NCBI GenBank assembly: GCA_963816185.1
Contig: CAWFJJ010000005.1
Location: 128,001-192,000 of the forward strand
Length of the DNA stretch: 64,000 nucleotides
Direction of reading: 5' to 3'
Source of the DNA: Thermoanaerobaculia bacterium
GTDB lineage: Bacteria > Acidobacteriota > Thermoanaerobaculia > UBA5066
Shown: positions 1-64,000 of the stretch, in pieces
How the letters are laid out: every line of letters starts with the position of its first letter
Numbering within the stretch: position 1 is the stretch's first letter
Position numbers and translations under genes: made by a program
Notes under the pieces: model-generated
What the model was told of the DNA's origin: nothing
Databases searched by the model: none
What the model saw: only the letters and a program-made list of their open reading frames with translations

Positions 1-968
1 CGCGCGTAGTTCGCCCGCTCGTAGGCCGCGGGGTCCGGGCACGAAATGAGGCTCATGCTGCCCCTCATCTGGGCCAGAGATTCGTACTCGTGCTCCTCCA
101 GGAACCGCATGACGTCGGCGCGCACCTCGGCGAGCGCCTTCGGACCGCGCAGGAGGAGCGCCGAGACCATCTGAACGGCATCGGCGCCGGCCATGATCGC
201 CTTGATCGCGTCGCGCGCGTCGTGGACGCCGCCCGTGACGGCGAGGGAAGCCTTCACGCGCCCGGAGAGCATCGCGAGCCACCTCAGGCGGAGGAGCAGC
301 TCGTCGTGCGTCGAGAGCCGCAGAGAGGGAGTCACGTCCAGCGTCTCGGGATCGATGTCGGGCTGGTAGAAGCGGTTGAAGAGGACGAGCCCGTCCACGG
401 ACATCCCGTCGAGCTCGGACGCGAACGAGCCGAGCGACGAGAAGAACGGCGACAGCTTCACGGCAATGGGGATCCGCACGGCGGCTTTCACGGACCGCAC
501 GATCTCGAGAAACCGCCGCTCGAGGGAGAACCCGGGCTCGCCGTCGTGCGCGCCGAGGTCGTAGAGGTTCAGCTCGAGCGCATCGGCTCCGGCCTCGGCG
601 ATGCGGGTCGCGAACGTGACCCATCCGCCCGGCGTCGCGCCGTTCAGCGACGCGATCACGGGGATGTGCACGGCCTCTTTGAGGCGGCGGACCTGGTCGA
701 GGTACTTCTCGGGGCCGAGCAGAAATGCCTCCGGCTCCGGGAAATACGTGAGAGCTTCCGGATACGAGCCGGAGACGACCTCCATCTGCCGGATCGTTCC
801 AACCTCGTCGCGCGTGATCTGCTCCTCGAACAGCGAGTGCATGACGATCGCCGCGGCGCCCGCGTCTTCGAGCCGGCGGACGAGATCCAGATCGTCGACC
901 ATCGGCGAGGCGCCCGGCATGAACGGGTGGGGGAGCGTCAGGCCGAGATAGCGGGTCGTGAGGTCCAT
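1..968 (-). CDS. Dihydroorotate dehydrogenase-like FMN protein (3' end runs off the window)
   Basis: Not in the ORF track. Manual translation from ATG 968 (GAGGAG RBS upstream) gives MDLTTRYLGLTLPHPFMPGASPM..., DALELNLY, PFAVKLSPFFSS-like, VLFNRFYQPDID, ASLAVTGGVH, AGADAVQMVSALL. Lies directly downstream of PFOR. Confidence 0.85.
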   Translation of the reverse strand, partial: MDLTTRYLGLTLPHPFMPGASPMVDDLDLVRRLEDAGAAAIVMHSLFEEQITRDEVGTIRQMEVVSGSYPEALTYFPEPEAFLLGPEKYLDQVRRLKEAVHIPVIASLNGATPGGWVTFATRIAEAGADALELNLYDLGAHDGEPGFSLERRFLEIVRSVKAAVRIPIAVKLSPFFSSLGSFASELDGMSVDGLVLFNRFYQPDIDPETLDVTPSLRLSTHDELLLRLRWLAMLSGRVKASLAVTGGVHDARDAIKAIMAGADAVQMVSALLLRGPKALAEVRADVMRFLEEHEYESLAQMRGSMSLISCPDPAAYERANYA

Positions 969-978
969 CGTCGTCTCC

Positions 979-3900
979 TCAGGCCTTCCCGGCCGGCGCC
1001 GGCACGGGCACGGCGGGACTCTTCGCGGGGGCCGGCGGAACGCCTGCCTTGCCGAGCGTCAGCTTCGCGAGATTCTCATACACCTGGAAACGGTTCTTCA
1101 CCTCGCGCTCGGCCTTCGCGAGAAGGCTCGCGAAGCGCGGCGCGTCCTGCTGCTCGACCATCCGGAAGCGCGCCTCGTTCCGCATGAACTGCGCGATCGA
1201 GCCCTTGATCTGCGCCGTGTCCATGAGCAGCGGCATCTCGCCCGTCGCGATGCGGCGGGGGTCGAACCGGTACAACGGCCAGTAGCCCGACTCGGAGGCG
1301 AGCTTCTGCTGCTCGAGGCCGAAGGAGAGGTCGTAGCCGTGCGCGATGCACGGGCTGTAGGCGATGACGATCGACGTGCCCGGATAGCTCTCGGCCTCGA
1401 GGAGGGCCTTCACCGTCTGGGCGTCCTTCGCTCCGAACGCGACGTGTGCGACGTAGACGTTTCCGTACGTCATCGCGAGCATGCCGAGGTCTTTCTTCGG
1501 AGTCGACTTGCCCTTGGCGGCGAACTTCGCGGCCGCGCCGAGGGGCGTCGCCTTGGACTGCTGGCCGCCCGTGTTCGAGTAGACCTCGGTGTCGAGGACG
1601 AGGATGTTGACGTTGCGCCCGGACGCGAGGACGTGGTCGAGGCCGCCGTACCCGATGTCGTAAGCCCAGCCGTCGCCGCCGACGATCCAGACGCTTTTCT
1701 TTACGAGCGAATCGGCGACGAGGAGGAGGCGGCGCGCCTCGGCGGTGTCCACGCCCTTGAGCGCGGTCCTGAGCGCGAGGACTCGCTCGCGCTGGGCGGC
1801 GATCTCGGCCTCCTTGTCCTGCGAGGCCGTCAGGAGCTCGCCGGCGAGCGTCTCGCCGATGCGCGAGGCCAGAGCCTGCACGAGAGTCCGCGCCTGGTCG
1901 TTGAGGGAGTCCAACGCGAGCCGGAAGCCGAAACCGAACTCCGCGTTGTCCTCGAAGAGCGAGTTCGCCCACGCCGGGCCGCGGCCGTCCGCGTTCGTCC
2001 GGTACGGGGTCGTCGGAAGGTTGCCGCCGTAGATCGAGGAGCAGCCCGTGGCGTTCGCGATGAGCGCCCGGTCGCCGAAGAGCTGCGTGAGGAGCTTGAC
2101 GTACGGGGTCTCGCCGCATCCGGAGCAGGCCCCCGAGAATTCGAAGAGCGGCTGGAGGAACTGGGCGCCCTTCACGTCGAGGCGTACCGTCGCGCGATCC
2201 GCTTCGGGCAGGTCGAGGAAGAAGGCGAAGTTGTCGCGCTCGGCGTCGCGCAGCGGCTTCTGGGGCGCCATGTCGAGAGACTTGTGCTTCGGGTTCGCCT
2301 TGTCCTTCGCGGGGCACACGGCGACGCAGAGCGTGCAGCCCGTGCAGTCCTCCGGCGCGATCTGGATCGTGTAGGCCTTCCCCGCGTACTCGGTGCCCTT
2401 GTACGGCATGGACTTGTACGTCTTGGGCGCGCCTTTGAGCACACCCGGGTCGAAGACCTTCGCGCGGATCGCCGCGTGCGGGCACACCATCGCGCACTTG
2501 TTGCACTGGATGCAGATCTTCTCGTCCCACACGGGGATCTCGAGCGCGATGTTCCGTTTCTCCCATTGGGCCGTGGAAAGGGGCCACGTGCCGTCGGGCG
2601 GGAACGCGCTCACGGGCAGAAGGTCGCCCTTTCCCGCGAGCATGACGCCCGAGACGCGCTTCACGAAGTCGGGTGCGGCGTCGGAGACGATGGGAGGACG
2701 CCGGCGCGTCGACGTGATCTTCGTGGGAACGGCCATCTCGGCGAGGTTCTCGAGGGTTCCGTCCACGGCCGCGAAGTTGCGGCGCACGGTCTCCTCGCCT
2801 CTCTTGCCGTACGTCTTCTTGATCGCCTTCTTGATCTGCGTGATCGCCTCGTCGCGGGGCAGGACGCCTGAGATCGCGAAGAAGCAGGTCTGCATGATCG
2901 TGTTGATGCGGCCGCCCATCCCGAGGGCCTTGGCGACCTTGTAGGCGTCGATGACCCAGACTTTGAGGCGCTTCTCGAGGATCTGCTCCTGCACCTCGAG
3001 GGGAAGCTGGTCCCAGGCTTCTTGGGGCCCGTACTGCGTGTTCAGGAGGAAAACGGCGCCCGGGACGGCCGCCTCGAGCATGTCGTAGCGGTCGAGGAAC
3101 TGCTCCTGGTGGCACGCGACGAAATTCGCGCGCTTCACGAGGTACGTCGAGTGAATCGGCTTCGGCCCGAAGCGCAGGTGCGAGACGGTGATGGCGCCGG
3201 ACTTCTTCGAGTCGTATTCGAAGTAGCCCTGCGCGAAGTTGCCCGTCTCCTCGCCGATGATCTTGATCGAGTTCTTGTTCGCGCCCACGGTGCCGTCGGC
3301 GCCCAGGCCGTAGAAGAGGGCGCGCACGGTGTCGTGGGGCTCGATGTCGAACTCCGCGTCCCATGCCAGCGAGGTGTGCGTCACGTCGTCCACGATGCCG
3401 ATCGTGAAGTGGTTCTTCGGCCTCGGCTTCGCGAGCTCGTCCAGGACCGCCTTCACCATGCCCGGCGTGAACTCCTTGGACGAGAGGCCGTAGCGGCCTC
3501 CGATGACGACCGGCTCCGCGGCGAAGGGGAGCGCGTCGCCGCGTCGCGCTTCGACGAGCGCGGTCACGACGTCGAGATAGAGCGGATCGCCGATGGCGCC
3601 CGGCTCCTTCGTCCGGTCGAGGACGGCGAGCGCCTGGACGGTCTTCGGGAGCGCGCCGACGAACGCGGGAATGTCGAACGGCCGGTAGAGCCGGACTTTC
3701 AGGACGCCGACTTTCTCGCCCTTCTGGACGAGATGCTCGACCGTCTCGTGGGCCGTCTCCGCGCCCGAGCCCATGAGGACGACGACGCGTGTCGCCTCGG
3801 GGTGCCCGACGTAATCGAAGAGGTGGTACGAGCGCCCCGTGAGGTTCGCGAAGCGGTTCATCTCCGCCTGCACGTGCCCCGCGCACGCGAGCGAGTACAG

Positions 3901-4599
3901 ATTTCCGGCCTCGCGCGCCTGGAAGAACGCGTCGGGGTTCTGCGCGCTGCCGCGGAGGACCGGGCGTTCCGGCGTGAGGCCGCGGCGCCGGTACTGCGCG
4001 ATCGCCTCCTCGTCCAGCATCGCGAGGAGGTCCTCGTTCGTCAGCTCTTCGATCTTCGCGACCTCGTGGGACGTGCGAAAACCGTCGAAGAAGTGGAGGA
4101 AGGGGATCCGCGACTTCAGGCTCGCGGCCTGCGCGATGATCGCGAAATCGTGCGCTTCCTGGACCGAGTTGGACGCGAAGAGGGCGAAACCCGTCTGGCG
4201 GCAGCCCATGGCGTCGGAGTGGTCGCCGAAGATGGAGAGCGCGTGCGTCGCGAGCGTCCGGGCCGCCACGTGCATGACGAACGGCGTCAGCTCCCCCGCG
4301 ATCTTGTACATGTTCGGAATCATGAGGAGGAGGCCCTGCGACGCCGTGAACGTCGTGGAGAGGGCGCCCGCTTGAATTGCGCCATGAACGGCGCCCGCGG
4401 CGCCGCCCTCGGACTGCATCTCGACGACTTCGGGGACGTTGCCCCAGACGTTCTTCTGGCCCTTCGAGGACCACTCGTCGGCCCATTCGCCCATGTTCGA
4501 GGAGGGCGTGATGGGATAGATCGCGATGACGTCGTTGGTTCGGTGTGCGACCGAGGCCACGGCCTCATTGCCATCCAGTGTGATGAGTCGGCGCGACAT
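979..4599 (-). CDS. nifJ: Pyruvate:ferredoxin (flavodoxin) oxidoreductase, single-chain
   Basis: YPITPS, MQSEGGAAG, two ferredoxin motifs (CIQCNKC..C, CTGCTLC..C), GDGWAYDIG TPP motif; 1206 aa. Confidence 0.97.
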   Translation of the reverse strand: MSRRLITLDGNEAVASVAHRTNDVIAIYPITPSSNMGEWADEWSSKGQKNVWGNVPEVVEMQSEGGAAGAVHGAIQAGALSTTFTASQGLLLMIPNMYKIAGELTPFVMHVAARTLATHALSIFGDHSDAMGCRQTGFALFASNSVQEAHDFAIIAQAASLKSRIPFLHFFDGFRTSHEVAKIEELTNEDLLAMLDEEAIAQYRRRGLTPERPVLRGSAQNPDAFFQAREAGNLYSLACAGHVQAEMNRFANLTGRSYHLFDYVGHPEATRVVVLMGSGAETAHETVEHLVQKGEKVGVLKVRLYRPFDIPAFVGALPKTVQALAVLDRTKEPGAIGDPLYLDVVTALVEARRGDALPFAAEPVVIGGRYGLSSKEFTPGMVKAVLDELAKPRPKNHFTIGIVDDVTHTSLAWDAEFDIEPHDTVRALFYGLGADGTVGANKNSIKIIGEETGNFAQGYFEYDSKKSGAITVSHLRFGPKPIHSTYLVKRANFVACHQEQFLDRYDMLEAAVPGAVFLLNTQYGPQEAWDQLPLEVQEQILEKRLKVWVIDAYKVAKALGMGGRINTIMQTCFFAISGVLPRDEAITQIKKAIKKTYGKRGEETVRRNFAAVDGTLENLAEMAVPTKITSTRRRPPIVSDAAPDFVKRVSGVMLAGKGDLLPVSAFPPDGTWPLSTAQWEKRNIALEIPVWDEKICIQCNKCAMVCPHAAIRAKVFDPGVLKGAPKTYKSMPYKGTEYAGKAYTIQIAPEDCTGCTLCVAVCPAKDKANPKHKSLDMAPQKPLRDAERDNFAFFLDLPEADRATVRLDVKGAQFLQPLFEFSGACSGCGETPYVKLLTQLFGDRALIANATGCSSIYGGNLPTTPYRTNADGRGPAWANSLFEDNAEFGFGFRLALDSLNDQARTLVQALASRIGETLAGELLTASQDKEAEIAAQRERVLALRTALKGVDTAEARRLLLVADSLVKKSVWIVGGDGWAYDIGYGGLDHVLASGRNVNILVLDTEVYSNTGGQQSKATPLGAAAKFAAKGKSTPKKDLGMLAMTYGNVYVAHVAFGAKDAQTVKALLEAESYPGTSIVIAYSPCIAHGYDLSFGLEQQKLASESGYWPLYRFDPRRIATGEMPLLMDTAQIKGSIAQFMRNEARFRMVEQQDAPRFASLLAKAEREVKNRFQVYENLAKLTLGKAGVPPAPAKSPAVPVPAPAGKA

Positions 4600-4724
4600 G
4601 AGAGCCTCCCTTTTTCGACCCGGCCGGCCGGGGGGCCATCATGGAATTTGGAGGCTGATACCCGGAATGATGCCGATGTATCACATAGTCGAGACAGGGT
4701 TTACCTTACGGCACGTCTTGCGCG

Positions 4725-7460
4725 TCACGGTGCCGCCGGTGCCTTCGTGAAATCACCTGCGCGGACGAGGGTCAGCTTCTTGGGATCGAGGCGCCGGTGC
4801 AGAGCTTCCCGGATCTGCTCCGGCGTCAGAGCGTCCACGTTCTTCTCGAAGTCCGCGTCCCACTGGAGCGTCCGGCCGAGATAGAGTTCGCCTGCGAGCG
4901 TACCCGCGAGCCCTTGGTCGTTCGCGCGTTGCACCTGCCGGCTCTGCAGCCAGCCGGACTTCGCCTCCGAGACCTCCTGATCCGTGAAGCCTCCCTCGAG
5001 GGCGCGGGCGATCTCTTCCCGCAGCGCTTTCTCGAGCTTCCACGTGTTCTGCGGTGCGTGGATCGCAAAGACGACGAAGCTGCCGGAAGAGTCGAGCGCA
5101 CGCGCCGAAAGCTGCGAGCCGACGCCGTAGCTCAGGCCCTCCTTCTGACGGATGCGGACCGCGAGCCGCGAGTTGAGGAAGCCGCCGCCGAGCATGTAGT
5201 TGCCGAGGACGAGGGCCGGATAGTCGGGATCGGAGTCTTTCAGCGAGAGGTTCATTCCAGCCAGGAGGATGGCGTTAGCCTTGTCGGGCGTTTCGAGCTT
5301 CTCGTTTCCGGCCGGCACGTCGTGGAACGGATGCTCGATCCGCGCATACGGCTTCGGCGCCGCCCACCCGTCGAGAAGAGAGCGGACGAGGTCGGACGTT
5401 TCCTTCGCGTCGAAGTCGCCGACGACCGCCAGCTCGCCGTGCGTGGCGCCGAGGAAAGCCGCGTGGAATTCCCTGGCCTGTGCGACCGTCGCCGCCTTGT
5501 ACGCGGCAATGAGCTCGTCGAGCGTCGGCTCGTAGCGAGCGTCGTCCTTCGCGTAAGGCGCCAGGCGCCGCGTGATGGCACGGCTCGCCAGCGCCTGCGG
5601 CTCGCTGCGCTCCTGCTCGAGGGCGGCGAGGTTCTCCTGCCGGAGCTGCTCGAACTGATCGGCAGGGAACGTGGGCCGCCGGAGGGCCTCGGCGAGGAGC
5701 TTCAGCGTCCCGGGCAGATTCTCGCGGACCGTCTCGATTCGGGCGTGAAGGGTGTCGAGGTCCGCCGAGATCGTGAGCCGCGCCTTCAGCTTGTCCAGCT
5801 CGTCGGCGAATTGCTGCCGGGTATGCACCGCGGTGCCGCGCGTGAGCATGTCGACCGCGAGGTCGCTCACGACCCGCTTGCCGCGCAGGCCGGCCTCCGT
5901 CCCGTAATGGAGCGACAGCGATGCGACGACGGTACCGCCGCGCGTCTTCTTCGGCAACAGCGCGAGCTTCAATCCGCCGGGCAGAGTCGAACGCTGCGTG
6001 CGCGCCTCCACGTTCGCAGGCGAAGGATCGAAGACCTCGCCGGCCGCGATCGCCTTGTCTCCGGTGTAACCCTGAAGAAGCGCCGAAGCGTCGGGAGCCT
6101 GAGGCACCTCGGCCCGGTCCGGCTTCGCGGTCGGGAGGAACTCGCCGAGCGTCCGGTTCGAAACCTTCAGGTACTTGAGCGCGACGCGCTGCACGTCCTC
6201 GGCCGTCACCTTACGGATGCGGTCACGGTTGAGGAAGAAGAGCCGCCAGTCGCCTTTCGCGATCCACTCGGAGATCTGGAGCCCCACGACCTCGGACTGG
6301 TTGAGCGCGAGCTCGAAGTCTTTCAACGCTTTCGTGCGTGCGCGCTCCAGCTCTTCCTTGGTGACCGGCGTCGTGGCGAGCGCGTCGATCGTGTCGAGAA
6401 GAGCCTTCTTCGCGTCCTCGAGAGGCTTCTCCTGCCGCACTTCGGCGCCGAAGAACAACAGGCCCGGCTCGCGGAGGTTGAACCCGAACCCGAAAACCGA
6501 GGACGCCTTCTGCGTCTCGACGAGCGCCTTGTGCAGCCGGCCCGCGGGAGTGTTCCCGAGGACGTACGCGAGCATCTGGAGAGGCACCGCGTCCTCGTGC
6601 AGCCCGGACGGCACGTGATAGGCCGCCACGACGAGCTGCTCGTCGCCGACGCGGCGAAGCGTCACCTGTCTCTCGCCGTCCTGCACGGGCTCGACGGTGT
6701 AAGTCGGGATCAGGACGCGCTCTATCTTCGGGATCGGGCCAAACGTCGCCGCCACGAGCGCGAGGACCTTCGCCTGCTCGAACTTGCCGGTGACGGTCAG
6801 GACCGCGTTGTCGGGCTGGTAGTAGCGCTTATAGAACGCCTGCAGGCGCCCGATGGGCGCGTTCTCGATGTCCGAGCGCGCCCCGATCGGCAGGTGGCGG
6901 TAGTTCTGCTCCTGGTAGGCCGCTGCCAGCACGCGCTTGATCAGGACGCCGGACGGGCTGTTCTCGCCGGCCTCGAACTCGTTTCGCACCACCGTCATCT
7001 CGGTGTCGAGGTCCTTCTTCCAGATGTGCGAGTTCACCATCCGGTCGGCCTCCAGCTCGAGCGCCCACTTGAGGTTCTCTTCCGTGGCCTGGAACGTCTC
7101 GAAGTAATTCGTCCGGTCGAATGACGTCGTGCCGTTCGGCCGCGCGCCGTGCGCGGTCAGCTCCTGCGGGATGTTCGGGTGCTTGTCGGTGCCTTTGAAG
7201 ACCATGTGCTCGAGGAGGTGGGCCATGCCGGTCTCGCCGTAGTCCTCGTGGCGCGCGCCGACGAGGTACGTGACGTTCACGGTGATCGTCTGCTTCGTGG
7301 GATCGGGAAAGAGAAGCACATGGAGGCCGTTCGCGAGCCGGTATTCGGTGATGCCTTCGACCGACGTCACGCGCTGCGGCTCGTTTGCGGCGCGTGCCGT
7401 GGCGGGGATGGCGAGGACGGCGACGAGGGCGACCGTGGCGGCGCGGGAGACTCGCGACAT
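4725..7460 (-). CDS. Secreted M16 (pitrilysin-family) zinc peptidase
   Basis: Signal peptide MSRVSRAATVALVAVLAIPATARA, inverted zinc motif HLLEH, two M16 halves. True start is ATG 7460; the longer ORF in the track runs through a tRNA. Confidence 0.9.
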   Translation of the reverse strand: MSRVSRAATVALVAVLAIPATARAANEPQRVTSVEGITEYRLANGLHVLLFPDPTKQTITVNVTYLVGARHEDYGETGMAHLLEHMVFKGTDKHPNIPQELTAHGARPNGTTSFDRTNYFETFQATEENLKWALELEADRMVNSHIWKKDLDTEMTVVRNEFEAGENSPSGVLIKRVLAAAYQEQNYRHLPIGARSDIENAPIGRLQAFYKRYYQPDNAVLTVTGKFEQAKVLALVAATFGPIPKIERVLIPTYTVEPVQDGERQVTLRRVGDEQLVVAAYHVPSGLHEDAVPLQMLAYVLGNTPAGRLHKALVETQKASSVFGFGFNLREPGLLFFGAEVRQEKPLEDAKKALLDTIDALATTPVTKEELERARTKALKDFELALNQSEVVGLQISEWIAKGDWRLFFLNRDRIRKVTAEDVQRVALKYLKVSNRTLGEFLPTAKPDRAEVPQAPDASALLQGYTGDKAIAAGEVFDPSPANVEARTQRSTLPGGLKLALLPKKTRGGTVVASLSLHYGTEAGLRGKRVVSDLAVDMLTRGTAVHTRQQFADELDKLKARLTISADLDTLHARIETVRENLPGTLKLLAEALRRPTFPADQFEQLRQENLAALEQERSEPQALASRAITRRLAPYAKDDARYEPTLDELIAAYKAATVAQAREFHAAFLGATHGELAVVGDFDAKETSDLVRSLLDGWAAPKPYARIEHPFHDVPAGNEKLETPDKANAILLAGMNLSLKDSDPDYPALVLGNYMLGGGFLNSRLAVRIRQKEGLSYGVGSQLSARALDSSGSFVVFAIHAPQNTWKLEKALREEIARALEGGFTDQEVSEAKSGWLQSRQVQRANDQGLAGTLAGELYLGRTLQWDADFEKNVDALTPEQIREALHRRLDPKKLTLVRAGDFTKAPAAP

Positions 7461-7485
7461 TTTTCCTCCGGTATGGTGGGGAAGC

Positions 7486-7561
7486 TGGTACCGCGTACGG
7501 GATTTGAACCCGTGATCTCCGCCTTGAGAGGGCGGCGTCCTAACCGCTAGACGAACGCGGC
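7486..7561 (-). tRNA. tRNA-Glu (CTC)
   Basis: Reverse complement GCCGCGTTCGTCTAGCGGTTAGGACGCCGCCCTCTCAAGGCGGAGATCACGGGTTCAAATCCCGTACGCGGTACCA folds as a cloverleaf with anticodon CTC, TTCAAAT T-loop and encoded CCA. Confidence 0.96.
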
Positions 7562-7640
7562 ACATCCCGATTTCGGGGGGCTCTTCGGCCCGCGGGGAGG
7601 CGAAATCTAGCATGCGGCCGTTCGGAGGCACAATCCCGGC

Positions 7641-8714
7641 ATGGAATTCGGCATCCTCGGGCTCGAGCTCTCCGGCAAGACGACTCTCTTCTCGCTCCTG
7701 ACCGGCCACCAGGCGGCCGCCGCGCCGCACAAGCGCGAGGCGCACGTAGGTATTGCGCACGTCCCCGATCCGCGCCTCGACAAGCTCACGGCGATGTTCA
7801 AGCCGAAGAAGCACACGCCCGCGACGGTCAAGTTCGTGGACGTGCCGGGCGTGACGAAAGGCGGCAGCCAGAGCCTGAACCTTCCCGAGCTCCGGCAGAT
7901 GGACGGCCTCGCGGTCGTCGTGCGGGGCTTCAAGTCCGAAGAAGTGCCGCATCCCGAGGGCTTCGTCGACCCCGCGCGCGACCTCGAGCTCCTCGAGACG
8001 GAGATGCTCCTCGCGGACCTTTCTGTCGTGACGAACCGGCTCGACCGCGTCCTCAAGGACGTCGCGAAGAAGAAGACGCCCGAGCTCGAGCTGGAGAAGA
8101 ACCTCCTGACGCGCTTTCGGGCGGCGCTCGACAAGGGCGAGCCCCTGCGGCCGTTCGAGGTCTCGCCGGACGAGGAGAAGCTCGTGCGCGGCTTCGGCCT
8201 CATGACGCAGAAACCGATGCTCGTGATCCTGAACGCGAGCGAAGACGAAGCCTCGGACCTCGCCGGGGCGCTCGGACGCGCGAAGCTCGACAAGTGGAAG
8301 GGTCAGCCGAAAGTCGCCTTCAGCGCGGTCTCGGCCCCGATCGAGCAGGAGATCGCCGCGATGTCGCCAGAGGACCAGGCCGAATTCCTGAAAGGCCTCG
8401 GCCTTCCGGACCGCGCTCTCGACCGGCTGCTCCACGCCGCGTACGACCTTCTCGGCCTGATCTCGTTCCTGACGGCGGGGGAGGATGAATGCCGGGCCTG
8501 GTCGATCCCGCGCGGCACGCATGCCGTTCAGGCGGCCGGCGTCATCCACACCGACTTCGAGAAGCACTTCATCAGGGCGGAGGTCGTGCCATTCCAGACG
8601 CTCGTCGAAACGGGCTCGCTCGCCCTGTGTCGCACGCACGGCACCCTGCGCCTCGAGGGCCGCGAGTACGTCGTGAAGGACGGCGACGTAATCAACTTTC
8701 GCGTCAGCGCCTGA
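7641..8714 (+). CDS. ychF: Redox-regulated Obg-family ATPase YchF
   Basis: GxxxxGKTT P-loop, VPDPRL, FVDVPG, FLTAGEDECRAW, AGVIHTDF, LEGREYVVKDGDVINFR TGS tail. Confidence 0.93.
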   Translation: MEFGILGLELSGKTTLFSLLTGHQAAAAPHKREAHVGIAHVPDPRLDKLTAMFKPKKHTPATVKFVDVPGVTKGGSQSLNLPELRQMDGLAVVVRGFKSEEVPHPEGFVDPARDLELLETEMLLADLSVVTNRLDRVLKDVAKKKTPELELEKNLLTRFRAALDKGEPLRPFEVSPDEEKLVRGFGLMTQKPMLVILNASEDEASDLAGALGRAKLDKWKGQPKVAFSAVSAPIEQEIAAMSPEDQAEFLKGLGLPDRALDRLLHAAYDLLGLISFLTAGEDECRAWSIPRGTHAVQAAGVIHTDFEKHFIRAEVVPFQTLVETGSLALCRTHGTLRLEGREYVVKDGDVINFRVSA

Positions 8715-8802
8715 ATCTTGCAGCGCTCCCCGGTTGCTGCCGCTGAGGCGCATACTCGGGTCAAACACCTCCGGACATTCAGGCAGTTTTCGCGGAGCGC
8801 CG

Positions 8803-11571
8803 ATGTCTCTCGAGCCGGGCACGCGCATCGGTCCCTTCGAGGTCCTCGCCCTCCTCGGGGCGGGAGGGATGGGTGAGGTCTACCGAGCGAGAGATCCTCG
8901 CCTCGGACGCGACGTCGCGGTAAAGGTGCTGCCGGAAGGATTCTTTGAAGGTGAAGAGAGGAGGCAGCGATTCGAGAGGGAAGCGAAGCTGCTGGCCTCG
9001 CTGAGCCACCCGAACATCGCGGCGATCTACTCATTCGAGGAAATCCCCTCTTCGTCGTCTTCGACGCGCCATCTTCTCGTCATGGAGCTCGTCGAGGGCG
9101 AGGGACTCGACCAGAAGATCGCATCCGGTCCTCTTCCGCTCGAAGAGTCTCTCTCGTACGCCGAGCAAATCGCCGAGGCCCTCGAGGCCGCGCACGAAAG
9201 GGGGATCGTGCACCGGGATCTCAAGCCAGCGAACGTCGCCATCTCGACCGAAGGCAAGGTCAAGCTCCTGGACTTCGGTCTCGCAAAGGCCTTCGAGCGC
9301 GACCCCTCGTCGGCGGAGCTTTCGCAGTCGCCGACACTCACGGCTCGAGGCACGGCCGCGGGCGTCGTACTCGGGACCGCGGCATACATGTCGCCGGAGC
9401 AGGCGCGTGGCCGGCCGCTCGACAGGCGGTCCGACATCTTCTCCTTCGGATGTCTTCTCTACGAGTGTCTCGCGGGCCGAAGGGCGTTCGGGGGCCAGAC
9501 GACCTCGGACATGATGGCGGCCGTCCTGACGGCAGAGCCCGACTGGTCGTCGCTCCGTGCAAACACCTCGCCGCGTCTGGCCGCCCTGCTCCGGCGCTGC
9601 CTGCAGAAGGATCCGGCACGGCGGCTTCGCGACATCGGCGATGCGCGCCTGGAGATCGAGGAGATCCGGTCGGAGGGATCCGCGCCGTTCCGGAGGGCCG
9701 GCTCGGTCGCCGGCGGGGGCGGTCCCGCTGCCGCAAGGCCGCGCGCGCCTCTCGTGTGGGGACTCGCCGGTCTCGTCGCCGGGGCACTCATCGTTCTGGC
9801 CGGCGTGAAGCTCGCGGGCCGTGCGGGAACCCCGTCTGTCGTCCCCTCGATACGCGCCGTCCTACCCCTCCCGGAGGGAAGCAGGATCTGGTTCGGGTTG
9901 TACCCCACCGTCGCGCTTTCGCCGGACGGTACGACGGCCGTTTTTCGGGCCAGCGATGCGGGCGTCGGACGCCTGTACCGGCGCCGGCTGGCCGGGGGAG
10001 AGGCGGAGCCGATTCCGGGCACGGAGGGGGGATGGGGGCCGTTCTTCTCTCCCGACGGCGAGTGGATCGGTTTTGCCACGCTGACGGAGCTGAAGAAGGT
10101 GCCGATGTCGGGCGGAGCGCCGAGCCGGATCGTCGAGCTTCCACCGGTTTCTCACGGGGCGACCTGGATATCCGACGGCTCGGTCGTCGTGGCCCGCGGG
10201 AACAACAACGGTCTCTACCGGATCGCTTCGTCCGGAGGTCCTCTCGAGCTTTTCCTCCCGCTTGATGCGGCTCGCGGCGAGCACGCGCTCCTCTGGCCGC
10301 AGGCGCTTCCTCGCGGCCGGGGCGTTCTCGCCACGATCGTCCGAGGCGAGGACTTCCAGGACATTCCGAGCGCCGAGGCGGCGGTCATCGAGCCCGCCAC
10401 CGGAAGACGCCATGTCCTGATCGAGGGAAGCACGTTCGCTCGTGTGGTGCCTCCCGGCTGGCTCGTCTTCGTGCGGGGCGGTTCGGTGTTCGCGGTCCGG
10501 CTCGATCTCTCGCACCTCCGGATCGAGGGAACTCCCGTCGCCGTCCGCGAACCCTTCGCCGTGGGCGCCTCGGCGGGCACGGCCAGCTTCGACGTCACGA
10601 ACGACGGAACGCTCGTCTTCGTCGAGGGGGGCCTCGTCCCGGAAGCCGTGACGTCCGTCGTTCTTCTCGACCGCGCGGGGCGCGAAACCATCCTGCCCCT
10701 CCCTCCGGGCGAGTACGACGACCCGGTCTTTTCGCCCGACGGCCGCCGCATCGCCGTGCAGAGGTGCGTCCTCATGTCTTGCAAGCTCCATGTCTTCGAC
10801 CGCGATCGCGGGGTCCTCTCGCCCCTCGCAACGGAGCCCGGTCGCTTCTTCGCTCCGGTCTGGTCGCCCGACGGCCGGCAGGTCGCCTTCTCGCACCTGA
10901 TGTCGAACGAGCCGCGAGCCGCGGTGCGGGCCGCCGACGGCAGCGGAGCCATCAGGCCGTTCCCGACGAAGGGCGACGACGCCGAGTTTCCGAACTCGTG
11001 GTCGCCGGACAACCGGTACCTTCTTTACACGGTCGCCTACGACACCGACCGGGGCGAGCTGCGCCGGCGAGGGACGTCCGACCTCTGGCTCCTCCCGCTG
11101 GACGGCTCGGGCCCGGCGCGCCCCTGGTTCGAGAGCCCGGCGCGTGAGGGCTCGGCCGCGATCTCGCCCGATGGGCGGTGGGCGGCGTACGTATCCAACG
11201 AAACGGGGCGCTTCGAGGTCTACGTCCGGCCGTTCCCGGAGGGAATGTCGAAGTTGAAGATCTCGCAGGATGGCGGGATCGAGCCGGCCTGGACGCGGAG
11301 CGGACGCGAGGTCGTGTACCGGGACCGCGATCGCTTCCTCGCCGCGGAGTTCCGTCCCGGCGCGGAGGCCACCGCGGGGACGCCCAAGCTGCTCTTCTCC
11401 GCGCATGTCGCCTCGGGCGGCGGCCGGACGGACACGCCGCGGAACTACGACGTCACGCGGGGGGGCGAGGAGTTCGTCGCGGTCCGGCCGGAGCGCCCCG
11501 AGAAGAAAGAAAACCGGCTCGCGATCGTGACACGTTGGAGCGCTGGTCTCGAGCAGTCCGCCCGAAAGTAA
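8803..11571 (+). CDS. Hanks-type Ser/Thr protein kinase with a hydrophobic segment and C-terminal PD40/TolB-like beta-propeller
   Basis: LGAGGMGEVY, VAVKVL, HRDLKPAN, DFGLAK, YMSPEQ; repeated SPDG blades. Start set to ATG 8803. Confidence 0.92.
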   Translation: MSLEPGTRIGPFEVLALLGAGGMGEVYRARDPRLGRDVAVKVLPEGFFEGEERRQRFEREAKLLASLSHPNIAAIYSFEEIPSSSSSTRHLLVMELVEGEGLDQKIASGPLPLEESLSYAEQIAEALEAAHERGIVHRDLKPANVAISTEGKVKLLDFGLAKAFERDPSSAELSQSPTLTARGTAAGVVLGTAAYMSPEQARGRPLDRRSDIFSFGCLLYECLAGRRAFGGQTTSDMMAAVLTAEPDWSSLRANTSPRLAALLRRCLQKDPARRLRDIGDARLEIEEIRSEGSAPFRRAGSVAGGGGPAAARPRAPLVWGLAGLVAGALIVLAGVKLAGRAGTPSVVPSIRAVLPLPEGSRIWFGLYPTVALSPDGTTAVFRASDAGVGRLYRRRLAGGEAEPIPGTEGGWGPFFSPDGEWIGFATLTELKKVPMSGGAPSRIVELPPVSHGATWISDGSVVVARGNNNGLYRIASSGGPLELFLPLDAARGEHALLWPQALPRGRGVLATIVRGEDFQDIPSAEAAVIEPATGRRHVLIEGSTFARVVPPGWLVFVRGGSVFAVRLDLSHLRIEGTPVAVREPFAVGASAGTASFDVTNDGTLVFVEGGLVPEAVTSVVLLDRAGRETILPLPPGEYDDPVFSPDGRRIAVQRCVLMSCKLHVFDRDRGVLSPLATEPGRFFAPVWSPDGRQVAFSHLMSNEPRAAVRAADGSGAIRPFPTKGDDAEFPNSWSPDNRYLLYTVAYDTDRGELRRRGTSDLWLLPLDGSGPARPWFESPAREGSAAISPDGRWAAYVSNETGRFEVYVRPFPEGMSKLKISQDGGIEPAWTRSGREVVYRDRDRFLAAEFRPGAEATAGTPKLLFSAHVASGGGRTDTPRNYDVTRGGEEFVAVRPERPEKKENRLAIVTRWSAGLEQSARK

Positions 11572-11688
11572 CGCAGCGTCCGGAACGACGACCGAGGCGT
11601 TGGGCGGACGCTCGCGACGTTCCATGACGCAAATGCCTCATGTACGTCTTCGGCCCGGACCCCACGTTGAAAGCGGGGGACCGAGAAA

Positions 11689-13440
11689 ATGGAAACCTTT
11701 GCGCTCAAATACGAATCCAAAGGTGCGACGACATCAGAGGTGCCGTACCGCGGCACGCGCCTCCTCCGGCATCCCATGTACAACAAAGGAACGTCCTTCA
11801 ACGCGCAGGAACGGAAGGACTTCGGGCTTGAAGGGTTGCTGCCAACCGCCGTGAGCACCATGGAGCAGCAGGAACGGCGGATCTACGCCAATATCTCGCG
11901 GAAGCCGGACCCGTTCGAAAAGTACATCGGCCTGGCGGCCTTGCAAGACCGCAACGAGCATCTCTTCTACCGCCTCCTGATCGACCACGTGGAGGAGTTC
12001 CTGCCCATCGTCTATACGCCCACGGTGGGCCGGGTGTGCCAGGAGTTCAGCCACATCTTCCGGCGCGCCCGCGGGCTCTGGATCACGCCCGCGCACCGCG
12101 GGCGAATCTACGAGGTTCTCGGCAACGCTCCGTTCGACGACGTCCGTCTCATCGTCGTGACCGACAACGAGCGCATCCTCGGGCTCGGCGACCAGGGCGC
12201 CGGGGGCATGGGGATTCCGATCGGCAAGCTCGCGCTCTACACGACGGCCGCGGGTATCCACCCGTCGCACACGCTTCCGATCAGTCTCGACGTCGGTACG
12301 GACAACGAATCGCTCCTCAAGGACGAGCTCTACCTCGGCTGGCGGCTTCCGCGCCTGCGCGGCCCGGAGTACGACTCGTTCGTCGAGGAATTCGTCCAGG
12401 CCGTGAAGAAGCGCTTCCCGAAGGCGCTCCTGCAATGGGAGGACTTCAAGAAGGTCAACGCCTTCCGGCTGCTGGATCGCTACCGGAAGGTGATCACCTG
12501 CTTCAACGACGACATCCAGGGCACCTCCGCCGTGGCCACGGCCGGCATCATGGCGGGCTGCCGGGCGACCGGGATTCCGTTCAAGGACCAGCGCGTCGTC
12601 ATCCTGGGGGCGGGCGCGGCCGGGGTCGGCATCGCCCGGCTGCTGCGCGACACGTTCCGGCGCGCGGGCCTCGAAGGCGAGAGCCTGACTCGCGCGATCG
12701 CGAACCTCGACAGCCGCGGGCTCGTCGTGGACGACACGGAGATCAAGGACGTCCACAAGCGGGACTTCGCATGGCCGGCGGCTCTCGCGGAGAAGATGGG
12801 TCTCAAGAAGGGCTCGCCGCGGGATCTCCTGGCCGTCGTCCGGGCGGTGAAGCCCACGGTCCTGATCGGCACGTCCGCCGAACCGGGCACGTTCACGGAA
12901 GCGATCGTGCGTGAGATGGCGAAACACGTCGAACGGCCCGTCATCTTCCCGATGTCGAACCCGACGAGCAAGAGCGAAGCAAAGCCCGCGGATCTCGTCG
13001 CCTGGACGAACGGACGCGCGCTCATCGCCACCGGAAGCCCGTTCGACCCGGTGCCTTACCAGGGCCGGATGATCACGATCGGCCAGGGCAACAACGTCTT
13101 CATCTTTCCCGGCGTCGGACTCGGCGTCCTCGTGGCCCAGGCGAAGGAGGTCACCGACGGGATGTTCGCCGTGGCCGCGCAGCGGCTCGCCGACGAGGTG
13201 AAACCCTCGGATCTCGCTTCCGGAAGCCTCTTCCCGTCCGCGCACGAGATCAGGCGCATCAGCGCGCGAATCGCCGAGGCGGTCGTGGTCGAGGCGCGGA
13301 ACTCGGGTGTGGGGCGGCCGATCCCCGACGCGGAGATCCCGAAAGCGGTCGCCGCGATGATCTGGGAGCCGGCCTATCTCCCGATGGTGCCGGCGCCCAC
13401 TCACGCGGAGATGCCGAAACTCTCGCCGGTTCTCGTCTGA
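11689..13440 (+). CDS. maeA: NAD-dependent malic enzyme
   Basis: YNKGTSF, PIVYTPTVG, ILGLGDQG, QWEDF, FNDDIQGT, GAGAAG, SNPT, QGNN motifs. Confidence 0.95.
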   Translation: METFALKYESKGATTSEVPYRGTRLLRHPMYNKGTSFNAQERKDFGLEGLLPTAVSTMEQQERRIYANISRKPDPFEKYIGLAALQDRNEHLFYRLLIDHVEEFLPIVYTPTVGRVCQEFSHIFRRARGLWITPAHRGRIYEVLGNAPFDDVRLIVVTDNERILGLGDQGAGGMGIPIGKLALYTTAAGIHPSHTLPISLDVGTDNESLLKDELYLGWRLPRLRGPEYDSFVEEFVQAVKKRFPKALLQWEDFKKVNAFRLLDRYRKVITCFNDDIQGTSAVATAGIMAGCRATGIPFKDQRVVILGAGAAGVGIARLLRDTFRRAGLEGESLTRAIANLDSRGLVVDDTEIKDVHKRDFAWPAALAEKMGLKKGSPRDLLAVVRAVKPTVLIGTSAEPGTFTEAIVREMAKHVERPVIFPMSNPTSKSEAKPADLVAWTNGRALIATGSPFDPVPYQGRMITIGQGNNVFIFPGVGLGVLVAQAKEVTDGMFAVAAQRLADEVKPSDLASGSLFPSAHEIRRISARIAEAVVVEARNSGVGRPIPDAEIPKAVAAMIWEPAYLPMVPAPTHAEMPKLSPVLV

Positions 13441-13465
13441 AGTCCTCTTCGAAAGGCGCCCCCGC

Positions 13466-13497
13466 GCGCCCGTGCCCGAAAGGCACGGGCGCTTTTT
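13466..13497 (+). terminator. Intrinsic terminator after the malic enzyme gene
   Basis: 11-bp stem GCGCCCGTGCC/GGCACGGGCGC, loop CGAAA, followed by a T run. Confidence 0.8.
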
Positions 13498-13514
13498 CTC
13501 TCAGGGCGGGCGCG

Positions 13515-14885
13515 TCAGTCTGCCTTCATCGCCCAGCGGAAGATCTCGGGCAGCGTGGGCTTCTTGCCGTACATGAGGATGCCCACGCGGTAGATTCGCC
13601 CCGCGAACCACGCGACGGCGACGATCGTCGCGACGAGAAGCGCGACGGACGTCGCGATCTGCCAGAGCGGCGGCGTCTGGACGGAGATGCGCATGAACAT
13701 CATGAGCGGCGCCGTGAACGGGAAGAAGGAGAGCACCGTCGCGAGCGTGCCGTTCGGCTGGTTGAACGCGAAGAACCACGTCGTCGACGTGAGAATCAAC
13801 ATCATGCCGGGGATCATGACGAACTGCTGCGCCTCCTGCTCCGTGTTGAAGGGCGCCGAGAGCGCGGCGTAGAGCGAGGAGTAGAGGAAGTACCCGAGCA
13901 GGAAGAAGAGGACGAACGCGCCGATCGTCCCGACGGGGATGTGCGGTAAGCCCTCGGTCATGCCGAGAACGGCCACGGCGCCCGGGACGGTGACGGCGAG
14001 TGCGAGACACGCCCAGACCGCGTACTGCGTGAGGCCGACGAGGCCGATCCCGAGGATCTTCCCGAGCATGAGCGTCGTCGGCCTGACCGACGAGACGATC
14101 ACCTCCACGATGCGGTTGTTCTTCTCCTCGAGGACGCCGCGCATGATGTAGGCGCCGTAGATGAAGATCGAGATGTAGATGAGGAAGGTGAACACTCCCG
14201 AGATCGCGAGGTTCATGCCGACGTTCTTGCCGCTCTCGCCGCTCTCGATTTCCTTGGCCTCGTGCGGCTCGAGGTCCACGCGGAGGCGGGCCGCGTCGTA
14301 CAGACTCGGATCGACGCCCCGGTCCTTGAGGCGCTCCTTCGTCGCCGCGCGGGAAATGTAGCTCGCGATCTGCTCGCGCATGACGACCTCGGCCTTGACG
14401 GATTGGGCGCGCCACTCGGCGGCGCCCGTCTCCAGCGTCTGCGGCGTCAGGACGATGTACGCCTTGATGCGCCCCTTCTGGACGTCGTCGTTGAGCTTCT
14501 TGCGCACGGAGGGGAGCGTCTCGGGCGTCGCGTCCACCTTGAAGAGATCGAGCTGCGTCGTGATCTTCGGCTTCTGCGCCTGGGTCGCCTTCTCGAGAGT
14601 CTCGGCATCCGAAAGCTTCTCTTTCTTCTTCGCGTCGGCCTTCTTCGTCTCGTCCTCGTCCCCGGGCCGCGCCTTGTACTCGGCGACGATCCCGTCGTAG
14701 AGCCGGCCGGAGAGATCCACGACGCCGATGCGGCCCTTCGCGACGAGCGTCCTCTGGAGCGCGACCTGCACGAAGATGAAAACGAGGAAGAGCGACGGGA
14801 TCAGGAACGTCGCGATCCAGAATGCCTTCGTCCGGACCTGCTGGAGGTACTCCCGCCTGATGATCGCGAAAAGCTTCGAGCTCAT
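13515..14885 (-). CDS. ABC-2 type transporter permease (NatB/YhaP-like)
   Basis: REYLQQVRTKAF N-terminus, EEKNNRIVEVIVSS, GKILG, RIYRVGILMYGKK. Start ATG 14885. Confidence 0.9.
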   Translation of the reverse strand: MSSKLFAIIRREYLQQVRTKAFWIATFLIPSLFLVFIFVQVALQRTLVAKGRIGVVDLSGRLYDGIVAEYKARPGDEDETKKADAKKKEKLSDAETLEKATQAQKPKITTQLDLFKVDATPETLPSVRKKLNDDVQKGRIKAYIVLTPQTLETGAAEWRAQSVKAEVVMREQIASYISRAATKERLKDRGVDPSLYDAARLRVDLEPHEAKEIESGESGKNVGMNLAISGVFTFLIYISIFIYGAYIMRGVLEEKNNRIVEVIVSSVRPTTLMLGKILGIGLVGLTQYAVWACLALAVTVPGAVAVLGMTEGLPHIPVGTIGAFVLFFLLGYFLYSSLYAALSAPFNTEQEAQQFVMIPGMMLILTSTTWFFAFNQPNGTLATVLSFFPFTAPLMMFMRISVQTPPLWQIATSVALLVATIVAVAWFAGRIYRVGILMYGKKPTLPEIFRWAMKAD

Positions 14886-14887
14886 GG

Positions 14888-15673
14888 CTATTTCAGCTCC
14901 TCGGCGGTCGGAGCCTCGAGGCCCGACTCCTGAACGCACTTGATGAAGATCTTCTCCAGCTCCGGCTCGGGCTCGACCGGCGGCGGCAGCGGCACCCTGC
15001 CGAGATATGCATGCTTGATGTCTTTTAAAGTGCCGTCGAGGATCTTCCTGCCGCGGAAGAGAAGCGCGATCGAGCCGCACATCTTCTCGGCCTGCTCGAG
15101 GACGTGCGTCGAGAAGATGACCGTCTTACCCTGCCTCTTGAACTCCGTCAGGAAGTCTTTGACGAGGATCACGTTCATCGGATCGAGACCGGAGAACGGC
15201 TCGTCGAGGATGAGCACCTCCGGGTCGTGCACGAGCGTGCCGAGGAACTGCACCTTCTGCTGCATGCCCTTGCTCAGCTCCTCGGTCTTCTTCTGGAGCC
15301 ACGGCCTGAGGTCCATCGAGTCGATCCAGGGCGAGAGGCGCTTCATCGCCGTGTTCTTGTCCACGCTCTTGATCGAGGCGAAGAAGAGAAGCTGGTCGAC
15401 GACCTTCATCTTCCGGTAGAGGCCGCGCTCCTCGGGCAGGTAGCCGATCCTCTCCTGCAGCGAGTCGCTCATCTTCTCGCCGAGCACGCGGATCTCGCCC
15501 GCATCCGGCTTCGTGATGTTCATGATCATCCGGATCGTGGTCGTCTTGCCGGCGCCGTTCGGGCCGAGGAGTCCGAACGTCGTTCCGTGCGGGATCTCCA
15601 GGTCGAGGCCGTCGACGGCCGCGAATTTGCCGAACCGCTTCACGACACCCTGGAGAGAGATCGCGGCCGACAT
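14888..15673 (-). CDS. ABC transporter ATP-binding protein
   Basis: GPNGAGKTT, LSKGMQQK signature, ILDEPFSGLD, STH. Confidence 0.95.
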   Translation of the reverse strand: MSAAISLQGVVKRFGKFAAVDGLDLEIPHGTTFGLLGPNGAGKTTTIRMIMNITKPDAGEIRVLGEKMSDSLQERIGYLPEERGLYRKMKVVDQLLFFASIKSVDKNTAMKRLSPWIDSMDLRPWLQKKTEELSKGMQQKVQFLGTLVHDPEVLILDEPFSGLDPMNVILVKDFLTEFKRQGKTVIFSTHVLEQAEKMCGSIALLFRGRKILDGTLKDIKHAYLGRVPLPPPVEPEPELEKIFIKCVQESGLEAPTAEELK

Positions 15674-15830
15674 GCGGGTTTTCCTCCTGAATCAGGTTCG
15701 GACGATATACGCGCAGAGCGGGTCGAAGTTTAGGCGACGCGTGACGAGCGCCTCCGACGTGCCGCGAATGCAGGGACTTGCGCCGCCCGCCCCCTTCCGC
15801 TAGTGTCTCCTCTCCGCGCGGTTCTCGCGT

Positions 15831-15908
15831 GCGCCCATAGCTCAACTGGATCAGAGCGTTTGACTACGGATCAAAAGGTTGGGGGTTCGACTCCTCCTGG
15901 GCGCACCA
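15831..15908 (+). tRNA. tRNA-Arg (ACG)
   Basis: GCGCCCATAGCTCAACTGGATCAGAGCGTTTGACTACGGATCAAAAGGTTGGGGGTTCGACTCCTCCTGGGCGCACCA; anticodon ACG, CCA end. Confidence 0.96.
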
Positions 15909-15914
15909 ACTATC

Positions 15915-15949
15915 CCCTCGCCGTGGAAGAACTTCGAACGCGCGCCGTC
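15915..15949 (+). repeat. 35-bp direct repeat, copy 1
   Basis: CCCTCGCCgtgGAaGAACTTCGAACGCGCGCCGTC; 31/35 identical to 19405-19439, last 21 bp identical. Confidence 0.85.
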
Positions 15950-16052
15950 TAGCCCATCGAGCGTAACGCTTCATCGAAGGCTATGCATGTGCATCAGGCG
16001 CTCGCGACGCCGATTCGTTTAGCCTCGCGTACGATGAACCCATAAGAGGTCA

Positions 16053-19000
16053 ATGATGCGACAGAGTCGCAAGAGGTCGTCTTGGCCCATTCTGGCAATG
16101 CTGTTGGGAGTCCTCGCGGCATCGCCTGTCAGCGCTCAGTCCTACCAGGTTCTTCATGCCTTCAGCCCCTCTCCGACGAGCCCGCGGACACCGCTCGTGC
16201 AGGGAACCGACGGCAACTTCTACGGGACGACGTCCGACGCGGAGGAGGGCGGCAGCGGCTCGATCTTCAGGATAACGACCGCCGGAGCGGTGACCACGCT
16301 GTACCGCTTCTCAGGGCCGGACGGAACCGCGCCGAACGGCCTCGTCCAGGCTAGCGACGGCAACTTCTATGGAACGACTGCCGGGGGAGGCGCGAACGGC
16401 GGCGGAACGGTCTTCAGGCTGACCCCGATCGGCGCACTGACGACCCTCTACTTCTTCTCCGGCGGCGACGGGTACCATCCGGTCGCCGGTCTGATTCAGG
16501 GGAGCGACGGCAATCTGTACGGGACGACATCCGCCGGCGGTCTCAATGAACAGGGAATCGCGTTCCGGGTTTCACTCTCCGGTGTTTTGACGAGACTCCA
16601 CGACTTCTCGGGAGCGGATGGGGCGTTTCCAAACAGCCTCGTTCAGGGAACCGACGGGTACCTCTACGGGACGACGTCGCTGGGAGGAAGCGGGGACTGC
16701 GGCACCGTCTTTCGGATGACCGCGGCTGGCGCCGTGACGAGCCTCTACTCGTTCTCGTTGCCCCCGCATTACGGCACGATCGGCCCCTCCGATCTCGTTC
16801 AGGGGAGCGACGGCGATTTCTACGGAACGACCTCGGGAGGGGGAGGCGGCGGCGTCGGAATGGTCTACAAGATAACGCCGGCCGGGGCGGTGACGACGCT
16901 GGATTCCTTCTACGCCGGAGGTCCGGAGTATCCGAGCGGCATCATCGTGGGTGCGGACGGGGCGTTCTACGGGACCTCGACGTCGGGCGGCGAAAACGGC
17001 GTCGGGGTGGTCTTCAGGATGAGCCCCTCGGGAGACGTCACGACGTTGTTCTCTTTCTCAGGAGGCGACGGTGGTACGCCCGGTGCGCGCCTTGTCCAGG
17101 GGAACGACGGCAACCTTTACGGAACGACCTCGTCGGGCGGCACGGCCTTCGACGGAACGGTCTTCAGGATCACCCTATCCGGGGTTTTGACCTCGCTCTT
17201 CTCCTTCACGAACGGCGAGGGGTCCGGGCCTTCTGCCGGCCTCGTGCAAGCGAGCGACGGGAGTTTTTACGGCACGACTTTCCGGGGCGGCGTGTTCGGA
17301 TACGGCACCGTTTTCAGTTTGGCTCCGTCAGGCACGTTCGCGACCGTGCACTCGTTTCTGGGTGATGACGGGGCCGGGTCATTCGCCGTCCTCGTGGAGG
17401 GGAGCGCGGGCAATCTGTACGGAACGACACGCGACGGCGGCACGACGGGTTGGGGGACGCTGTTCTCCGTGACGACCGGGGGGGTCCTCTCGAGCCTCCA
17501 TTCCTTTTCGGTCGGCGATGGGTCCGACCCTGTCTCGGGTCTCGCTCAGGGGTCAGACGGGAATTTCTACGGCACCACGTACGACGGCGGCGGAACCAAC
17601 CGGGGCACCGTCTTCCGGATGACGCCCGGAGGAGCAGTCACGACGCTGTACTCCTTCTCGGGAAACGACGGCTCGAATCCGAGTACGAGCCTTGTCCCGG
17701 GGAACGACGGAAACTTCTACGGCACGACGCTCTTCGGCGGTGCGGGCTACGGGACCATTTTCCGGATCACCCCCGCTGGAGGCCTGACGACGCTTCAAGC
17801 GTTCTCAGGAACGAACTCGGCGTTTCCGAACGGTCTCACCTTGGGCCGCGACGGGAACTTCTACGGAACGACCAGGGGACAGTTTTCCCCAGGCTGCGAG
17901 ATCTTCAGGATGACCCCTTCCGGGACCCTCACGACGCTTTATGTGTTTCCGGCGAGCTTCGCTGTCGATTGTCCCGCTGGCCCTCTCCTGCAAGGTGCGA
18001 ACGGAGATTTCTTCGGGACGACGTACGGCGGCGGCACCAACTCTGAGGGGAGCATCTTCGAGATGACCCCGGCGGGGAGCCTGACCACGTTGTACTCGTT
18101 CTTCGGGCCCGAGGGCTCGAGCCCGCTTGCGCCCTTGGCCCAGGGAGCCGACGGTGACCTCTACGGGGCGACGAACCTCGGCGGGCCATCGAACATCGGC
18201 GTCATCTTCCGCTTCAATCCATCGGGACCGCCGACTCCTCAGGCGGTCGTGAGCGGCGGTGGGTCCATCTGTCCGGGACGCTCGACCAGCGTCCAGGCAG
18301 CGCTGACGGGCACTGCACCGTGGAGCCTGACCTGGTCCGACGGGTTCACCCAGACCGGGATCACGGCATCTCCGGCGAGCCGCACAGTGTCTCCCCAATC
18401 GACGATCGTCTACACGCTGTCCGCCATCTCGGATGCGAACGGCCCGGGTCTTTCGTCCGGGTCGGCGACGGTGCTTGTCACACAACCGCTCTCGGCAGTG
18501 ATGATCTCGCCCACGACGCCGGTCCTTCTGTGCGCCGGGTCGTCGGGAACCTCCGCCTCCCTCAACGCGGTTTCCGTCGGAGGGGGAACATCCACCTATC
18601 AGTGGGGCTATCGCACCGTTTCCGGGGGCGCCATCACGCCGATTCAGGGGCTGGTCGGCTACTACGCGTATTTCGGAGGAACCTCTTTCCCGGGACCGGG
18701 TAACTACCTGATGGTTGTAACCGCGACTCCGTCCTGCGGCAGCCCGATGGTCTCGAACGAAGTCCCGGTCACGGTCGTACCGGCTCTCGACAACCCAATC
18801 ATCACGGCTCCTGCCTGGGTCGCGCCGGGCGCCGCGAACCTGACGGCCTCGGTCGCTGCGCAGGCGGGCGTGAGTTATAGCTGGATGATGAGCAATGGAT
18901 TCATCACGGGCGGCGGCGGCACCAATCAGATCACGTTCACCGCGGGCACTACCGGAACCGTGACCCTCTCTGTCGCGGAGTACACGTCAGCATGCTCGAC

Positions 19001-19400
19001 CCCGTGGGTCAACGCGACGATACCAATTACCTCGCCAACCTCCTTCTATACGGCTACCCCTTGCCGCCAGCTCGACACGCGAACCGGCGGCACACCCATC
19101 GCGGCGGGAGGAACGCTGACCGTCCCGCTTGCCGGGGCGCCCTGTTCGATCCCCTCGACCGTGAGGTCCGTCTCGGTCAACGTGACCGTCACCCAGCAGA
19201 CCGCGACGGGAGACCTGACGATTTACCCTGCGGACCAGGGTCAACCGGGCACGACGACCCTCAGCTTCTCGCCGGGCAGGACACGCGCGAACAACGCCAT
19301 CCTCCTTCTCTCGTCGGACGGGCTGGGAGACGTGACGATCTTCAACAACTCGCTCGGGCAGGTTCACCTCATCATCGACGTGAACGGCTACTTCCAGTGA
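16053..19400 (+). CDS. Secreted choice-of-anchor tandem-repeat (GloVer/Gloeo_Verruco-like) protein with Ig-like stalk and C-terminal domain
   Basis: Signal peptide ending VSA-Q; 14 repeats of LVQGxDGNFYGTT..GG....G.VFR.T; C-terminal FYTATPCRQLDTR...HLIIDVNGYFQ. Confidence 0.88.
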   Translation: MMRQSRKRSSWPILAMLLGVLAASPVSAQSYQVLHAFSPSPTSPRTPLVQGTDGNFYGTTSDAEEGGSGSIFRITTAGAVTTLYRFSGPDGTAPNGLVQASDGNFYGTTAGGGANGGGTVFRLTPIGALTTLYFFSGGDGYHPVAGLIQGSDGNLYGTTSAGGLNEQGIAFRVSLSGVLTRLHDFSGADGAFPNSLVQGTDGYLYGTTSLGGSGDCGTVFRMTAAGAVTSLYSFSLPPHYGTIGPSDLVQGSDGDFYGTTSGGGGGGVGMVYKITPAGAVTTLDSFYAGGPEYPSGIIVGADGAFYGTSTSGGENGVGVVFRMSPSGDVTTLFSFSGGDGGTPGARLVQGNDGNLYGTTSSGGTAFDGTVFRITLSGVLTSLFSFTNGEGSGPSAGLVQASDGSFYGTTFRGGVFGYGTVFSLAPSGTFATVHSFLGDDGAGSFAVLVEGSAGNLYGTTRDGGTTGWGTLFSVTTGGVLSSLHSFSVGDGSDPVSGLAQGSDGNFYGTTYDGGGTNRGTVFRMTPGGAVTTLYSFSGNDGSNPSTSLVPGNDGNFYGTTLFGGAGYGTIFRITPAGGLTTLQAFSGTNSAFPNGLTLGRDGNFYGTTRGQFSPGCEIFRMTPSGTLTTLYVFPASFAVDCPAGPLLQGANGDFFGTTYGGGTNSEGSIFEMTPAGSLTTLYSFFGPEGSSPLAPLAQGADGDLYGATNLGGPSNIGVIFRFNPSGPPTPQAVVSGGGSICPGRSTSVQAALTGTAPWSLTWSDGFTQTGITASPASRTVSPQSTIVYTLSAISDANGPGLSSGSATVLVTQPLSAVMISPTTPVLLCAGSSGTSASLNAVSVGGGTSTYQWGYRTVSGGAITPIQGLVGYYAYFGGTSFPGPGNYLMVVTATPSCGSPMVSNEVPVTVVPALDNPIITAPAWVAPGAANLTASVAAQAGVSYSWMMSNGFITGGGGTNQITFTAGTTGTVTLSVAEYTSACSTPWVNATIPITSPTSFYTATPCRQLDTRTGGTPIAAGGTLTVPLAGAPCSIPSTVRSVSVNVTVTQQTATGDLTIYPADQGQPGTTTLSFSPGRTRANNAILLLSSDGLGDVTIFNNSLGQVHLIIDVNGYFQ

Positions 19401-19404
19401 GGGT

Positions 19405-19439
19405 CCCTCGCCACAGAGGAACTTCGAACGCGCGCCGTC
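19405..19439 (+). repeat. 35-bp direct repeat, copy 2
   Basis: CCCTCGCCacaGAgGAACTTCGAACGCGCGCCGTC, 4 bp after the stop codon of the repeat protein. Confidence 0.85.
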
Positions 19440-19561
19440 CGCTGAGATACGCGAAGCGCACGACGTCAACCTTCTGAGCCTTTGCACTCAGGGGCAGGTC
19501 ACGGGTTTTCCGAGCTGTAACAGGATGGAATACGATTCGCGGAAGGCGCGGAGGCGCTTCA

Positions 19562-20056
19562 ATGGTCACGCGACTCGGCCGGCTCGCAGCGACGGCATTC
19601 GTTGCCATTGTCGCGTCCATGGCAGTCGCCCGGTGTGGCGGGACTCATCTACCGACCGAACCGGCAGCAGTCACCACGACTCCGACCCCGCCGTCCGCTC
19701 CGTCGCCTACGTCCACCCCCTCCTCGCCGACCCCGACACCCGCACCGGGGAATGGTGCGGTTTTCGGATACGTCAGCACGATCTCGGACTTGACGCAGCA
19801 CGCCTTGTCGGGTGTTCGTCTCAGGCTGCATCAGGACGGCACGGCGGATCAGGTCGAGAATTCCGGCAGCTTGGACGGCTATTACGCTTTCTGTTGCCTG
19901 CGCGCTGGCTCGGCTGTCATGACCGCGACGCTCGAGGGCTATCAGACCTTCAAGGCGACGATCACAGTTGGGGAGACCCCGGTTCGATACGACATCCAGA
20001 TGACTCCAAGTTTCGGAGCGCCATTACCTCCCCCGATCCGCTGGCCTGTCGAATAG
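19562..20056 (+). CDS. Putative exported/lipoprotein with Pro/Thr linker and carboxypeptidase-regulatory-like beta-sandwich
   Basis: Hydrophobic N-terminus ending ..AVARCGG, TPTPPSAPSPTSTP linker, DGYY..., LEGYQT..YDIQMTP pattern. Confidence 0.6.
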   Translation: MVTRLGRLAATAFVAIVASMAVARCGGTHLPTEPAAVTTTPTPPSAPSPTSTPSSPTPTPAPGNGAVFGYVSTISDLTQHALSGVRLRLHQDGTADQVENSGSLDGYYAFCCLRAGSAVMTATLEGYQTFKATITVGETPVRYDIQMTPSFGAPLPPPIRWPVE

Positions 20057-20088
20057 TTGGGTGGAGCTCCGGGGCAGGCCGCGCGGAT

Positions 20089-20574
20089 TCAGTTCTTGAA
20101 GGGGACCTGGATGACGATCCAGGTCTTCACCTTGTGACCGTCCTTCGTGGCGGGTTTCCAGCGCCACTGCTCGAGCGCGCTCTTGCTCGCGTCGCCGAGA
20201 CCCACCTTCGGAGCCGTGTCGCGCAGGACATCCACCTTCTCGGGCGTGCCGCTCGCGTCCACGAGGACGCGCAGGAGGACGGTCCCGGAGACGTGAGCCC
20301 GAATCGCGATGCTCGTCGCCTGGGGAGCCACCTGTTTCTGGGCCACCGGGGGCGTGTCGAGGAGCTCCGTATCCACGAAGTCGCCGTCCTTCGTGTCGGA
20401 CGTCGGCGCCACGGCCGAGGCGGCCGAAGACGCAGCGGCGCCCGGCTTTGTCGCCGCCGTCTTTCCTGGATCTGGAGCGGCCTCACATACGAATGCGGCG
20501 GCGAAGAACACGGGAAGAACGCCCGCGATGCAGCGCACGGCGAGGGAGTCAGCGAGCAGGATCTTGTTTCGCAC
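20089..20574 (-). CDS. Short TonB C-terminal domain protein
   Basis: GTVLLRVLVDASG...ALEQWRWKPATKDGHKV..WI..QVPF is typical of TonB_C; N-terminal hydrophobic segment and Ala/Pro linker. Confidence 0.8.
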   Translation of the reverse strand: MRNKILLADSLAVRCIAGVLPVFFAAAFVCEAAPDPGKTAATKPGAAASSAASAVAPTSDTKDGDFVDTELLDTPPVAQKQVAPQATSIAIRAHVSGTVLLRVLVDASGTPEKVDVLRDTAPKVGLGDASKSALEQWRWKPATKDGHKVKTWIVIQVPFKN

Positions 20575-20616
20575 GATCTATCGGCCTCCCGAAATCAGTC
20601 TTCGGCAGAGTTACAG

Positions 20617-20632
20617 CGCACTCTCCGTGCCA
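20617..20632 (-). promoter_or_regulatory. Candidate sigma54 (-24/-12) promoter of the TonB-C gene
   Basis: Minus strand TGGCACGGAGAGTGCG (GG-N10-GC), about 45 bp upstream of the start. Confidence 0.5.
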
Positions 20633-20910
20633 CAGGAAAGAAGAATCGCCCCGGAGGGACAGGTTCGCCGGAATCAAGGAATTAGCCGTTTCTCACGCTC
20701 GCGGGACTCACCCTCTTCGGAGGGAAAGTGGTGTCGGAAATTCCGGCTGCCGGAGAATCAGACAGCGAGTCCCCCTCCTTCGACATTAGTAAGTCTGCTC
20801 GGACCCAACGGCTCGGCACGTCCGCCGTCCGTTTCCGTTCCGTGACACGGATGAGCGGATCCGGTAACGTGTCGATGAGGTTTCGTGCGGGCGCTTGGGC
20901 CGGGGCGGAG

Positions 20911-20926
20911 CGGTATCGACCTTGCG
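20911..20926 (+). promoter_or_regulatory. Candidate sigma54 promoter of the TSUP/dikinase operon
   Basis: CGGTATCGACCTTGCG (GG-N10-GC with TTGC), just upstream of an AGGAG RBS and ATG 20949. Confidence 0.45.
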
Positions 20927-20948
20927 TCCGGGGGGGTAGGAGCCACGC

Positions 20949-21782
20949 ATGCCGATCGTCACCGTTTCCCGTGGAACCATGAGCGGCGGGACCGCTCTCG
21001 CAGAGTGCGCGGCGAAGGCGTTGGGATCCCCTTGTCTCGCCCGCGAGGTCCTCGTGTCCGCTGCGACCGCGCTGGGAGTGTCCGAGCAGTTCCTCAAGGA
21101 GAGGATCGAGCGTGCGCCTGGCCTCTGGGAGCGCCTCGGAGCCGAGCGAAAGACGTATGTCCTCGCGGTTCAGGCGGCCCTCGCCGAGCACGTGGCAAAA
21201 GGGGACGCCGTCTACCACGGGCTCGCCGGACATCTCCTCCTGAGGGACATCCCGCAGGTGATTCGTCTTCGTCTCATCGCGCCGCTCGAGACCAGGGTCC
21301 GCGCCCTCATGGAGCAGCGCGGGATGACGCGTGACGGGGCGGAGAAGTTCATCGCCCAGGTCGACCAGCAGCGAGCGCGGTGGACCCGTCTCATGTACAA
21401 CGCCGACATCGAGGATCCGCGGCTCTACGACCTCGTGATCAACCTCGACAAGACGTCTCTCGAATCCGCCTGCGCCGTCGTCGTGACGATGGCGCGGCGG
21501 CCCGAGTTCACGATCGACGACGCGGCGCGCGCCGGGATCGCGGATTTCGCTCTCGCGTGCAAGGTCCGCCTGGCCCTCGCCGTTCAGCCGGCCAGCCGGG
21601 GTCTCGAGCTGGAGGTGACCTCTCGATCGGGCGTCGTGACTCTTGCCGGGAAGGTCCCCAAGCCAGACATGCTGACTCACGCGAGCGACCGGTGGATCGG
21701 CGAGCTGCGAAAGGTGGTGGAAGAGGTCCCCGGAGTCAAGAAAGTCGTCCTCGACGTCAACCTCGTCAGCGCATACACCTGA
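20949..21782 (+). CDS. Cytidylate-kinase-like (Cytidylate_kin2) protein with C-terminal BON domain
   Basis: IVTVSRGTMSGGT degenerate P-loop, VYHGLAGH, RLIAPLETRV, DPRLYDLVIN; C-terminal LEVTSRSGVVTLAG..VPGVKKV BON pattern. Confidence 0.85.
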   Translation: MPIVTVSRGTMSGGTALAECAAKALGSPCLAREVLVSAATALGVSEQFLKERIERAPGLWERLGAERKTYVLAVQAALAEHVAKGDAVYHGLAGHLLLRDIPQVIRLRLIAPLETRVRALMEQRGMTRDGAEKFIAQVDQQRARWTRLMYNADIEDPRLYDLVINLDKTSLESACAVVVTMARRPEFTIDDAARAGIADFALACKVRLALAVQPASRGLELEVTSRSGVVTLAGKVPKPDMLTHASDRWIGELRKVVEEVPGVKKVVLDVNLVSAYT

Positions 21783-21796
21783 AGGAGGAACCCGAT

Positions 21797-21985
21797 ATGG
21801 ACTTCCTCGGCTGGCTGCAGGATCTCGGGAAGGACGCGAGCCCGGCGCCGGGATTCCAGGCGCGGCCGCTCTATCTCCTCGTCTCGGTCGCGCTCCCCGT
21901 GACGCTGGGCCTTTTCGTGGGCTTTTCCCTGAGGCTCGTCGAGCGGCTCCTCGGAGTGGAGCTCGGCAAGCGAGCGGGTCACTGA
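21797..21985 (+). CDS. Small (62 aa) single-TM membrane protein
   Basis: AAGGAGG RBS, MDFLGWLQDLGK...LYLLVSVALPVTLGLFVGF...GKRAGH; its stop overlaps the TSUP start (TGATG). Confidence 0.75.
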   Translation: MDFLGWLQDLGKDASPAPGFQARPLYLLVSVALPVTLGLFVGFSLRLVERLLGVELGKRAGH

Positions 21986-22920
21986 TGGATGCCGGCAGCT
22001 TCTCGCTGGGCGCGCACTCCTTTCCGTTTCTCGCTCTCTTCGGCCTCGTGATCGGCGGGCTCGGCGGGTTCTTCGGGGTGGGCGGCGGCTTCCTCATGGT
22101 CCCGATGCTCAACGTCGTCTTCGGCGTTCCGTACAACATCGCCGTCGGGTCGGACCTGGGCCAGATGTGCGGAATGTCCGCCGCCGCGACGGTCCGCCAC
22201 TCGCGGTTTGGCAACATCGACTTCAAGCTCGGCTTCCTGATGATCGTGGGAACCGCAACCGGGGTCGAGCTCGGCGCCCAGGTGCTGGAGGTCCTCAAGA
22301 AGGTCGGCACCCTCTCGGTCTTCGGGCGCGAGATCGACGTGCTGACCGTCGTGATGAGCCTCGTCTACGCGCTCCTCCTCGTGTTTCTCGGTCAGGCGAT
22401 GGTGCGCGAGTCGCTGCGCACGATGCGGCGCGCCGCGGGGCAGGTGCAGCTCGGCGCCGAGGAGCCGGCGCCTTCCGCGGTCGTGAGGCTCCGGACCCTG
22501 AAGCTCTGGCCGATGGTGAGCCTGCCCGCGTCGGGAATCGAGTCGATCTCGCTTTGGATCATCCTCGGCATCGGCTTCGCCACCGGCTTCCTCTCCGGCA
22601 TGCTGGGAGTGGGCGGAGGCTTCATTCGGATGCCGGCGCTCGTCTACATCCTCGGCTGTCCGACCGTCGTGGCGGTCGGGACAGACCTGTTCGAGATCAT
22701 GTTCAGCTCCGGCTACGGCGTCCTGACGCATGCCTTCAAAGGAAACGTGCACCTCGTGCTCGTTCTCGCGCTCCTGATCGGAACCACGGTGGGCGCCCAG
22801 CTCGGGGCCTCGTATACGCGCCGGGCCGGTGGCCCCTGGGTCCGCTTCGGGTTCGGCTGTCTCGCCTTCGTGGGCGTGATCATGGTCGCCATCAAGCTCT
22901 ACGCGAAACTCCTCCGTTAA
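21985..22920 (+). CDS. TauE/SafE (TSUP) family sulfur-compound transporter
   Basis: Two repeats of GxxGVGGGF..VP/MP, AVGSDL/AVGTDL, GNIDFKLG; multiple TM helices. Confidence 0.93.
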   Translation: MDAGSFSLGAHSFPFLALFGLVIGGLGGFFGVGGGFLMVPMLNVVFGVPYNIAVGSDLGQMCGMSAAATVRHSRFGNIDFKLGFLMIVGTATGVELGAQVLEVLKKVGTLSVFGREIDVLTVVMSLVYALLLVFLGQAMVRESLRTMRRAAGQVQLGAEEPAPSAVVRLRTLKLWPMVSLPASGIESISLWIILGIGFATGFLSGMLGVGGGFIRMPALVYILGCPTVVAVGTDLFEIMFSSGYGVLTHAFKGNVHLVLVLALLIGTTVGAQLGASYTRRAGGPWVRFGFGCLAFVGVIMVAIKLYAKLLR

Positions 22921-22924
22921 GACC

Positions 22925-25498
22925 GTGAGCGGGTTCTGGCCCCGCATCGCCCGCCATCTCACGCCGCGAGGGCGCCGTCTGCTCCCTTCCTCCGCGGCGG
23001 AGAGGTTTACATGCTTGAGGGCGATCGGAGCCGCCAACGACACGTTCCTTTCCGAGCTCGCGCGATGCCAGGAGGCCGCAGAGGGAGAAGCCCCTCTCAG
23101 CCTCGGAGCCGTCGCCGACGCCTACGAGGCCCTCTCGGCCCCTGTCGGCACGATGGTGCGCGCCCTGATGGCCATGAGCGCCGGGCGATATGCCGACCTC
23201 GGCCCGCGCCACGAGGCGCTCGATCGAGAGCTGGCTTTGGAGGCTTTCCAGGCCCGCCCAGTCCAGTTCGGCCCGCTCGTCGTCTGGTCGAACGACCCCG
23301 AAGCTTGCCAACCCAGCGTCGCGGGACCCAAGGCCGCGCGCCTCGCGCAGCTCGTCGCAACCGGCGAGTTCGACATTCCCCCTTTCTTCGCCGTCACCGC
23401 GCACGGCTTCCGCCTCTTCATGGAGGCGAGCGGGGTCCAGGACGTCGTGAACGAGGCCCGCGCGACGACGGACTTGAACGACGCCGCGAGTCTCTCGCGC
23501 TTCTCGGACCGCGCCTTCGCCGCCGTTCTCGCCGCGCCTTTGCCGGCGTCCCTCGAGCGCGAGATCGAGAAAGCCATGCGCGCAATCGGCGAGGAGATCG
23601 GCGGCGAGGTCCGGGTGGCGGTCCGCTCCTCGGCCGTGGTCGAGGACACCACGTCGTCCTTCGCGGGCCAGTTCGAGTCGGTTCTCAACGTTCCTCCGGC
23701 CGGCGTCGCCGCCGCCTACCGGCACGTGATCGCCAGCAAGTTCCAGGTCGAGGCTCTTCGGTACGCCCTCGCGCGCGGCTTCGTCGACGAGCAGGTGACG
23801 ATGCCGGTCCTGTTCATGGCGATGATCATGCCCAAATCGAGCGGCATTGCCTACTCCCGGAACCCCGGCAGCCCGTGGTGCGCCACGATCACGGCAGTTC
23901 CGGGCCTCGCCCAAACGATCGCGGATGGCCGGGGGATCCCCGATGTCTACCAGGTCGTCGACGCGGAGCCGCCCCGCATCGAGGAAGTGGTTCCGGGCTC
24001 GCGGCCGCCGACTCTTCTTTGCGCCGCCGAAGGAGGCCTCGAGGAAGAGCCGGAAGATCGCGGCGCCGGGGCGAGGCTCGCCCTGGACGAGGAGGAAGCG
24101 TGCCGCGTCGCGCGACTCGCCTGGAGCCTGGAGAGACGCTTCGGGGAGCCCCAGGACGTGGAGTGGGCTCTCGACCAATCCGGTCGCCTCTACGTCGTGC
24201 AGACCCGTTCGCTCCGTCTCCCCGCCTCCGTGCCCAGCGGCGAACGAGATCCGATCCCGGCGGGATACCGGGTGCTCATGCGCGGCGGCTCGCGGGCCAG
24301 CGGCGGCGTTGCCGCCGGGCCGGTCGTCAAGCTGGCCGATTCCACCGCTCCGGGGGAGGTCCCCGACGGCTGCATCCTGCTCGTCCCCACGACGTCCCCG
24401 CGCCTGGCAGCCGTCATGGGCTCGGTGGCGGGCGTGATCGCGGGCACGGGAAGCGCGACGGGTCACATGGCGACCGTCGCGCGGGAGTTTGGCGTGCCTT
24501 GCCTCGTGGGAGCCGGAGCTTCCGTCGCGGCGCTCTCCGAAGGGGAGATCGTGACCCTGGATGCCGACGCCAGGATGGTCTTCGAGGGTGTGGTTGCGGA
24601 ACGGATTCGAAAAGAGCCGAGGGGGGCAGCGCCTCGTCGCCGCGACCCGGTCCGCGAGAACGTTCTCCGACTCCTGGGGCGTGTCGCGCCCCTCACCCTG
24701 ACGAACCCGGAGGCGCCCTCCTTCGACCCGGAGCACTGCGTCACCCTCCACGACGTGGCGCGTTTCGTCCACCAGCGCGCGATGGCCGAGATGTTCGCCG
24801 TCGAGGCGCTCACGCCGGCCGAGAGGCGCGCGTGCCGGAGGCTGAGCTGGCCCCGGCCCATGGAGATCCTCGTGCTCGACCTCGGGGGCGCGGTCTCCCG
24901 GGCGGGCCGCACGGTCTCGCTCGAGGCCCTGACCTCGGTGCCGTTCTCGGCCCTCCTGGAAGGGATGATGGACTCGCGGCTGCGGTGGGCCGGACCCGTC
25001 GGGTTCGACCTCAAAGGATTCGTCTCCGTAGTCGTCCGGAGCGCCGCCGACGATCAGCGCTACGGTGAACCAAGCTACGCGCTTTGCTCGGCCGATTACG
25101 TCCACTTCGCGTCCCGCCTCGCGTACCACTTCGCGACCGTGGAGGCCATCTGCGGGGCGTCGCCGAACGAGAACTACGTCCGCTTCCGCTTTCAAGGAGG
25201 CGCGGCCGTGGCGGAGCGGCGCGAATGGCGCGCGAGCTTCCTCGCTTGCGTCCTCAAGGTCAACGGGTTCACCGTGCGCCAGGTGGGCGACCGGGTGGAT
25301 GCGATCCTCCCCAAGCGGCCGAGGGAAGAGCTCGAAGACGCCCTCGTCATGCTGGGGCGGCTGATGGTGGCCTCACGCCATCTCGACATGGTCATCGAAA
25401 GTCCGGCGGTCGCCGCCGCGCTCTCGCAAGCGTTCCTGACGGGCGACTACAGTTTCGAGAAGGTGCGCCGCGAATCCCAGGGGAGATGGCCTTCTTGA
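22925..25498 (+). CDS. PEP-synthase/PPDK-like dikinase 1 (ATP-grasp + phospho-His swivel + uncharacterised C-terminal domain)
   Basis: GPKAARL, RSSAVVED..SFAGQF, QDVEWA..VQTR, GSATGHMATVAREFGVP. Confidence 0.88.
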   Translation: MSGFWPRIARHLTPRGRRLLPSSAAERFTCLRAIGAANDTFLSELARCQEAAEGEAPLSLGAVADAYEALSAPVGTMVRALMAMSAGRYADLGPRHEALDRELALEAFQARPVQFGPLVVWSNDPEACQPSVAGPKAARLAQLVATGEFDIPPFFAVTAHGFRLFMEASGVQDVVNEARATTDLNDAASLSRFSDRAFAAVLAAPLPASLEREIEKAMRAIGEEIGGEVRVAVRSSAVVEDTTSSFAGQFESVLNVPPAGVAAAYRHVIASKFQVEALRYALARGFVDEQVTMPVLFMAMIMPKSSGIAYSRNPGSPWCATITAVPGLAQTIADGRGIPDVYQVVDAEPPRIEEVVPGSRPPTLLCAAEGGLEEEPEDRGAGARLALDEEEACRVARLAWSLERRFGEPQDVEWALDQSGRLYVVQTRSLRLPASVPSGERDPIPAGYRVLMRGGSRASGGVAAGPVVKLADSTAPGEVPDGCILLVPTTSPRLAAVMGSVAGVIAGTGSATGHMATVAREFGVPCLVGAGASVAALSEGEIVTLDADARMVFEGVVAERIRKEPRGAAPRRRDPVRENVLRLLGRVAPLTLTNPEAPSFDPEHCVTLHDVARFVHQRAMAEMFAVEALTPAERRACRRLSWPRPMEILVLDLGGAVSRAGRTVSLEALTSVPFSALLEGMMDSRLRWAGPVGFDLKGFVSVVVRSAADDQRYGEPSYALCSADYVHFASRLAYHFATVEAICGASPNENYVRFRFQGGAAVAERREWRASFLACVLKVNGFTVRQVGDRVDAILPKRPREELEDALVMLGRLMVASRHLDMVIESPAVAAALSQAFLTGDYSFEKVRRESQGRWPS

Positions 25499-28062
25499 GG
25501 TCGATCTTCAACCTCGGGTCCGGCTCTCCCGGTGAGCTCCTCCGCCGCAAGTACACGAGCTTCCGGCGCCTTCTCGCGACGAACAACGAGATCCTCGAGC
25601 GGATCGCGGACCTCGAGGGAACCCTGGCCGCCGACCAGCCGATCCCCAACGACGAGCTCCTCGCGATCGCCCAGGCCGTCCGGGAGCGTGCCCTCCTGAT
25701 CGTGGAGGATCTCGACGTCATCGCCGAGGGCCGCTATCGCTCCCTGCGGGGGAACGTGGAGCGGATTGCCGCGGGGATCGAAGAGGCGCTCCGAAGCGTA
25801 CAGGGAACCCCGGTGACCGCCGCCTGCCTTCCGCTGGAGGGGCTGGATCGGCGGATGGCCGACGTCGTGGGGGGAAAGACCGCCAACCTCGGAGAGGTTC
25901 GCAACGTCGTCGGGTTGCCTGTTCCTCCTGGCTTCGCGATCACCGCCTTTGCATACCGGTCGTTCGTCTCCGGAGCGGGGATTCAGGAGCGCCTCACCGA
26001 GCTCTGGCGCGGTGTGGACTGGGATGACCTCCGGAACGTCCACAGGGCCGCCGACCAGATGCAGGCGCTCGTCCTCGGAGCCGAGATCCCGCAGGACGTG
26101 CGGGAGTCGATCACTCTTTCGGCACACGACCTCTATCGGCTCTCGTCGGGGCGTCCACGCGTCTCGATGCGCTCCTCCGCGATCGGCGAGGACAGCCGTA
26201 CCTCTTTCGCCGGCCAGTACGCGAGCTTCCTCAACGTCCCCCTCGAGCAGGTTCTCCGCCGCTACAAGGAGACCGTGGCGAGCAAGTTCGGCGCCCGGGC
26301 GCTCTTCTACATGCACTCGAAGGGGCTTCGCGAGGGCGAGATCGCGATGAGCGTGGGCTGCTTTCTGATGATCGAGGCGCGCGCTGCCGGCGTCGGGTAC
26401 ACCGTCGACCCGAACGACCCCGACCGGGACATGATGACGGTCGCGGCCGTGTGGGGCCTCGGCAGGCCCGTCGTGGACGGTACGATGACGCCCGACGTCT
26501 ACCTCGTGCCCCGAAGCTCGCGGAGCGGCGCGGTGCAGCGGCAGGTCGTCGTCAAGCCGCGCCGGATCGTCTGCGGCCCCGACGAGGGAGTCGTGGAAGA
26601 GGACGTGCCGCCGGAGCTGCAGGATCGCCCCTGCCTCGACGACGCGCAGCTCGATCGGCTGGCCGGATACATGCGGGCCCTGGAGGCCCACTACCGCACC
26701 CCTCAGGACGTGGAGTGGGTCCTCGACATGCACGGCCGCTTGTTCATCGTCCAGACGCGCCCTCTCGCTCTCCCCGAGAGTCCGGCGCCCAGGCTTCCCA
26801 ATTCCCCGGAAGTAAATCGCGACTGCTTGCTCTTTTTCAAGGGGGCGACCGCATGCCCCGGGGTCGGCGTGGGACCGGTCGTCCACGCCGAAAGCGACGA
26901 GGAGCTCTCGCAGTTCCCGCTCGGAGGCGTCCTCGTCGCGAGCCAGAATTCGCCCCGATTCGTCAACGTCATGACGCGCGCGGCGGCCATCGTCACCGAC
27001 GTCGGAAGCGTCACAGGGCACATGGCGTCGCTGGCGAGAGAATACGGCGTCCCGACCCTGTGTAACGTCGGCGAGGCGACCCGGCTCCCGCCGGGGTTGG
27101 AAGTGACGGTAGACGCCACGGCCGGCGCCGTCTACAGGGGACGCGTCGAGGAGCTCGTCTCGCGGGGGCGCGTCCAGAGACGGACCCTCAGGAACCTCCC
27201 CTCGGCCGCCGTCCAGGAGCGCGTGACGGCGCGGATCGCACACCTGAACCTGACCGACCCCTCGAAGAACTCGTTTCGGGCCAAGAACTGCACGACGTAT
27301 CACGACGTCGTCCGGTTCTGCCATGAGATGGCAATTTCCGAGATGTTCCACGTCAACGATTACTCGGAGCTCCGCGAGCGGGGGATGGCGTTCCGGCTCG
27401 AGACGGACGTCCCGCTGGGGATCTACGTCATCGACCTCGGAGACGGGCTCACGGCTCCGCCGGGGGCGCGCGGCATCACCCCGGCCCAGATCGTCTCGGT
27501 CCCGATGCGCGCGCTCTGGCGCGGCATCACGGCGCGCGGCGTCCGGTGGGCCGGCGCGCGGCCCATCGACGTGGGAGGCTTCCTTTCCGCCATGGCCAGC
27601 ACCGTCGCGGACGGTGCGCGGGGCGAGCGGGGGCTCGGGGACAACTCGTACGCGATGGTGGGAGCGAACTACGTCAACTTCGGATCGCGCCTCGGCTATC
27701 ACTTCACGACGCTGGAGGCGGTCTGCGGAGAAAGCGTCCATGAGAACTACATCGTCTTTCGCTTCAAAGGGGGAGCCGCCGAGCTCCAGAGGCGCGAGCG
27801 CCGGGTCCGCTTCATCGCGGACGTCCTGTCCCACTACGGCTTCGAGGTGGACCGCCGCCGGGATCTCCTCAATGCCTGGGTGAAGAAGCTCGATCGCCCG
27901 GCCATCGAGACACGCCTCGAGGTCCTCGGGCGCCTGATGGGTTGCGTCCGCCAGCTCGACGTCCTGATGCACGCGGAGACCTCCGTCGGTCAGTGCGTCG
28001 AGGCGTTCCTCGCGGGCCGCTTCGAATTCTTCGACTTCGAAAAGGGCGGCCCGGGCCCATGA
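25486..28062 (+). CDS. PEP-synthase/PPDK-like dikinase 2 (paralog of the preceding gene)
   Basis: Start ATG 25486 (MAFLRSIF, overlapping the upstream gene end); GGKTANLGE, RSSAIGED..SFAGQY, QDVEW..VQTRPL, GSVTGHMASLAREYGVP. Confidence 0.88.
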   Translation: MAFLRSIFNLGSGSPGELLRRKYTSFRRLLATNNEILERIADLEGTLAADQPIPNDELLAIAQAVRERALLIVEDLDVIAEGRYRSLRGNVERIAAGIEEALRSVQGTPVTAACLPLEGLDRRMADVVGGKTANLGEVRNVVGLPVPPGFAITAFAYRSFVSGAGIQERLTELWRGVDWDDLRNVHRAADQMQALVLGAEIPQDVRESITLSAHDLYRLSSGRPRVSMRSSAIGEDSRTSFAGQYASFLNVPLEQVLRRYKETVASKFGARALFYMHSKGLREGEIAMSVGCFLMIEARAAGVGYTVDPNDPDRDMMTVAAVWGLGRPVVDGTMTPDVYLVPRSSRSGAVQRQVVVKPRRIVCGPDEGVVEEDVPPELQDRPCLDDAQLDRLAGYMRALEAHYRTPQDVEWVLDMHGRLFIVQTRPLALPESPAPRLPNSPEVNRDCLLFFKGATACPGVGVGPVVHAESDEELSQFPLGGVLVASQNSPRFVNVMTRAAAIVTDVGSVTGHMASLAREYGVPTLCNVGEATRLPPGLEVTVDATAGAVYRGRVEELVSRGRVQRRTLRNLPSAAVQERVTARIAHLNLTDPSKNSFRAKNCTTYHDVVRFCHEMAISEMFHVNDYSELRERGMAFRLETDVPLGIYVIDLGDGLTAPPGARGITPAQIVSVPMRALWRGITARGVRWAGARPIDVGGFLSAMASTVADGARGERGLGDNSYAMVGANYVNFGSRLGYHFTTLEAVCGESVHENYIVFRFKGGAAELQRRERRVRFIADVLSHYGFEVDRRRDLLNAWVKKLDRPAIETRLEVLGRLMGCVRQLDVLMHAETSVGQCVEAFLAGRFEFFDFEKGGPGP

Positions 28063-28093
28063 ATCGGCCGGCCCGGGGCCGGAAAGCTCTCTG

Positions 28094-28131
28094 AAAAGAA
28101 GGGAGCCCCGCCGAAACCGGCCGGGGCTCCC
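28094..28131 (-). terminator. Intrinsic terminator after hppA
   Basis: Stem GGGAGCCCCG/CGGGGCTCCC followed on the minus strand by TTCTTTT; lies between convergent genes. Confidence 0.7.
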
Positions 28132-28167
28132 GAGGATCTCTGCTCTTCTTCTCGAGCCGGTGCCGGA

Positions 28168-30408
<2,241 letters not shown>

Positions 30409-30493
30409 AACACTGTCTCTCCTCTCCTCATTCGAACTGGTGGTGTCTGTACCGTGTCACGAACCGGGCGGGTATGGCAATGGTGCGGCTCAA

Positions 30494-31291
30494 TCAGTGT
30501 CCCCCGCGTCCAAAAAGAGTACCCGCGAGCCATCCTGCCGCCACTGCGATGAGCACGGTGAAAGCACCATAGACGAGCGGGCGTCGCTCCGCGAGCCGTG
30601 ACACCCAATCGACCACGCCCTTCTTGCGCACGAAGAGATTGCTGGTCTGAACGCCCAGCATCCGATCGTCGCCGAGAAACGAGGTGGTGACCTGGTATCG
30701 GCCGTCCGGAGCGCAGGCGGGGAGGCTGAACACGTGGTAGAAGGCGCCCCGATCGTTGAGGCGGATCCCGTTGGGCCGGACGCCGTAGAGACCGCGCTGG
30801 CCCTGCAGGTCCCAGAATCCCTCCAACACCCGGCCGCTCTCGCCCTCGTGCATCGGCCCCGAGAGGCTCGAGAGACGGGCGTGCGCGATCAGCGTCTCGC
30901 GACCGGCGGCGAGGTCGAAGGGGGCGAGGAGTCGATTGCTCGCCTCGAGATCATCGGCAGGCAGGCACGGGGCGAAGCCGTTGCACAGGGGGGAGCTCAC
31001 GTTCACGAGGTAGAGCCCCGGCACACCCGAAAGGCGGTATTGACGGACGCCCAGCCAGAACAACGCGACCCGCCCCTTCTCCATGAGACGGACGACGCCG
31101 GCCGAGGGCCCCTCCAGCACGGCCAGCACGCGCCGAGTCCCGGCCGGCGCGGTCCCGTGCAGGAAGAGGTCCAGGCCCGAGAAGGAGTAGGAAACCTCCA
31201 CGCGCTCCACGTCCGATTGCGGGACGACCGCCGAGACCGGGACGGAGACCTCCGGTCTGTTCAGGACGGCGAAGAGGAGGAATGCCAGCAA
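30494..31291 (-). CDS. TIGR02186-like TSUP-associated membrane-anchored protein
   Basis: YSFSGLDL..G, KGRVALFWL, VPGLY, LPACAPDGRY, C-terminal TM PLVYG..VLIAVAAGWLAG; follows a TSUP gene. Confidence 0.75.
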   Translation of the reverse strand: MLAFLLFAVLNRPEVSVPVSAVVPQSDVERVEVSYSFSGLDLFLHGTAPAGTRRVLAVLEGPSAGVVRLMEKGRVALFWLGVRQYRLSGVPGLYLVNVSSPLCNGFAPCLPADDLEASNRLLAPFDLAAGRETLIAHARLSSLSGPMHEGESGRVLEGFWDLQGQRGLYGVRPNGIRLNDRGAFYHVFSLPACAPDGRYQVTTSFLGDDRMLGVQTSNLFVRKKGVVDWVSRLAERRPLVYGAFTVLIAVAAGWLAGTLFGRGGH

Positions 31292-31292
31292 G

Positions 31293-32855
31293 TCAGTGTC
31301 CGCCGCCCGCCCTGGCGAAGTCGATGAGCTGCGCCGGCGGAATGAGGAGCTGTACGAGGAGGATGGCCATCACCACGAGCACGATGAGCGCGAGGAACAC
31401 CCGAATCTGCTCGCCGCGGAGGCGGCGGCTGGCCGCCACGCCGAACTGGGCGCCGATGACGGATCCGGCGAAGAGCGCGACCGCAAGCATGACGTCCACC
31501 GTTTGGTTGGTCAACGACTGCTGCAGTGTCACGTTGGCCGAGGTCAGCACGATCTGGAAAAGGTCCGTCCCCACCGCGACGCGCGTGGGGATGCCGATGA
31601 TGTAGATCATCGTCGGAAGCATGATGAAGCCGCCCCCGACTCCCAGGAAGGCGGCGAGCAGGCCCACGAGGACGCCTGCGCCGACGGGAAGGAGGACCGA
31701 CGTGCGGAGTCCCGACTTCGGGAAATGGACCTGCAGCGGCAGGCGGGAGAACAAAACCGTGAGCGTGCCGCCCGAGGGTTCGCCCGCTCGGGATCGGCCC
31801 CGCCATGCGCGCAAGCCCTCGCGCAGCATGCCGAGGCCGATGAACCCGAGCACGAGGACGTAGACGAGCTTGAGGAAGAAGTCGAAGTTCCCGAGGTTGC
31901 GGAGAACCTTCACGAGATGGACCCCGGCGAACCCGCCGGCCCAGCCCCCGCAGACGATGAACAGCCCCATCTTGAAGTCCACGTTTCCCAGGCGAGAGTG
32001 GGAGAGAGCGCCGGACGTGGCGCCGGCGGTGATCTGCGCGGCGTCGGTCGCGGCCGCCACGGCGGCGGGGATGCCGATGAAGATGAGGAGCGGCGTCATC
32101 AGGAAGCCGCCTCCGACGCCGAAGAGGCCGGACAGGAATCCGACGAGTGAGCCCATTCCCGCGATGAGAAGAGGGCTCACGGAGGCGCCGGCCACCGGGA
32201 AGTAGAACCGCAGGTGCTCGAAAAGGCCTTTGCTCTCCTGGTGCTGCACCCGCCCGACCATGGCCGGTGTGACGTTCGGGTGGCAGGCGCCGCACGTCTG
32301 CGCGAGCCTGCCGGGGCTGACGCTCGAACGGGGATCGCTTGCGGGAAGGATGTCGTGAGCCTCGTGGCACGACGGGCAAGTGGCCACGTCGAGAATGCCG
32401 TGAGAGAGGGCCACGCCGTGGAACGTCCGCTCGAAGCCCTCCACGCTCGCCGAAGGCAGCTCGGTGTGACGCAGCACCGCGGGGTCGTCGTGGCAGCGCG
32501 CGCAGGTCATGGAGACGCGGCCGACCGAGGTGGGCGCGGCCGCGCTGTGCACCGGCAGCACGGCATGGCCGCCGTGACACGACACGCAGGTGGCGGAAAG
32601 ACCGTCGCCATTGGCCACGCTGCGGGCGTGCGAGCTCGTGCGGTAAGCCTGAAGCTGCTTCTCGTGGCAGCGACCGCACGAGGCGGCCACGTTCTCGGCG
32701 CTCACCGCTGACGCGAAACCGGTCGACGACGCCCCCTCGGACCCGTGACACTCTGCGCACGCCAGGCCCGCGTGAACGCCTCCGAGAGGGACCCGGCCGC
32801 CCACCGCCAGAGGACTCGCGAGGACGTGACTTCCGAACCCGAAAGCCGCCGCCAT
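31293..32855 (-). CDS. Hexaheme cytochrome c domain fused to a TauE/SafE (TSUP) transporter
   Basis: Six CxxCH motifs (CAECH, CGRCH, CVSCH, CARCH, CPSCH, CGACH) in frame with a complete TSUP (GLFGVGGGFLMTP; GVGGGFIMLP; AVGTDLFQ). Start codon uncertain (32855 in frame; see findings). Confidence 0.88.
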   Translation of the reverse strand: MAAAFGFGSHVLASPLAVGGRVPLGGVHAGLACAECHGSEGASSTGFASAVSAENVAASCGRCHEKQLQAYRTSSHARSVANGDGLSATCVSCHGGHAVLPVHSAAAPTSVGRVSMTCARCHDDPAVLRHTELPSASVEGFERTFHGVALSHGILDVATCPSCHEAHDILPASDPRSSVSPGRLAQTCGACHPNVTPAMVGRVQHQESKGLFEHLRFYFPVAGASVSPLLIAGMGSLVGFLSGLFGVGGGFLMTPLLIFIGIPAAVAAATDAAQITAGATSGALSHSRLGNVDFKMGLFIVCGGWAGGFAGVHLVKVLRNLGNFDFFLKLVYVLVLGFIGLGMLREGLRAWRGRSRAGEPSGGTLTVLFSRLPLQVHFPKSGLRTSVLLPVGAGVLVGLLAAFLGVGGGFIMLPTMIYIIGIPTRVAVGTDLFQIVLTSANVTLQQSLTNQTVDVMLAVALFAGSVIGAQFGVAASRRLRGEQIRVFLALIVLVVMAILLVQLLIPPAQLIDFARAGGGH

Positions 32856-32963
32856 CAGAAGGGTCGTGCGCCCTGAGACCCTCAGCGCCGGGCGCGCCTC
32901 ATGACGGCCGCCTCGCAGGAATCGAGCGCCTCCCGCCGGACGCTGGCAGCTCTGCACGGCGGT

Positions 32964-32979
32964 GGCAAAGCAAGTCCCA
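32964..32979 (-). promoter_or_regulatory. Candidate sigma54 promoter of the cytochrome-TSUP operon
   Basis: Minus strand TGGGACTTGCTTTGCC (GG-N10-GC, TTGC at -12), in the gap after the sigma54 activator gene. Confidence 0.5.
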
Positions 32980-33135
32980 CGCCTCGATCTCGACGGGCCA
33001 CCGATTCGCTAATGATTGATGGCGTTGAACTTGTAGCTCTGGAGGCCAAAGCCGCGAAGGCGGCTTGTTACGATCTCTTCCCATACGGGGCGGAGTGCGA
33101 TCATCTCCCGGGTCCCCAAAACGAAACGGGCGACG

Positions 33136-34515
33136 TCAGCCGGTCTCGAGACCGTAGTGCTTCGTCTTCTCCCAGAGGGTCTTTCGGCTGACGCGCAGGA
33201 GCTGCGCGGCTTCGCTTCGGCGCCCCTCGGTGGTCTCCAGCGCGGCCTTGATGGCCTCGATCTCCGCTCGCTCGACCGCTTCCTGCAGGGTCGTCGCCTG
33301 TGGGGCGGCGGGAGCGCGGTGCGGGGCGGAGCTCGCCGTGCGCACGTTGGCGGGGAGGTCGTCGATCGTGATCTTCGAGCCGGTGCAGAACAGAGCCGCC
33401 CTCTCCACGACGTTGCGAAGCTCCCGCACGTTCCCCGACCAGTGATGCGCGTCGAACGCCTGCAGCGCCTCCGTGGAGAATCCCACGACCGCCTTCTGCC
33501 TCGCGCGCGTGAACTCCTCCAGGAACGACCGGGCCAGGATCGGGATGTCTTCCCTTCGTTCGCGCAACGGCGGGAGGTGAATGGTCACCGTGTTGATGCG
33601 GAAGAAGAGGTCCTCGCGGAACAGACCTTCTGTGATCTCCTCCTCAAGCGGGCGGAGCGACGCCGAGACGATGCGGAAGTCCACATTGATGGTGCGCTGC
33701 GAGCCGAGCCGTTCGATCTGCCGCTCCTGAAGGACGCGCAACAGCTTGACCTGGAAGGAAGGGGGGAGCTCGCCGATCTCGTCCAGGAACAGCGTGCCTC
33801 CGGACGCGGCCTCGAATCGCCCGATCCGTCGGTCGGTCGCACCGGTGAATGCGCCTCTCTCGTATCCGAAAAGCTCCGATTCGAGCAGCGATTCGGGAAG
33901 CGAGGCGCAGCTCACGCGAATGTAGGGGCGGGCTCGCCGCGCCGAGTTGTAATGGACCGCGGAGGCGACGAGCTCCTTGCCCGTGCCGCTCTCTCCTTGA
34001 ACGAGGACGTTCGCGTCGGAGTCGGCGACCACCTTGATCAGCTCGAACACCTCGTGCATCTGCTTGCTCTTGCCGATGATGCTGCCGAACGAGAAGCGCT
34101 GCTCGAGCTGCTCTTGAAGGCGGACGTTCTGCTCCTTGAGCGACCGGAAGGAGCAGACATTGTCGAGGCGCAGCAGGAGCTGCATCATCGAGAACGGCTT
34201 CGTGATGAAGTCCGCGGCGCCCTGCCGCATGGCGTCCACCGCCGAGTCGATCGTGCCGTGCGCCGTGATGATGATGACCGTCGCGTCGGGCTTGAGGGCT
34301 TTGACGCGTCGAAGGAGCTCGAGGCCGTCGACACGCGGCATCAGCAGATCGGTCAGGACGACCTCGTGACCCTGCCGCTCGAACTGCGCAAACGCTTTCG
34401 CGCCATCCTCCGCGACGTCCACCTCCCAGCCTTCCTTGCGAAGAGCGTCCGCCATCGTGATGCGGAGAATCGGCTCGTCCTCGGCGATCAGGAGTCGGTT
34501 TCCACAGAGTGTCAT
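33136..34515 (-). CDS. NtrC-family sigma54-dependent response regulator (REC-AAA+-HTH)
   Basis: AEDE, TDLLMP receiver; [22 protein letters not shown]; C-terminal [18 protein letters not shown]. Confidence 0.96.
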
Positions 34516-35987
34516 GGCGTTACTTCTTCGGCCTGCGGGGGGTGGCTCAGGGGCAGGGTGATCCGGAAGGTGGCTCCCTTGCCCACCTGGCTGTTCACCT
34601 CGATGGTCCCGTTGTGAGCCGCGACGATATTATAGCTGACCGCGAGGCCGAGCCCGGTGCCCTTGCCCACGTCGCGGGTGGAGAAGAAGGGGTCGAAAAT
34701 GCGCTCGCGGATCTCTTCTGGAATCCCGACTCCCGTGTCGATCACCTCCGTCACCGCGTTCCCGCCGGTGCGTCGCGTGCGAAGCGTGAGCTTTCCCCCC
34801 TTCGGCATGGCCTGGATGGCGTTCAAGACGAGGTTCAGGAAGAGCTGTTCCATCTGGAAATGATCCGCTAGCACGACGGGCTCGACCGGCGCCAGGTCGA
34901 AGAGCACCTCCACGCGGTTCGCCCGAAGCTGATATTGAGCCAGCTCGACCACATGGCGGAGATTCTCGTTGAGGGACGTGGGCTCGGGGCGGATCTCGCT
35001 CGGCCGGGAAAAATCCAGGAGGTTCAGAACCGTGTGCTCGATTCGCTTGATGCCGTCCTGCACGAGGGCGAGGTATCGGTCGCGCATCTCGACGTCTTCC
35101 GGGTGGGCGACGATCGCCTCCAGGCAGGTGAGGATGCCCGCCAGCGGATTGTTCACCTCGTGAGCGACTCCCGCGGCGAGGGTCCCCACGGCGGCCATCT
35201 TCTCCGTGTGGGCCAGCCTGGCCCACCGCATCTCCTCCCGCCCTCGCGCTTGCTCGAGCTCCTCCATCGTCCGGTTGAAGGCCGCGGCCAGCTCGCCAAC
35301 CTCGTCCCATCGCTTGACCGGAGCACGTGCTTTCAGATCACCCCGCCCGGCCTGCCTCATGGTGTTGTGCAGGTTGAGGATCGGCCGGATCAGCGTCTCG
35401 ACGTAGACCGCGGTGAGGATGGAGCTTCCCAGCATGAGGATGAGCGCCACGAGGCCGGCGCGCTTGGCGATGCCGCGAACCTCCTGCTCGATCGGACTGA
35501 GGGAGAACCCGATGGCCAGGGAGCCCCAGAAGCGTGTCGAGATGCTGAGGGACGTGCGGACCTCGAGAATCCGTTCCCCGGACGAGGCCGTGCGCTGCTC
35601 GACAAGGGAAGCCCCCCCGACCGGAGAACGGTACAAAGCTCGCCCGAAGCGTTGCCCGATGAGGTTCCAACGGTTGGAGTGGGTGACGACTCCCCGCTGG
35701 TCGGTGATGATGACGTAGCGCACGAAGTCGCGGTTGCGGTCGATCAAGCCGTCGAGGTAGCTCTCGATGAGCCCCTCCTCCACGACCGCGCCCAGCTCCC
35801 CGTAGACGAGCGCGTCCGTGACAGGCACTGTAAACGTTTCTGCGAGGGCCCTTCCGCGCGCGACGATCTCGTCGTAGCGAGCGCTACGCTCGTGAATCAC
35901 AGCCAGCACGGTGACGAGCCCCATGGTCACCGCAATGAGGGTGTTCGAGTAAAGGAAGAACTTCAGGCGAAGACCGAGAAACGCCAT
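34512..35987 (-). CDS. Membrane sensor histidine kinase (2 TM, periplasmic domain, HAMP, HisKA, HATPase)
   Basis: Start ATG 35987 ([13 protein letters not shown]); [45 protein letters not shown]. Confidence 0.93.
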
Positions 35988-35989
35988 GT

Positions 35990-36895
35990 TCACTGCCGCG
36001 CCGGGAGGCACTCCCTCCTCATCGCCGAGTCGGAGAGAGTGAGCGCGTTTGAGCCGAACACCCGCCGGGCGAGCTTGCGGATCGGGTCGTATTCCTCGTC
36101 GGACACGGGCACGAAGCCTTCGGAGAGCTCTTCCTCCCAATCCTTCATTGCCGCCGCCACCCAGCGATTCTGGCCCGGGAGGACGGCGAGAACGCGCACG
36201 AGCTGCTCCCGAAGTGCCGGCGGCGTTCCGGGGGCCAGTCCGAGCACGAAGTTGGGAATCTGATCCGAGCGGGCCAGGACCCGGAGCGCCTGTCGCGCCA
36301 CGAACTTCTCCCCCACGATGTCGCGCACCGCGCAGGCATCCACCTCTCTAAGAAGGACCGCCCGCGCCGCTTGTTCATTTTGGGCGTAGTACCGGCAGCT
36401 GAGGTTCACGCCGACGCGCAGGCCGGCGTCCTCGAGCATCCCGCGCGCCACGAGGCTGGACGCCGTCGACATCGGCTCGCCGAAGCCGAACTTCTTGCCG
36501 GCCAGCTCCTCAAGGTGCTGCAGCTTGCTGTCGACGCGAACCATGATGAGGCCGTGATACGTGGGCTTGCCGTGGGTGTTGAGCTTGACCACCGGGATGA
36601 CCTGGCAGGCTGCGTGAGCGCGCGCATAGGTGTAAGGACCGAGATTAGCCATCGTCAGCTTTCCGGCGCAGAGGTCCTCCACTGCTTTTTCATAGGAGTC
36701 GACGAGCACGAGATCCCAAGGCTCTCCCGTAGCGCTTTCGAGATAGTTGGCCAGGGGTTGGTACTTGAGGTACATCACCCGGGGGGTATAAACGCTCACG
36801 ACCCCGAAGCGCTTGCGAGGCGACGGCTTTGCGGGTGCCGCGGCCGCGCCGGCAGCCAGCAAGACGACACCCACCAAGCTAGCGAGCGTTCGCAT
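35990..36895 (-). CDS. PhnD/phosphonate-binding-like periplasmic oxyanion-binding protein
   Basis: Signal peptide; YQPLANYLE, LGPYTY, YHGLIMVR..S, LAGKKFGFG...STASSL, DEEYDPIR. No ABC permease adjacent; directly upstream of the kinase. Confidence 0.85.
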   Translation of the reverse strand: MRTLASLVGVVLLAAGAAAAPAKPSPRKRFGVVSVYTPRVMYLKYQPLANYLESATGEPWDLVLVDSYEKAVEDLCAGKLTMANLGPYTYARAHAACQVIPVVKLNTHGKPTYHGLIMVRVDSKLQHLEELAGKKFGFGEPMSTASSLVARGMLEDAGLRVGVNLSCRYYAQNEQAARAVLLREVDACAVRDIVGEKFVARQALRVLARSDQIPNFVLGLAPGTPPALREQLVRVLAVLPGQNRWVAAAMKDWEEELSEGFVPVSDEEYDPIRKLARRVFGSNALTLSDSAMRRECLPARQ

Positions 36896-38648
36896 GGTTT
36901 CGCCTCTCCTCGAGTGCCGCGATCAGCGCAGCGGCGCCCCCGTCTGGGCTCACCTCGACGGCGGGGTTCCACCCGACGTCCTCCGCCCGGCTCGCCGCGG
37001 CGGCGCCCAGACACCACGCGACCGCTTCACCCCGCCATGACGGCCGTTCGGCGACGAACGCGTCCACCTCTCGTGGGGTCCTCAGCAAGCAACCCGTGAG
37101 CGGCAGCGCTCCCATCGCCGTTCGGGCGGCCGCCGTGAGGGGAACGGGCACCTCCACCAGCGCAGCGCCGACTCGCTCCAGATCGGCTCGAAGCCTCCCG
37201 GCCGGCGCGGCGACTGTCAGACGCTCGCCGAAAAGCGGTCGGCGCGTGAACCAGTCCAGACGACCGGCATGGCGCACGGCCGAGCCGATGACGAAGATCG
37301 CGGGGGGAAGGATTCCCGCCGCCTCGGCCGCCGCCGGCAGGTCGCGCAACGGGGCGCGCACGACGCGCTGGGCCGGCGTCGCGCCCCGCTCGATGAGCGC
37401 GGAGGGCATCTCGGGGTCCATTCCCGCCGCAAGGAGGCTGGCGCTCACGTTCTTCAGGGCCGAAACTCCCATGAAGCCGATGAGCGTGGCGCACGGGTCG
37501 CCGGCGAGCAGCTCCCACCGGACCTGCGGTCCGCTCTTCTTGATGCTCTCGTGAGCGGTGACCAGCGTGACGCGAACGGCTTCGTCGCGGAAGGTCACAG
37601 GGATCCCGGCGTAGATCGGAACCGCCGTTCCGGCCGACACGCCGGGCACGACGTCGAACGAGACGCCGGCCGCCGAGAGCGCTTCGGCTTCCTCGCCTCC
37701 CCTACCGAAGATGCAGGGGTCGCCCCCCTTGAAGCGCACGACCCGTTTGCCCTCGTGCGCAAGGCGGACCAGCATCGCCTCGATCTCCTCCTGCGGCACC
37801 GAGTGGTGCCCGGCCTCCTTGCCCACGCTGAGGAGCTCGACAGTGGGAGGCAAGTCGGGCGGGAGGGCGGGCTCGGCGAGTCGGTCGAAGACCACCGCGT
37901 CCGCGGCCATGAGCCGCTCGCGGCCGCTCAACGTCAAAAGGCCCGGATCACCGGGCCCGGCGCCGACGAGAGAGACGAAACCGACGTTCGTCTCGCGCGT
38001 CTTCGGCTGCGAGCCGGAGGGCGCCTCCGCCCTCGACAGCCAAGCCGTCTCCTCCTCGGAGGTGGGCGGGCGCACGGCCAGCGTCTCGGCGTCGACCGTC
38101 GCCGCAAAGAAGCGATCGAACAGTTTCTCCCGGTCTTCCGGACCGATCTCGAGCGCCCGGACCCGGACGCGGAAACGGGCCGCCGCCGTCATCCAATCGG
38201 CCCACTCGGGGGTGAAGCGGCGCTCCAGGATCTGGCGGAGACGCCGGACCGCGAACGGCGCCTGCCCTTCCGAGGCGACGGCGATCTGCAACGGGCCTCG
38301 CCTCACGCGCGCCGGCAGATGGAACGTGCAGAGCTCCGGGTCGTCGGCGACGTTGACCCACGTTCCGGCCGCCTCGGCGTCCCCGGCCACGCGGCGATTC
38401 GTCTCGGCGCTGTCCGTGGCGGCCAGGACGAGGCGATAGCCGGCAGCCTCTCCGCCCCGGTAAGCCCGCCTCTGAAGGCTCAATTTGCCGCTCGAGGCCA
38501 GCGATTCGAGAGCGGAGACGGGAGAGAGCGCGACGACCGTGACCTTGGCGCCCGCCTCGAGAAGCCCTTCGACCTTTCGGAGCGCGACCTCACCTCCGCC
38601 CACGACGAGGCACGCGCGACCGCTGAGGCTGAGCGTTACGGGCAGCAT
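36879..38648 (-). CDS. cysG: Siroheme synthase (precorrin-2 dehydrogenase/chelatase + uroporphyrinogen-III methyltransferase) with C-terminal extension
   Basis: LVVGGGEVALRK, VNVADDPELCTF, LVGAGPGDPGLLT, RFKGGDPCIFGRGGEE. Alternative start ATG 38681. Confidence 0.92.
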   Translation of the reverse strand: MLPVTLSLSGRACLVVGGGEVALRKVEGLLEAGAKVTVVALSPVSALESLASSGKLSLQRRAYRGGEAAGYRLVLAATDSAETNRRVAGDAEAAGTWVNVADDPELCTFHLPARVRRGPLQIAVASEGQAPFAVRRLRQILERRFTPEWADWMTAAARFRVRVRALEIGPEDREKLFDRFFAATVDAETLAVRPPTSEEETAWLSRAEAPSGSQPKTRETNVGFVSLVGAGPGDPGLLTLSGRERLMAADAVVFDRLAEPALPPDLPPTVELLSVGKEAGHHSVPQEEIEAMLVRLAHEGKRVVRFKGGDPCIFGRGGEEAEALSAAGVSFDVVPGVSAGTAVPIYAGIPVTFRDEAVRVTLVTAHESIKKSGPQVRWELLAGDPCATLIGFMGVSALKNVSASLLAAGMDPEMPSALIERGATPAQRVVRAPLRDLPAAAEAAGILPPAIFVIGSAVRHAGRLDWFTRRPLFGERLTVAAPAGRLRADLERVGAALVEVPVPLTAAARTAMGALPLTGCLLRTPREVDAFVAERPSWRGEAVAWCLGAAAASRAEDVGWNPAVEVSPDGGAAALIAALEERRNHANAR

Positions 38649-38682
38649 GGTCTCACTCGATCGGGGCCCTCCTCGAGCCATC

Positions 38683-40368
38683 TTACAGGGAGGTTTTCCC
38701 CGGTGATCCGGCCAACCCCATGAGCGCCCTGAGCCGCAGACCCCCGGCCAGGTACTTCGCCGACCCACCCGCCGCCTTGAGGAGCCGGACGGCCTCGGCG
38801 GAGCGGGCCCCCCGCTCACAGATCGCCAGCCACTCGCCACGTTCCGGGAGCGGGAGCGAAGAGCGCAGCTCCTCGAGAGGAGCCTGCCGCGCGGAGGCTG
38901 GAAGAGGGCGTTCTTCCGTCTCGCCGCTGTGCCGCACGTCGAGCAGGCGCGGGCCTTCGAGGGCACCGCCGGGGGGGCGTGCCTCGATTCCCTCCTCCTG
39001 GTTCTCCGCGGCGAAGGCTGCTTGGGCGAGTGGGTCGATCGCGGGAGCGAAAGGAGGCGCATACGCCTGCTCCAGATTGGCAAATTCACCCAAATCCGCG
39101 CCGCGCGCGATGAGCTGCGTGGCGACGTCGACCCGCTTGGCGACGTCGCCCTCGCCGACCGCCTGCACGCCCAGGACCCGCCGCGATCCCGCCTCGTAGA
39201 CGAGATGGACCACGATTTCCTTGGCCTCGGGCCAGTAGTGCGCGCGGTCGTGGGCAACCACCCAAGCCGAACGCGCTTGCAAGCCTGTCGCCTCGGCAGC
39301 CGCGCGCGTCACGCCGGTCGCCGCCACGTTGAGATCGAAGACCTTCACCGCCACCGCCCCCACCGCTCCCGGAAACCGGTCTTTGCCGCCGGCGAGGACG
39401 TTGGCGAGGGCTCGCCCCTGACGGTTGGCGAGCGAGCCGAGCGGCAGGTAGGCCGAGTCACCTCCGGGGATCCGCCGCACCTCGACGCAGTCTCCCGCCG
39501 CCCAGACGTGGGGAATGCTCGTGGCGAGACGCTCGTCCACGCAAATGGCGCCGGTCCTTCCGAGGGCGACGCCGGCCGAACGCGCGAGATCGACCTGGGG
39601 TTCCACTCCGATCGCCACGAGGACGAGGTCCCCGGCGAAGCGTTCCGCGGCAGCCGTCACCTCCGCCCGTTCGTCGTCGGCCGTGATCGCTGAGACCGCG
39701 GCGCCGGTGCGCAGATCCACCCCGTTTCGCCGAAGCGCCGCGGCGACCACAGCACCGATCTCCGGGTCGAGGAAGCCGGCAAGGGGAGCGTTCGCCGCTT
39801 CCAGCAGGGAGACCTCGACGCCCCAGAGGAGGTGGAAGGCTTCGGAGAGCTCGCACCCGACCAGGCCGGCGCCCACGATCACGACTCGCGAGATCTGCCC
39901 CTTGCCGAGAGCCGAGTGGACCGGCGCGAGGTCCTCGGGAGCGTGAAACGAACGGACGCGGGGATGGAGTGGCTGGTTGGGGAGACGACGGGCCCGGGCC
40001 CCGGTCGCCAGCACGAGGTCGTCCCACTCGAGAGCCACGCGCTCCGATCCGGGTCCCTCGCACGTGAGCAAACCGGCACCCACGTCCACGGCCGTCACCC
40101 GGCCTGAAAGCACCTCGACGCCCTTGACCGCGGCGAAGTAGGCGGCGTCGCGCAGGGCGCCGTCGCTCGTCGTTTGCAAAGACGCGGCAGAGGCGACGTC
40201 GCCGGAAAGCACGTAGGGGAGGCCGCAGGCGGCCACGGAGAAGGTCTCCCGCTCCTCCACCACGGTGATGGGCCACTTCGGCCGAAGGCGGGCCAGGCGG
40301 CAGGCGCAGCGCAGCCCCGCCGCCGAGGCGCCCACGATCACGACCCGACGTCGTCCTTCAGCGTTCAC
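38683..40368 (-). CDS. CoA-disulfide/persulfide reductase-like flavoprotein with C-terminal rhodanese domain (Npsr/Cdr-RHD family)
   Basis: IVGASAAG FAD motif, SVAACGLPY redox Cys, VGAGLVGCE, AAGDC, YAPPF, rhodanese LDVR...CERGARS. Confidence 0.87.
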   Translation of the reverse strand: MNAEGRRRVVIVGASAAGLRCACRLARLRPKWPITVVEERETFSVAACGLPYVLSGDVASAASLQTTSDGALRDAAYFAAVKGVEVLSGRVTAVDVGAGLLTCEGPGSERVALEWDDLVLATGARARRLPNQPLHPRVRSFHAPEDLAPVHSALGKGQISRVVIVGAGLVGCELSEAFHLLWGVEVSLLEAANAPLAGFLDPEIGAVVAAALRRNGVDLRTGAAVSAITADDERAEVTAAAERFAGDLVLVAIGVEPQVDLARSAGVALGRTGAICVDERLATSIPHVWAAGDCVEVRRIPGGDSAYLPLGSLANRQGRALANVLAGGKDRFPGAVGAVAVKVFDLNVAATGVTRAAAEATGLQARSAWVVAHDRAHYWPEAKEIVVHLVYEAGSRRVLGVQAVGEGDVAKRVDVATQLIARGADLGEFANLEQAYAPPFAPAIDPLAQAAFAAENQEEGIEARPPGGALEGPRLLDVRHSGETEERPLPASARQAPLEELRSSLPLPERGEWLAICERGARSAEAVRLLKAAGGSAKYLAGGLRLRALMGLAGSPGKTSL

Positions 40369-40433
40369 GCGCCCTTACCTCTTCCGTCACGACCCACTGG
40401 CGGCGCGGCCGGGCGCCGCGCCGGCCGACGACC

Positions 40434-41591
40434 TTATGCCGCGACTTCCCCTCGCACCGACAGAGCGATCTTGTAGAAGATCGTGATGAGCAAAAGGCCC
40501 CCGGCATAGATGCCCAGGGAGATCAGCAGCTCCGGCGCCGTCGGGCTGTAGGAGGTCACCTTTCCCAGGGGAGACGGCACGAAGCCGGTCACGATCATCC
40601 CGAGCCCCTTTTCGATCCAGATGGAGAAGAAGACCGCGATGCACGCGACCGTCAAGGTGCTCTCCCGGCGCCGAGTCCGCGGGTTGAGCAGGAGAACGAG
40701 AGCCGTCACGGCGAGAGCCTCGGCTGCCCACGTCCAGGGGACGAGGGTGGTCCTCCCGTTCAGTCCCAGGAACAGGAACTCGAAGTGCTCGATGTGCTCG
40801 GGGATGCCGCCGTAAAGGGCGGTGAAGAGCTCCATCAAGACGAAGAAGACATTGGCGCACATGGCGTACGTCGCGATGAGCGCCAGCTTCTGGATCGGCT
40901 CTTTCCCCGCGTCGAACCGCGTGATCTTGCGAAGGATCAGGCACATCAGGATCAGCAGCGCGGGACCGGAGGAGAACGCCGACGCGAGGAAGCGCGGGGC
41001 CAGAATCGCGGTCAGCCAGAACGGCCGCGCCGCCAGCCCCGAGTAGAGGAACGCCGTGACCGTATGAATGGAGATCGCCCACGGAATCGAGAGCACGATG
41101 ATCGGCTTGATCCAGTGCGGAGGGGGGACCCCCTTGCGCTCCGCCCCCAGCGTCACGTGCGAGATCAGCACGTTGAGAACGAGGTAGCCCGAGAGGGAGA
41201 CCATGTCCCAGAACATGAGGGAGTGGGGCGTCGGGTAGAGCATCACGTTGAGCACACGCGTCGGCTGCCCCATGTCCACGAAGATGAACAGCATGCACAT
41301 GGTCACGGCGGCGATCGCGAGGAACTCGCCGAGGATCGTGAGCTTGCTGAAAGCCTTCCAGTCGTGCAGGTAGTAAGGGAGGACGACCATCACCGCCGAG
41401 GCCGCCACGCCGACGAGGAACGTGAACTGCGCGATGTAGAGGCCCCATGTGACGTCGCGGGAGAGGCCCGTGATACCGAGGCCGAGGGCGAACTGGCGCA
41501 TGTAGAAGATCGCTCCCAAGGCGATGAGCCCGAGGAGAAGGGTCACCCAGCGCCAATAGCCTCTGCTTCCGACCAACGCTTTCTCGAGCAT
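40434..41591 (-). CDS. dsrP: DsrP (NrfD/PsrC family membrane subunit)
   Basis: TGLSRDVTWGLYIAQFTFLVGVAASAV, SIHTVTAFLY, APRFLASAF; last gene of MKJOP. Confidence 0.95.
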   Translation of the reverse strand: MLEKALVGSRGYWRWVTLLLGLIALGAIFYMRQFALGLGITGLSRDVTWGLYIAQFTFLVGVAASAVMVVLPYYLHDWKAFSKLTILGEFLAIAAVTMCMLFIFVDMGQPTRVLNVMLYPTPHSLMFWDMVSLSGYLVLNVLISHVTLGAERKGVPPPHWIKPIIVLSIPWAISIHTVTAFLYSGLAARPFWLTAILAPRFLASAFSSGPALLILMCLILRKITRFDAGKEPIQKLALIATYAMCANVFFVLMELFTALYGGIPEHIEHFEFLFLGLNGRTTLVPWTWAAEALAVTALVLLLNPRTRRRESTLTVACIAVFFSIWIEKGLGMIVTGFVPSPLGKVTSYSPTAPELLISLGIYAGGLLLITIFYKIALSVRGEVAA

Positions 41592-41598
41592 TTACGCC

Positions 41599-42363
41599 TC
41601 ACACCAGGTAATAGACTTCGGGTTGGGTCCCGAGGCCCGGCTTGCGGCGCAGCGCGAATCGCGACCGGAGCAGGCGCCGCACCTCGGAGTCGGGATCGTT
41701 CAGATCGCCGAACGTCATCGCTTTCTCCTTGCAGGCCGCCACGCACGCCGGCTCCTCGCCCCGGTCCAGCCTTTCGTCGCAGAACGTGCACTTCTCGACG
41801 ACCCCCTTCGTGCGCGTCGGGAAATCCCGGTTCAGCACCTTGAGGTGCGGGCGCGGGTCCTCCCAGTTGAAGCTCCGGGAACCGTAGGGGCACGCGGCCA
41901 TGCAATAGCGGCACCCGATGCAGCGGTGCCAGTCCATCATCACGACGCCGTCGGAGCGCTTCCAGGTCGCCCCGGTGGGGCAGACGCGGGCGCACGGAGG
42001 GTTGTCGCAGTGGTTGCAGAAGACCAGGGCCGGCCCCGCGGTGAGCGCCTCGTCCACGTAGGGAGAGTTCTCGTCGGGGAAGACGTCGTGGAAACGCTCC
42101 TGCCAGATCCACTTCACGGCGTGCTTCGGGTCCGACATCGTGGGGACGTTGTGGACGCGGTGACAGGCCTCGGTGCATGCCGTGCAGTCTTTCGTCTCGA
42201 GACACTTGCGCAAATCGATGACCATCGCGCGCCGGATCCCCTTCGGGGCCTCCGAGGTCGAGGCTTCCGCCGTGCCGTCGAGCCGTGAGAGGGATTCGCT
42301 GCCGGCGACGCAGAGCGCGGTCAGGCCGGCGAGCTTCAGGAAATTCCTGCGGTCCTCTCCCAT
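41599..42363 (-). CDS. dsrO: DsrO periplasmic Fe-S protein
   Basis: Tat motif RRNFLK after ATG 42363; CNHCDNPPC..VCP, CIGCRYCMAACPY, EKCTFC. Confidence 0.95.
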   Translation of the reverse strand: MGEDRRNFLKLAGLTALCVAGSESLSRLDGTAEASTSEAPKGIRRAMVIDLRKCLETKDCTACTEACHRVHNVPTMSDPKHAVKWIWQERFHDVFPDENSPYVDEALTAGPALVFCNHCDNPPCARVCPTGATWKRSDGVVMMDWHRCIGCRYCMAACPYGSRSFNWEDPRPHLKVLNRDFPTRTKGVVEKCTFCDERLDRGEEPACVAACKEKAMTFGDLNDPDSEVRRLLRSRFALRRKPGLGTQPEVYYLV

Positions 42364-42743
42364 CACGTGTTCTCCTTCGGCTCGTTGTGGCAGTCCCAGC
42401 AGGTGGGCTTGATCGCGAGATCGTCGTGGCAGGAATCGCAGAATTCCGACTTGTTGGGATGGCAGCGGATGCAGGTCCCGACCAGGCTCATCGTGACGAA
42501 CTTCCCGTCTCCGTCCCGGTACGTCCGCTGCTCCTTCCGGACGACGGTGTCCCGCCAGGAGTTGAGCAGCTCCATGTGGCTTGCGCGCATCTCTTCCCGC
42601 GGCGCCACGCATCGTTTCTCCGCGGTGACGATCTTGGGCTGAGGCCTCGGGGGAGGTGCCACGATCGCGGGCCGCCACACCGGGAAGAGCGCCAGCGCGA
42701 GAAAAGCCGTGATCCCGGTGAGGATCTTGCCTCCGTCATACAT
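42363..42743 (-). CDS. dsrJ: DsrJ triheme cytochrome c
   Basis: MYDGGKI, MRASHMELLNSWRD, CIRCH, CDSCH, CWDCH. Confidence 0.95.
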   Translation of the reverse strand: MYDGGKILTGITAFLALALFPVWRPAIVAPPPRPQPKIVTAEKRCVAPREEMRASHMELLNSWRDTVVRKEQRTYRDGDGKFVTMSLVGTCIRCHPNKSEFCDSCHDDLAIKPTCWDCHNEPKENT

Positions 42744-44355
42744 CGGTGCCGCCCTCCTCGGCCGCGAACGGGTTCCCTCTCAGGTCCGTCGTCCTCGGCT
42801 TCTCACCCTCCATCACGAGCGCGTTGCCGACGAGCTCGTGCACGCCCGACACGCCCACCTCGGGCACCCAGTACTCCATCAGGGAGGACAGGACCGCCCG
42901 ATCGATGGCGCAGACGCACGCGAGCGTGTTGACGCCGTGCTTCTCGTGGACGTAGCGCACCGCGTTGGCCCGCGGCAGGCCTCCCCGGAGGCGCATCTCC
43001 ATGTTCTCGTCGTTCCCGAGACCGGCTCCTCCGCCGCAGCAGAACGTCTGCTCGCGGATCGTGTTCTCCGGCATCTCGAAGAAGTTGTTGCAGACCGCTC
43101 GAATGATGCTGCGGGGCTCCTCGAGGAGCCCCATGGCGCGCGCGGGATTGCACGAGTCGTGAAACGTCACGCGGCGGTGGTCGTTGCGCTTCGGGTCGAG
43201 CTTGAGCTTGCCGTGCCGGATCAGGTCCGCCGTGAACTCGCAGATGTGCACCATCTTCGTCGAGGCGGCGTGATCGAAGCGTGTGTGCGTGAACGGGCTG
43301 ACCGGCACCTCGAGGAAGTCCGCCGGGCCGTTCATCGTGTCCATGAACTGGTGCATGACGCGCCACATGTGGCCGCACTCGCCTCCGAGAAGCCACTTCA
43401 CCCCGAGCCGCTTGGCCTCGTGGTAGATCTTGTAGTTCAGGCGCTTGATCGTGTCGGTCGAGGTGAACAGCCCGAAATTGCCGCCCTCGGAGGCATAGGC
43501 CGAGAGCGTGTAGTCCAGCCCAAGGGCCTTGAATACGAGGAGGTAGCCCATGAAGGTATAGATGCCCGGGTCCGCGAAGTAATCCGCGGAGGGCACGATG
43601 AAGAGCACCTCCGCGCCTTTGCGGTTGATCGACGGCTCGGCCCGGATCCCCGTCAGCCCTTCCAGCTCGTCCACCAGGAAGTCGACGTTGTCCTTGAAGG
43701 TGTGGGGCGGAATCCCGAGATGGTTCCCGGTGCGATCGCAGTTGGCGACCGGCTCCATGACCCAGTTGATGTTGAGCCCGACCAGGTTGAGAAGCTCCCG
43801 CGCGTGCATGGTGATCTCGGCCGTGTCGATGCCGTAGGGGCAGAAGACCGAGCAGCGGCGGCATTCCGTGCACTGGAAGAAGTAGTAGTACCACTCCTTC
43901 AGGAGCTCGGGGCTCAGCTTGCGGGCGCCCGCGAAGCGGCCGAGGATCTTGCCTGCCGTGGTGAAGTCGTTCCGATAGACCGAGCGGAGCAGCTCGGCGC
44001 GCAGAACGGGCATGTTCTTGGGATCCCCGGAGCCGAGATAGAAGTGACACTTGTCGGCGCATGCCCCGCAGCGCACGCAGATGTCGAGAAACACCTTAAG
44101 CGACCGGTATTTCGCGAGCCGTTCCTCGAGCCCGTCCTTGATGATCTGCTGCCAGTTCTCGGGAAGCTTCCAATCCGCGTCCGTGGGAGACCATTCACGC
44201 GGGTTCGGAAAACCGAGGTAACGCAGGTTCTTGCCTGCCGCGGGGTAAGACCAGGAGCCCTTGCGTGCCTCGAAGTCGACCCCCGGGTCCATCCAGTCGC
44301 CCGGCTTGGGCGTGTAGTCGATCTGCACCAGTTCTTGTTTCGTCTTCTCCGCCAT
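42736..44355 (-). CDS. dsrK: DsrK (HdrD-like catalytic subunit)
   Basis: CVRCGACADKC, CTECRRCSVFCP, GECGH, HDSCN, FCCGGG, CVCAID. Confidence 0.96.
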   Translation of the reverse strand: MAEKTKQELVQIDYTPKPGDWMDPGVDFEARKGSWSYPAAGKNLRYLGFPNPREWSPTDADWKLPENWQQIIKDGLEERLAKYRSLKVFLDICVRCGACADKCHFYLGSGDPKNMPVLRAELLRSVYRNDFTTAGKILGRFAGARKLSPELLKEWYYYFFQCTECRRCSVFCPYGIDTAEITMHARELLNLVGLNINWVMEPVANCDRTGNHLGIPPHTFKDNVDFLVDELEGLTGIRAEPSINRKGAEVLFIVPSADYFADPGIYTFMGYLLVFKALGLDYTLSAYASEGGNFGLFTSTDTIKRLNYKIYHEAKRLGVKWLLGGECGHMWRVMHQFMDTMNGPADFLEVPVSPFTHTRFDHAASTKMVHICEFTADLIRHGKLKLDPKRNDHRRVTFHDSCNPARAMGLLEEPRSIIRAVCNNFFEMPENTIREQTFCCGGGAGLGNDENMEMRLRGGLPRANAVRYVHEKHGVNTLACVCAIDRAVLSSLMEYWVPEVGVSGVHELVGNALVMEGEKPRTTDLRGNPFAAEEGGTDV

Positions 44356-44358
44356 GTC

Positions 44359-45348
44359 TCACTTCCCGTCGAGAGGGATACCGGCCGCCACCAGCTTGTC
44401 GTGAAAGTCCTTTTCCCACTCGGCATAGGTGTGCCCGACGATGGACGGGTTCCACGGGTTGATGTGCCGGCGCGCCCGGTTGTTGTTGGCGAGGTTTCGG
44501 GTCGGTGAGAGGAAGACGCCCGCCATGTGGACGAGCTTGGAGAAGGGGAAATAGGCAAAGAGGACGCTCACGAGAAAGAGATGCGCGTAGAAGAGCGAGC
44601 CGATGCCTTTGGGGAGCGCCGGATGGAAGGTCACCAATCCCATCGCGAGAGTCTTCACCGCCTCGACGTCCACCTTCGCGAAGTAGCGAAGGAGGATCCC
44701 GGAGATCCCGACTCCGAGGATCAACGCGAGGGGGAAGTAGTCGGCGTGAAGGGACACGTAGCGCAGCCGGGCGTCGGCGAGGCGCCGGAACAGCAGATAC
44801 CCGACGGCGGCGATCAGGAGGCCGTCCGTCACGTAGAGCTCCGGAAGGCCCACCTGGAAGAAGCCGTCCAACCCCTGCAGCCACCTGACGAACGCGGGCA
44901 CGGGCGCCGCGAAGAAGCGGTCGTGGCGCAGGAGGATCACGAGGAACGAGTAATGGAAGGCGAGGGCGGCTGCCCAGAGCCACTTGTCGGCGGAGTAGAC
45001 GAGACGTCCCCCTTCCTTGAGCTCGGCGCGCGTGTTGCGGAAAAGTGAGCGGAACGTGAAGACTTCGAGAAGCACGCGCCCGGCGGCGCCGAGTCCCGTG
45101 GAGGGGTTGTCCAGGCGCGCGGACTTGATCCACGAGAGCGAGCGCTGCTGTCCGCAGGTCGTCGGAGTGCGAAAGGGCACCGGCGAGCGCGCCCACCCCA
45201 GGACCCGAGCCGTGATCCCCACGAGGAAGATCGCGATCGCGAGAATGGGAAGCACGATTCCGAACAGGGCCTGGCCCCCCGCCTGGGCGCCGCCGTAGGC
45301 GATCAGGGCCAGCGCCAGAACAAGCAAGAAAGACCAGATGGCCCGCAT
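44359..45348 (-). CDS. dsrM: DsrM (NarI-like diheme b membrane subunit)
   Basis: WARSPVPFR.PTTCGQQ, FRSLFRN, FHYSF..LRH, YFPFSKLVHMAG..SPTRN. Confidence 0.96.
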   Translation of the reverse strand: MRAIWSFLLVLALALIAYGGAQAGGQALFGIVLPILAIAIFLVGITARVLGWARSPVPFRTPTTCGQQRSLSWIKSARLDNPSTGLGAAGRVLLEVFTFRSLFRNTRAELKEGGRLVYSADKWLWAAALAFHYSFLVILLRHDRFFAAPVPAFVRWLQGLDGFFQVGLPELYVTDGLLIAAVGYLLFRRLADARLRYVSLHADYFPLALILGVGISGILLRYFAKVDVEAVKTLAMGLVTFHPALPKGIGSLFYAHLFLVSVLFAYFPFSKLVHMAGVFLSPTRNLANNNRARRHINPWNPSIVGHTYAEWEKDFHDKLVAAGIPLDGK

Positions 45349-45352
45349 AACC

Positions 45353-45904
45353 TCACGCGCTCCCTTCCGCGGGAGGGCAGGCAGCGGCGCCCTCCATCGC
45401 CTTCGCGTCCTCGAGAAGGCCGGCCCGCTTCAGCAAGGCGTACGTGCGTGCGGTCGCTTCCCGGGTCCGGATTGCCGAGATCTTTTCCCGGCACATGGTG
45501 TATCTCTCCCACGCCAGAAGAGCCAATGCGTCGATACGCTCATCGATCTCGAGCAGCTCATCGGCCGGCGTTTTCGCGAGCTCTTCGTGGAGCTCCACGC
45601 TCAGAGCGCGCCGGAAGAGGAACACGAATCCCGCCGCCTGGGCGGGGGAGAAATCCTGGACCGCGCGCACGCGGACCACCGCGTCCACGGACGCGGAAAG
45701 ACCGCCCGGATCGTCGCCGGCGAGCAGGCCCTCGGTGAGGGCGCCGATGGCGTCCCGGATCGTCACCCCGACCGGGTTCCGGAATCCGTCCCGCTCCTTG
45801 AGCAGAAACGCAGTGGTCGGGTGGGGGTACGTGGCCAGGACCAGCTCCACCCACCGATCGGCCAGCGCCGAACGTCGGTCTCGTGAGATCTCCAGGAGTG
45901 TCAT
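45353..45904 (-). CDS. dsrT: DsrT (RsbRD N-terminal-like)
   Basis: W...VLATYP, D.FRNPVG, VRVRAVQDFSPAQA..F, Y..CREKI..IR; sits before dsrM. Start ATG 45904. Confidence 0.9.
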   Translation of the reverse strand: MTLLEISRDRRSALADRWVELVLATYPHPTTAFLLKERDGFRNPVGVTIRDAIGALTEGLLAGDDPGGLSASVDAVVRVRAVQDFSPAQAAGFVFLFRRALSVELHEELAKTPADELLEIDERIDALALLAWERYTMCREKISAIRTREATARTYALLKRAGLLEDAKAMEGAAACPPAEGSA

Positions 45905-45921
45905 GACGCCCACAGGCGGCC

Positions 45922-46239
45922 CTAGACGCAGCCGGTTGGCTTCGCGAGACCCGCCACCTTGCAGGCTCCCTTGGCGGGACCCGACGGGAAGAGGGCGTAG
46001 ACCTTCTTGAGGTCGTACCCCGTTTCCTTGCACAGCTTGCGGATCATCGGGGCGACCCCGAACTGCACGAAGTAGTTCCTGAGATACTTCACGAGCTTCC
46101 AGTGTTCGTCGGTCAGCTCGTTGACGCCCTCCGTCGTGGCGAGGGCCTTCGCGACGTCCTCGTTCCACTTGTCCGGCTCCTGCATGAAGCCGTCCTCGTC
46201 AACTTCGATCGAAATGTTCGCGTGACTGAACGTTGGCAT
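45922..46239 (-). CDS. dsrC: DsrC sulfur-carrier protein
   Basis: Start ATG 46239 (AAGGAGG RBS); VDEDGF, LTDEHW, LFPSGPAKGACKVAGLAKPTGCV with both C-terminal cysteines (C-x10-C). Confidence 0.97.
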   Translation of the reverse strand: MPTFSHANISIEVDEDGFMQEPDKWNEDVAKALATTEGVNELTDEHWKLVKYLRNYFVQFGVAPMIRKLCKETGYDLKKVYALFPSGPAKGACKVAGLAKPTGCV

Positions 46240-46262
46240 ACCAATTCCTCCTTGGATCGACT

Positions 46263-46838
46263 TTATTGGGGTGTCTCTCCGGCCGGGGGGTGGTTCGTGC
46301 GGGCGGGCTTCTCCCCGCCCTCTGCTTTCGCGAGGGCCTTGAGAAACTCCGGAGCCGGACTGAATCCGCCCTCCAGCGCGGCGTCTAGGTGCGCATGACT
46401 TTCGGTCACCTGTCCGAGGGCCAAAAGCCCGACGGCCAGGTGGTAATGGGCTCCGGCGTGCTCGCCGTCCAGCTCCAGGGCGCGCCGGAGGCAGGCCACC
46501 ATCGCTTCCGCCTCGCCCAGGTAGAGATGGCCCAGCGCTTGGTTGTAGTGAGCAATGAAGAGCTCCGGCCGGACCTTCGCCGCCTGACGGTTGGCCTCGA
46601 TGCAGCCCCGATAGTCCCAGCGGGCGAGAAGGACACCCCCGAGGTTCACGAGCGCCTCCGGGAAGTCGGCGCGCAGCTCGAGAGCCTTTCGGAACTCCTG
46701 CTCTGCCTCTGCGGGGCATCCGGACTGCCAGAGCGCCGTCCCGAGGTTGTGATGGGAGGCAGCCGAGGCGGGATCCTGAGCCACCGCCCGGCGCCACCGC
46801 TCGGCCTGCTCGCGAACGTGGGGGCCGGCTGCGCTCAT
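46263..46838 (-). CDS. Tetratricopeptide-repeat protein
   Basis: Repeated HNLG/VNLG/YNQA/YHLA TPR helices; start ATG 46838 overlaps the upstream stop (ATGA). Confidence 0.85.
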   Translation of the reverse strand: MSAAGPHVREQAERWRRAVAQDPASAASHHNLGTALWQSGCPAEAEQEFRKALELRADFPEALVNLGGVLLARWDYRGCIEANRQAAKVRPELFIAHYNQALGHLYLGEAEAMVACLRRALELDGEHAGAHYHLAVGLLALGQVTESHAHLDAALEGGFSPAPEFLKALAKAEGGEKPARTNHPPAGETPQ

Positions 46839-47293
46839 GACGCTTCTCCTTTCTGGCAGTTGACGATGGCTCGAGCGATGCTGTCCACGACCGAACGCCG
46901 GTCGTGCTGAGCGACCAATCGCACAACGTCCACCAGCGCATCGCGGAGCCGGGCGTCGCGGGTCAGGCGGAGGAGGTTCGGCACGAGGGGGCGGAGGAGA
47001 TCGGGCGTCTCCTCGGCGACGGCCCGCAGCACCTCGGGCGCGGTCACGGCATGCGTTCCGGATTCCTCGTTCATGGCCCACACGAGACGCCGGGCCACCT
47101 CCTGCACGAGCCGGGGATGATGGTGTCCGGCGAGCGCGAGCCCTCTGGCCGCGGTGGCGCGCACGTCGGGCTCGGGCCGATACGTGAGAGCGACGAGCTG
47201 GCGCACCGTGCGCGGGTCCGACTTGACCAGCTCGGCCACGTCGTCCAGCCTGCGCTCCTGGACGGCTTCGACGATCGCTCCGCGCGCGCTCAT
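46835..47293 (-). CDS. HEAT/ARM-repeat protein (DVU0298-like)
   Basis: RRLVWAMNEESG..A..APE motif; ATG 47293 overlaps the dsrN stop (ATGA). Confidence 0.75.
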   Translation of the reverse strand: MSARGAIVEAVQERRLDDVAELVKSDPRTVRQLVALTYRPEPDVRATAARGLALAGHHHPRLVQEVARRLVWAMNEESGTHAVTAPEVLRAVAEETPDLLRPLVPNLLRLTRDARLRDALVDVVRLVAQHDRRSVVDSIARAIVNCQKGEAS

Positions 47294-48672
47294 GGCTCTT
47301 CTCCGCGAGCGGCGCGAATCATGGCCGGCGCCCACTCGGGCGTGCCCAAGGCATGTAGGTGCGTGTAGGTGGCCACCGCCCTGGCGATCTGGACTCCGTC
47401 CCTGCCGTCTCCCACGCCGACGCCGCGGTCGATCGCGAGGATCGTTTGGTACGGCAGGGTCGTCCGGTTCACGTGCGAGTAGTGGAACTCGTGACCGCGG
47501 ACCGCGCTCCCTTCGCCGAGGAAGGGATTCGGCGCATCGGCCCGCGCCGCCACGTAGCCGTGGCCCTCGGGCCGGCTGGTCTGCTCCACGACGACGGGCA
47601 GGGCCCCCACCATCGGATGGCCGATTCCGTCGACGACGAGCTGCTGGGCCAGATACATCAGCCCTCCGCACTCGCCCCAGACCGGCAGCCCCTCTGCGAT
47701 CCGCTGGCGCAGCTCGGCCCGGAAGCCGCGATTGCCCGCGAGCCTCGCTGCATAGACTTCCGGGAATCCGCCTCCGACGTAGAAACCGTCCAGGCTCGGG
47801 AGCGATTCGTCCGCGAGGGGGGAGACGAAGACGAGCTCCGCGCCCGCCTCCTCAAGGGCCTCGAGGTTCTCCGGGTAGTAGAAAGAGAAGGCCGCGTCGC
47901 GGGCGACGCCGATTCGAACCCGCGGACCCACGGGGACGTGGCGCGGCTTGGCGGGCGGCACCTCCAGCCGTGGCGCTCCGCCCGCCACCGCGAGCAGGGC
48001 GTCCACGTCGACGTGCGCGTCGATGAGGTCCGCGGCGCGCTCCAGCATCTCCTCGGACCGCGGGTGCTCGGCTACCGGGACGAGGCCCAGGTGCCTGCTG
48101 GGCAGGTCGATTTTCGCCTGGCGGGGGATCGCCCCGAGCACGGGCACGTTCGTGGCGTCGGCGATCGCTTCGCGAATGACCACCTCATGCCGCCGATTGG
48201 CCACACGGTTCAGGATCACGCCGGCGAGGTTGAGCTGGGGATCCATGACCTCGCATCCCAGGACCTGGGCGGCGACGGTGCGGGTCACCTTCGTGGTGTT
48301 GACCACGAGCACGACCGGCGCGGCCACCAATTTGGCGAGTGCCGCCGAGGAGTGCGATCCCTCGCCGTCCATCCCGTCGAACAGGCCGCGATTTCCCTCG
48401 ATGATGGCGATGTCGTTTCCGCGGGCGGCGGCGCCCGCCAGAGACGACGCGATCGCGGAGGCCGGCATCAGGTACGTGTCGAGGTTGCGTGCCTCCGTTC
48501 CGGCGGCCGCACCAAGCCACGAGGCGTCGATGTAATCCGGTCCCTTCTTGAAGGCTCCCACGAGGATCTTCCGCCGACGCAGGGCGCGCACGAGTCCGGT
48601 GGAGACGAGCGTCTTGCCGGTATCCCCGGCGAGCCCGGCCACCATCAAGCGCGACAGCCTGGTTTGCGTCAC
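47290..48672 (-). CDS. dsrN: DsrN, cobyrinate a,c-diamide synthase-like siroheme amidase
   Basis: GDTGKT, FKKGPDYID, IEGNRGLFDG, AFSFYYPEN, GECGGLMYL, GHEFHYS; inside the dsr operon. Confidence 0.92.
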   Translation of the reverse strand: MTQTRLSRLMVAGLAGDTGKTLVSTGLVRALRRRKILVGAFKKGPDYIDASWLGAAAGTEARNLDTYLMPASAIASSLAGAAARGNDIAIIEGNRGLFDGMDGEGSHSSAALAKLVAAPVVLVVNTTKVTRTVAAQVLGCEVMDPQLNLAGVILNRVANRRHEVVIREAIADATNVPVLGAIPRQAKIDLPSRHLGLVPVAEHPRSEEMLERAADLIDAHVDVDALLAVAGGAPRLEVPPAKPRHVPVGPRVRIGVARDAAFSFYYPENLEALEEAGAELVFVSPLADESLPSLDGFYVGGGFPEVYAARLAGNRGFRAELRQRIAEGLPVWGECGGLMYLAQQLVVDGIGHPMVGALPVVVEQTSRPEGHGYVAARADAPNPFLGEGSAVRGHEFHYSHVNRTTLPYQTILAIDRGVGVGDGRDGVQIARAVATYTHLHALGTPEWAPAMIRAARGEEP

Positions 48673-48690
48673 CCTAGCTCTCTCCGTTCC

Positions 48691-50370
48691 TCACACCATC
48701 TCGAGATAGCCGCAGGGGCATTCGTCGGCGCACTTCTTACAGCCGTCGCAGAGCTCGAGCTTGATCTTGAAGTAGTGTCCGGGCCGTTTCTCCTCGAGCT
48801 TGGCGAAGCAGCCGGCCTGGCAGTACATCCAGCATTTCTCGCAGTCGAAGCACAGGCCGCACGAGAAGCAGCGCGTGACCTCTCCGAGAAACTGCTCCCG
48901 CGTGATGCCGTGGTCGATCTCGTCGAGCGGGTTGGCCAGCCTTTCGGCGGCGGCCGTGATCGAGCGCTCGGCCCGCGGCTTCGCCTCGTAGGTGTCCTTC
49001 TTGATGCGGGCCGCCGGCACGGGCGATCGATGATCCGTTCGCGGCGGCGGCTCGGATCCGCGCAGCGCCGCATGGATCGTCTCGGCCGCCCTCCGCCCCT
49101 GGTACACGGCGATCGTGGCCAGACCGAGCTCCACGTCGTCCCCGCCGGCCCACACGCCTTCGGCCACCTTCCCGTCCGGGTCGGCCCCGAACCAGCCCTT
49201 CGACGCCCCCAGGGCCGCCACCCTTTCGGCTTCGGGCTCCTGGGAGATGGCCGCGATCACCGTATCGACGGGGATCTCGTACTCGGATCCCGCGACGGGA
49301 ACCGGGCGGCGGCGGCCGGACGCGTCCGGCTCGCCCAGCTCCATGCGCTGGACGACCAACGCCTTCACGCTCTCCCCGTCGCGCCGGATGGCCACCGGCG
49401 CCGCCAGGAAGACGATCTCGATGTTCTCTTCGAGAGCCTGTTCGACCTCGCTGGCGATGGCCGGCATCTCGGTCCGCGTCCTTCGGTAGACGATCGTCAC
49501 CTTCGCGCCGAGCCGGAGCGCGACCCGTGCCGCGTCGATCGCGGTGTCGCCGCCTCCGATCACCGCCACGGACGAGCCCACGTCCACGCGCTCGCCCGAA
49601 TTCGCCCGGTTCAGGAACTCGGTACCCGTCAAGACGCCGGGACCATCTTCACCCGGCACCCCGAGACGCTTCCCGCGGTGCGCGCCGATCCCGGCGAAGA
49701 CCACCTTGTGTCGAGCCCTGAGCTCGTCGATCGAAACGTCGCGGCCCACGGCCGTATTGAGCTTGAGGTCCACACCGAGGTCCACGATCCGCCTCACCTC
49801 GGCGTCCAGGACGCTCGACGGCAGGCGGTAGCGGGGGATGCCGTAGCGCAGCATGCCGCCCGCCTCGGGGAACGCCTCGTAGACGGTCACCGCGTAACCG
49901 CGGCGGGCCAGCTGATAGGCGCAGGAGAGCCCGGCGGGCCCCGCCCCGATCACGCCGATGGACTCGGACTTCGGGGTCTCCTCCACCTTGCCGAGAGCAA
50001 GGCTCTTCTCGAGCCCCCAGTCCCCGATGAAGCGCTCGAGGCAGTTGACCGCCACCGAGCCGTCCTTCTCCTTCCGGTTGCAGTTGTCCTCGCAGGGGTG
50101 CGGACAGACCCGCCCCATCACGGCCGGGAAGGGGTTGTACTCCACGATCGTCCGCCACGCCTTCTCGAACGCCTGCTCCTCGGAGAGCCCGGTCTTGTCC
50201 CGCTGAGCGATCGTCGTGATCCAGCCCCGGATGTCCGTGCCGCTCGGGCAATTTCCGATGCAAGGCGGGAGCTTCTCGACGGCCTGCGGACGCAGCGACG
50301 ACACTTGCGTGGCGCCGCTTCCGCCCATCCTTAGGGGAGGCTTCTTGGAGACCGGCTTCAGGAGTCCCAT
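48691..50370 (-). CDS. dsrL: DsrL NAD(P)H:Fe-S flavoprotein (DsrL-2 type)
   Basis: SSLRP..VEKLPPC...CPSG.DIRGW, GRVCPHPCE, GAGPAG, GGGDTA, YRR, C-terminal RCFSCGLCFDCEKCWMYC...CDGCKKCADECPCGY. Start ATG 50370. Confidence 0.92.
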   Translation of the reverse strand: MGLLKPVSKKPPLRMGGSGATQVSSLRPQAVEKLPPCIGNCPSGTDIRGWITTIAQRDKTGLSEEQAFEKAWRTIVEYNPFPAVMGRVCPHPCEDNCNRKEKDGSVAVNCLERFIGDWGLEKSLALGKVEETPKSESIGVIGAGPAGLSCAYQLARRGYAVTVYEAFPEAGGMLRYGIPRYRLPSSVLDAEVRRIVDLGVDLKLNTAVGRDVSIDELRARHKVVFAGIGAHRGKRLGVPGEDGPGVLTGTEFLNRANSGERVDVGSSVAVIGGGDTAIDAARVALRLGAKVTIVYRRTRTEMPAIASEVEQALEENIEIVFLAAPVAIRRDGESVKALVVQRMELGEPDASGRRRPVPVAGSEYEIPVDTVIAAISQEPEAERVAALGASKGWFGADPDGKVAEGVWAGGDDVELGLATIAVYQGRRAAETIHAALRGSEPPPRTDHRSPVPAARIKKDTYEAKPRAERSITAAAERLANPLDEIDHGITREQFLGEVTRCFSCGLCFDCEKCWMYCQAGCFAKLEEKRPGHYFKIKLELCDGCKKCADECPCGYLEMV

Positions 50371-50463
50371 CGTCTGTCTCTCTTCCTGCGCGGGAGCGTG
50401 GCTGCGATCTTGGCCGTCCGCTGCGCCATCTTCTCGGTCAACCGATACCTCAGAGGCGGCGGG

Positions 50464-50492
50464 GCCCCCGGGGCCGACACGACCCCGGGGGC
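50464..50492 (-). other. Strong intergenic hairpin after dsrD (no U-tract)
   Basis: Perfect 10-bp inverted repeat GCCCCCGGGG/CCCCGGGGGC; no T run follows on the minus strand. Confidence 0.55.
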
Positions 50493-50501
50493 AGCGCCAC
50501 G

Positions 50502-50738
50502 CTAGACCTTGTCCGGCGGAAGCGTGATGTAGCTCCCGCCAAAGTACGAATAGATGCAACGACCCGAGTCCATCAGCTGGCGGATCGCCTTCTTGCAGAC
50601 ATCCTTGGAGCACTCTTCGCCGTACTTCTCGATCATGGCCTTGGTGAGATCCGTGGCCTTCTGGCTTTTCTTGCCATGTGTCTCTTTGACCACTTGAAAC
50701 ATCGCGTCGGCGACCTGCTCGATACTCACGGGACTCAT
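50502..50738 (-). CDS. dsrD: DsrD (winged-helix protein)
   Basis: 78 aa, Lys-rich, KKAIRQLMDSG..IYSYFGGSYI; directly after dsrB with a GAGGAGG RBS. Confidence 0.85.
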   Translation of the reverse strand: MSPVSIEQVADAMFQVVKETHGKKSQKATDLTKAMIEKYGEECSKDVCKKAIRQLMDSGRCIYSYFGGSYITLPPDKV

Positions 50739-50757
50739 GGCACCCTCCTCTTGACGC

Positions 50758-51843
50758 TCACGCCTGCCGCATGTGGACGGAGCGTTTGAACGTCTCGCCG
50801 GCGTGCTTGAAGTCGTCGATGTGGTACTTGGTGAATTCGATGCCGGTGAGCTCGAAGAACTTCGGCCAGCCGATCCGGTCGATCCACTCTCCAACCCGCT
50901 CGAACTTGCGCGCGTTGGCGCCGTACACTTTGACGATATTCGAGACGGCGCTCACGACCTCGGGCCACCGCGGCGGGTTGTTGGGCAGGAAGGGGATCGC
51001 GAGCTTGGAGAACCGGGGCTCGGAGCGGGCGTTGGAGACCTTGCCGCCCACCCAGATCGAAATGCCGTCGTTCTCGGCATTCGCGATCTTCAGCGCGGGA
51101 CACACCGTGAAGCAGTTGCCGCAGTACATGCACTGCTCCTCGATGATCTCGACGGATTGGACGCCGTCCACCATGGCCGGCCGGACCGCGCCGGTCGGGC
51201 AGGACGAGACCACGCTGGGGATCTCGCACATCTTCGGGAGGTCCTTGTGGCTGATCTTCGGGGGCTTGCGGTGGATGCCCAGAATGGCGATGTCCGAGCA
51301 GTGGACCGCGCCGCACATGTTGAGGCAGCACGCGAACGCGATGCGGACCCGCGCCGGCATGTCGATGTTGACGAAGTGCGGGTACAGGTCGTCCATGACG
51401 GACTTCACGACGCCGGACGCATCGGATGCCGCGGAGTGGCAGTGGACCCAACCCTGGGTGTGGACGCAGTTGGAGATCGACGCCCCGACACCGCCGACCG
51501 GATAGCCCTCTTTTGTCAGGGCCGCGATGAGCGGATCGATGTTGGCGGGATCCGTGGGGAGGAACTCCACGTTGTTCCGGCTCGTGAAGCGGAGGTGTCC
51601 GCCGGAGTACTCGTCCGCCAGCTTGGCGAACAGGCGGATCGTCTCGATGGACAGGAGGCGGGGCGAGGCGGCGCGGACCGTGTAGAGCTTGTCGCCGGAG
51701 GCGGCGACGTGCACCAGGACGCCCGGCTTGAGAATCTCGTGATACTTCCACTTCCCGTAGTTCTTCTTGACGACGGGAGGGAGGAACTTCTGGTAGTGGG
51801 GCGGGCCGATGTCGGTTTTTCTCGGATTGGCAGACATTCGCAT
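50758..51843 (-). CDS. dsrB: Dissimilatory sulfite reductase beta subunit
   Basis: [69 protein letters not shown]. Confidence 0.98.
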
Positions 51844-51864
51844 GTTCTCCTTACGTTCCCGTCC

Positions 51865-53058
51865 TCAGGCCGTCTCTTCCACGGTGTCCTGGTAGAAGAT
51901 GTAGGGGTTCGATCGGGGCGCACTGATCATCTCGGGGGCGGGCTCGAGGCCGACCTGCTCCAGGAAGCTCGAGAGGCCGATCCTCTGGATGAACTCGCCG
52001 ACGCGTTCGCGGTTCTTGCCGTGCTCGGACCAGAGATCCCAGATCCGCGAGATGAGCTCTTTGATGTCGTCGTAAGGCGGCTCCATCTTGATGAATGGCA
52101 CGAGGACGCTGGCAAGCAGCGCGCCGCCCACGATGGGCGCCTTCGCCCCGATGAGAATCGCCGCGCCGCGGTCGTCGCCGGGGGCGAGCGCCTTCGGCAT
52201 CGCGTTGATGCAGTGCATGCACTTGACGCAGTTGCGGTTGTCGATGCCGAGCGCCGAGCCGTTCCAGGCCATGCAGCGGGTCGGGCAGCGGTCGCAGACG
52301 TCTTTCTGGATGTCCAGCTTGCCGCTCGCGGCATAAGCCTTGACCTGCTCGGCGTCGATCTTGATGTCGTCCCGCCAGACGCCGATGAACGACATGTCGG
52401 AGCGCGCCACCGAGGCGACGCAGTCATTGCCACAGCCGGCGAACTTCAGCTTGTACTTGTAGGGGAAGGCCGGCCGGTGCAGCTCGTCCTGGTACGTTTG
52501 CGTGAAGTCGTAGCAGGCGCCCATCGTGTCGTAGCAAGCCCATTCGCAGCGCGCCTGTCCCGCGCAGCACGAAGGCGTCCGCATGTCCGAGCCGGAACCG
52601 CCGAGGTCGAATCCTGCGGCGGTCAGCTCCGCGAAAACGGGCTCCAGCTCTGCGGTCTTGGCGCCCAGCAAAACGAGGTCTCCCGTCGAGCCGTGCATGT
52701 TGGTGAGGCCGGAGCCGTGCCGGTCCCAGATGTCCGCGATGGTTCGCAGCGCGTCGGAGGTATAGAACCATCCGGCTGGTTGATTGATGCGCATGGTGTG
52801 AAATTCGGCGCATTCCGGGAACTCGGCGGCGAGGTCCGAGTAGCGGCCGATGACGCCGCCCCCGTACCCCATCACGCCCACGAGGCCGCCGTGCTTCCAG
52901 TGGCCCACCTTCTCCTCGTACGAGCGCTCGAGCTGGCCGAGGAGATCCCCGACCATTGGCCTGTCGGCCTCTTTCTTGAGCTCTTTGACGAAGCTCGGCC
53001 ACGGGCCCTTCTCCAGCTCGTCCAAAAGCGGTGTTTCCTTCTTGCCCTTCTCAGTCAT
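51865..53058 (-). CDS. dsrA: Dissimilatory sulfite reductase alpha subunit
   Basis: [35 protein letters not shown], siroheme-[4Fe-4S] motif C-x5-C (CAGQARC) and [14 protein letters not shown]. Confidence 0.98.
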
Positions 53059-53147
53059 AGCGGCTCCTTTCGAGGCGGGCGATCTGGTTGTGCAACATTC
53101 GGCTCTGGGCTCCTTTCGAGTTCCATTGCCTTACCGCCACCCGACCG

Positions 53148-53173
53148 AGCAACCCTTGTGCCCGTATTCACAG
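53148..53173 (-). promoter_or_regulatory. sigma54 promoter of dsrA overlapped by a Rex-like operator
   Basis: Minus strand CTGTGAATACGGGCACAAGGGTTGCT contains GGCAC-N5-TTGCT (-24/-12) and the palindrome CTGTGAA-N4-GGCACAA. Confidence 0.7.
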
Positions 53174-53256
53174 CCTCCGGCTATCGCCGCAATCGACTTG
53201 ATTGCAGACTGTTAGCGAGGCTCGGCGAAATGACGCCGAAGATACGGATCGACATC

Positions 53257-53272
53257 GTTACTCGACCGTAAC
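53257..53272. promoter_or_regulatory. Candidate upstream activator site (GTTAC-N6-GTAAC)
   Basis: Perfect GTTAC-TCGACC-GTAAC about 100 bp upstream of the dsrA -24 box; variant GTAAC-GGAAAC-GTAAC at 53348-53363. Confidence 0.5.
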
Positions 53273-53371
53273 AGGATTCTGAGGGGACGACTTCGCCTCA
53301 GCGAACTCGGAAGTCGGCCGAAGCGGCGTTTCAGAGGACGCGCTTCCGTAACGGAAACGTAACGCGCCGGG

Positions 53372-54985
53372 CTAGTGGAATTCCCACTCGATAAAGCCCG
53401 GCTTGACGTCGGCCATCGCGTTGACGATCAGCTCCACGAGGCCGCCGTAGAGGATTCGGCTCCGCTCGAACGCGTCGTAAGCGCGGATCAAGTCCCGGAA
53501 CTGTCCCTTGCAGTTGGAGCAAGGCGTGCAAATGTACTTGGGGATCGAGGGATCGAGCTCGCCGGCGAAGGCGTCGAGGACCTGCTTCATCTTGATCCGG
53601 CCGGAGACCAGCATCCGCCAGTTCGCGAAGTTGTTTCCGGACATGATGGCGAAACCGGAGCCGCCCCCGCAGCAGTAGTTATCCACGCCGTGCGGATGCA
53701 TCTCTCGGAAGCGCGGCGCGATCTTGCGCAGGATCCGGCGGGGCGGCTCGATGATCCCCATCGCGCGCGCGATGTTGCAGGGGTCGTGGAGCGTGACGGG
53801 GAAGTCGTTGCGCGAGGGGTCGAACTTGAGAACGCCCGAATCCACGATCGACTCCAGGAACGGCGCGAAGCTCTCCCGCGGGACGTTGGCCTCGCCGAGG
53901 AGGATCCGGTCCGCAACCACCGACAGCGCCTTGTGCGCGTGGCCGCACTCGCCGATCACGATCTTCTTGACCTTGAGCTTCCTTGCCACCTCGGCGTGCC
54001 TCAGAGCGACGCGGGCGAACTGCACGTCGTCGTACCACAGGCCGTAGTTGATCGCGTCGTAGGCGACGAGCTCCGAGGACAGGGTCCAGGAGATTCCGGC
54101 CTTCTGCATGATCACCGCGAAGGCTCCCGGGTTCTCGGGCCACGCCATGATCTCGCCCGCGTTGTGCATGAGCAGGACGTCGGCGCCCACCTTGTCCCAC
54201 GGCGTCTCCACCTTGAAACCGACCTTTTCGCTCATCTCCTCGTCGATGAACTGGATGTTGTCCTTGACGACGGCGGGCGTCATGCCGGTGGAGGATCCGG
54301 CCTTGAGCTGCAGAACCGACCCGTCGGCATGGGCCTCCTTGGCCGCGATCCCCAGCTCCTGGCTGAAGAGCTTGCGCAGCTCGTGCGTGACGAGTCCGTT
54401 GTCGACGCCGATCGGACACGCCTGGCAGCAGCGGCGGCAGAGGGTGCAGCGATACGCAAGCTCGGCGAGGCGCGCGAAGGTGTTCCAGTTCAGCTCCGGC
54501 GCGCCCGCGAGCGCGGCCTTGATCGGGTTGCCGCCCGGGCCGTAACGTGCCACGAGCCCGCGGAGGACGTCGGCCCTGTAGGTCGGCCGGTAGACCTCGT
54601 TCCGGCCGCTCGTCTCGAAGATCGGACAGGCCTCCGCGCAGGTCTGGCAATGCGTACAGTGGTCGAGCGTGAGCGTGAGCTGCTGGAGGAAGCCCCAGTT
54701 GTCCTCACGGCTGAGAAGCTTGTGAAGTCCGGCCTTGAGGCCTATCAGGAGGCGTCTTTCCTCCGCCGGATCGGCCGGCCGTTTGAGCGCGAGGGCCGAG
54801 ACGCCGTCCAGCGAAGCGTCGACGTCCCGCCGCTTCTCGGCGGTCAGCTCCTTCCACAAGAGGGCCGGGTCGTCGTGGTCGTAGGGAGGCGGCAAGGGAA
54901 GGATCCGCTCGAGGTCGATTGGCGAGAGGGTGTCGGCGTTCTTGGCGATGTCCCGGACGTTCGGGGTCGTGGGCGCGCTGGCCAT
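53372..54985 (-). CDS. Second DsrK/HdrD-like Fe-S, CCG-domain protein (DsrK2)
   Basis: CTHCQTCAEACP, CTLCRRC..ACP, GECGHAHK, HDPCN, YCCGGGSG, CTPCSNC; start ATG 54985 just after the partner's stop. Confidence 0.88.
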   Translation of the reverse strand: MASAPTTPNVRDIAKNADTLSPIDLERILPLPPPYDHDDPALLWKELTAEKRRDVDASLDGVSALALKRPADPAEERRLLIGLKAGLHKLLSREDNWGFLQQLTLTLDHCTHCQTCAEACPIFETSGRNEVYRPTYRADVLRGLVARYGPGGNPIKAALAGAPELNWNTFARLAELAYRCTLCRRCCQACPIGVDNGLVTHELRKLFSQELGIAAKEAHADGSVLQLKAGSSTGMTPAVVKDNIQFIDEEMSEKVGFKVETPWDKVGADVLLMHNAGEIMAWPENPGAFAVIMQKAGISWTLSSELVAYDAINYGLWYDDVQFARVALRHAEVARKLKVKKIVIGECGHAHKALSVVADRILLGEANVPRESFAPFLESIVDSGVLKFDPSRNDFPVTLHDPCNIARAMGIIEPPRRILRKIAPRFREMHPHGVDNYCCGGGSGFAIMSGNNFANWRMLVSGRIKMKQVLDAFAGELDPSIPKYICTPCSNCKGQFRDLIRAYDAFERSRILYGGLVELIVNAMADVKPGFIEWEFH

Positions 54986-54986
54986 G

Positions 54987-55892
54987 TTAGGAATCACCCT
55001 TCTCGCCCACGATGTCGGCCCACGTTCTTCGGCCGTCTCCCTTGATGTGCGGCGCCGACCAGGAGACTGGCAAAGTCAGCAGCTGCTGCACTTTCTTGTC
55101 GTACTTCCCTGCCAGGTTCGGGGCGTCGTCCCAGCGCACCGAGTGCCACGTGAAGTACTTGGCGAAGAAGTGGGTCATGTGGCTCCACGGCAGGTAGGCG
55201 AGAAAGAGGCCGAGGAGCAGCACCTGAGCGGCAAACCAGGCCGGGAGCGCGGCGACGGGCCGCAGGGTCACGAGCCCTCGAACGAACTTCGCGGCCACGG
55301 CAAGGTCCGGGTCCGCCCACAAGAGGCTTCCCCACGAAGCCAGGAAGACCGCAAGGAGAAGTACGAGATGGAGAAAGTCCGCCGGCGTGGATGCCCGGCG
55401 CAAGCCACGATTGGCGTAGCGCCGCACGAGCAGACCCGCGCACCCAAGTGTGGCCAGTGTGAGCCCCGCCCCGCACCACAGCGCCAGCGCGCGGCCCCCG
55501 CCGAGGCGGGCGAGCACGGGGACGTCGCGCACGAACGGGATCGCTCCGAGAAACAGGGCGCTCCCGAGCGCGAACAGAAGATAGAGGCCGTAGTGGAAGA
55601 GCAACGAAGGAAGCCAAAGAGAGGGGTTGCGCTCTCTCACCTGCTTCAGGGTCAGCACTTCCTCGGCGATGGTCTTCACCTCGCCCAGCTTCGACACCTC
55701 GCGGGGCTTCGTCCACCAATCGACTTCCTCGAAGTACGATCCGCCATAGGCCGCTTTACCTTTTTCGTGCGCCACGGGGTAAAGCTCCCAGCGCAGATGC
55801 ATCGGCATGCGGGCGTAGTGGATGGCCTTGAACAGGCAGCCCCCAACGAACCCGATCAGGGCGAGGGAGCCCAGAATCTGGACCAATCCCAT
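54987..55892 (-). CDS. Second DsrM/NarI-like heme b membrane protein (DsrM2)
   Basis: Start ATG 55892 (GAGGAGG RBS); PMHLRWELYPVAHE, YGGSYFEE, FHYGLY, YLPWSHMTHFF. Confidence 0.88.
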   Translation of the reverse strand: MGLVQILGSLALIGFVGGCLFKAIHYARMPMHLRWELYPVAHEKGKAAYGGSYFEEVDWWTKPREVSKLGEVKTIAEEVLTLKQVRERNPSLWLPSLLFHYGLYLLFALGSALFLGAIPFVRDVPVLARLGGGRALALWCGAGLTLATLGCAGLLVRRYANRGLRRASTPADFLHLVLLLAVFLASWGSLLWADPDLAVAAKFVRGLVTLRPVAALPAWFAAQVLLLGLFLAYLPWSHMTHFFAKYFTWHSVRWDDAPNLAGKYDKKVQQLLTLPVSWSAPHIKGDGRRTWADIVGEKGDS

Positions 55893-56041
55893 CGGGAACC
55901 CTCCTCGTCGGGCGAGAGCCCGGCGCCCGGGCAGCATGACAGTTCCGTGCCATCGGGCTCCCCTCGAGACAAGTCCTTCTCCGGCCAGCCGAGCGCGTTC
56001 TCGCGGCGGTTCGGGCGGCGCGCACGTGGCCCATCTCACCC

Positions 56042-56074
56042 GTCACCACGCTGTAACCGTTCCCGAACGGTAAC
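56042..56074. promoter_or_regulatory. Tandem candidate upstream activator sites between divergent dsrM2 and aprB
   Basis: GTCAC-CACGCT-GTAAC (56042-56057) and GTTCC-CGAACG-GTAAC (56059-56074), each one mismatch from GTTAC-N6-GTAAC. Confidence 0.5.
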
Positions 56075-56214
56075 AAGCTCGCTCAGGAGCGGCAACTCGC
56101 TCGGATGCAGGCAATTGAGCGGCAGGATGCGAAGAGGCGCCACCTGCCGCAGGCTGCGCGCGCAACGGTACCTCCATGCACCGCTTCTCTTTGTCCCAGA
56201 GTGGTTTACCTACC

Positions 56215-56240
56215 TTGTGAAATCTGGCACATGCCTTGCT
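56215..56240 (+). promoter_or_regulatory. sigma54 promoter of aprBA overlapped by a Rex-like operator
   Basis: TTGTGAAATCTGGCACATGCCTTGCT contains the near-consensus TGGCAC-N5-TTGCT and TTGTGAA-N4-GGCACAT. Confidence 0.78.
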
Positions 56241-56389
56241 CCTGAAGGCGCCAAAGAGCGCGACATGCTCTTCCAGGATCTGATCGGGAGGTGATGCCAC
56301 GAGCTGACCGGAACCCTGACCATGGCCCTTGGCGGACAAAGAGACACCCGCCGACCCCCGAAACTCTCGAGGCCTCAAGGAGGAAATGA

Positions 56390-56827
56390 ATGCCTAGTTT
56401 TGTGAACCCGGAGAAATGCGACGGGTGCAAGGCGCTCGACAAGACCGCCTGTCAGTACATCTGTCCGAATGACCTCATGGTCCTCAACAAGGACATCATG
56501 AAGGCATACAACCAAGAACCGGAGATGTGCTGGGAGTGCTACAACTGCGTCAAGATCTGCCCGACCCAGGCGATCGACGTGCGCGGCTACGCGGACTTCG
56601 TCCCCATGGGCGCGTCGGTGGTTCCCATGCGCTCCACCGACAGCATCATGTGGACGGTGAAGTTCCGCAACGGCACCGTCAAGCGTTTCAAGTTCCCCAC
56701 CCGCACCACCCCAGAGGGCCAGGCTCAGCCTCAGGGCGGATTCAACACGGAGCCCTCGCTCGACGGAACCGTTCTGTTCACGGAACCCGCTTCGCTCGGC
56801 CTGCCCGCCGTGTGGGCGAAGGCCTGA
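56390..56827 (+). CDS. aprB: Adenylylsulfate reductase beta subunit
   Basis: MPSFV..EKCDGCK....ACQYICP, CWECYNCVKICP, VRGYADF, WTVKFRNG..KRFKFP.RTTPEG. Confidence 0.98.
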   Translation: MPSFVNPEKCDGCKALDKTACQYICPNDLMVLNKDIMKAYNQEPEMCWECYNCVKICPTQAIDVRGYADFVPMGASVVPMRSTDSIMWTVKFRNGTVKRFKFPTRTTPEGQAQPQGGFNTEPSLDGTVLFTEPASLGLPAVWAKA

Positions 56828-56837
56828 GGAGGCAGCC

Positions 56838-58745
56838 ATGGTCGAATTCAAAACCGTCCAGGTCGAAACCGACCTCCTCATTCTCGGTGGCGGAATGGCC
56901 GCTTGCGGCGCCGCCGTCGAGGCCGCGTTCTGGGCCAAGAAGCACGGACTCAAAGTGACCCTGGTGGACAAGGCGGCCGTAGACCGCTCCGGTGCCGTGG
57001 CCATGGGTCTCTCCGCCATCAATCAGTACGTCGGACTCAAGGATGGCCAGAACACCATCAAGGACTACGTGGACTACGTGCGCAACGACCTCATGGGCGT
57101 CACGCGTGAAGACCTCGTAGCCAACATCGCACGGCACGTCGACTCCTCCGTCCATCTCTTCGAGAAGTGGGGTCTGCCAATTTGGAAGGATGAGAAGGGC
57201 GCCTACGTCCACGAAGGCCGCTGGCAGCTCATGATCAACGGCGAGTCGTACAAGGTCATCGTGGCGGAGGCCGCCAAGAACGCGATCGGCAAGGAGAACA
57301 TCTACGAGCGCGTGTTCATCGTCGGCCCCATCATGGAGAACGGGCGCTGCGTCGGCGCGTACGGCTTCTCGGTGCGCGACAACACGTTCTACGTCTTCAA
57401 GGCGAAGGCCGTGCTCGCCGCCATGGGCGGCGCCGTCCACGTCTTCAAGCCGAGGTCTTCCGGCGAGGGTCAGGGCCGCGCTTGGTATCCGCCTTGGAAC
57501 GCCGGCGCCTCGGCCTACTTCACCCTCAAGGCCGGCGCCGAGATGACCTGCCAGGAAGTCCGCTTCATTCCGGTCCGCTTCAAGGACGCGTACGGCCCGG
57601 TGGGCGCCTGGTTCCTGCTCTTCAAGGCCCGCGCGACGAACGCGCTGGGCGAGAACTACATGGAGACGAACAAGCCCGAACTCGAGAACTGGGTGCCCTA
57701 CGGTCACGTCAAGCCGGTTCCCGCGAACCTGCGCAACTACCTGATGATGCTCGACGTGATGAAGGGCAAGGGCCCCATCTACATGCGGACCGAGGAGGCC
57801 ATTCAGAAGATCGCTGCCGGAGCCGGCGACGACAAGGCCGCGAAGAAGAAGCTCAAGGAGCTGGAGACCGAGGCATGGGAGGACTTCCTCGACATGACGA
57901 TCTCCCAGGCCATCCTTTGGGCCGCGACCAACGTGTCACCGCAGGACCAGCCGTCGGAGATCGCGGCCGCCGAGCCGTATTTCATCGGATCGCACTCGGG
58001 CGCCTCGGGCGCCTGGGTCAGCGGCCCCGAGGACCTCGCACCCAAGGAGTATTTCTGGGGTTACGAGAACATGTCCACCGTCAACGGCCTCTTCTGCGCC
58101 GGCGACGCCTCGGGCGCTTCCTCGCACAAGTTCTCTTCCGGCTCGCACGCGGAAGGGCGCATCGCGGCGAAGGCTGCCATTCGCTACATCACCAAGGAGA
58201 AAGTCTCTGCGCCTAAGCTGAGCGATGCGGACATCGACCGCCTGAAGGCGGAGGTCATCAAGCCGCTGCGCCAGTTCGAGGAGTTCAAGGGCGCGACCAC
58301 GCAGACGGACGTCAACCCCAATTACATCCTGCCGAACATGTTCCAGGCGAGGCTTCAGAAGCTCATGGACGAATACGCCGGCGGCGTGACGTCGCAGTTC
58401 ACCACCTCCGAGCAGCTGCTCAAGAGAGGGCTGGAGCTTCTGGCGTTTCTCAAGGAAGACGCGGCGAAGCTGGGTGCCCCCGACTTGCACGAGCTCATGC
58501 GGTGCTGGGAGAACGTTCACCGGATGTACCAGGCGGAGGCCCACGTCCGCTCGGTTCTCTTCCGCGAAGAGACCCGCTGGCCGGGCTACTACTTCCGCTC
58601 CGACAAGCCGAAGATCGACGAGAAGAACTGGCACGTGTTCGTGAACTGTCGCCTGAATCCGGCGACCGACTCGTGGGAGATGGCCAAACGGCCGATCGTC
58701 CACACTTTCGTCAAAGCCGCAGAGCGTGAGCTCCAGCCGGTCTGA
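56838..58745 (+). CDS. aprA: Adenylylsulfate reductase alpha subunit
   Basis: GGGMAACG, RSGAVAMGLSAINQY, GRWQLMINGESYK, RFKDAYGPVGAWFL, EAWEDFLDM, HKFSSGS, REETRWPGYY. Confidence 0.98.
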   Translation: MVEFKTVQVETDLLILGGGMAACGAAVEAAFWAKKHGLKVTLVDKAAVDRSGAVAMGLSAINQYVGLKDGQNTIKDYVDYVRNDLMGVTREDLVANIARHVDSSVHLFEKWGLPIWKDEKGAYVHEGRWQLMINGESYKVIVAEAAKNAIGKENIYERVFIVGPIMENGRCVGAYGFSVRDNTFYVFKAKAVLAAMGGAVHVFKPRSSGEGQGRAWYPPWNAGASAYFTLKAGAEMTCQEVRFIPVRFKDAYGPVGAWFLLFKARATNALGENYMETNKPELENWVPYGHVKPVPANLRNYLMMLDVMKGKGPIYMRTEEAIQKIAAGAGDDKAAKKKLKELETEAWEDFLDMTISQAILWAATNVSPQDQPSEIAAAEPYFIGSHSGASGAWVSGPEDLAPKEYFWGYENMSTVNGLFCAGDASGASSHKFSSGSHAEGRIAAKAAIRYITKEKVSAPKLSDADIDRLKAEVIKPLRQFEEFKGATTQTDVNPNYILPNMFQARLQKLMDEYAGGVTSQFTTSEQLLKRGLELLAFLKEDAAKLGAPDLHELMRCWENVHRMYQAEAHVRSVLFREETRWPGYYFRSDKPKIDEKNWHVFVNCRLNPATDSWEMAKRPIVHTFVKAAERELQPV

Positions 58746-58757
58746 CCTGTCTTTCAC

Positions 58758-58794
58758 GGCTCCGGGCGCTGACGCGCGCCCGGAGCCCCTTTTT
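58758..58794 (+). terminator. Intra-operon intrinsic terminator/attenuator after aprA
   Basis: 12-bp stem GGCTCCGGGCGC/GCGCCCGGAGCC followed by CCTTTTT. Confidence 0.7.
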
Positions 58795-58809
58795 CAGCGC
58801 GAGGTGAGC

Positions 58810-59154
58810 ATGTCGCCGACCAAAGCCGTTCTGTCCTGTCCCCACTGTGGCCAGCCATTGCTTCCCTTCAGTCTTCCGGACGAGGCCGCTTTCGAGGCGC
58901 CGTTCCAGCTTGCATGCTTCAACGACGACTGCCCGTACTACACGCGGGGCTGGACGTGGATGGAAGCGCAGTTCGGCGTCAAGTCCTCTTACCGTTGCCG
59001 TGTCGATCCCATAACCGGAAAAGCTTCGCCAATCCCGGTCTGGTCCAAGAGCGCGCTGCGCGATCGCATCCTCGAGGCTGACGTCGGTGTCGCTCCGTGT
59101 GGCGAGTCCGACGTGAACCCCGCTCAAATTCAAGAGACAAGGAACGAGCTATGA
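58810..59154 (+). CDS. Small Cys-rich (zinc-ribbon-like) hypothetical protein
   Basis: GAGG RBS, ATG 58810; CPHCG...CFNDDCPYY.RGW.WM...SYR.R.DP.TG. Confidence 0.75.
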   Translation: MSPTKAVLSCPHCGQPLLPFSLPDEAAFEAPFQLACFNDDCPYYTRGWTWMEAQFGVKSSYRCRVDPITGKASPIPVWSKSALRDRILEADVGVAPCGESDVNPAQIQETRNEL

Positions 59155-59939
59155 GCACAGAGACCTGCACGGTGTCCGAGGCGGTCCACGAGCAGCGGCA
59201 TCTCGCCGAGGGCGAGCAGTTTCGTTTTGGCTGCAACCCGAGCGTCGCCTGCTTCAACCGCTGCTGCGCCGACGTGAACATCCTTCTCACCCCGGTCGAC
59301 GTCCTGAGGCTGGCGCGCCGGCTTCACCTCACGACCCGCGAGTTCCTCGACCGGCATACCCTCACGCCGATCACGAAAGAGCTTCACCTTCCCGTCGTCA
59401 TCATGCGGATGCGGGAGGAGGCCGAGAAGCGCTGCGAATTCGTCGGGGAGAACGGCTGCACCGTGTACGAGGACCGCCCCTGGGCGTGTCGCATGTACCC
59501 GCTCGGGATGGCATTGCCGCCGGCGCGGGCCGGGGTCGAGCCGACGCCGGTCTCGTTTCTCTTCGAAGACGACTTCTGCCTCGGCCGCGAGCAAGCCCAG
59601 ATCTGGACGGCGGCCACCTGGCGAAAGGACCAGCGGGCGGAGGAGCAGGAGGAGGTCGAGGCGGGTTTTCGGGACCTGGTCTCACACCCCTGGTTCATCG
59701 GCGGAAGGCAGCTCGACCCGAAGCGGATGGAGATGTTCTTCCTCGCATGCTACGACCTCGACACGTTCCGTCGCCTCGTGCTCGGCTCGAGCTTCCGCGA
59801 TCGCTTCGTGCTCGAGCCTGATCTCGTCGAGCGCCTCAAGAGCGACGACCTCGAGCTTCTGCGGTTCGCCTTCCGCTGGCTCCGTTTCGCCCTCTTCGCG
59901 GAGCCTACGATGACGGTGCGGGAGAAAGGCAAGTCATGA
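59151..59939 (+). CDS. YkgJ/CxxCxxCC family cysteine-cluster protein
   Basis: F.C.P.V.CFN.CC, C.FV..GC.VY.DRP.ACR.YP; ATG 59151 overlaps the upstream stop. Confidence 0.85.
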   Translation: MSTETCTVSEAVHEQRHLAEGEQFRFGCNPSVACFNRCCADVNILLTPVDVLRLARRLHLTTREFLDRHTLTPITKELHLPVVIMRMREEAEKRCEFVGENGCTVYEDRPWACRMYPLGMALPPARAGVEPTPVSFLFEDDFCLGREQAQIWTAATWRKDQRAEEQEEVEAGFRDLVSHPWFIGGRQLDPKRMEMFFLACYDLDTFRRLVLGSSFRDRFVLEPDLVERLKSDDLELLRFAFRWLRFALFAEPTMTVREKGKS

Positions 59940-61189
59940 CCGCACGGCATCATCGGCCGCTGCTGGTCGTCGGGGCCGGCATCGCCGGCGTCACCGCCGC
60001 CCTCGAGGCGTCCGAAGCCGGCCGGGACGTCGTCCTGGTGGAGCGGGACGCCGCGGTGGGCGGCCGCGTCCTTCGCAACCACCACTACTTTCCCAAGCTC
60101 TGTCCGCCGTCCTGCGGGATGGAGATCAACACCCGCAGGCTGGAGCGCAATCCCCGCGTGCGGGTCCTGACCGAGTGCGAGGTGACGAAGGCGTCGCCTT
60201 CCGACGGCGGCTGGCGCGTCACGCTGACGCGCGCCCCGGCCTTCATCGCCGATCAGTGCACCGCGTGCGGCGCCTGCAGCGAGGTCTGTCCGGCCCAGGT
60301 GGCGGATCCGTTCAACCTCGGGATGGCGAAGGTGCCGGCGGTGCGCCTGCCGTTTCCAAGCGCCTGGCCTCGTCGTTTCGTCCTCGATCGCGCGGCCTGT
60401 CCTCCGACCTGCCGGGCGTGCGTGGACGCATGCAAGTACGCGGCGATCGACCTCGAAGCAAAGGAGCGCGAAGAGACGCTCGACGTGGGCGGGGTCGTCA
60501 TCGCCACGGGCTGGAGCCCCTATCCGTTGGAGAAGCTTCCCGAGCTGGGCGGAGGGGTGTTTCCGGACGTGATCTCGAACGTGCAGATGGAGCGGCTCGC
60601 GGCCCACTCGGGTCCGACGCAAGGCCGGATCGTGCGCCCCTCCGACGGGCAGTCGCCCAAGCGCGTGGCGTTCGTCCAGTGCGCCGGCTCGCGGGACGTC
60701 CATCACCTGCCGTATTGCTCCGCCGTCTGCTGTCTGGCCTCCCTCAAGCAGGCCTTGTACGTCCGCGAGGAGCTCCCCGCGACCGAAGTGGACATCTATT
60801 ACATCGACCGCCGTACCCCCGGTCGCAACGAGGAGATGCTCCGCCGGGTCGCGGCGACGAAAGGCGTGAACCTGATCAAGGGAAAGGTGGGCAAGGTGGA
60901 GCGCGGCGAAGGCGGGGTCCTCCGCCTGCGGGTGGAGGACGTCGCGAACGGCCGCCTTCTTTCTGCCGAGGCCGAGCTGGTCGTGCTCGCGACCGGCATG
61001 GTACCCGGCCTCGCCGGCGACTCTCTCCCGTTCCCCGTGTCCCGGGACGAGGACGGCTTCGGCCTCGACAGCCCGGAGTCGGGGCTGACCGTGGCCGGAG
61101 TGGCCCGGCGACCCGAGGACGTCGCGGCGTCCGTGCGGGACGCCACCGGGGCGGCGGCGAAGGCCCTCGTGGCGGGAAGGTGGGCGTGA
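59936..61189 (+). CDS. qmoA: QmoA (HdrA-like flavoprotein)
   Basis: VVGAGIAG, YFPKLCPPSCG.EIN, CTACGAC..VCP, FVQCAGSRD..HLPYCSAVCC.ASLKQ. Confidence 0.95.
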   Translation: MTARHHRPLLVVGAGIAGVTAALEASEAGRDVVLVERDAAVGGRVLRNHHYFPKLCPPSCGMEINTRRLERNPRVRVLTECEVTKASPSDGGWRVTLTRAPAFIADQCTACGACSEVCPAQVADPFNLGMAKVPAVRLPFPSAWPRRFVLDRAACPPTCRACVDACKYAAIDLEAKEREETLDVGGVVIATGWSPYPLEKLPELGGGVFPDVISNVQMERLAAHSGPTQGRIVRPSDGQSPKRVAFVQCAGSRDVHHLPYCSAVCCLASLKQALYVREELPATEVDIYYIDRRTPGRNEEMLRRVAATKGVNLIKGKVGKVERGEGGVLRLRVEDVANGRLLSAEAELVVLATGMVPGLAGDSLPFPVSRDEDGFGLDSPESGLTVAGVARRPEDVAASVRDATGAAAKALVAGRWA

Positions 61190-63435
61190 TGCAGCATCCC
61201 GGCGTCTTCCTGTGCAGCGGATGCGGCATCGGCGAGGCGATCAACGTCGAGGGGCTGGCAGCCGTGGCCGGCGAGCTCGGAACGGTACCGTGCACGGTCC
61301 ACCCGAGTCTCTGCTCACCCGAATCCGTGGCCGCGATGCGCGCCTCCGTGGCCGCTGGCGAGCTGGACGGTCTCCTCGTGGCGGCTTGCTCGCCGCGGGC
61401 GAAGGTTCCCGAGTTCCGTTTCGATCCCGCGCAAGCGGTTGTGGAGCGCGTGTCTCTCCGCGAGCAGGTCGCGTGGTCGCATCCCGCGGGCGCGGAGGAC
61501 ACCCAGGCGCTGGCCGAGGATCTCCTCCGCATGGGCTACGCCCGACTTGCCAAAATGTCCCCGCCCAAGCCCGTCGCCGAGACGATCGAACGCACCATTC
61601 TGGTCGTCGGCGGGGGTCGGGCCGGCCTCGAGGCCGCGAAGGCGGCCGCGGGAGCGGGTCATCCGGTGGTTCTGGTCGAGTCGCGAGACCGTTTGGGAGG
61701 CCATCTGGCAGACGTGGGAGAGGTGGTGCCGGAACGCCCGCCCTATGACGGCCCGCAGGCAAATCACATCGCCTCTCTGGTGGGCGAGGTGGCGGCGCAT
61801 CCCGCCGTGAGGGTCTTTCCGTCGACCAAGATCCGCGTGATCTCCGGACAGCCGGGACAATTCAAGGTGGAGCTTCAGACGCCGGGTGGAGTGGAGACCT
61901 TTACCGCCGGGGCCATCGTGCAAGCGACCGGGGCCCGGCCCTACGACGCCAAGAAGCTCTCTCACCTCGGCTACGGCGCCTCGCCGAACGTGGTCACGTC
62001 CCACGAGCTGGACGCGATGCTCAAGGAGAAGAAGCTCGCCCGGCCTTCCGACGGGAAGTTGCCGCAGCGGATCGTATTCATCCAGTGCGCCGGATCGCGC
62101 GATCCCGCGCACCTGCCCTACTGCTCCACCGACTGCTGCGGGACCACGCTGAAGCAGGTGGCGGTCATCGGCCGCGACTTTCCCCAGGTGGAAAGCGCCG
62201 TGATCTACCGGGACATGCGGACCCCGGGCCAGCTCGAGCGTTTTTACCAGGCCGTGCAGTCTCAGCCGGGCCGCTTGTTCGCGCGCGGCGAGGTCGAGCG
62301 CGTGGAGGGAAACGGCAAGCTCACCGTCCACATGCGCGAGAGCCTGCTCGGCGACGTCTGCAACCTGGAGGCCGACCTGGTCGTGCTGGCGGTGGGCATG
62401 GTGCCGAACGCCGCCGACGGCGAAGGGATCCGAACGCTCCACGATGCGCAACGGCGTGCCGAAAAAGGCGAGTCGGAGACGCAACGCGAGGAGGCACGAA
62501 AGATCGTGGCCGAGTTCAGCTCCCACGAGGGAACAGAGATCCTGAACCTCGCGTATCGCCAGGGACCCGACCTCCCCGTACTGGCCAATTCGTTCCAGGA
62601 TTCTCACTTCATCTGCTTCCCGTACGAGACCCGGCGGACCGGCATCTACGCGGCCGGTACGCTGCGTGCCCCGATGGACGCCGCCCAGGCGGCCGAGGAC
62701 GGCTGGGGCGCGGCGATGAAGGCGATCCAGTGCATCGCCGCAGCAGAGCGCGGCGAGGCCGTGCATCCGCGGTCCGGTGACGTCTCGATTCCGGATTTCT
62801 TTCTCCAGCGCTGCACGCAATGCAAGCGCTGCACCGAGGAGTGTCCCTTCGGGACCCTCAACGAGGACGAGAAGGGCACCCCGCAGCTCAATCCGCTGCG
62901 CTGCCGCCGCTGCGGAATCTGCATGGGCGCCTGTCCGGAGCGCATCATCTCCTTCCCCGACTACTCGGTGGACGCGGTCGCCGGCATGATCAAGGCGATG
63001 AGCGTGCCCGAGGAGTCCGAGGAGAAGCCTCGCATCCTCGCCCTGCTGTGCGAGAACGACGCACTCCCCGCCCTCGACGCGGCCGCCGCCCTGCGCCGTT
63101 CCTGGAATCCGTGGGTCCGGATCATTCCGATCCGCTGCCTCGGATCCACGAACATCGTGTGGATCGCGGAAACGCTCTCCCGAGGCATCGACGGCATCAT
63201 CCTCATCGGCTGCAAGTCCGGTGACGATTACCAATGCCACTACGTGCGCGGTTCCCAGCTCGCGCAGACGCGGCTTGGCAACGTCCAGGAGACGCTCAAT
63301 CGCCTCGCCCTCGAGCCGGAGCGGATCCAGGTGGTCGAGCTGGCCCATGACGAGTTCGACCGCATCCCGCAGGTGCTGGACGCGTTCGCCGCCACGCTCG
63401 ACAAGCTCGGTCCCAACCCCCTGAAGGGATTCTGA
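61189..63435 (+). CDS. qmoB: QmoB (HdrA-like + MvhD domain)
   Basis: Start ATG 61189 (TGATG overlap); FLCSGCGIG, FICFPYETRRTGIYAAG, CTQCKRCTEECPFG, CRRCGICMGACPER, MvhD-type CENDA..RCLG..GC..GDDYQCHY. Confidence 0.95.
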   Translation: MQHPGVFLCSGCGIGEAINVEGLAAVAGELGTVPCTVHPSLCSPESVAAMRASVAAGELDGLLVAACSPRAKVPEFRFDPAQAVVERVSLREQVAWSHPAGAEDTQALAEDLLRMGYARLAKMSPPKPVAETIERTILVVGGGRAGLEAAKAAAGAGHPVVLVESRDRLGGHLADVGEVVPERPPYDGPQANHIASLVGEVAAHPAVRVFPSTKIRVISGQPGQFKVELQTPGGVETFTAGAIVQATGARPYDAKKLSHLGYGASPNVVTSHELDAMLKEKKLARPSDGKLPQRIVFIQCAGSRDPAHLPYCSTDCCGTTLKQVAVIGRDFPQVESAVIYRDMRTPGQLERFYQAVQSQPGRLFARGEVERVEGNGKLTVHMRESLLGDVCNLEADLVVLAVGMVPNAADGEGIRTLHDAQRRAEKGESETQREEARKIVAEFSSHEGTEILNLAYRQGPDLPVLANSFQDSHFICFPYETRRTGIYAAGTLRAPMDAAQAAEDGWGAAMKAIQCIAAAERGEAVHPRSGDVSIPDFFLQRCTQCKRCTEECPFGTLNEDEKGTPQLNPLRCRRCGICMGACPERIISFPDYSVDAVAGMIKAMSVPEESEEKPRILALLCENDALPALDAAAALRRSWNPWVRIIPIRCLGSTNIVWIAETLSRGIDGIILIGCKSGDDYQCHYVRGSQLAQTRLGNVQETLNRLALEPERIQVVELAHDEFDRIPQVLDAFAATLDKLGPNPLKGF

Positions 63436-63447
63436 GGGAGGCGCGCG

Positions 63448-64000
63448 ATGTCAACCTCGGCGGCGATTCTCCCCTCGGCCGACTTTCGACGAGACCTCGA
63501 GCGTCGAGGCGGAGCGACCGTCTCCCGCTGCTTCCAATGCGCCACGTGCTCCGCCGTGTGCGACCTCACCACGAACGGGGCGCCCTTCCCGCGCCGCCAG
63601 ATGCTCTTCGCCCAATGGGGGCTGAGCGAGCGAGTGATGGGAGATCCCGGGCTTTGGCTCTGCCACCAGTGCAACGACTGCACCCAACGATGTCCGCGCG
63701 ACGCCCGACCCGGCGACGTCCTCCAGGCGGTGCGGGCGCAGGCGGTGGAGAAGCTTGCATTCCCCGCGGCGCTCGGCCGGCTCGTCGGACGCGCGGCCAC
63801 CACGTGGCCGCTCCTGTTCGCCCTCCCGATCCTCTTCTGGGTCGCGCTCCTGGCCGGCACCGGTCACCTGAACGTGCCCGCCGACTTCCGCGCTTACGAG
63901 CAGGTCGTCCCGCACGCGCTGATCTACGGCGTGTTCTTCCCGGTCGCCGGATGGGTCGTTCTGGCGAGCTGGGTGAGCGGGCGAAGGCTCTGGGCTGCCC
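63448..64000 (+). CDS. qmoC: QmoC (HdrC-like Fe-S + membrane domain), truncated by the window end
   Basis: Not in the ORF track. From ATG 63448: MSTSAAILPSADF...RCFQCATCSAVC...FPRRQMLFAQWG...WLCHQCNDCTQRCPRDARPGDV, then hydrophobic helices. Confidence 0.93.
   Translation, partial: MSTSAAILPSADFRRDLERRGGATVSRCFQCATCSAVCDLTTNGAPFPRRQMLFAQWGLSERVMGDPGLWLCHQCNDCTQRCPRDARPGDVLQAVRAQAVEKLAFPAALGRLVGRAATTWPLLFALPILFWVALLAGTGHLNVPADFRAYEQVVPHALIYGVFFPVAGWVVLASWVSGRRLWAA

Follow-up and report, generated by a model that had tools for sequence, protein, structure and literature searches.

A six-haem cytochrome c domain fused in frame to a TSUP membrane domain, and its possible place with a PF09608 partner in the dissimilatory APS pathway

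A gene of a Thermoanaerobaculia bacterium encodes six c-type haem motifs followed in frame by a complete TauE/TSUP membrane domain, and a PF09608 gene stands directly behind it. The pair was studied in a stretch of 64,000 nucleotides (contig CAWFJJ010000005.1, positions 128,001 to 192,000), here called the window. The in-frame fusion of the multihaem domain to the TSUP domain is genuine and not an artefact. For its role, we give about even weight to the proposal that the pair is a sulfate or sulfite carrier of the APS pathway, docked to the Qmo complex, with a haem wire leading to periplasmic electron carriers.

Results

The fused gene and its junction

The gene, its domains and its partner lie on the reverse strand of the window:

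31293..32957 (-): cytochrome-TSUP fusion gene; a GTG at 32957 opens the frame, the database call begins at ATG 32855, the stop codon is at 31293-31295
32211..32855 (-): N-terminal export segment (predicted) and six-haem c-type cytochrome domain with six CxxCH motifs
32745-32759, 32664-32678, 32574-32588, 32490-32504, 32364-32378 and 32280-32294 (-): the CxxCH motifs
31296..32210 (-): TSUP/TauE domain of two repeats, each a beta-hairpin plus five helices, with GVGGGF in both
30494..31291 (-): PF09608 (Alph_Pro_TM) partner with a signal peptide, two predicted periplasmic beta-sandwiches and a C-terminal TM helix

Read from the GTG, the frame encodes 554 amino acids, with the six CxxCH motifs and then the complete TauE/TSUP domain and no stop between them. 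The database gene call (P0001) has 520 residues. The start codon is uncertain, and there is no in-frame ATG, GTG or TTG between 32957 and 32855. A previous reading of this DNA from the sequence only had described one open reading frame with six CxxCH motifs that continues into a two-repeat TSUP, which was borne out by the motif scan, the Pfam TauE match and the GVGGGF in each repeat. It had also considered an assembly error at the junction. No such error was found, since the passage from the last haem motif to the first TSUP helices was bridged without indels or joints by Logan contigs of three runs, all from one study and possibly from the source sample:

32025-32525: X2 record 8
31965-32297: X4 record 15
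31974-32238: X1 record 4

The whole fused gene was contained in no single contig, and stretches such as 32581-32636 were covered by X5 alone.

The six-haem domain

The N-terminal domain was compared with multihaem families (PF14522 and PF14537 were tested) and scored 35.5 bits with Cytochrome_C7 (cut-off 24.8) and 36.1 bits with Cytochrom_c3_2 (cut-off 25). The Cys and His residues of the motifs were each kept in at least 95/96 to 104/104 homologues. Six histidines outside the CxxCH motifs are candidates for the distal ligands, namely H28, H76, H97, H146, H167 and H205 (P0001 numbering). In the fused homologues H76 (104/104), H146 (103/103) and H167 (103/103) were always present, H97 was kept in 100/104, H205 in 96/104 and H28 in 48/92. 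H76 and H146 are the histidines of SSHA and TFHG, which had already been singled out from the sequence as suitable for distal ligands. Every motif is a plain CxxCH, and no conserved Cys or Lys was found in the haem domain beyond the motifs. The six haems are probably all bis-His coordinated, which would make the domain an electron wire.

The best match of the haem domain in a PDB sequence search was the pentahaem wire NrfB, where the E-value of 0.028 (phmmer, 17.5 bits, flagged as a questionable domain) stays short of significant similarity and indicates a resemblance only. The same search with the whole fused protein gave nothing at E <= 0.01. NrfB aligned with haems 2-6 of the fused protein and has the CxxCH chain and the bis-His candidates in common with it. 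QrcA and HmcA/TmcA are periplasmic multihaem cytochrome subunits in membrane complexes of sulfate reducers. Compared with these wires and with NrfB, the CxxCH chain is alike and the sequence similarity marginal, whereas the fused protein has a transporter-family domain as its anchor, in place of a single helix or quinone-reactive subunit. That there are as many conserved non-motif histidines as haems, six of each, and that NrfB is weakly alike argues for plain electron transfer over catalysis or sensing. CcmC- and CcmF-type maturation genes were found in the genome of the window, and a search for ResB in this genome found none.

The TSUP domain

The membrane domain matched Pfam TauE (PF01925) at residues 266-531 of the 554-residue form with an E-value of 2.6e-43 (148.8 bits, cut-off 32.6), spanning profile positions 2-235 of 237. 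Its motifs FGVGGGF (245-251) and LGVGGGF (404-410, both in P0001 numbering) hardly vary among homologues. In the structure model the domain consists of two hairpin-plus-five-helix units, with the central Arg-rich loop predicted on the cytoplasmic side. Asp and Gln residues in the middle of the membrane are conserved, and helices 3 and 8 keep acidic TD..Q motifs. The TSUP domain has no conserved His or Cys. This pattern is unexpected in a pure anion carrier, and it would leave the wire without an acceptor inside the TSUP domain.

The top structural match of the membrane domain was the undecaprenyl-pyrophosphate phosphatase BacA/UppP (5oon, 6fmt), with a TM-score of 0.57-0.62 on the target and a probability of 1.0, at 12% identity and a Foldseek E-value of 0.07-0.14. 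BacA/UppP is an inverted repeat with re-entrant hairpins and an enzyme, not a carrier. The folds are similar, with no sign of a common function.

MamO of magnetotactic bacteria (NF040961), which has an N-terminal degenerate protease domain and no haems, is an earlier example of TauE joined to another periplasmic domain. The shared TauE domain is its sole relation to the fused gene; the TauE part of a related protein, P0270, scored weakly with the MamO model (29.9 bits, cut-off 800).

The domain is a full member of the TSUP or TauE/SafE permeases (TC 2.A.102), among them TauE of Cupriavidus necator and the TSUP-type CysZ of Corynebacterium glutamicum, both named as cited in PMC5840216. In the accessible part of that paper, TSUPs are proposed as the sulfate carriers of sulfate reducers. 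Unlike the known TSUPs, the window protein has a fused multihaem cytochrome, predicted to be periplasmic, and an apparently obligate PF09608 subunit, and its relatives stand in an aprBA-qmoABC-sat setting. The literature searched gave no description of a multihaem-TSUP fusion, of an obligate PF09608 subunit or of a qmo-sat setting of a TSUP, which agrees with the previous statement that no haem-bearing TSUP has been characterised.

The PF09608 partner

The partner starts with a TTG 1 nt past the stop of the fused gene. It matched PF09608 with an E-value of 1.2e-40 (140.2 bits, cut-off 24.5) and reached 67.3 bits with the narrower NCBIfam TIGR02186, below the cut-off of 255.25, so that the previous wording "TIGR02186-like" was right for this PF09608 member. 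A PF09608 gene lies directly downstream of the TauE gene in 54/80 species loci, and TauE-PF09608 fusions make up 31/120 of the listed long forms.

The complex of the TSUP domain and the PF09608 protein was modelled in three runs. The ipSAE scores were 0.77, 0.81 and 0.77, and the best control had 0.00; the mark for this score was passed by 58/80 solved complexes and by 2/110 mismatched pairs. At least 83% of the contacts were shared between the runs, and the pLDDT of the partner was at least 76. The modelled contacts of the periplasmic domain of the partner are at TSUP residues 216-225, 322-330, 451-456 and 503-520. This supports a predicted heterodimer of the TSUP domain and the PF09608 protein. 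A Foldseek search of the PF09608 model found nothing beyond generic Ig-, arrestin- and pilin-like sandwiches at E >= 1e-3 and gave no functional lead, and a protein-atlas search with the partner found its own family only.

Predicted location of the haem domain

Three independent lines of evidence put the haem domain in the periplasm, as a prediction from sequences and models: the TauE-PF09608 fusions, the complex model and the loop charges. The fusions have no TM helix between the two domains, and free PF09608 proteins carry signal peptides. Over 150 sequences, the predicted inside loops have on average 12 Lys+Arg and the predicted outside loops 2.9. A basic-then-hydrophobic N-terminus was present in 60/69 full-length homologues; the window protein read from ATG 32855 did not score as having a signal peptide. 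A cytoplasmic haem domain, which the previous reading had named as a possible failure of its proposal, was not borne out by these predictions.

Conservation and spread of the fusion

Among the 120 best relatives, 101 have between five and ten CxxCH motifs at constant spacing, including 48 with six and 37 with nine. In a tree of the TSUP domain, 103 fused rows fall under one ancestor node with a support of 0.83. Judged by these sequences the fusion is real and old, and the suspicion of a one-off decaying allele was thus removed.

In a sample of 401 genomes of the phylum, dsrA was present in 29/32 genomes with the TSUP subfamily, and the subfamily was present in 3/359 genomes without dsrA. Three genomes of the same genus have neither the TSUP subfamily nor dsrA.

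Link to the APS pathway and Qmo

The usual gene order around fused pairs is aprBA-qmoABC-[cyt-TSUP, PF09608]-sat. Upstream on the same strand, qmoC was found in 8/13 fused loci, directly adjacent in seven of them, and in locus L003 sat and hppA lie between qmoC and the fused gene. The loci group as follows:

Full order aprBA-qmoABC-cytTSUP-PF09608-sat: L002, L101, L102, L177, L178
Partial order of this kind: L099, L100, L126
hppA adjoining the pair (4/13 fused loci): the window, L001, L003, L098

Altogether, qmoC, sat or hppA stands beside the pair in 12/13 fused loci. By this count, the tie to the Apr/Dsr pathway is closer than could be seen from the sequence only. In the window, aprBA-qmo-sat lies 27-33 kb from the pair and qmoC, about 31 kb away, is no neighbour of it, which speaks against the proposed role.

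Two further proteins, from other lineages, join the TSUP subfamily of the window gene to a full-length QmoC, namely P0132 (337 bits) and P0270 (332 bits; NF038018, cut-off 300). These fusions and the position next to qmoC suggest a connection to the Qmo complex, one that the previous reading had not brought up. We know of no cytochrome c or transporter subunit of Qmo.

Counted against a role in the APS pathway, an AprA match within 10-kb flanks was found in 2/80 loci. The plain pairs of Desulfobacterota and Nitrospirota have a PPDK-like gene and a sigma54 regulator beside them, not apr or sat. SulP, DASS and PHO4/CysP-type candidates are also present in the genome of the window, so the idea that the TSUP is its only candidate for a sulfate carrier was rejected.

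Surrounding genes and regulation

The other features near the pair are:

28168..30408 (-): membrane H+-pyrophosphatase HppA, 85 nt downstream of the partner gene
32964..32979 (-): candidate sigma54 (-24/-12) promoter, TGGGAC-N5-TTGCC, 9/11 consensus positions
33136..34515 (-): response-regulator sigma54 activator (REC, AAA+, HTH_8), upstream of the fused gene
34512..36140 (-): sensor histidine kinase (sCache-like, HAMP, HisKA, HATPase), start uncertain
35990..36895 (-): PhnD-like periplasmic binding protein (PF12974), upstream of the kinase

The activator gene that had been noted upstream was confirmed by its Sigma54_activat match (E 9.9e-70). The sigma54 promoter stood as a motif only: with two or fewer mismatches 19 motifs were found in the window and 15.5 were expected, which is no enrichment. 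About 3% of random 480-bp segments (95/3000) contain a motif with at least 9/11 positions, compared with 9/79 loci upstream of the TauE gene. Because of its frequency by chance and the missing enrichment, the promoter stays a candidate.

TauE, the partner, the PhnD-like binding protein, the histidine kinase, the response regulator and a PPDK-like enzyme all lie within 21985-36895. These six part types are those of the Desulfovibrio "nitrate cluster" (DVU0251-DVU0245, Dde_0597-0605), the loss of which leads to nitrate resistance as far as described in the accessible part of PMC4001038. There the binding protein is described as PhnD/PtxB-like, and the likeness to the window is by part list, not by orthology. 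Unlike the permease of the window, the one described there is without a haem domain.

Discussion

In the proposed arrangement, one polypeptide would hold an exported six-haem wire on a tether of about 10 residues at the periplasmic N-terminus of the TSUP domain, which would form a 5+5-helix inverted repeat in the membrane. The single-pass PF09608 partner would pack its TM helix against TSUP helices 3, 8 and 9 and cap the periplasmic face of the TSUP domain with its beta-sandwiches. As a part of the dissimilatory APS pathway (Sat, AprBA, QmoABC, HppA and Dsr), this unit would carry sulfate most likely, and sulfite less likely, across the membrane beside QmoC. The wire would connect a Qmo-centred membrane assembly to periplasmic electron carriers, with electrons moving in during sulfate reduction and out during sulfite oxidation. 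The substrate, the contact to Qmo and the direction of electron flow are what we infer here.

A more far-reaching and tentative version, which we think rather less probable, is that the cytochrome-TSUP and PF09608 proteins belong, as subunits so far unrecognised, to a Sat-Apr-Qmo supercomplex. The TSUP domain would then feed sulfate at the site of activation, and the haem wire would be the direct periplasmic electron partner of QmoC.

It is unlikely that the haem chain itself reduces or oxidises sulfur species such as polysulfide, tetrathionate, thiosulfate or sulfite at the periplasmic TSUP/PF09608 mouth, before uptake or after export. The geometry would allow it, since H205, the ligand candidate of the last haem, is about 10 residues from the first TSUP residue and would place haem 6 at the mouth, and both redox fusions, cytochrome c and QmoC, are at the periplasmic N-terminus of the TSUP domain. 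TauE and the partner were also commoner in thiosulfate disproportionation by Dissulfuribacter, according to the accessible part of PMC13490349. The haem domain, however, bears no sign of a catalytic haem, with CxxCH throughout, six conserved histidines for six haems and no extra conserved Cys or Lys. The PF09608 folds are only generic Ig- or arrestin-like, and the Sat/Apr operon context points to sulfate or sulfite, neither of which requires periplasmic redox chemistry.

We consider it quite improbable that the transporter is redox-gated, with haems sensing the periplasmic redox state and the TSUP channel opening for sulfate only under reducing conditions. Such a device would have a sensor-like domain covalently at the channel mouth, and the two-component and sigma54 control of the locus suggests conditional use. 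But to our knowledge, haem-c sensor domains have one or two haems, whereas the conserved chain here has 6-10 haems whose spacing is fixed, as is typical where electrons travel over long distances, and QmoC, the other fusion partner, transfers electrons and is no sensor.

Still more doubtful is a TSUP domain that carries no anion and serves as a cytochrome anchor or as an H+ or Na+ path energising Qmo, which would make the pair a structural or energetic Qmo subunit. The haem module of the fused protein is also found in cytochromes anchored by b-type membrane domains, such as P0147 (Ni_hydr_CYTB), the acidic TD..Q motifs of helices 3 and 8 are conserved, and the BacA/UppP-like fold is that of an enzyme. 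Against this, ten helices, the nearly invariant GVGGGF pair and an obligate partner exceed the needs of an anchor, and relatives have the genetics of anion carriers (C. glutamicum CysZ, in the accessible part of PMC5840216, and the Desulfovibrio nitrate phenotype, in that of PMC4001038).

An assembly error or a decaying one-off fusion is already refuted for the gene itself: despite the uncertain start codon, the absence from the three same-genus genomes and the larger genome (5.09 Mb, against 3.6-3.9 Mb in those three), which makes mis-binning of the contig possible, the junction is crossed without indels in three runs, the same architecture recurs in 83/120 listed long forms, in the independent genomes G373 and G143 and in 7 metagenome contigs, and mis-binning would alter the host label and leave the gene unaffected.

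Two questions of dissimilatory sulfur metabolism are touched by the pair: by which protein sulfate reducers move sulfate or sulfite through the membrane, and where Qmo obtains enough driving force or the partners for APS reduction. A conserved pair between qmoC and sat, with a permease fused to a multihaem cytochrome or to QmoC, is a concrete and testable candidate for both, and it would be the first TSUP with a redox domain. In the supercomplex version, the haem wire would be the missing extra donor or acceptor that has long been discussed for menaquinol-driven APS reduction, and transport and respiration would be wired into one membrane machine. The uncharacterised PF09608 family also gains a function-level lead from the pair, as do the TauE/partner/PPDK-like clusters that are widespread in anaerobes. 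The cytochrome-TSUP arrangement may reveal where sulfate transport meets electron flow at the membrane.

The fused gene and its haem domain

The fused gene (cytTSUP) is an open frame of 554 aa when read from a GTG codon, and the public gene call, P0001, begins this protein at ATG 32855, for 520 aa. The true start is uncertain because the upstream frame between 32957 and 32855 is open and has no canonical start codon. A basic-then-hydrophobic N-terminus was found in 60 of 69 full-length homologues and was absent from the window's protein when read from ATG 32855. As the sequence-only reading had described, six CxxCH motifs (coordinates verified in the window sequence) are followed without an intervening stop by a complete TauE/TSUP domain: PF01925 scored 148.8 bits (cut-off 32.6) and covered profile positions 2-235 of 237. 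Cytochrome_C7 and Cytochrom_c3_2 both exceeded their Pfam cut-offs.

Features of the window
21985-22920 (+), second, plain TauE gene
23003-25456 (+) and 25501-28062 (+), tandem PPDK_N + PEP-utilizers (PPDK-like) genes, about 820-850 aa, each with a C-terminal third without assigned domain
30494..31291 (-), PF09608 partner gene
31293..32957 (-), fused gene
33136-36895 (-), genes for PhnD-like protein, histidine kinase and response regulator
53148-53163 (-), sigma54-type motif 5' of dsrA
56225-56240 (+), sigma54-type -24/-12 motif 5' of aprB
59097-59939 (+), CxxCxxCC-domain (PF03692) gene between aprA and qmoA
60175-63435 (+), qmoA and qmoB in one open frame of 1086 aa

In 104 fused homologues, the Cys and His residues of all six motifs were kept in at least 95/96 to 104/104 rows. 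The intervening histidines had been thought fit for distal ligands, and six putative ligands outside the motifs are indeed conserved: H76 (104/104), H97 (100/104), H146 (103/103), H167 (103/103), H205 (96/104) and H28 (48/92, mainly in six-haem forms). M199 was kept in 83 of the 104, and no conserved Cys or Lys was found outside the CxxCH motifs in this set. A count of six histidines for six haems points to a bis-His electron wire rather than to catalysis. The sole sequence resemblance in the PDB, a marginal one (E 0.028), was to the pentahaem wire NrfB. CcmC- and CcmF-type genes are present in the window's genome.

The fusion in database relatives

Among the 120 best of 7848 database relatives (E ≤ 1e-3), six CxxCH motifs were found in 48, nine in 37, five in 9, eight in 3, seven in 3, ten in 1, one to four in 11 and none in 8. 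The distances between the last six are constant across the relatives, at 27-28, 30, 28, 42 and 28 residues. When the TSUP domain alone was the query and only proteins of at least 535 aa were taken, 83 of the 120 long forms among the matches listed were cytochrome-TSUP proteins. In a tree built with FastTree from the TSUP domain of 149 rows (a 150th row was short and was dropped), 103 fused rows shared one ancestral node with a support of 0.83. The worry that the fusion was a one-off allele was therefore unfounded. An assembly error at the junction had also been feared; three runs of a single study gave Logan contigs that span the stretch from the last haem motif to the first TSUP helices and show neither indels nor joints there. 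This study is possibly the source sample, and the independent assemblies carry more weight. Taken together, the relatives, long forms, tree and junction contigs show that the fusion is real.

The fused-clade node also takes in five short 'plain' rows (P0109, P0110, P0112, P0114 and P0116). These nested haem-less rows, 309-327 aa long and 66-77% identical, may stem from truncated calls, from a split of the gene with the cytochrome encoded separately, or from secondary loss.

Membrane topology and the PF09608 partner

The AlphaFold2 model of the TSUP domain, computed from a 150-row alignment (mean pLDDT 88.4, pTM 0.81), consists of two units, each with a beta-hairpin and five helices. Its best structural match was BacA/UppP (TM-score 0.57-0.62 on the target, probability 1.0, E 0.07-0.14), an inverted repeat with re-entrant hairpins. 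Three independent lines predict that both termini face outside (N-out, C-out) and that the Arg-rich central loop lies inside. First, domains with c-type haem have to lie in the periplasm, and the haem domain is therefore predicted there. Second, no TM helix separates the two domains of natural TauE-PF09608 fusions, and free PF09608 proteins bear signal peptides. Third, Lys+Arg averaged 12.0 in predicted inside loops versus 2.9 in predicted outside loops (150 sequences). Plain members of the subfamily start exactly at the hairpin (M-x-x-Y-L-P-V-A), and the cytochrome was therefore probably added onto the periplasmic TSUP N-terminus, where about ten residues separate H205 from the TSUP domain.

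The partner gene starts 1 nt past the stop of the fused gene and encodes a PF09608 'Alph_Pro_TM' protein (Pfam). It had been called TIGR02186-like; the partner does stand directly after the fused gene, but the TIGR02186 model gave 67.3 bits, below its cut-off of 255. A PF09608 homologue was found in 58 of 80 species-representative loci, directly downstream on the same strand in 54 of the 80, and in 5 of the 22 loci without a match the sequence ends within 700 bp downstream. Fusions of TauE with PF09608 made up 31 of the 120 long forms among the matches listed; four were checked with Pfam.

The partner was modelled (pLDDT 90.4) as two beta-sandwiches plus a helical insert and, at the C-terminus, a TM helix; its structural matches were generic only. 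Complex predictions for TSUP and PF09608 scored 0.77, 0.81 and 0.77, versus 0.00 for the best of three controls, with at least 83% of contacts in common between runs and a partner pLDDT of at least 76. Among solved complexes 58 of 80 attained that mark, and among mismatched pairs 2 of 110; these counts apply here only approximately, as own alignments were used. The predictions support binding of the two proteins as a putative heterodimer. In the model, the partner TM helix lies against TSUP helices 3, 8 and 9, and its periplasmic domain contacts TSUP residues 216-225, 322-330, 451-456 and 503-520, in agreement with the N-out, C-out topology.

Genomic context and fusions to QmoC

Upstream of the fused gene, a sigma54-activating response regulator, identified with Pfam where an activator had been read from the sequence, is encoded with a histidine kinase and a PhnD-like binding protein. 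The membrane pyrophosphatase HppA is encoded downstream of the pair. The window also holds dsrAB, a dsrL-like gene, dsrN, dsrMK(J)OP, aprBA and the beginning of qmo; qmoC and sat lie just past its end, 27-33 kb separating the pair from apr-qmo-sat.

Thirteen fused loci with DNA were compared: the window, L001-L003 from the 80 species-representative loci, seven metagenome loci (L097-L102, L126) from 80 fetched with a haem-domain query, and the genomes G373 and G143 from the phylum sample.

Gene order at the fused loci
aprB-aprA-...-qmoAB-qmoC-cytTSUP-PF09608-sat: L002 (Pfam-checked), L101, L102, L177, L178
qmoC-cytTSUP-PF09608-sat: L099
qmoC-cytTSUP, then contig end: L100
cytTSUP-PF09608-sat: L126
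qmoAB-qmoC-sat-hppA-cytTSUP-PF09608: L003
hppA adjoining: window, L001, L098, also L003
no neighbour found: L097 (3.5-kb contig)

The qmoC gene is upstream on the same strand in 8/13 loci, sat follows the partner in 7/13 and hppA adjoins the pair in 4/13. At least one of them was found in 12/13, which bears out the proposed tie to the Apr/Dsr pathway and places the conserved gene and its partner in the Sat/Apr/Qmo/HppA gene set.

The same TSUP subfamily is joined to full-length QmoC in other lineages. Fer4 domains occur N-terminally in four of the 120 listed long forms (P0132, P0270, P0273 and P0286; about 775 aa). Both proteins checked with the qmoC equivalog model exceeded the cut-off of 300 (P0132, 337 bits; P0270, 332 bits), and P0132 is 36% identical to QmoC of the window's genome. 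One extra TM helix leads from the cytoplasmic end of QmoC to the periplasmic start of the TSUP.

Some further observations concern these loci. The qmoA-qmoB frame of the window is a fusion or else an ORF called too long; L002 has two genes (414 and 750 aa), and its conserved PF03692 gene at 3995-4990 likewise stands between aprA and qmoA. Near its fused gene, the regulator and kinase are 69% and 54% identical to those of the window. L001 (JBLMYG010000041.1), a 4.6-kb contig labelled Acidithiobacillales, encodes a cytTSUP, partner and HppA 79%, 72% and 91% identical to the window's, and from these identities its label likely reflects mis-binning or recent transfer. At L096 5730-7487 (G000:C5:195730-197487), shortly past sat, an Rrf2 regulator and a macro-domain gene, lies a gene for an HdrD/DsrK-like protein (Fer4_8 + CCG) with a C-terminal response-regulator receiver domain. 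The window's genome has four TauE genes with a PPDK-like gene near each, and its contig C28 carries a plain TauE-PF09608-PPDK-like triad.

Distribution

In a phylum sample of 401 genomes, the fused form was found in 3, a TSUP-subfamily match (E ≤ 1e-40) in 32, dsrA (E ≤ 1e-60) in 42 and both in 29; the table is descriptive and carries no statistical test, since the genomes are related and 24 belong to one family. Three genomes had the TSUP without dsrA, two of them 64-73% complete and one with a weak match. In the 24-genome family, the plain pair and a PPDK-like gene adjoin sat and dsrMKOP. The relatives are named as Thermoanaerobaculaceae, Acidobacteriota and one Armatimonadetes cluster. In Desulfobacterota, Nitrospirota and Alphaproteobacteria, plain forms alone were found, usually ordered sigma54 regulator-TauE-PF09608-PPDK-like; the PPDK-like gene is present in 38 and the regulator in 48 of the 80 species-representative loci.

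The window's genome has 5.09 Mb and 3.4% contamination. Neither the fused gene nor dsrA was found in three same-genus genomes (99% complete, 3.6-3.9 Mb), and the sulfur superlocus is therefore accessory in the genus or its contig was mis-binned. The 316-kb contig C5, which holds the superlocus, was either acquired as an island or binned in error.

Putative sigma54 control

The sigma54 promoter seen before the fusion matches 9/11 positions but stays a candidate, as a score of at least 9 was reached in 95/3000 random 480-bp segments. The motif 5' of aprB (TGGCAC-N5-TTGCT) scored 10/11 and that 5' of dsrA 9/11. All related loci with aprB (L002, L101, L102, L177, L178) have a 9/11 motif 244-279 bp 5' of aprB, and thus the fused gene there probably rides on a sigma54-dependent apr operon. 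In the window it lies apart from this operon and has its own candidate promoter. Judged by these motifs, the core operons for sulfate respiration in these Acidobacteriota may depend on sigma54. Passages retrieved from PMC4641369 describe sigma54 control of TSUP operons in Desulfovibrio vulgaris.

A possible role in sulfate respiration

The TSUP/PF09608 unit would carry sulfate (or sulfite) for the APS pathway and, to judge from the fusions and the gene order, would dock to Qmo, while the haem chain would move electrons between periplasmic carriers and the Qmo-docked assembly. We give this reading an even chance. Against it stand other sulfate-carrier families, also present in the window's genome, the conserved acidic residues in TSUP helices 3 and 8, the gap to apr-qmo-sat and the different context of the plain pair in other phyla.

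Among the rival readings, conversion of the substrate in the periplasm appears unlikely. Redox gating of the transporter is quite unlikely. That the TSUP is an anchor or ion path without anion transport is very unlikely. Passages of PMC5840216 propose TSUPs as sulfate carriers in sulfate reducers.

Excerpts of other papers touch on related gene sets. A Desulfovibrio cluster of TauE, small partner, PhnD-like, HK, RR and PPDK-like genes confers nitrate sensitivity (PMC4001038); its composition is that of the window's PhnD-like/HK/RR and TauE/partner/PPDK-like set. In Dissulfuribacter, TauE and a 'co-occurring transmembrane protein' rise in thiosulfate disproportionation (PMC13490349), and four syntenic genes without known function are reported from acidobacterial dsr loci (PMC6018796). 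In agreement with the earlier statement that no haem-bearing TSUP has been characterised, the literature search returned no account of one, nor of a QmoC-TSUP fusion or PF09608, and the passages retrieved from PMC8528874 held none. In conclusion, the feature is real: in the setting of the sulfate-respiration pathway, a TSUP permease carries a redox module and has a fixed partner.
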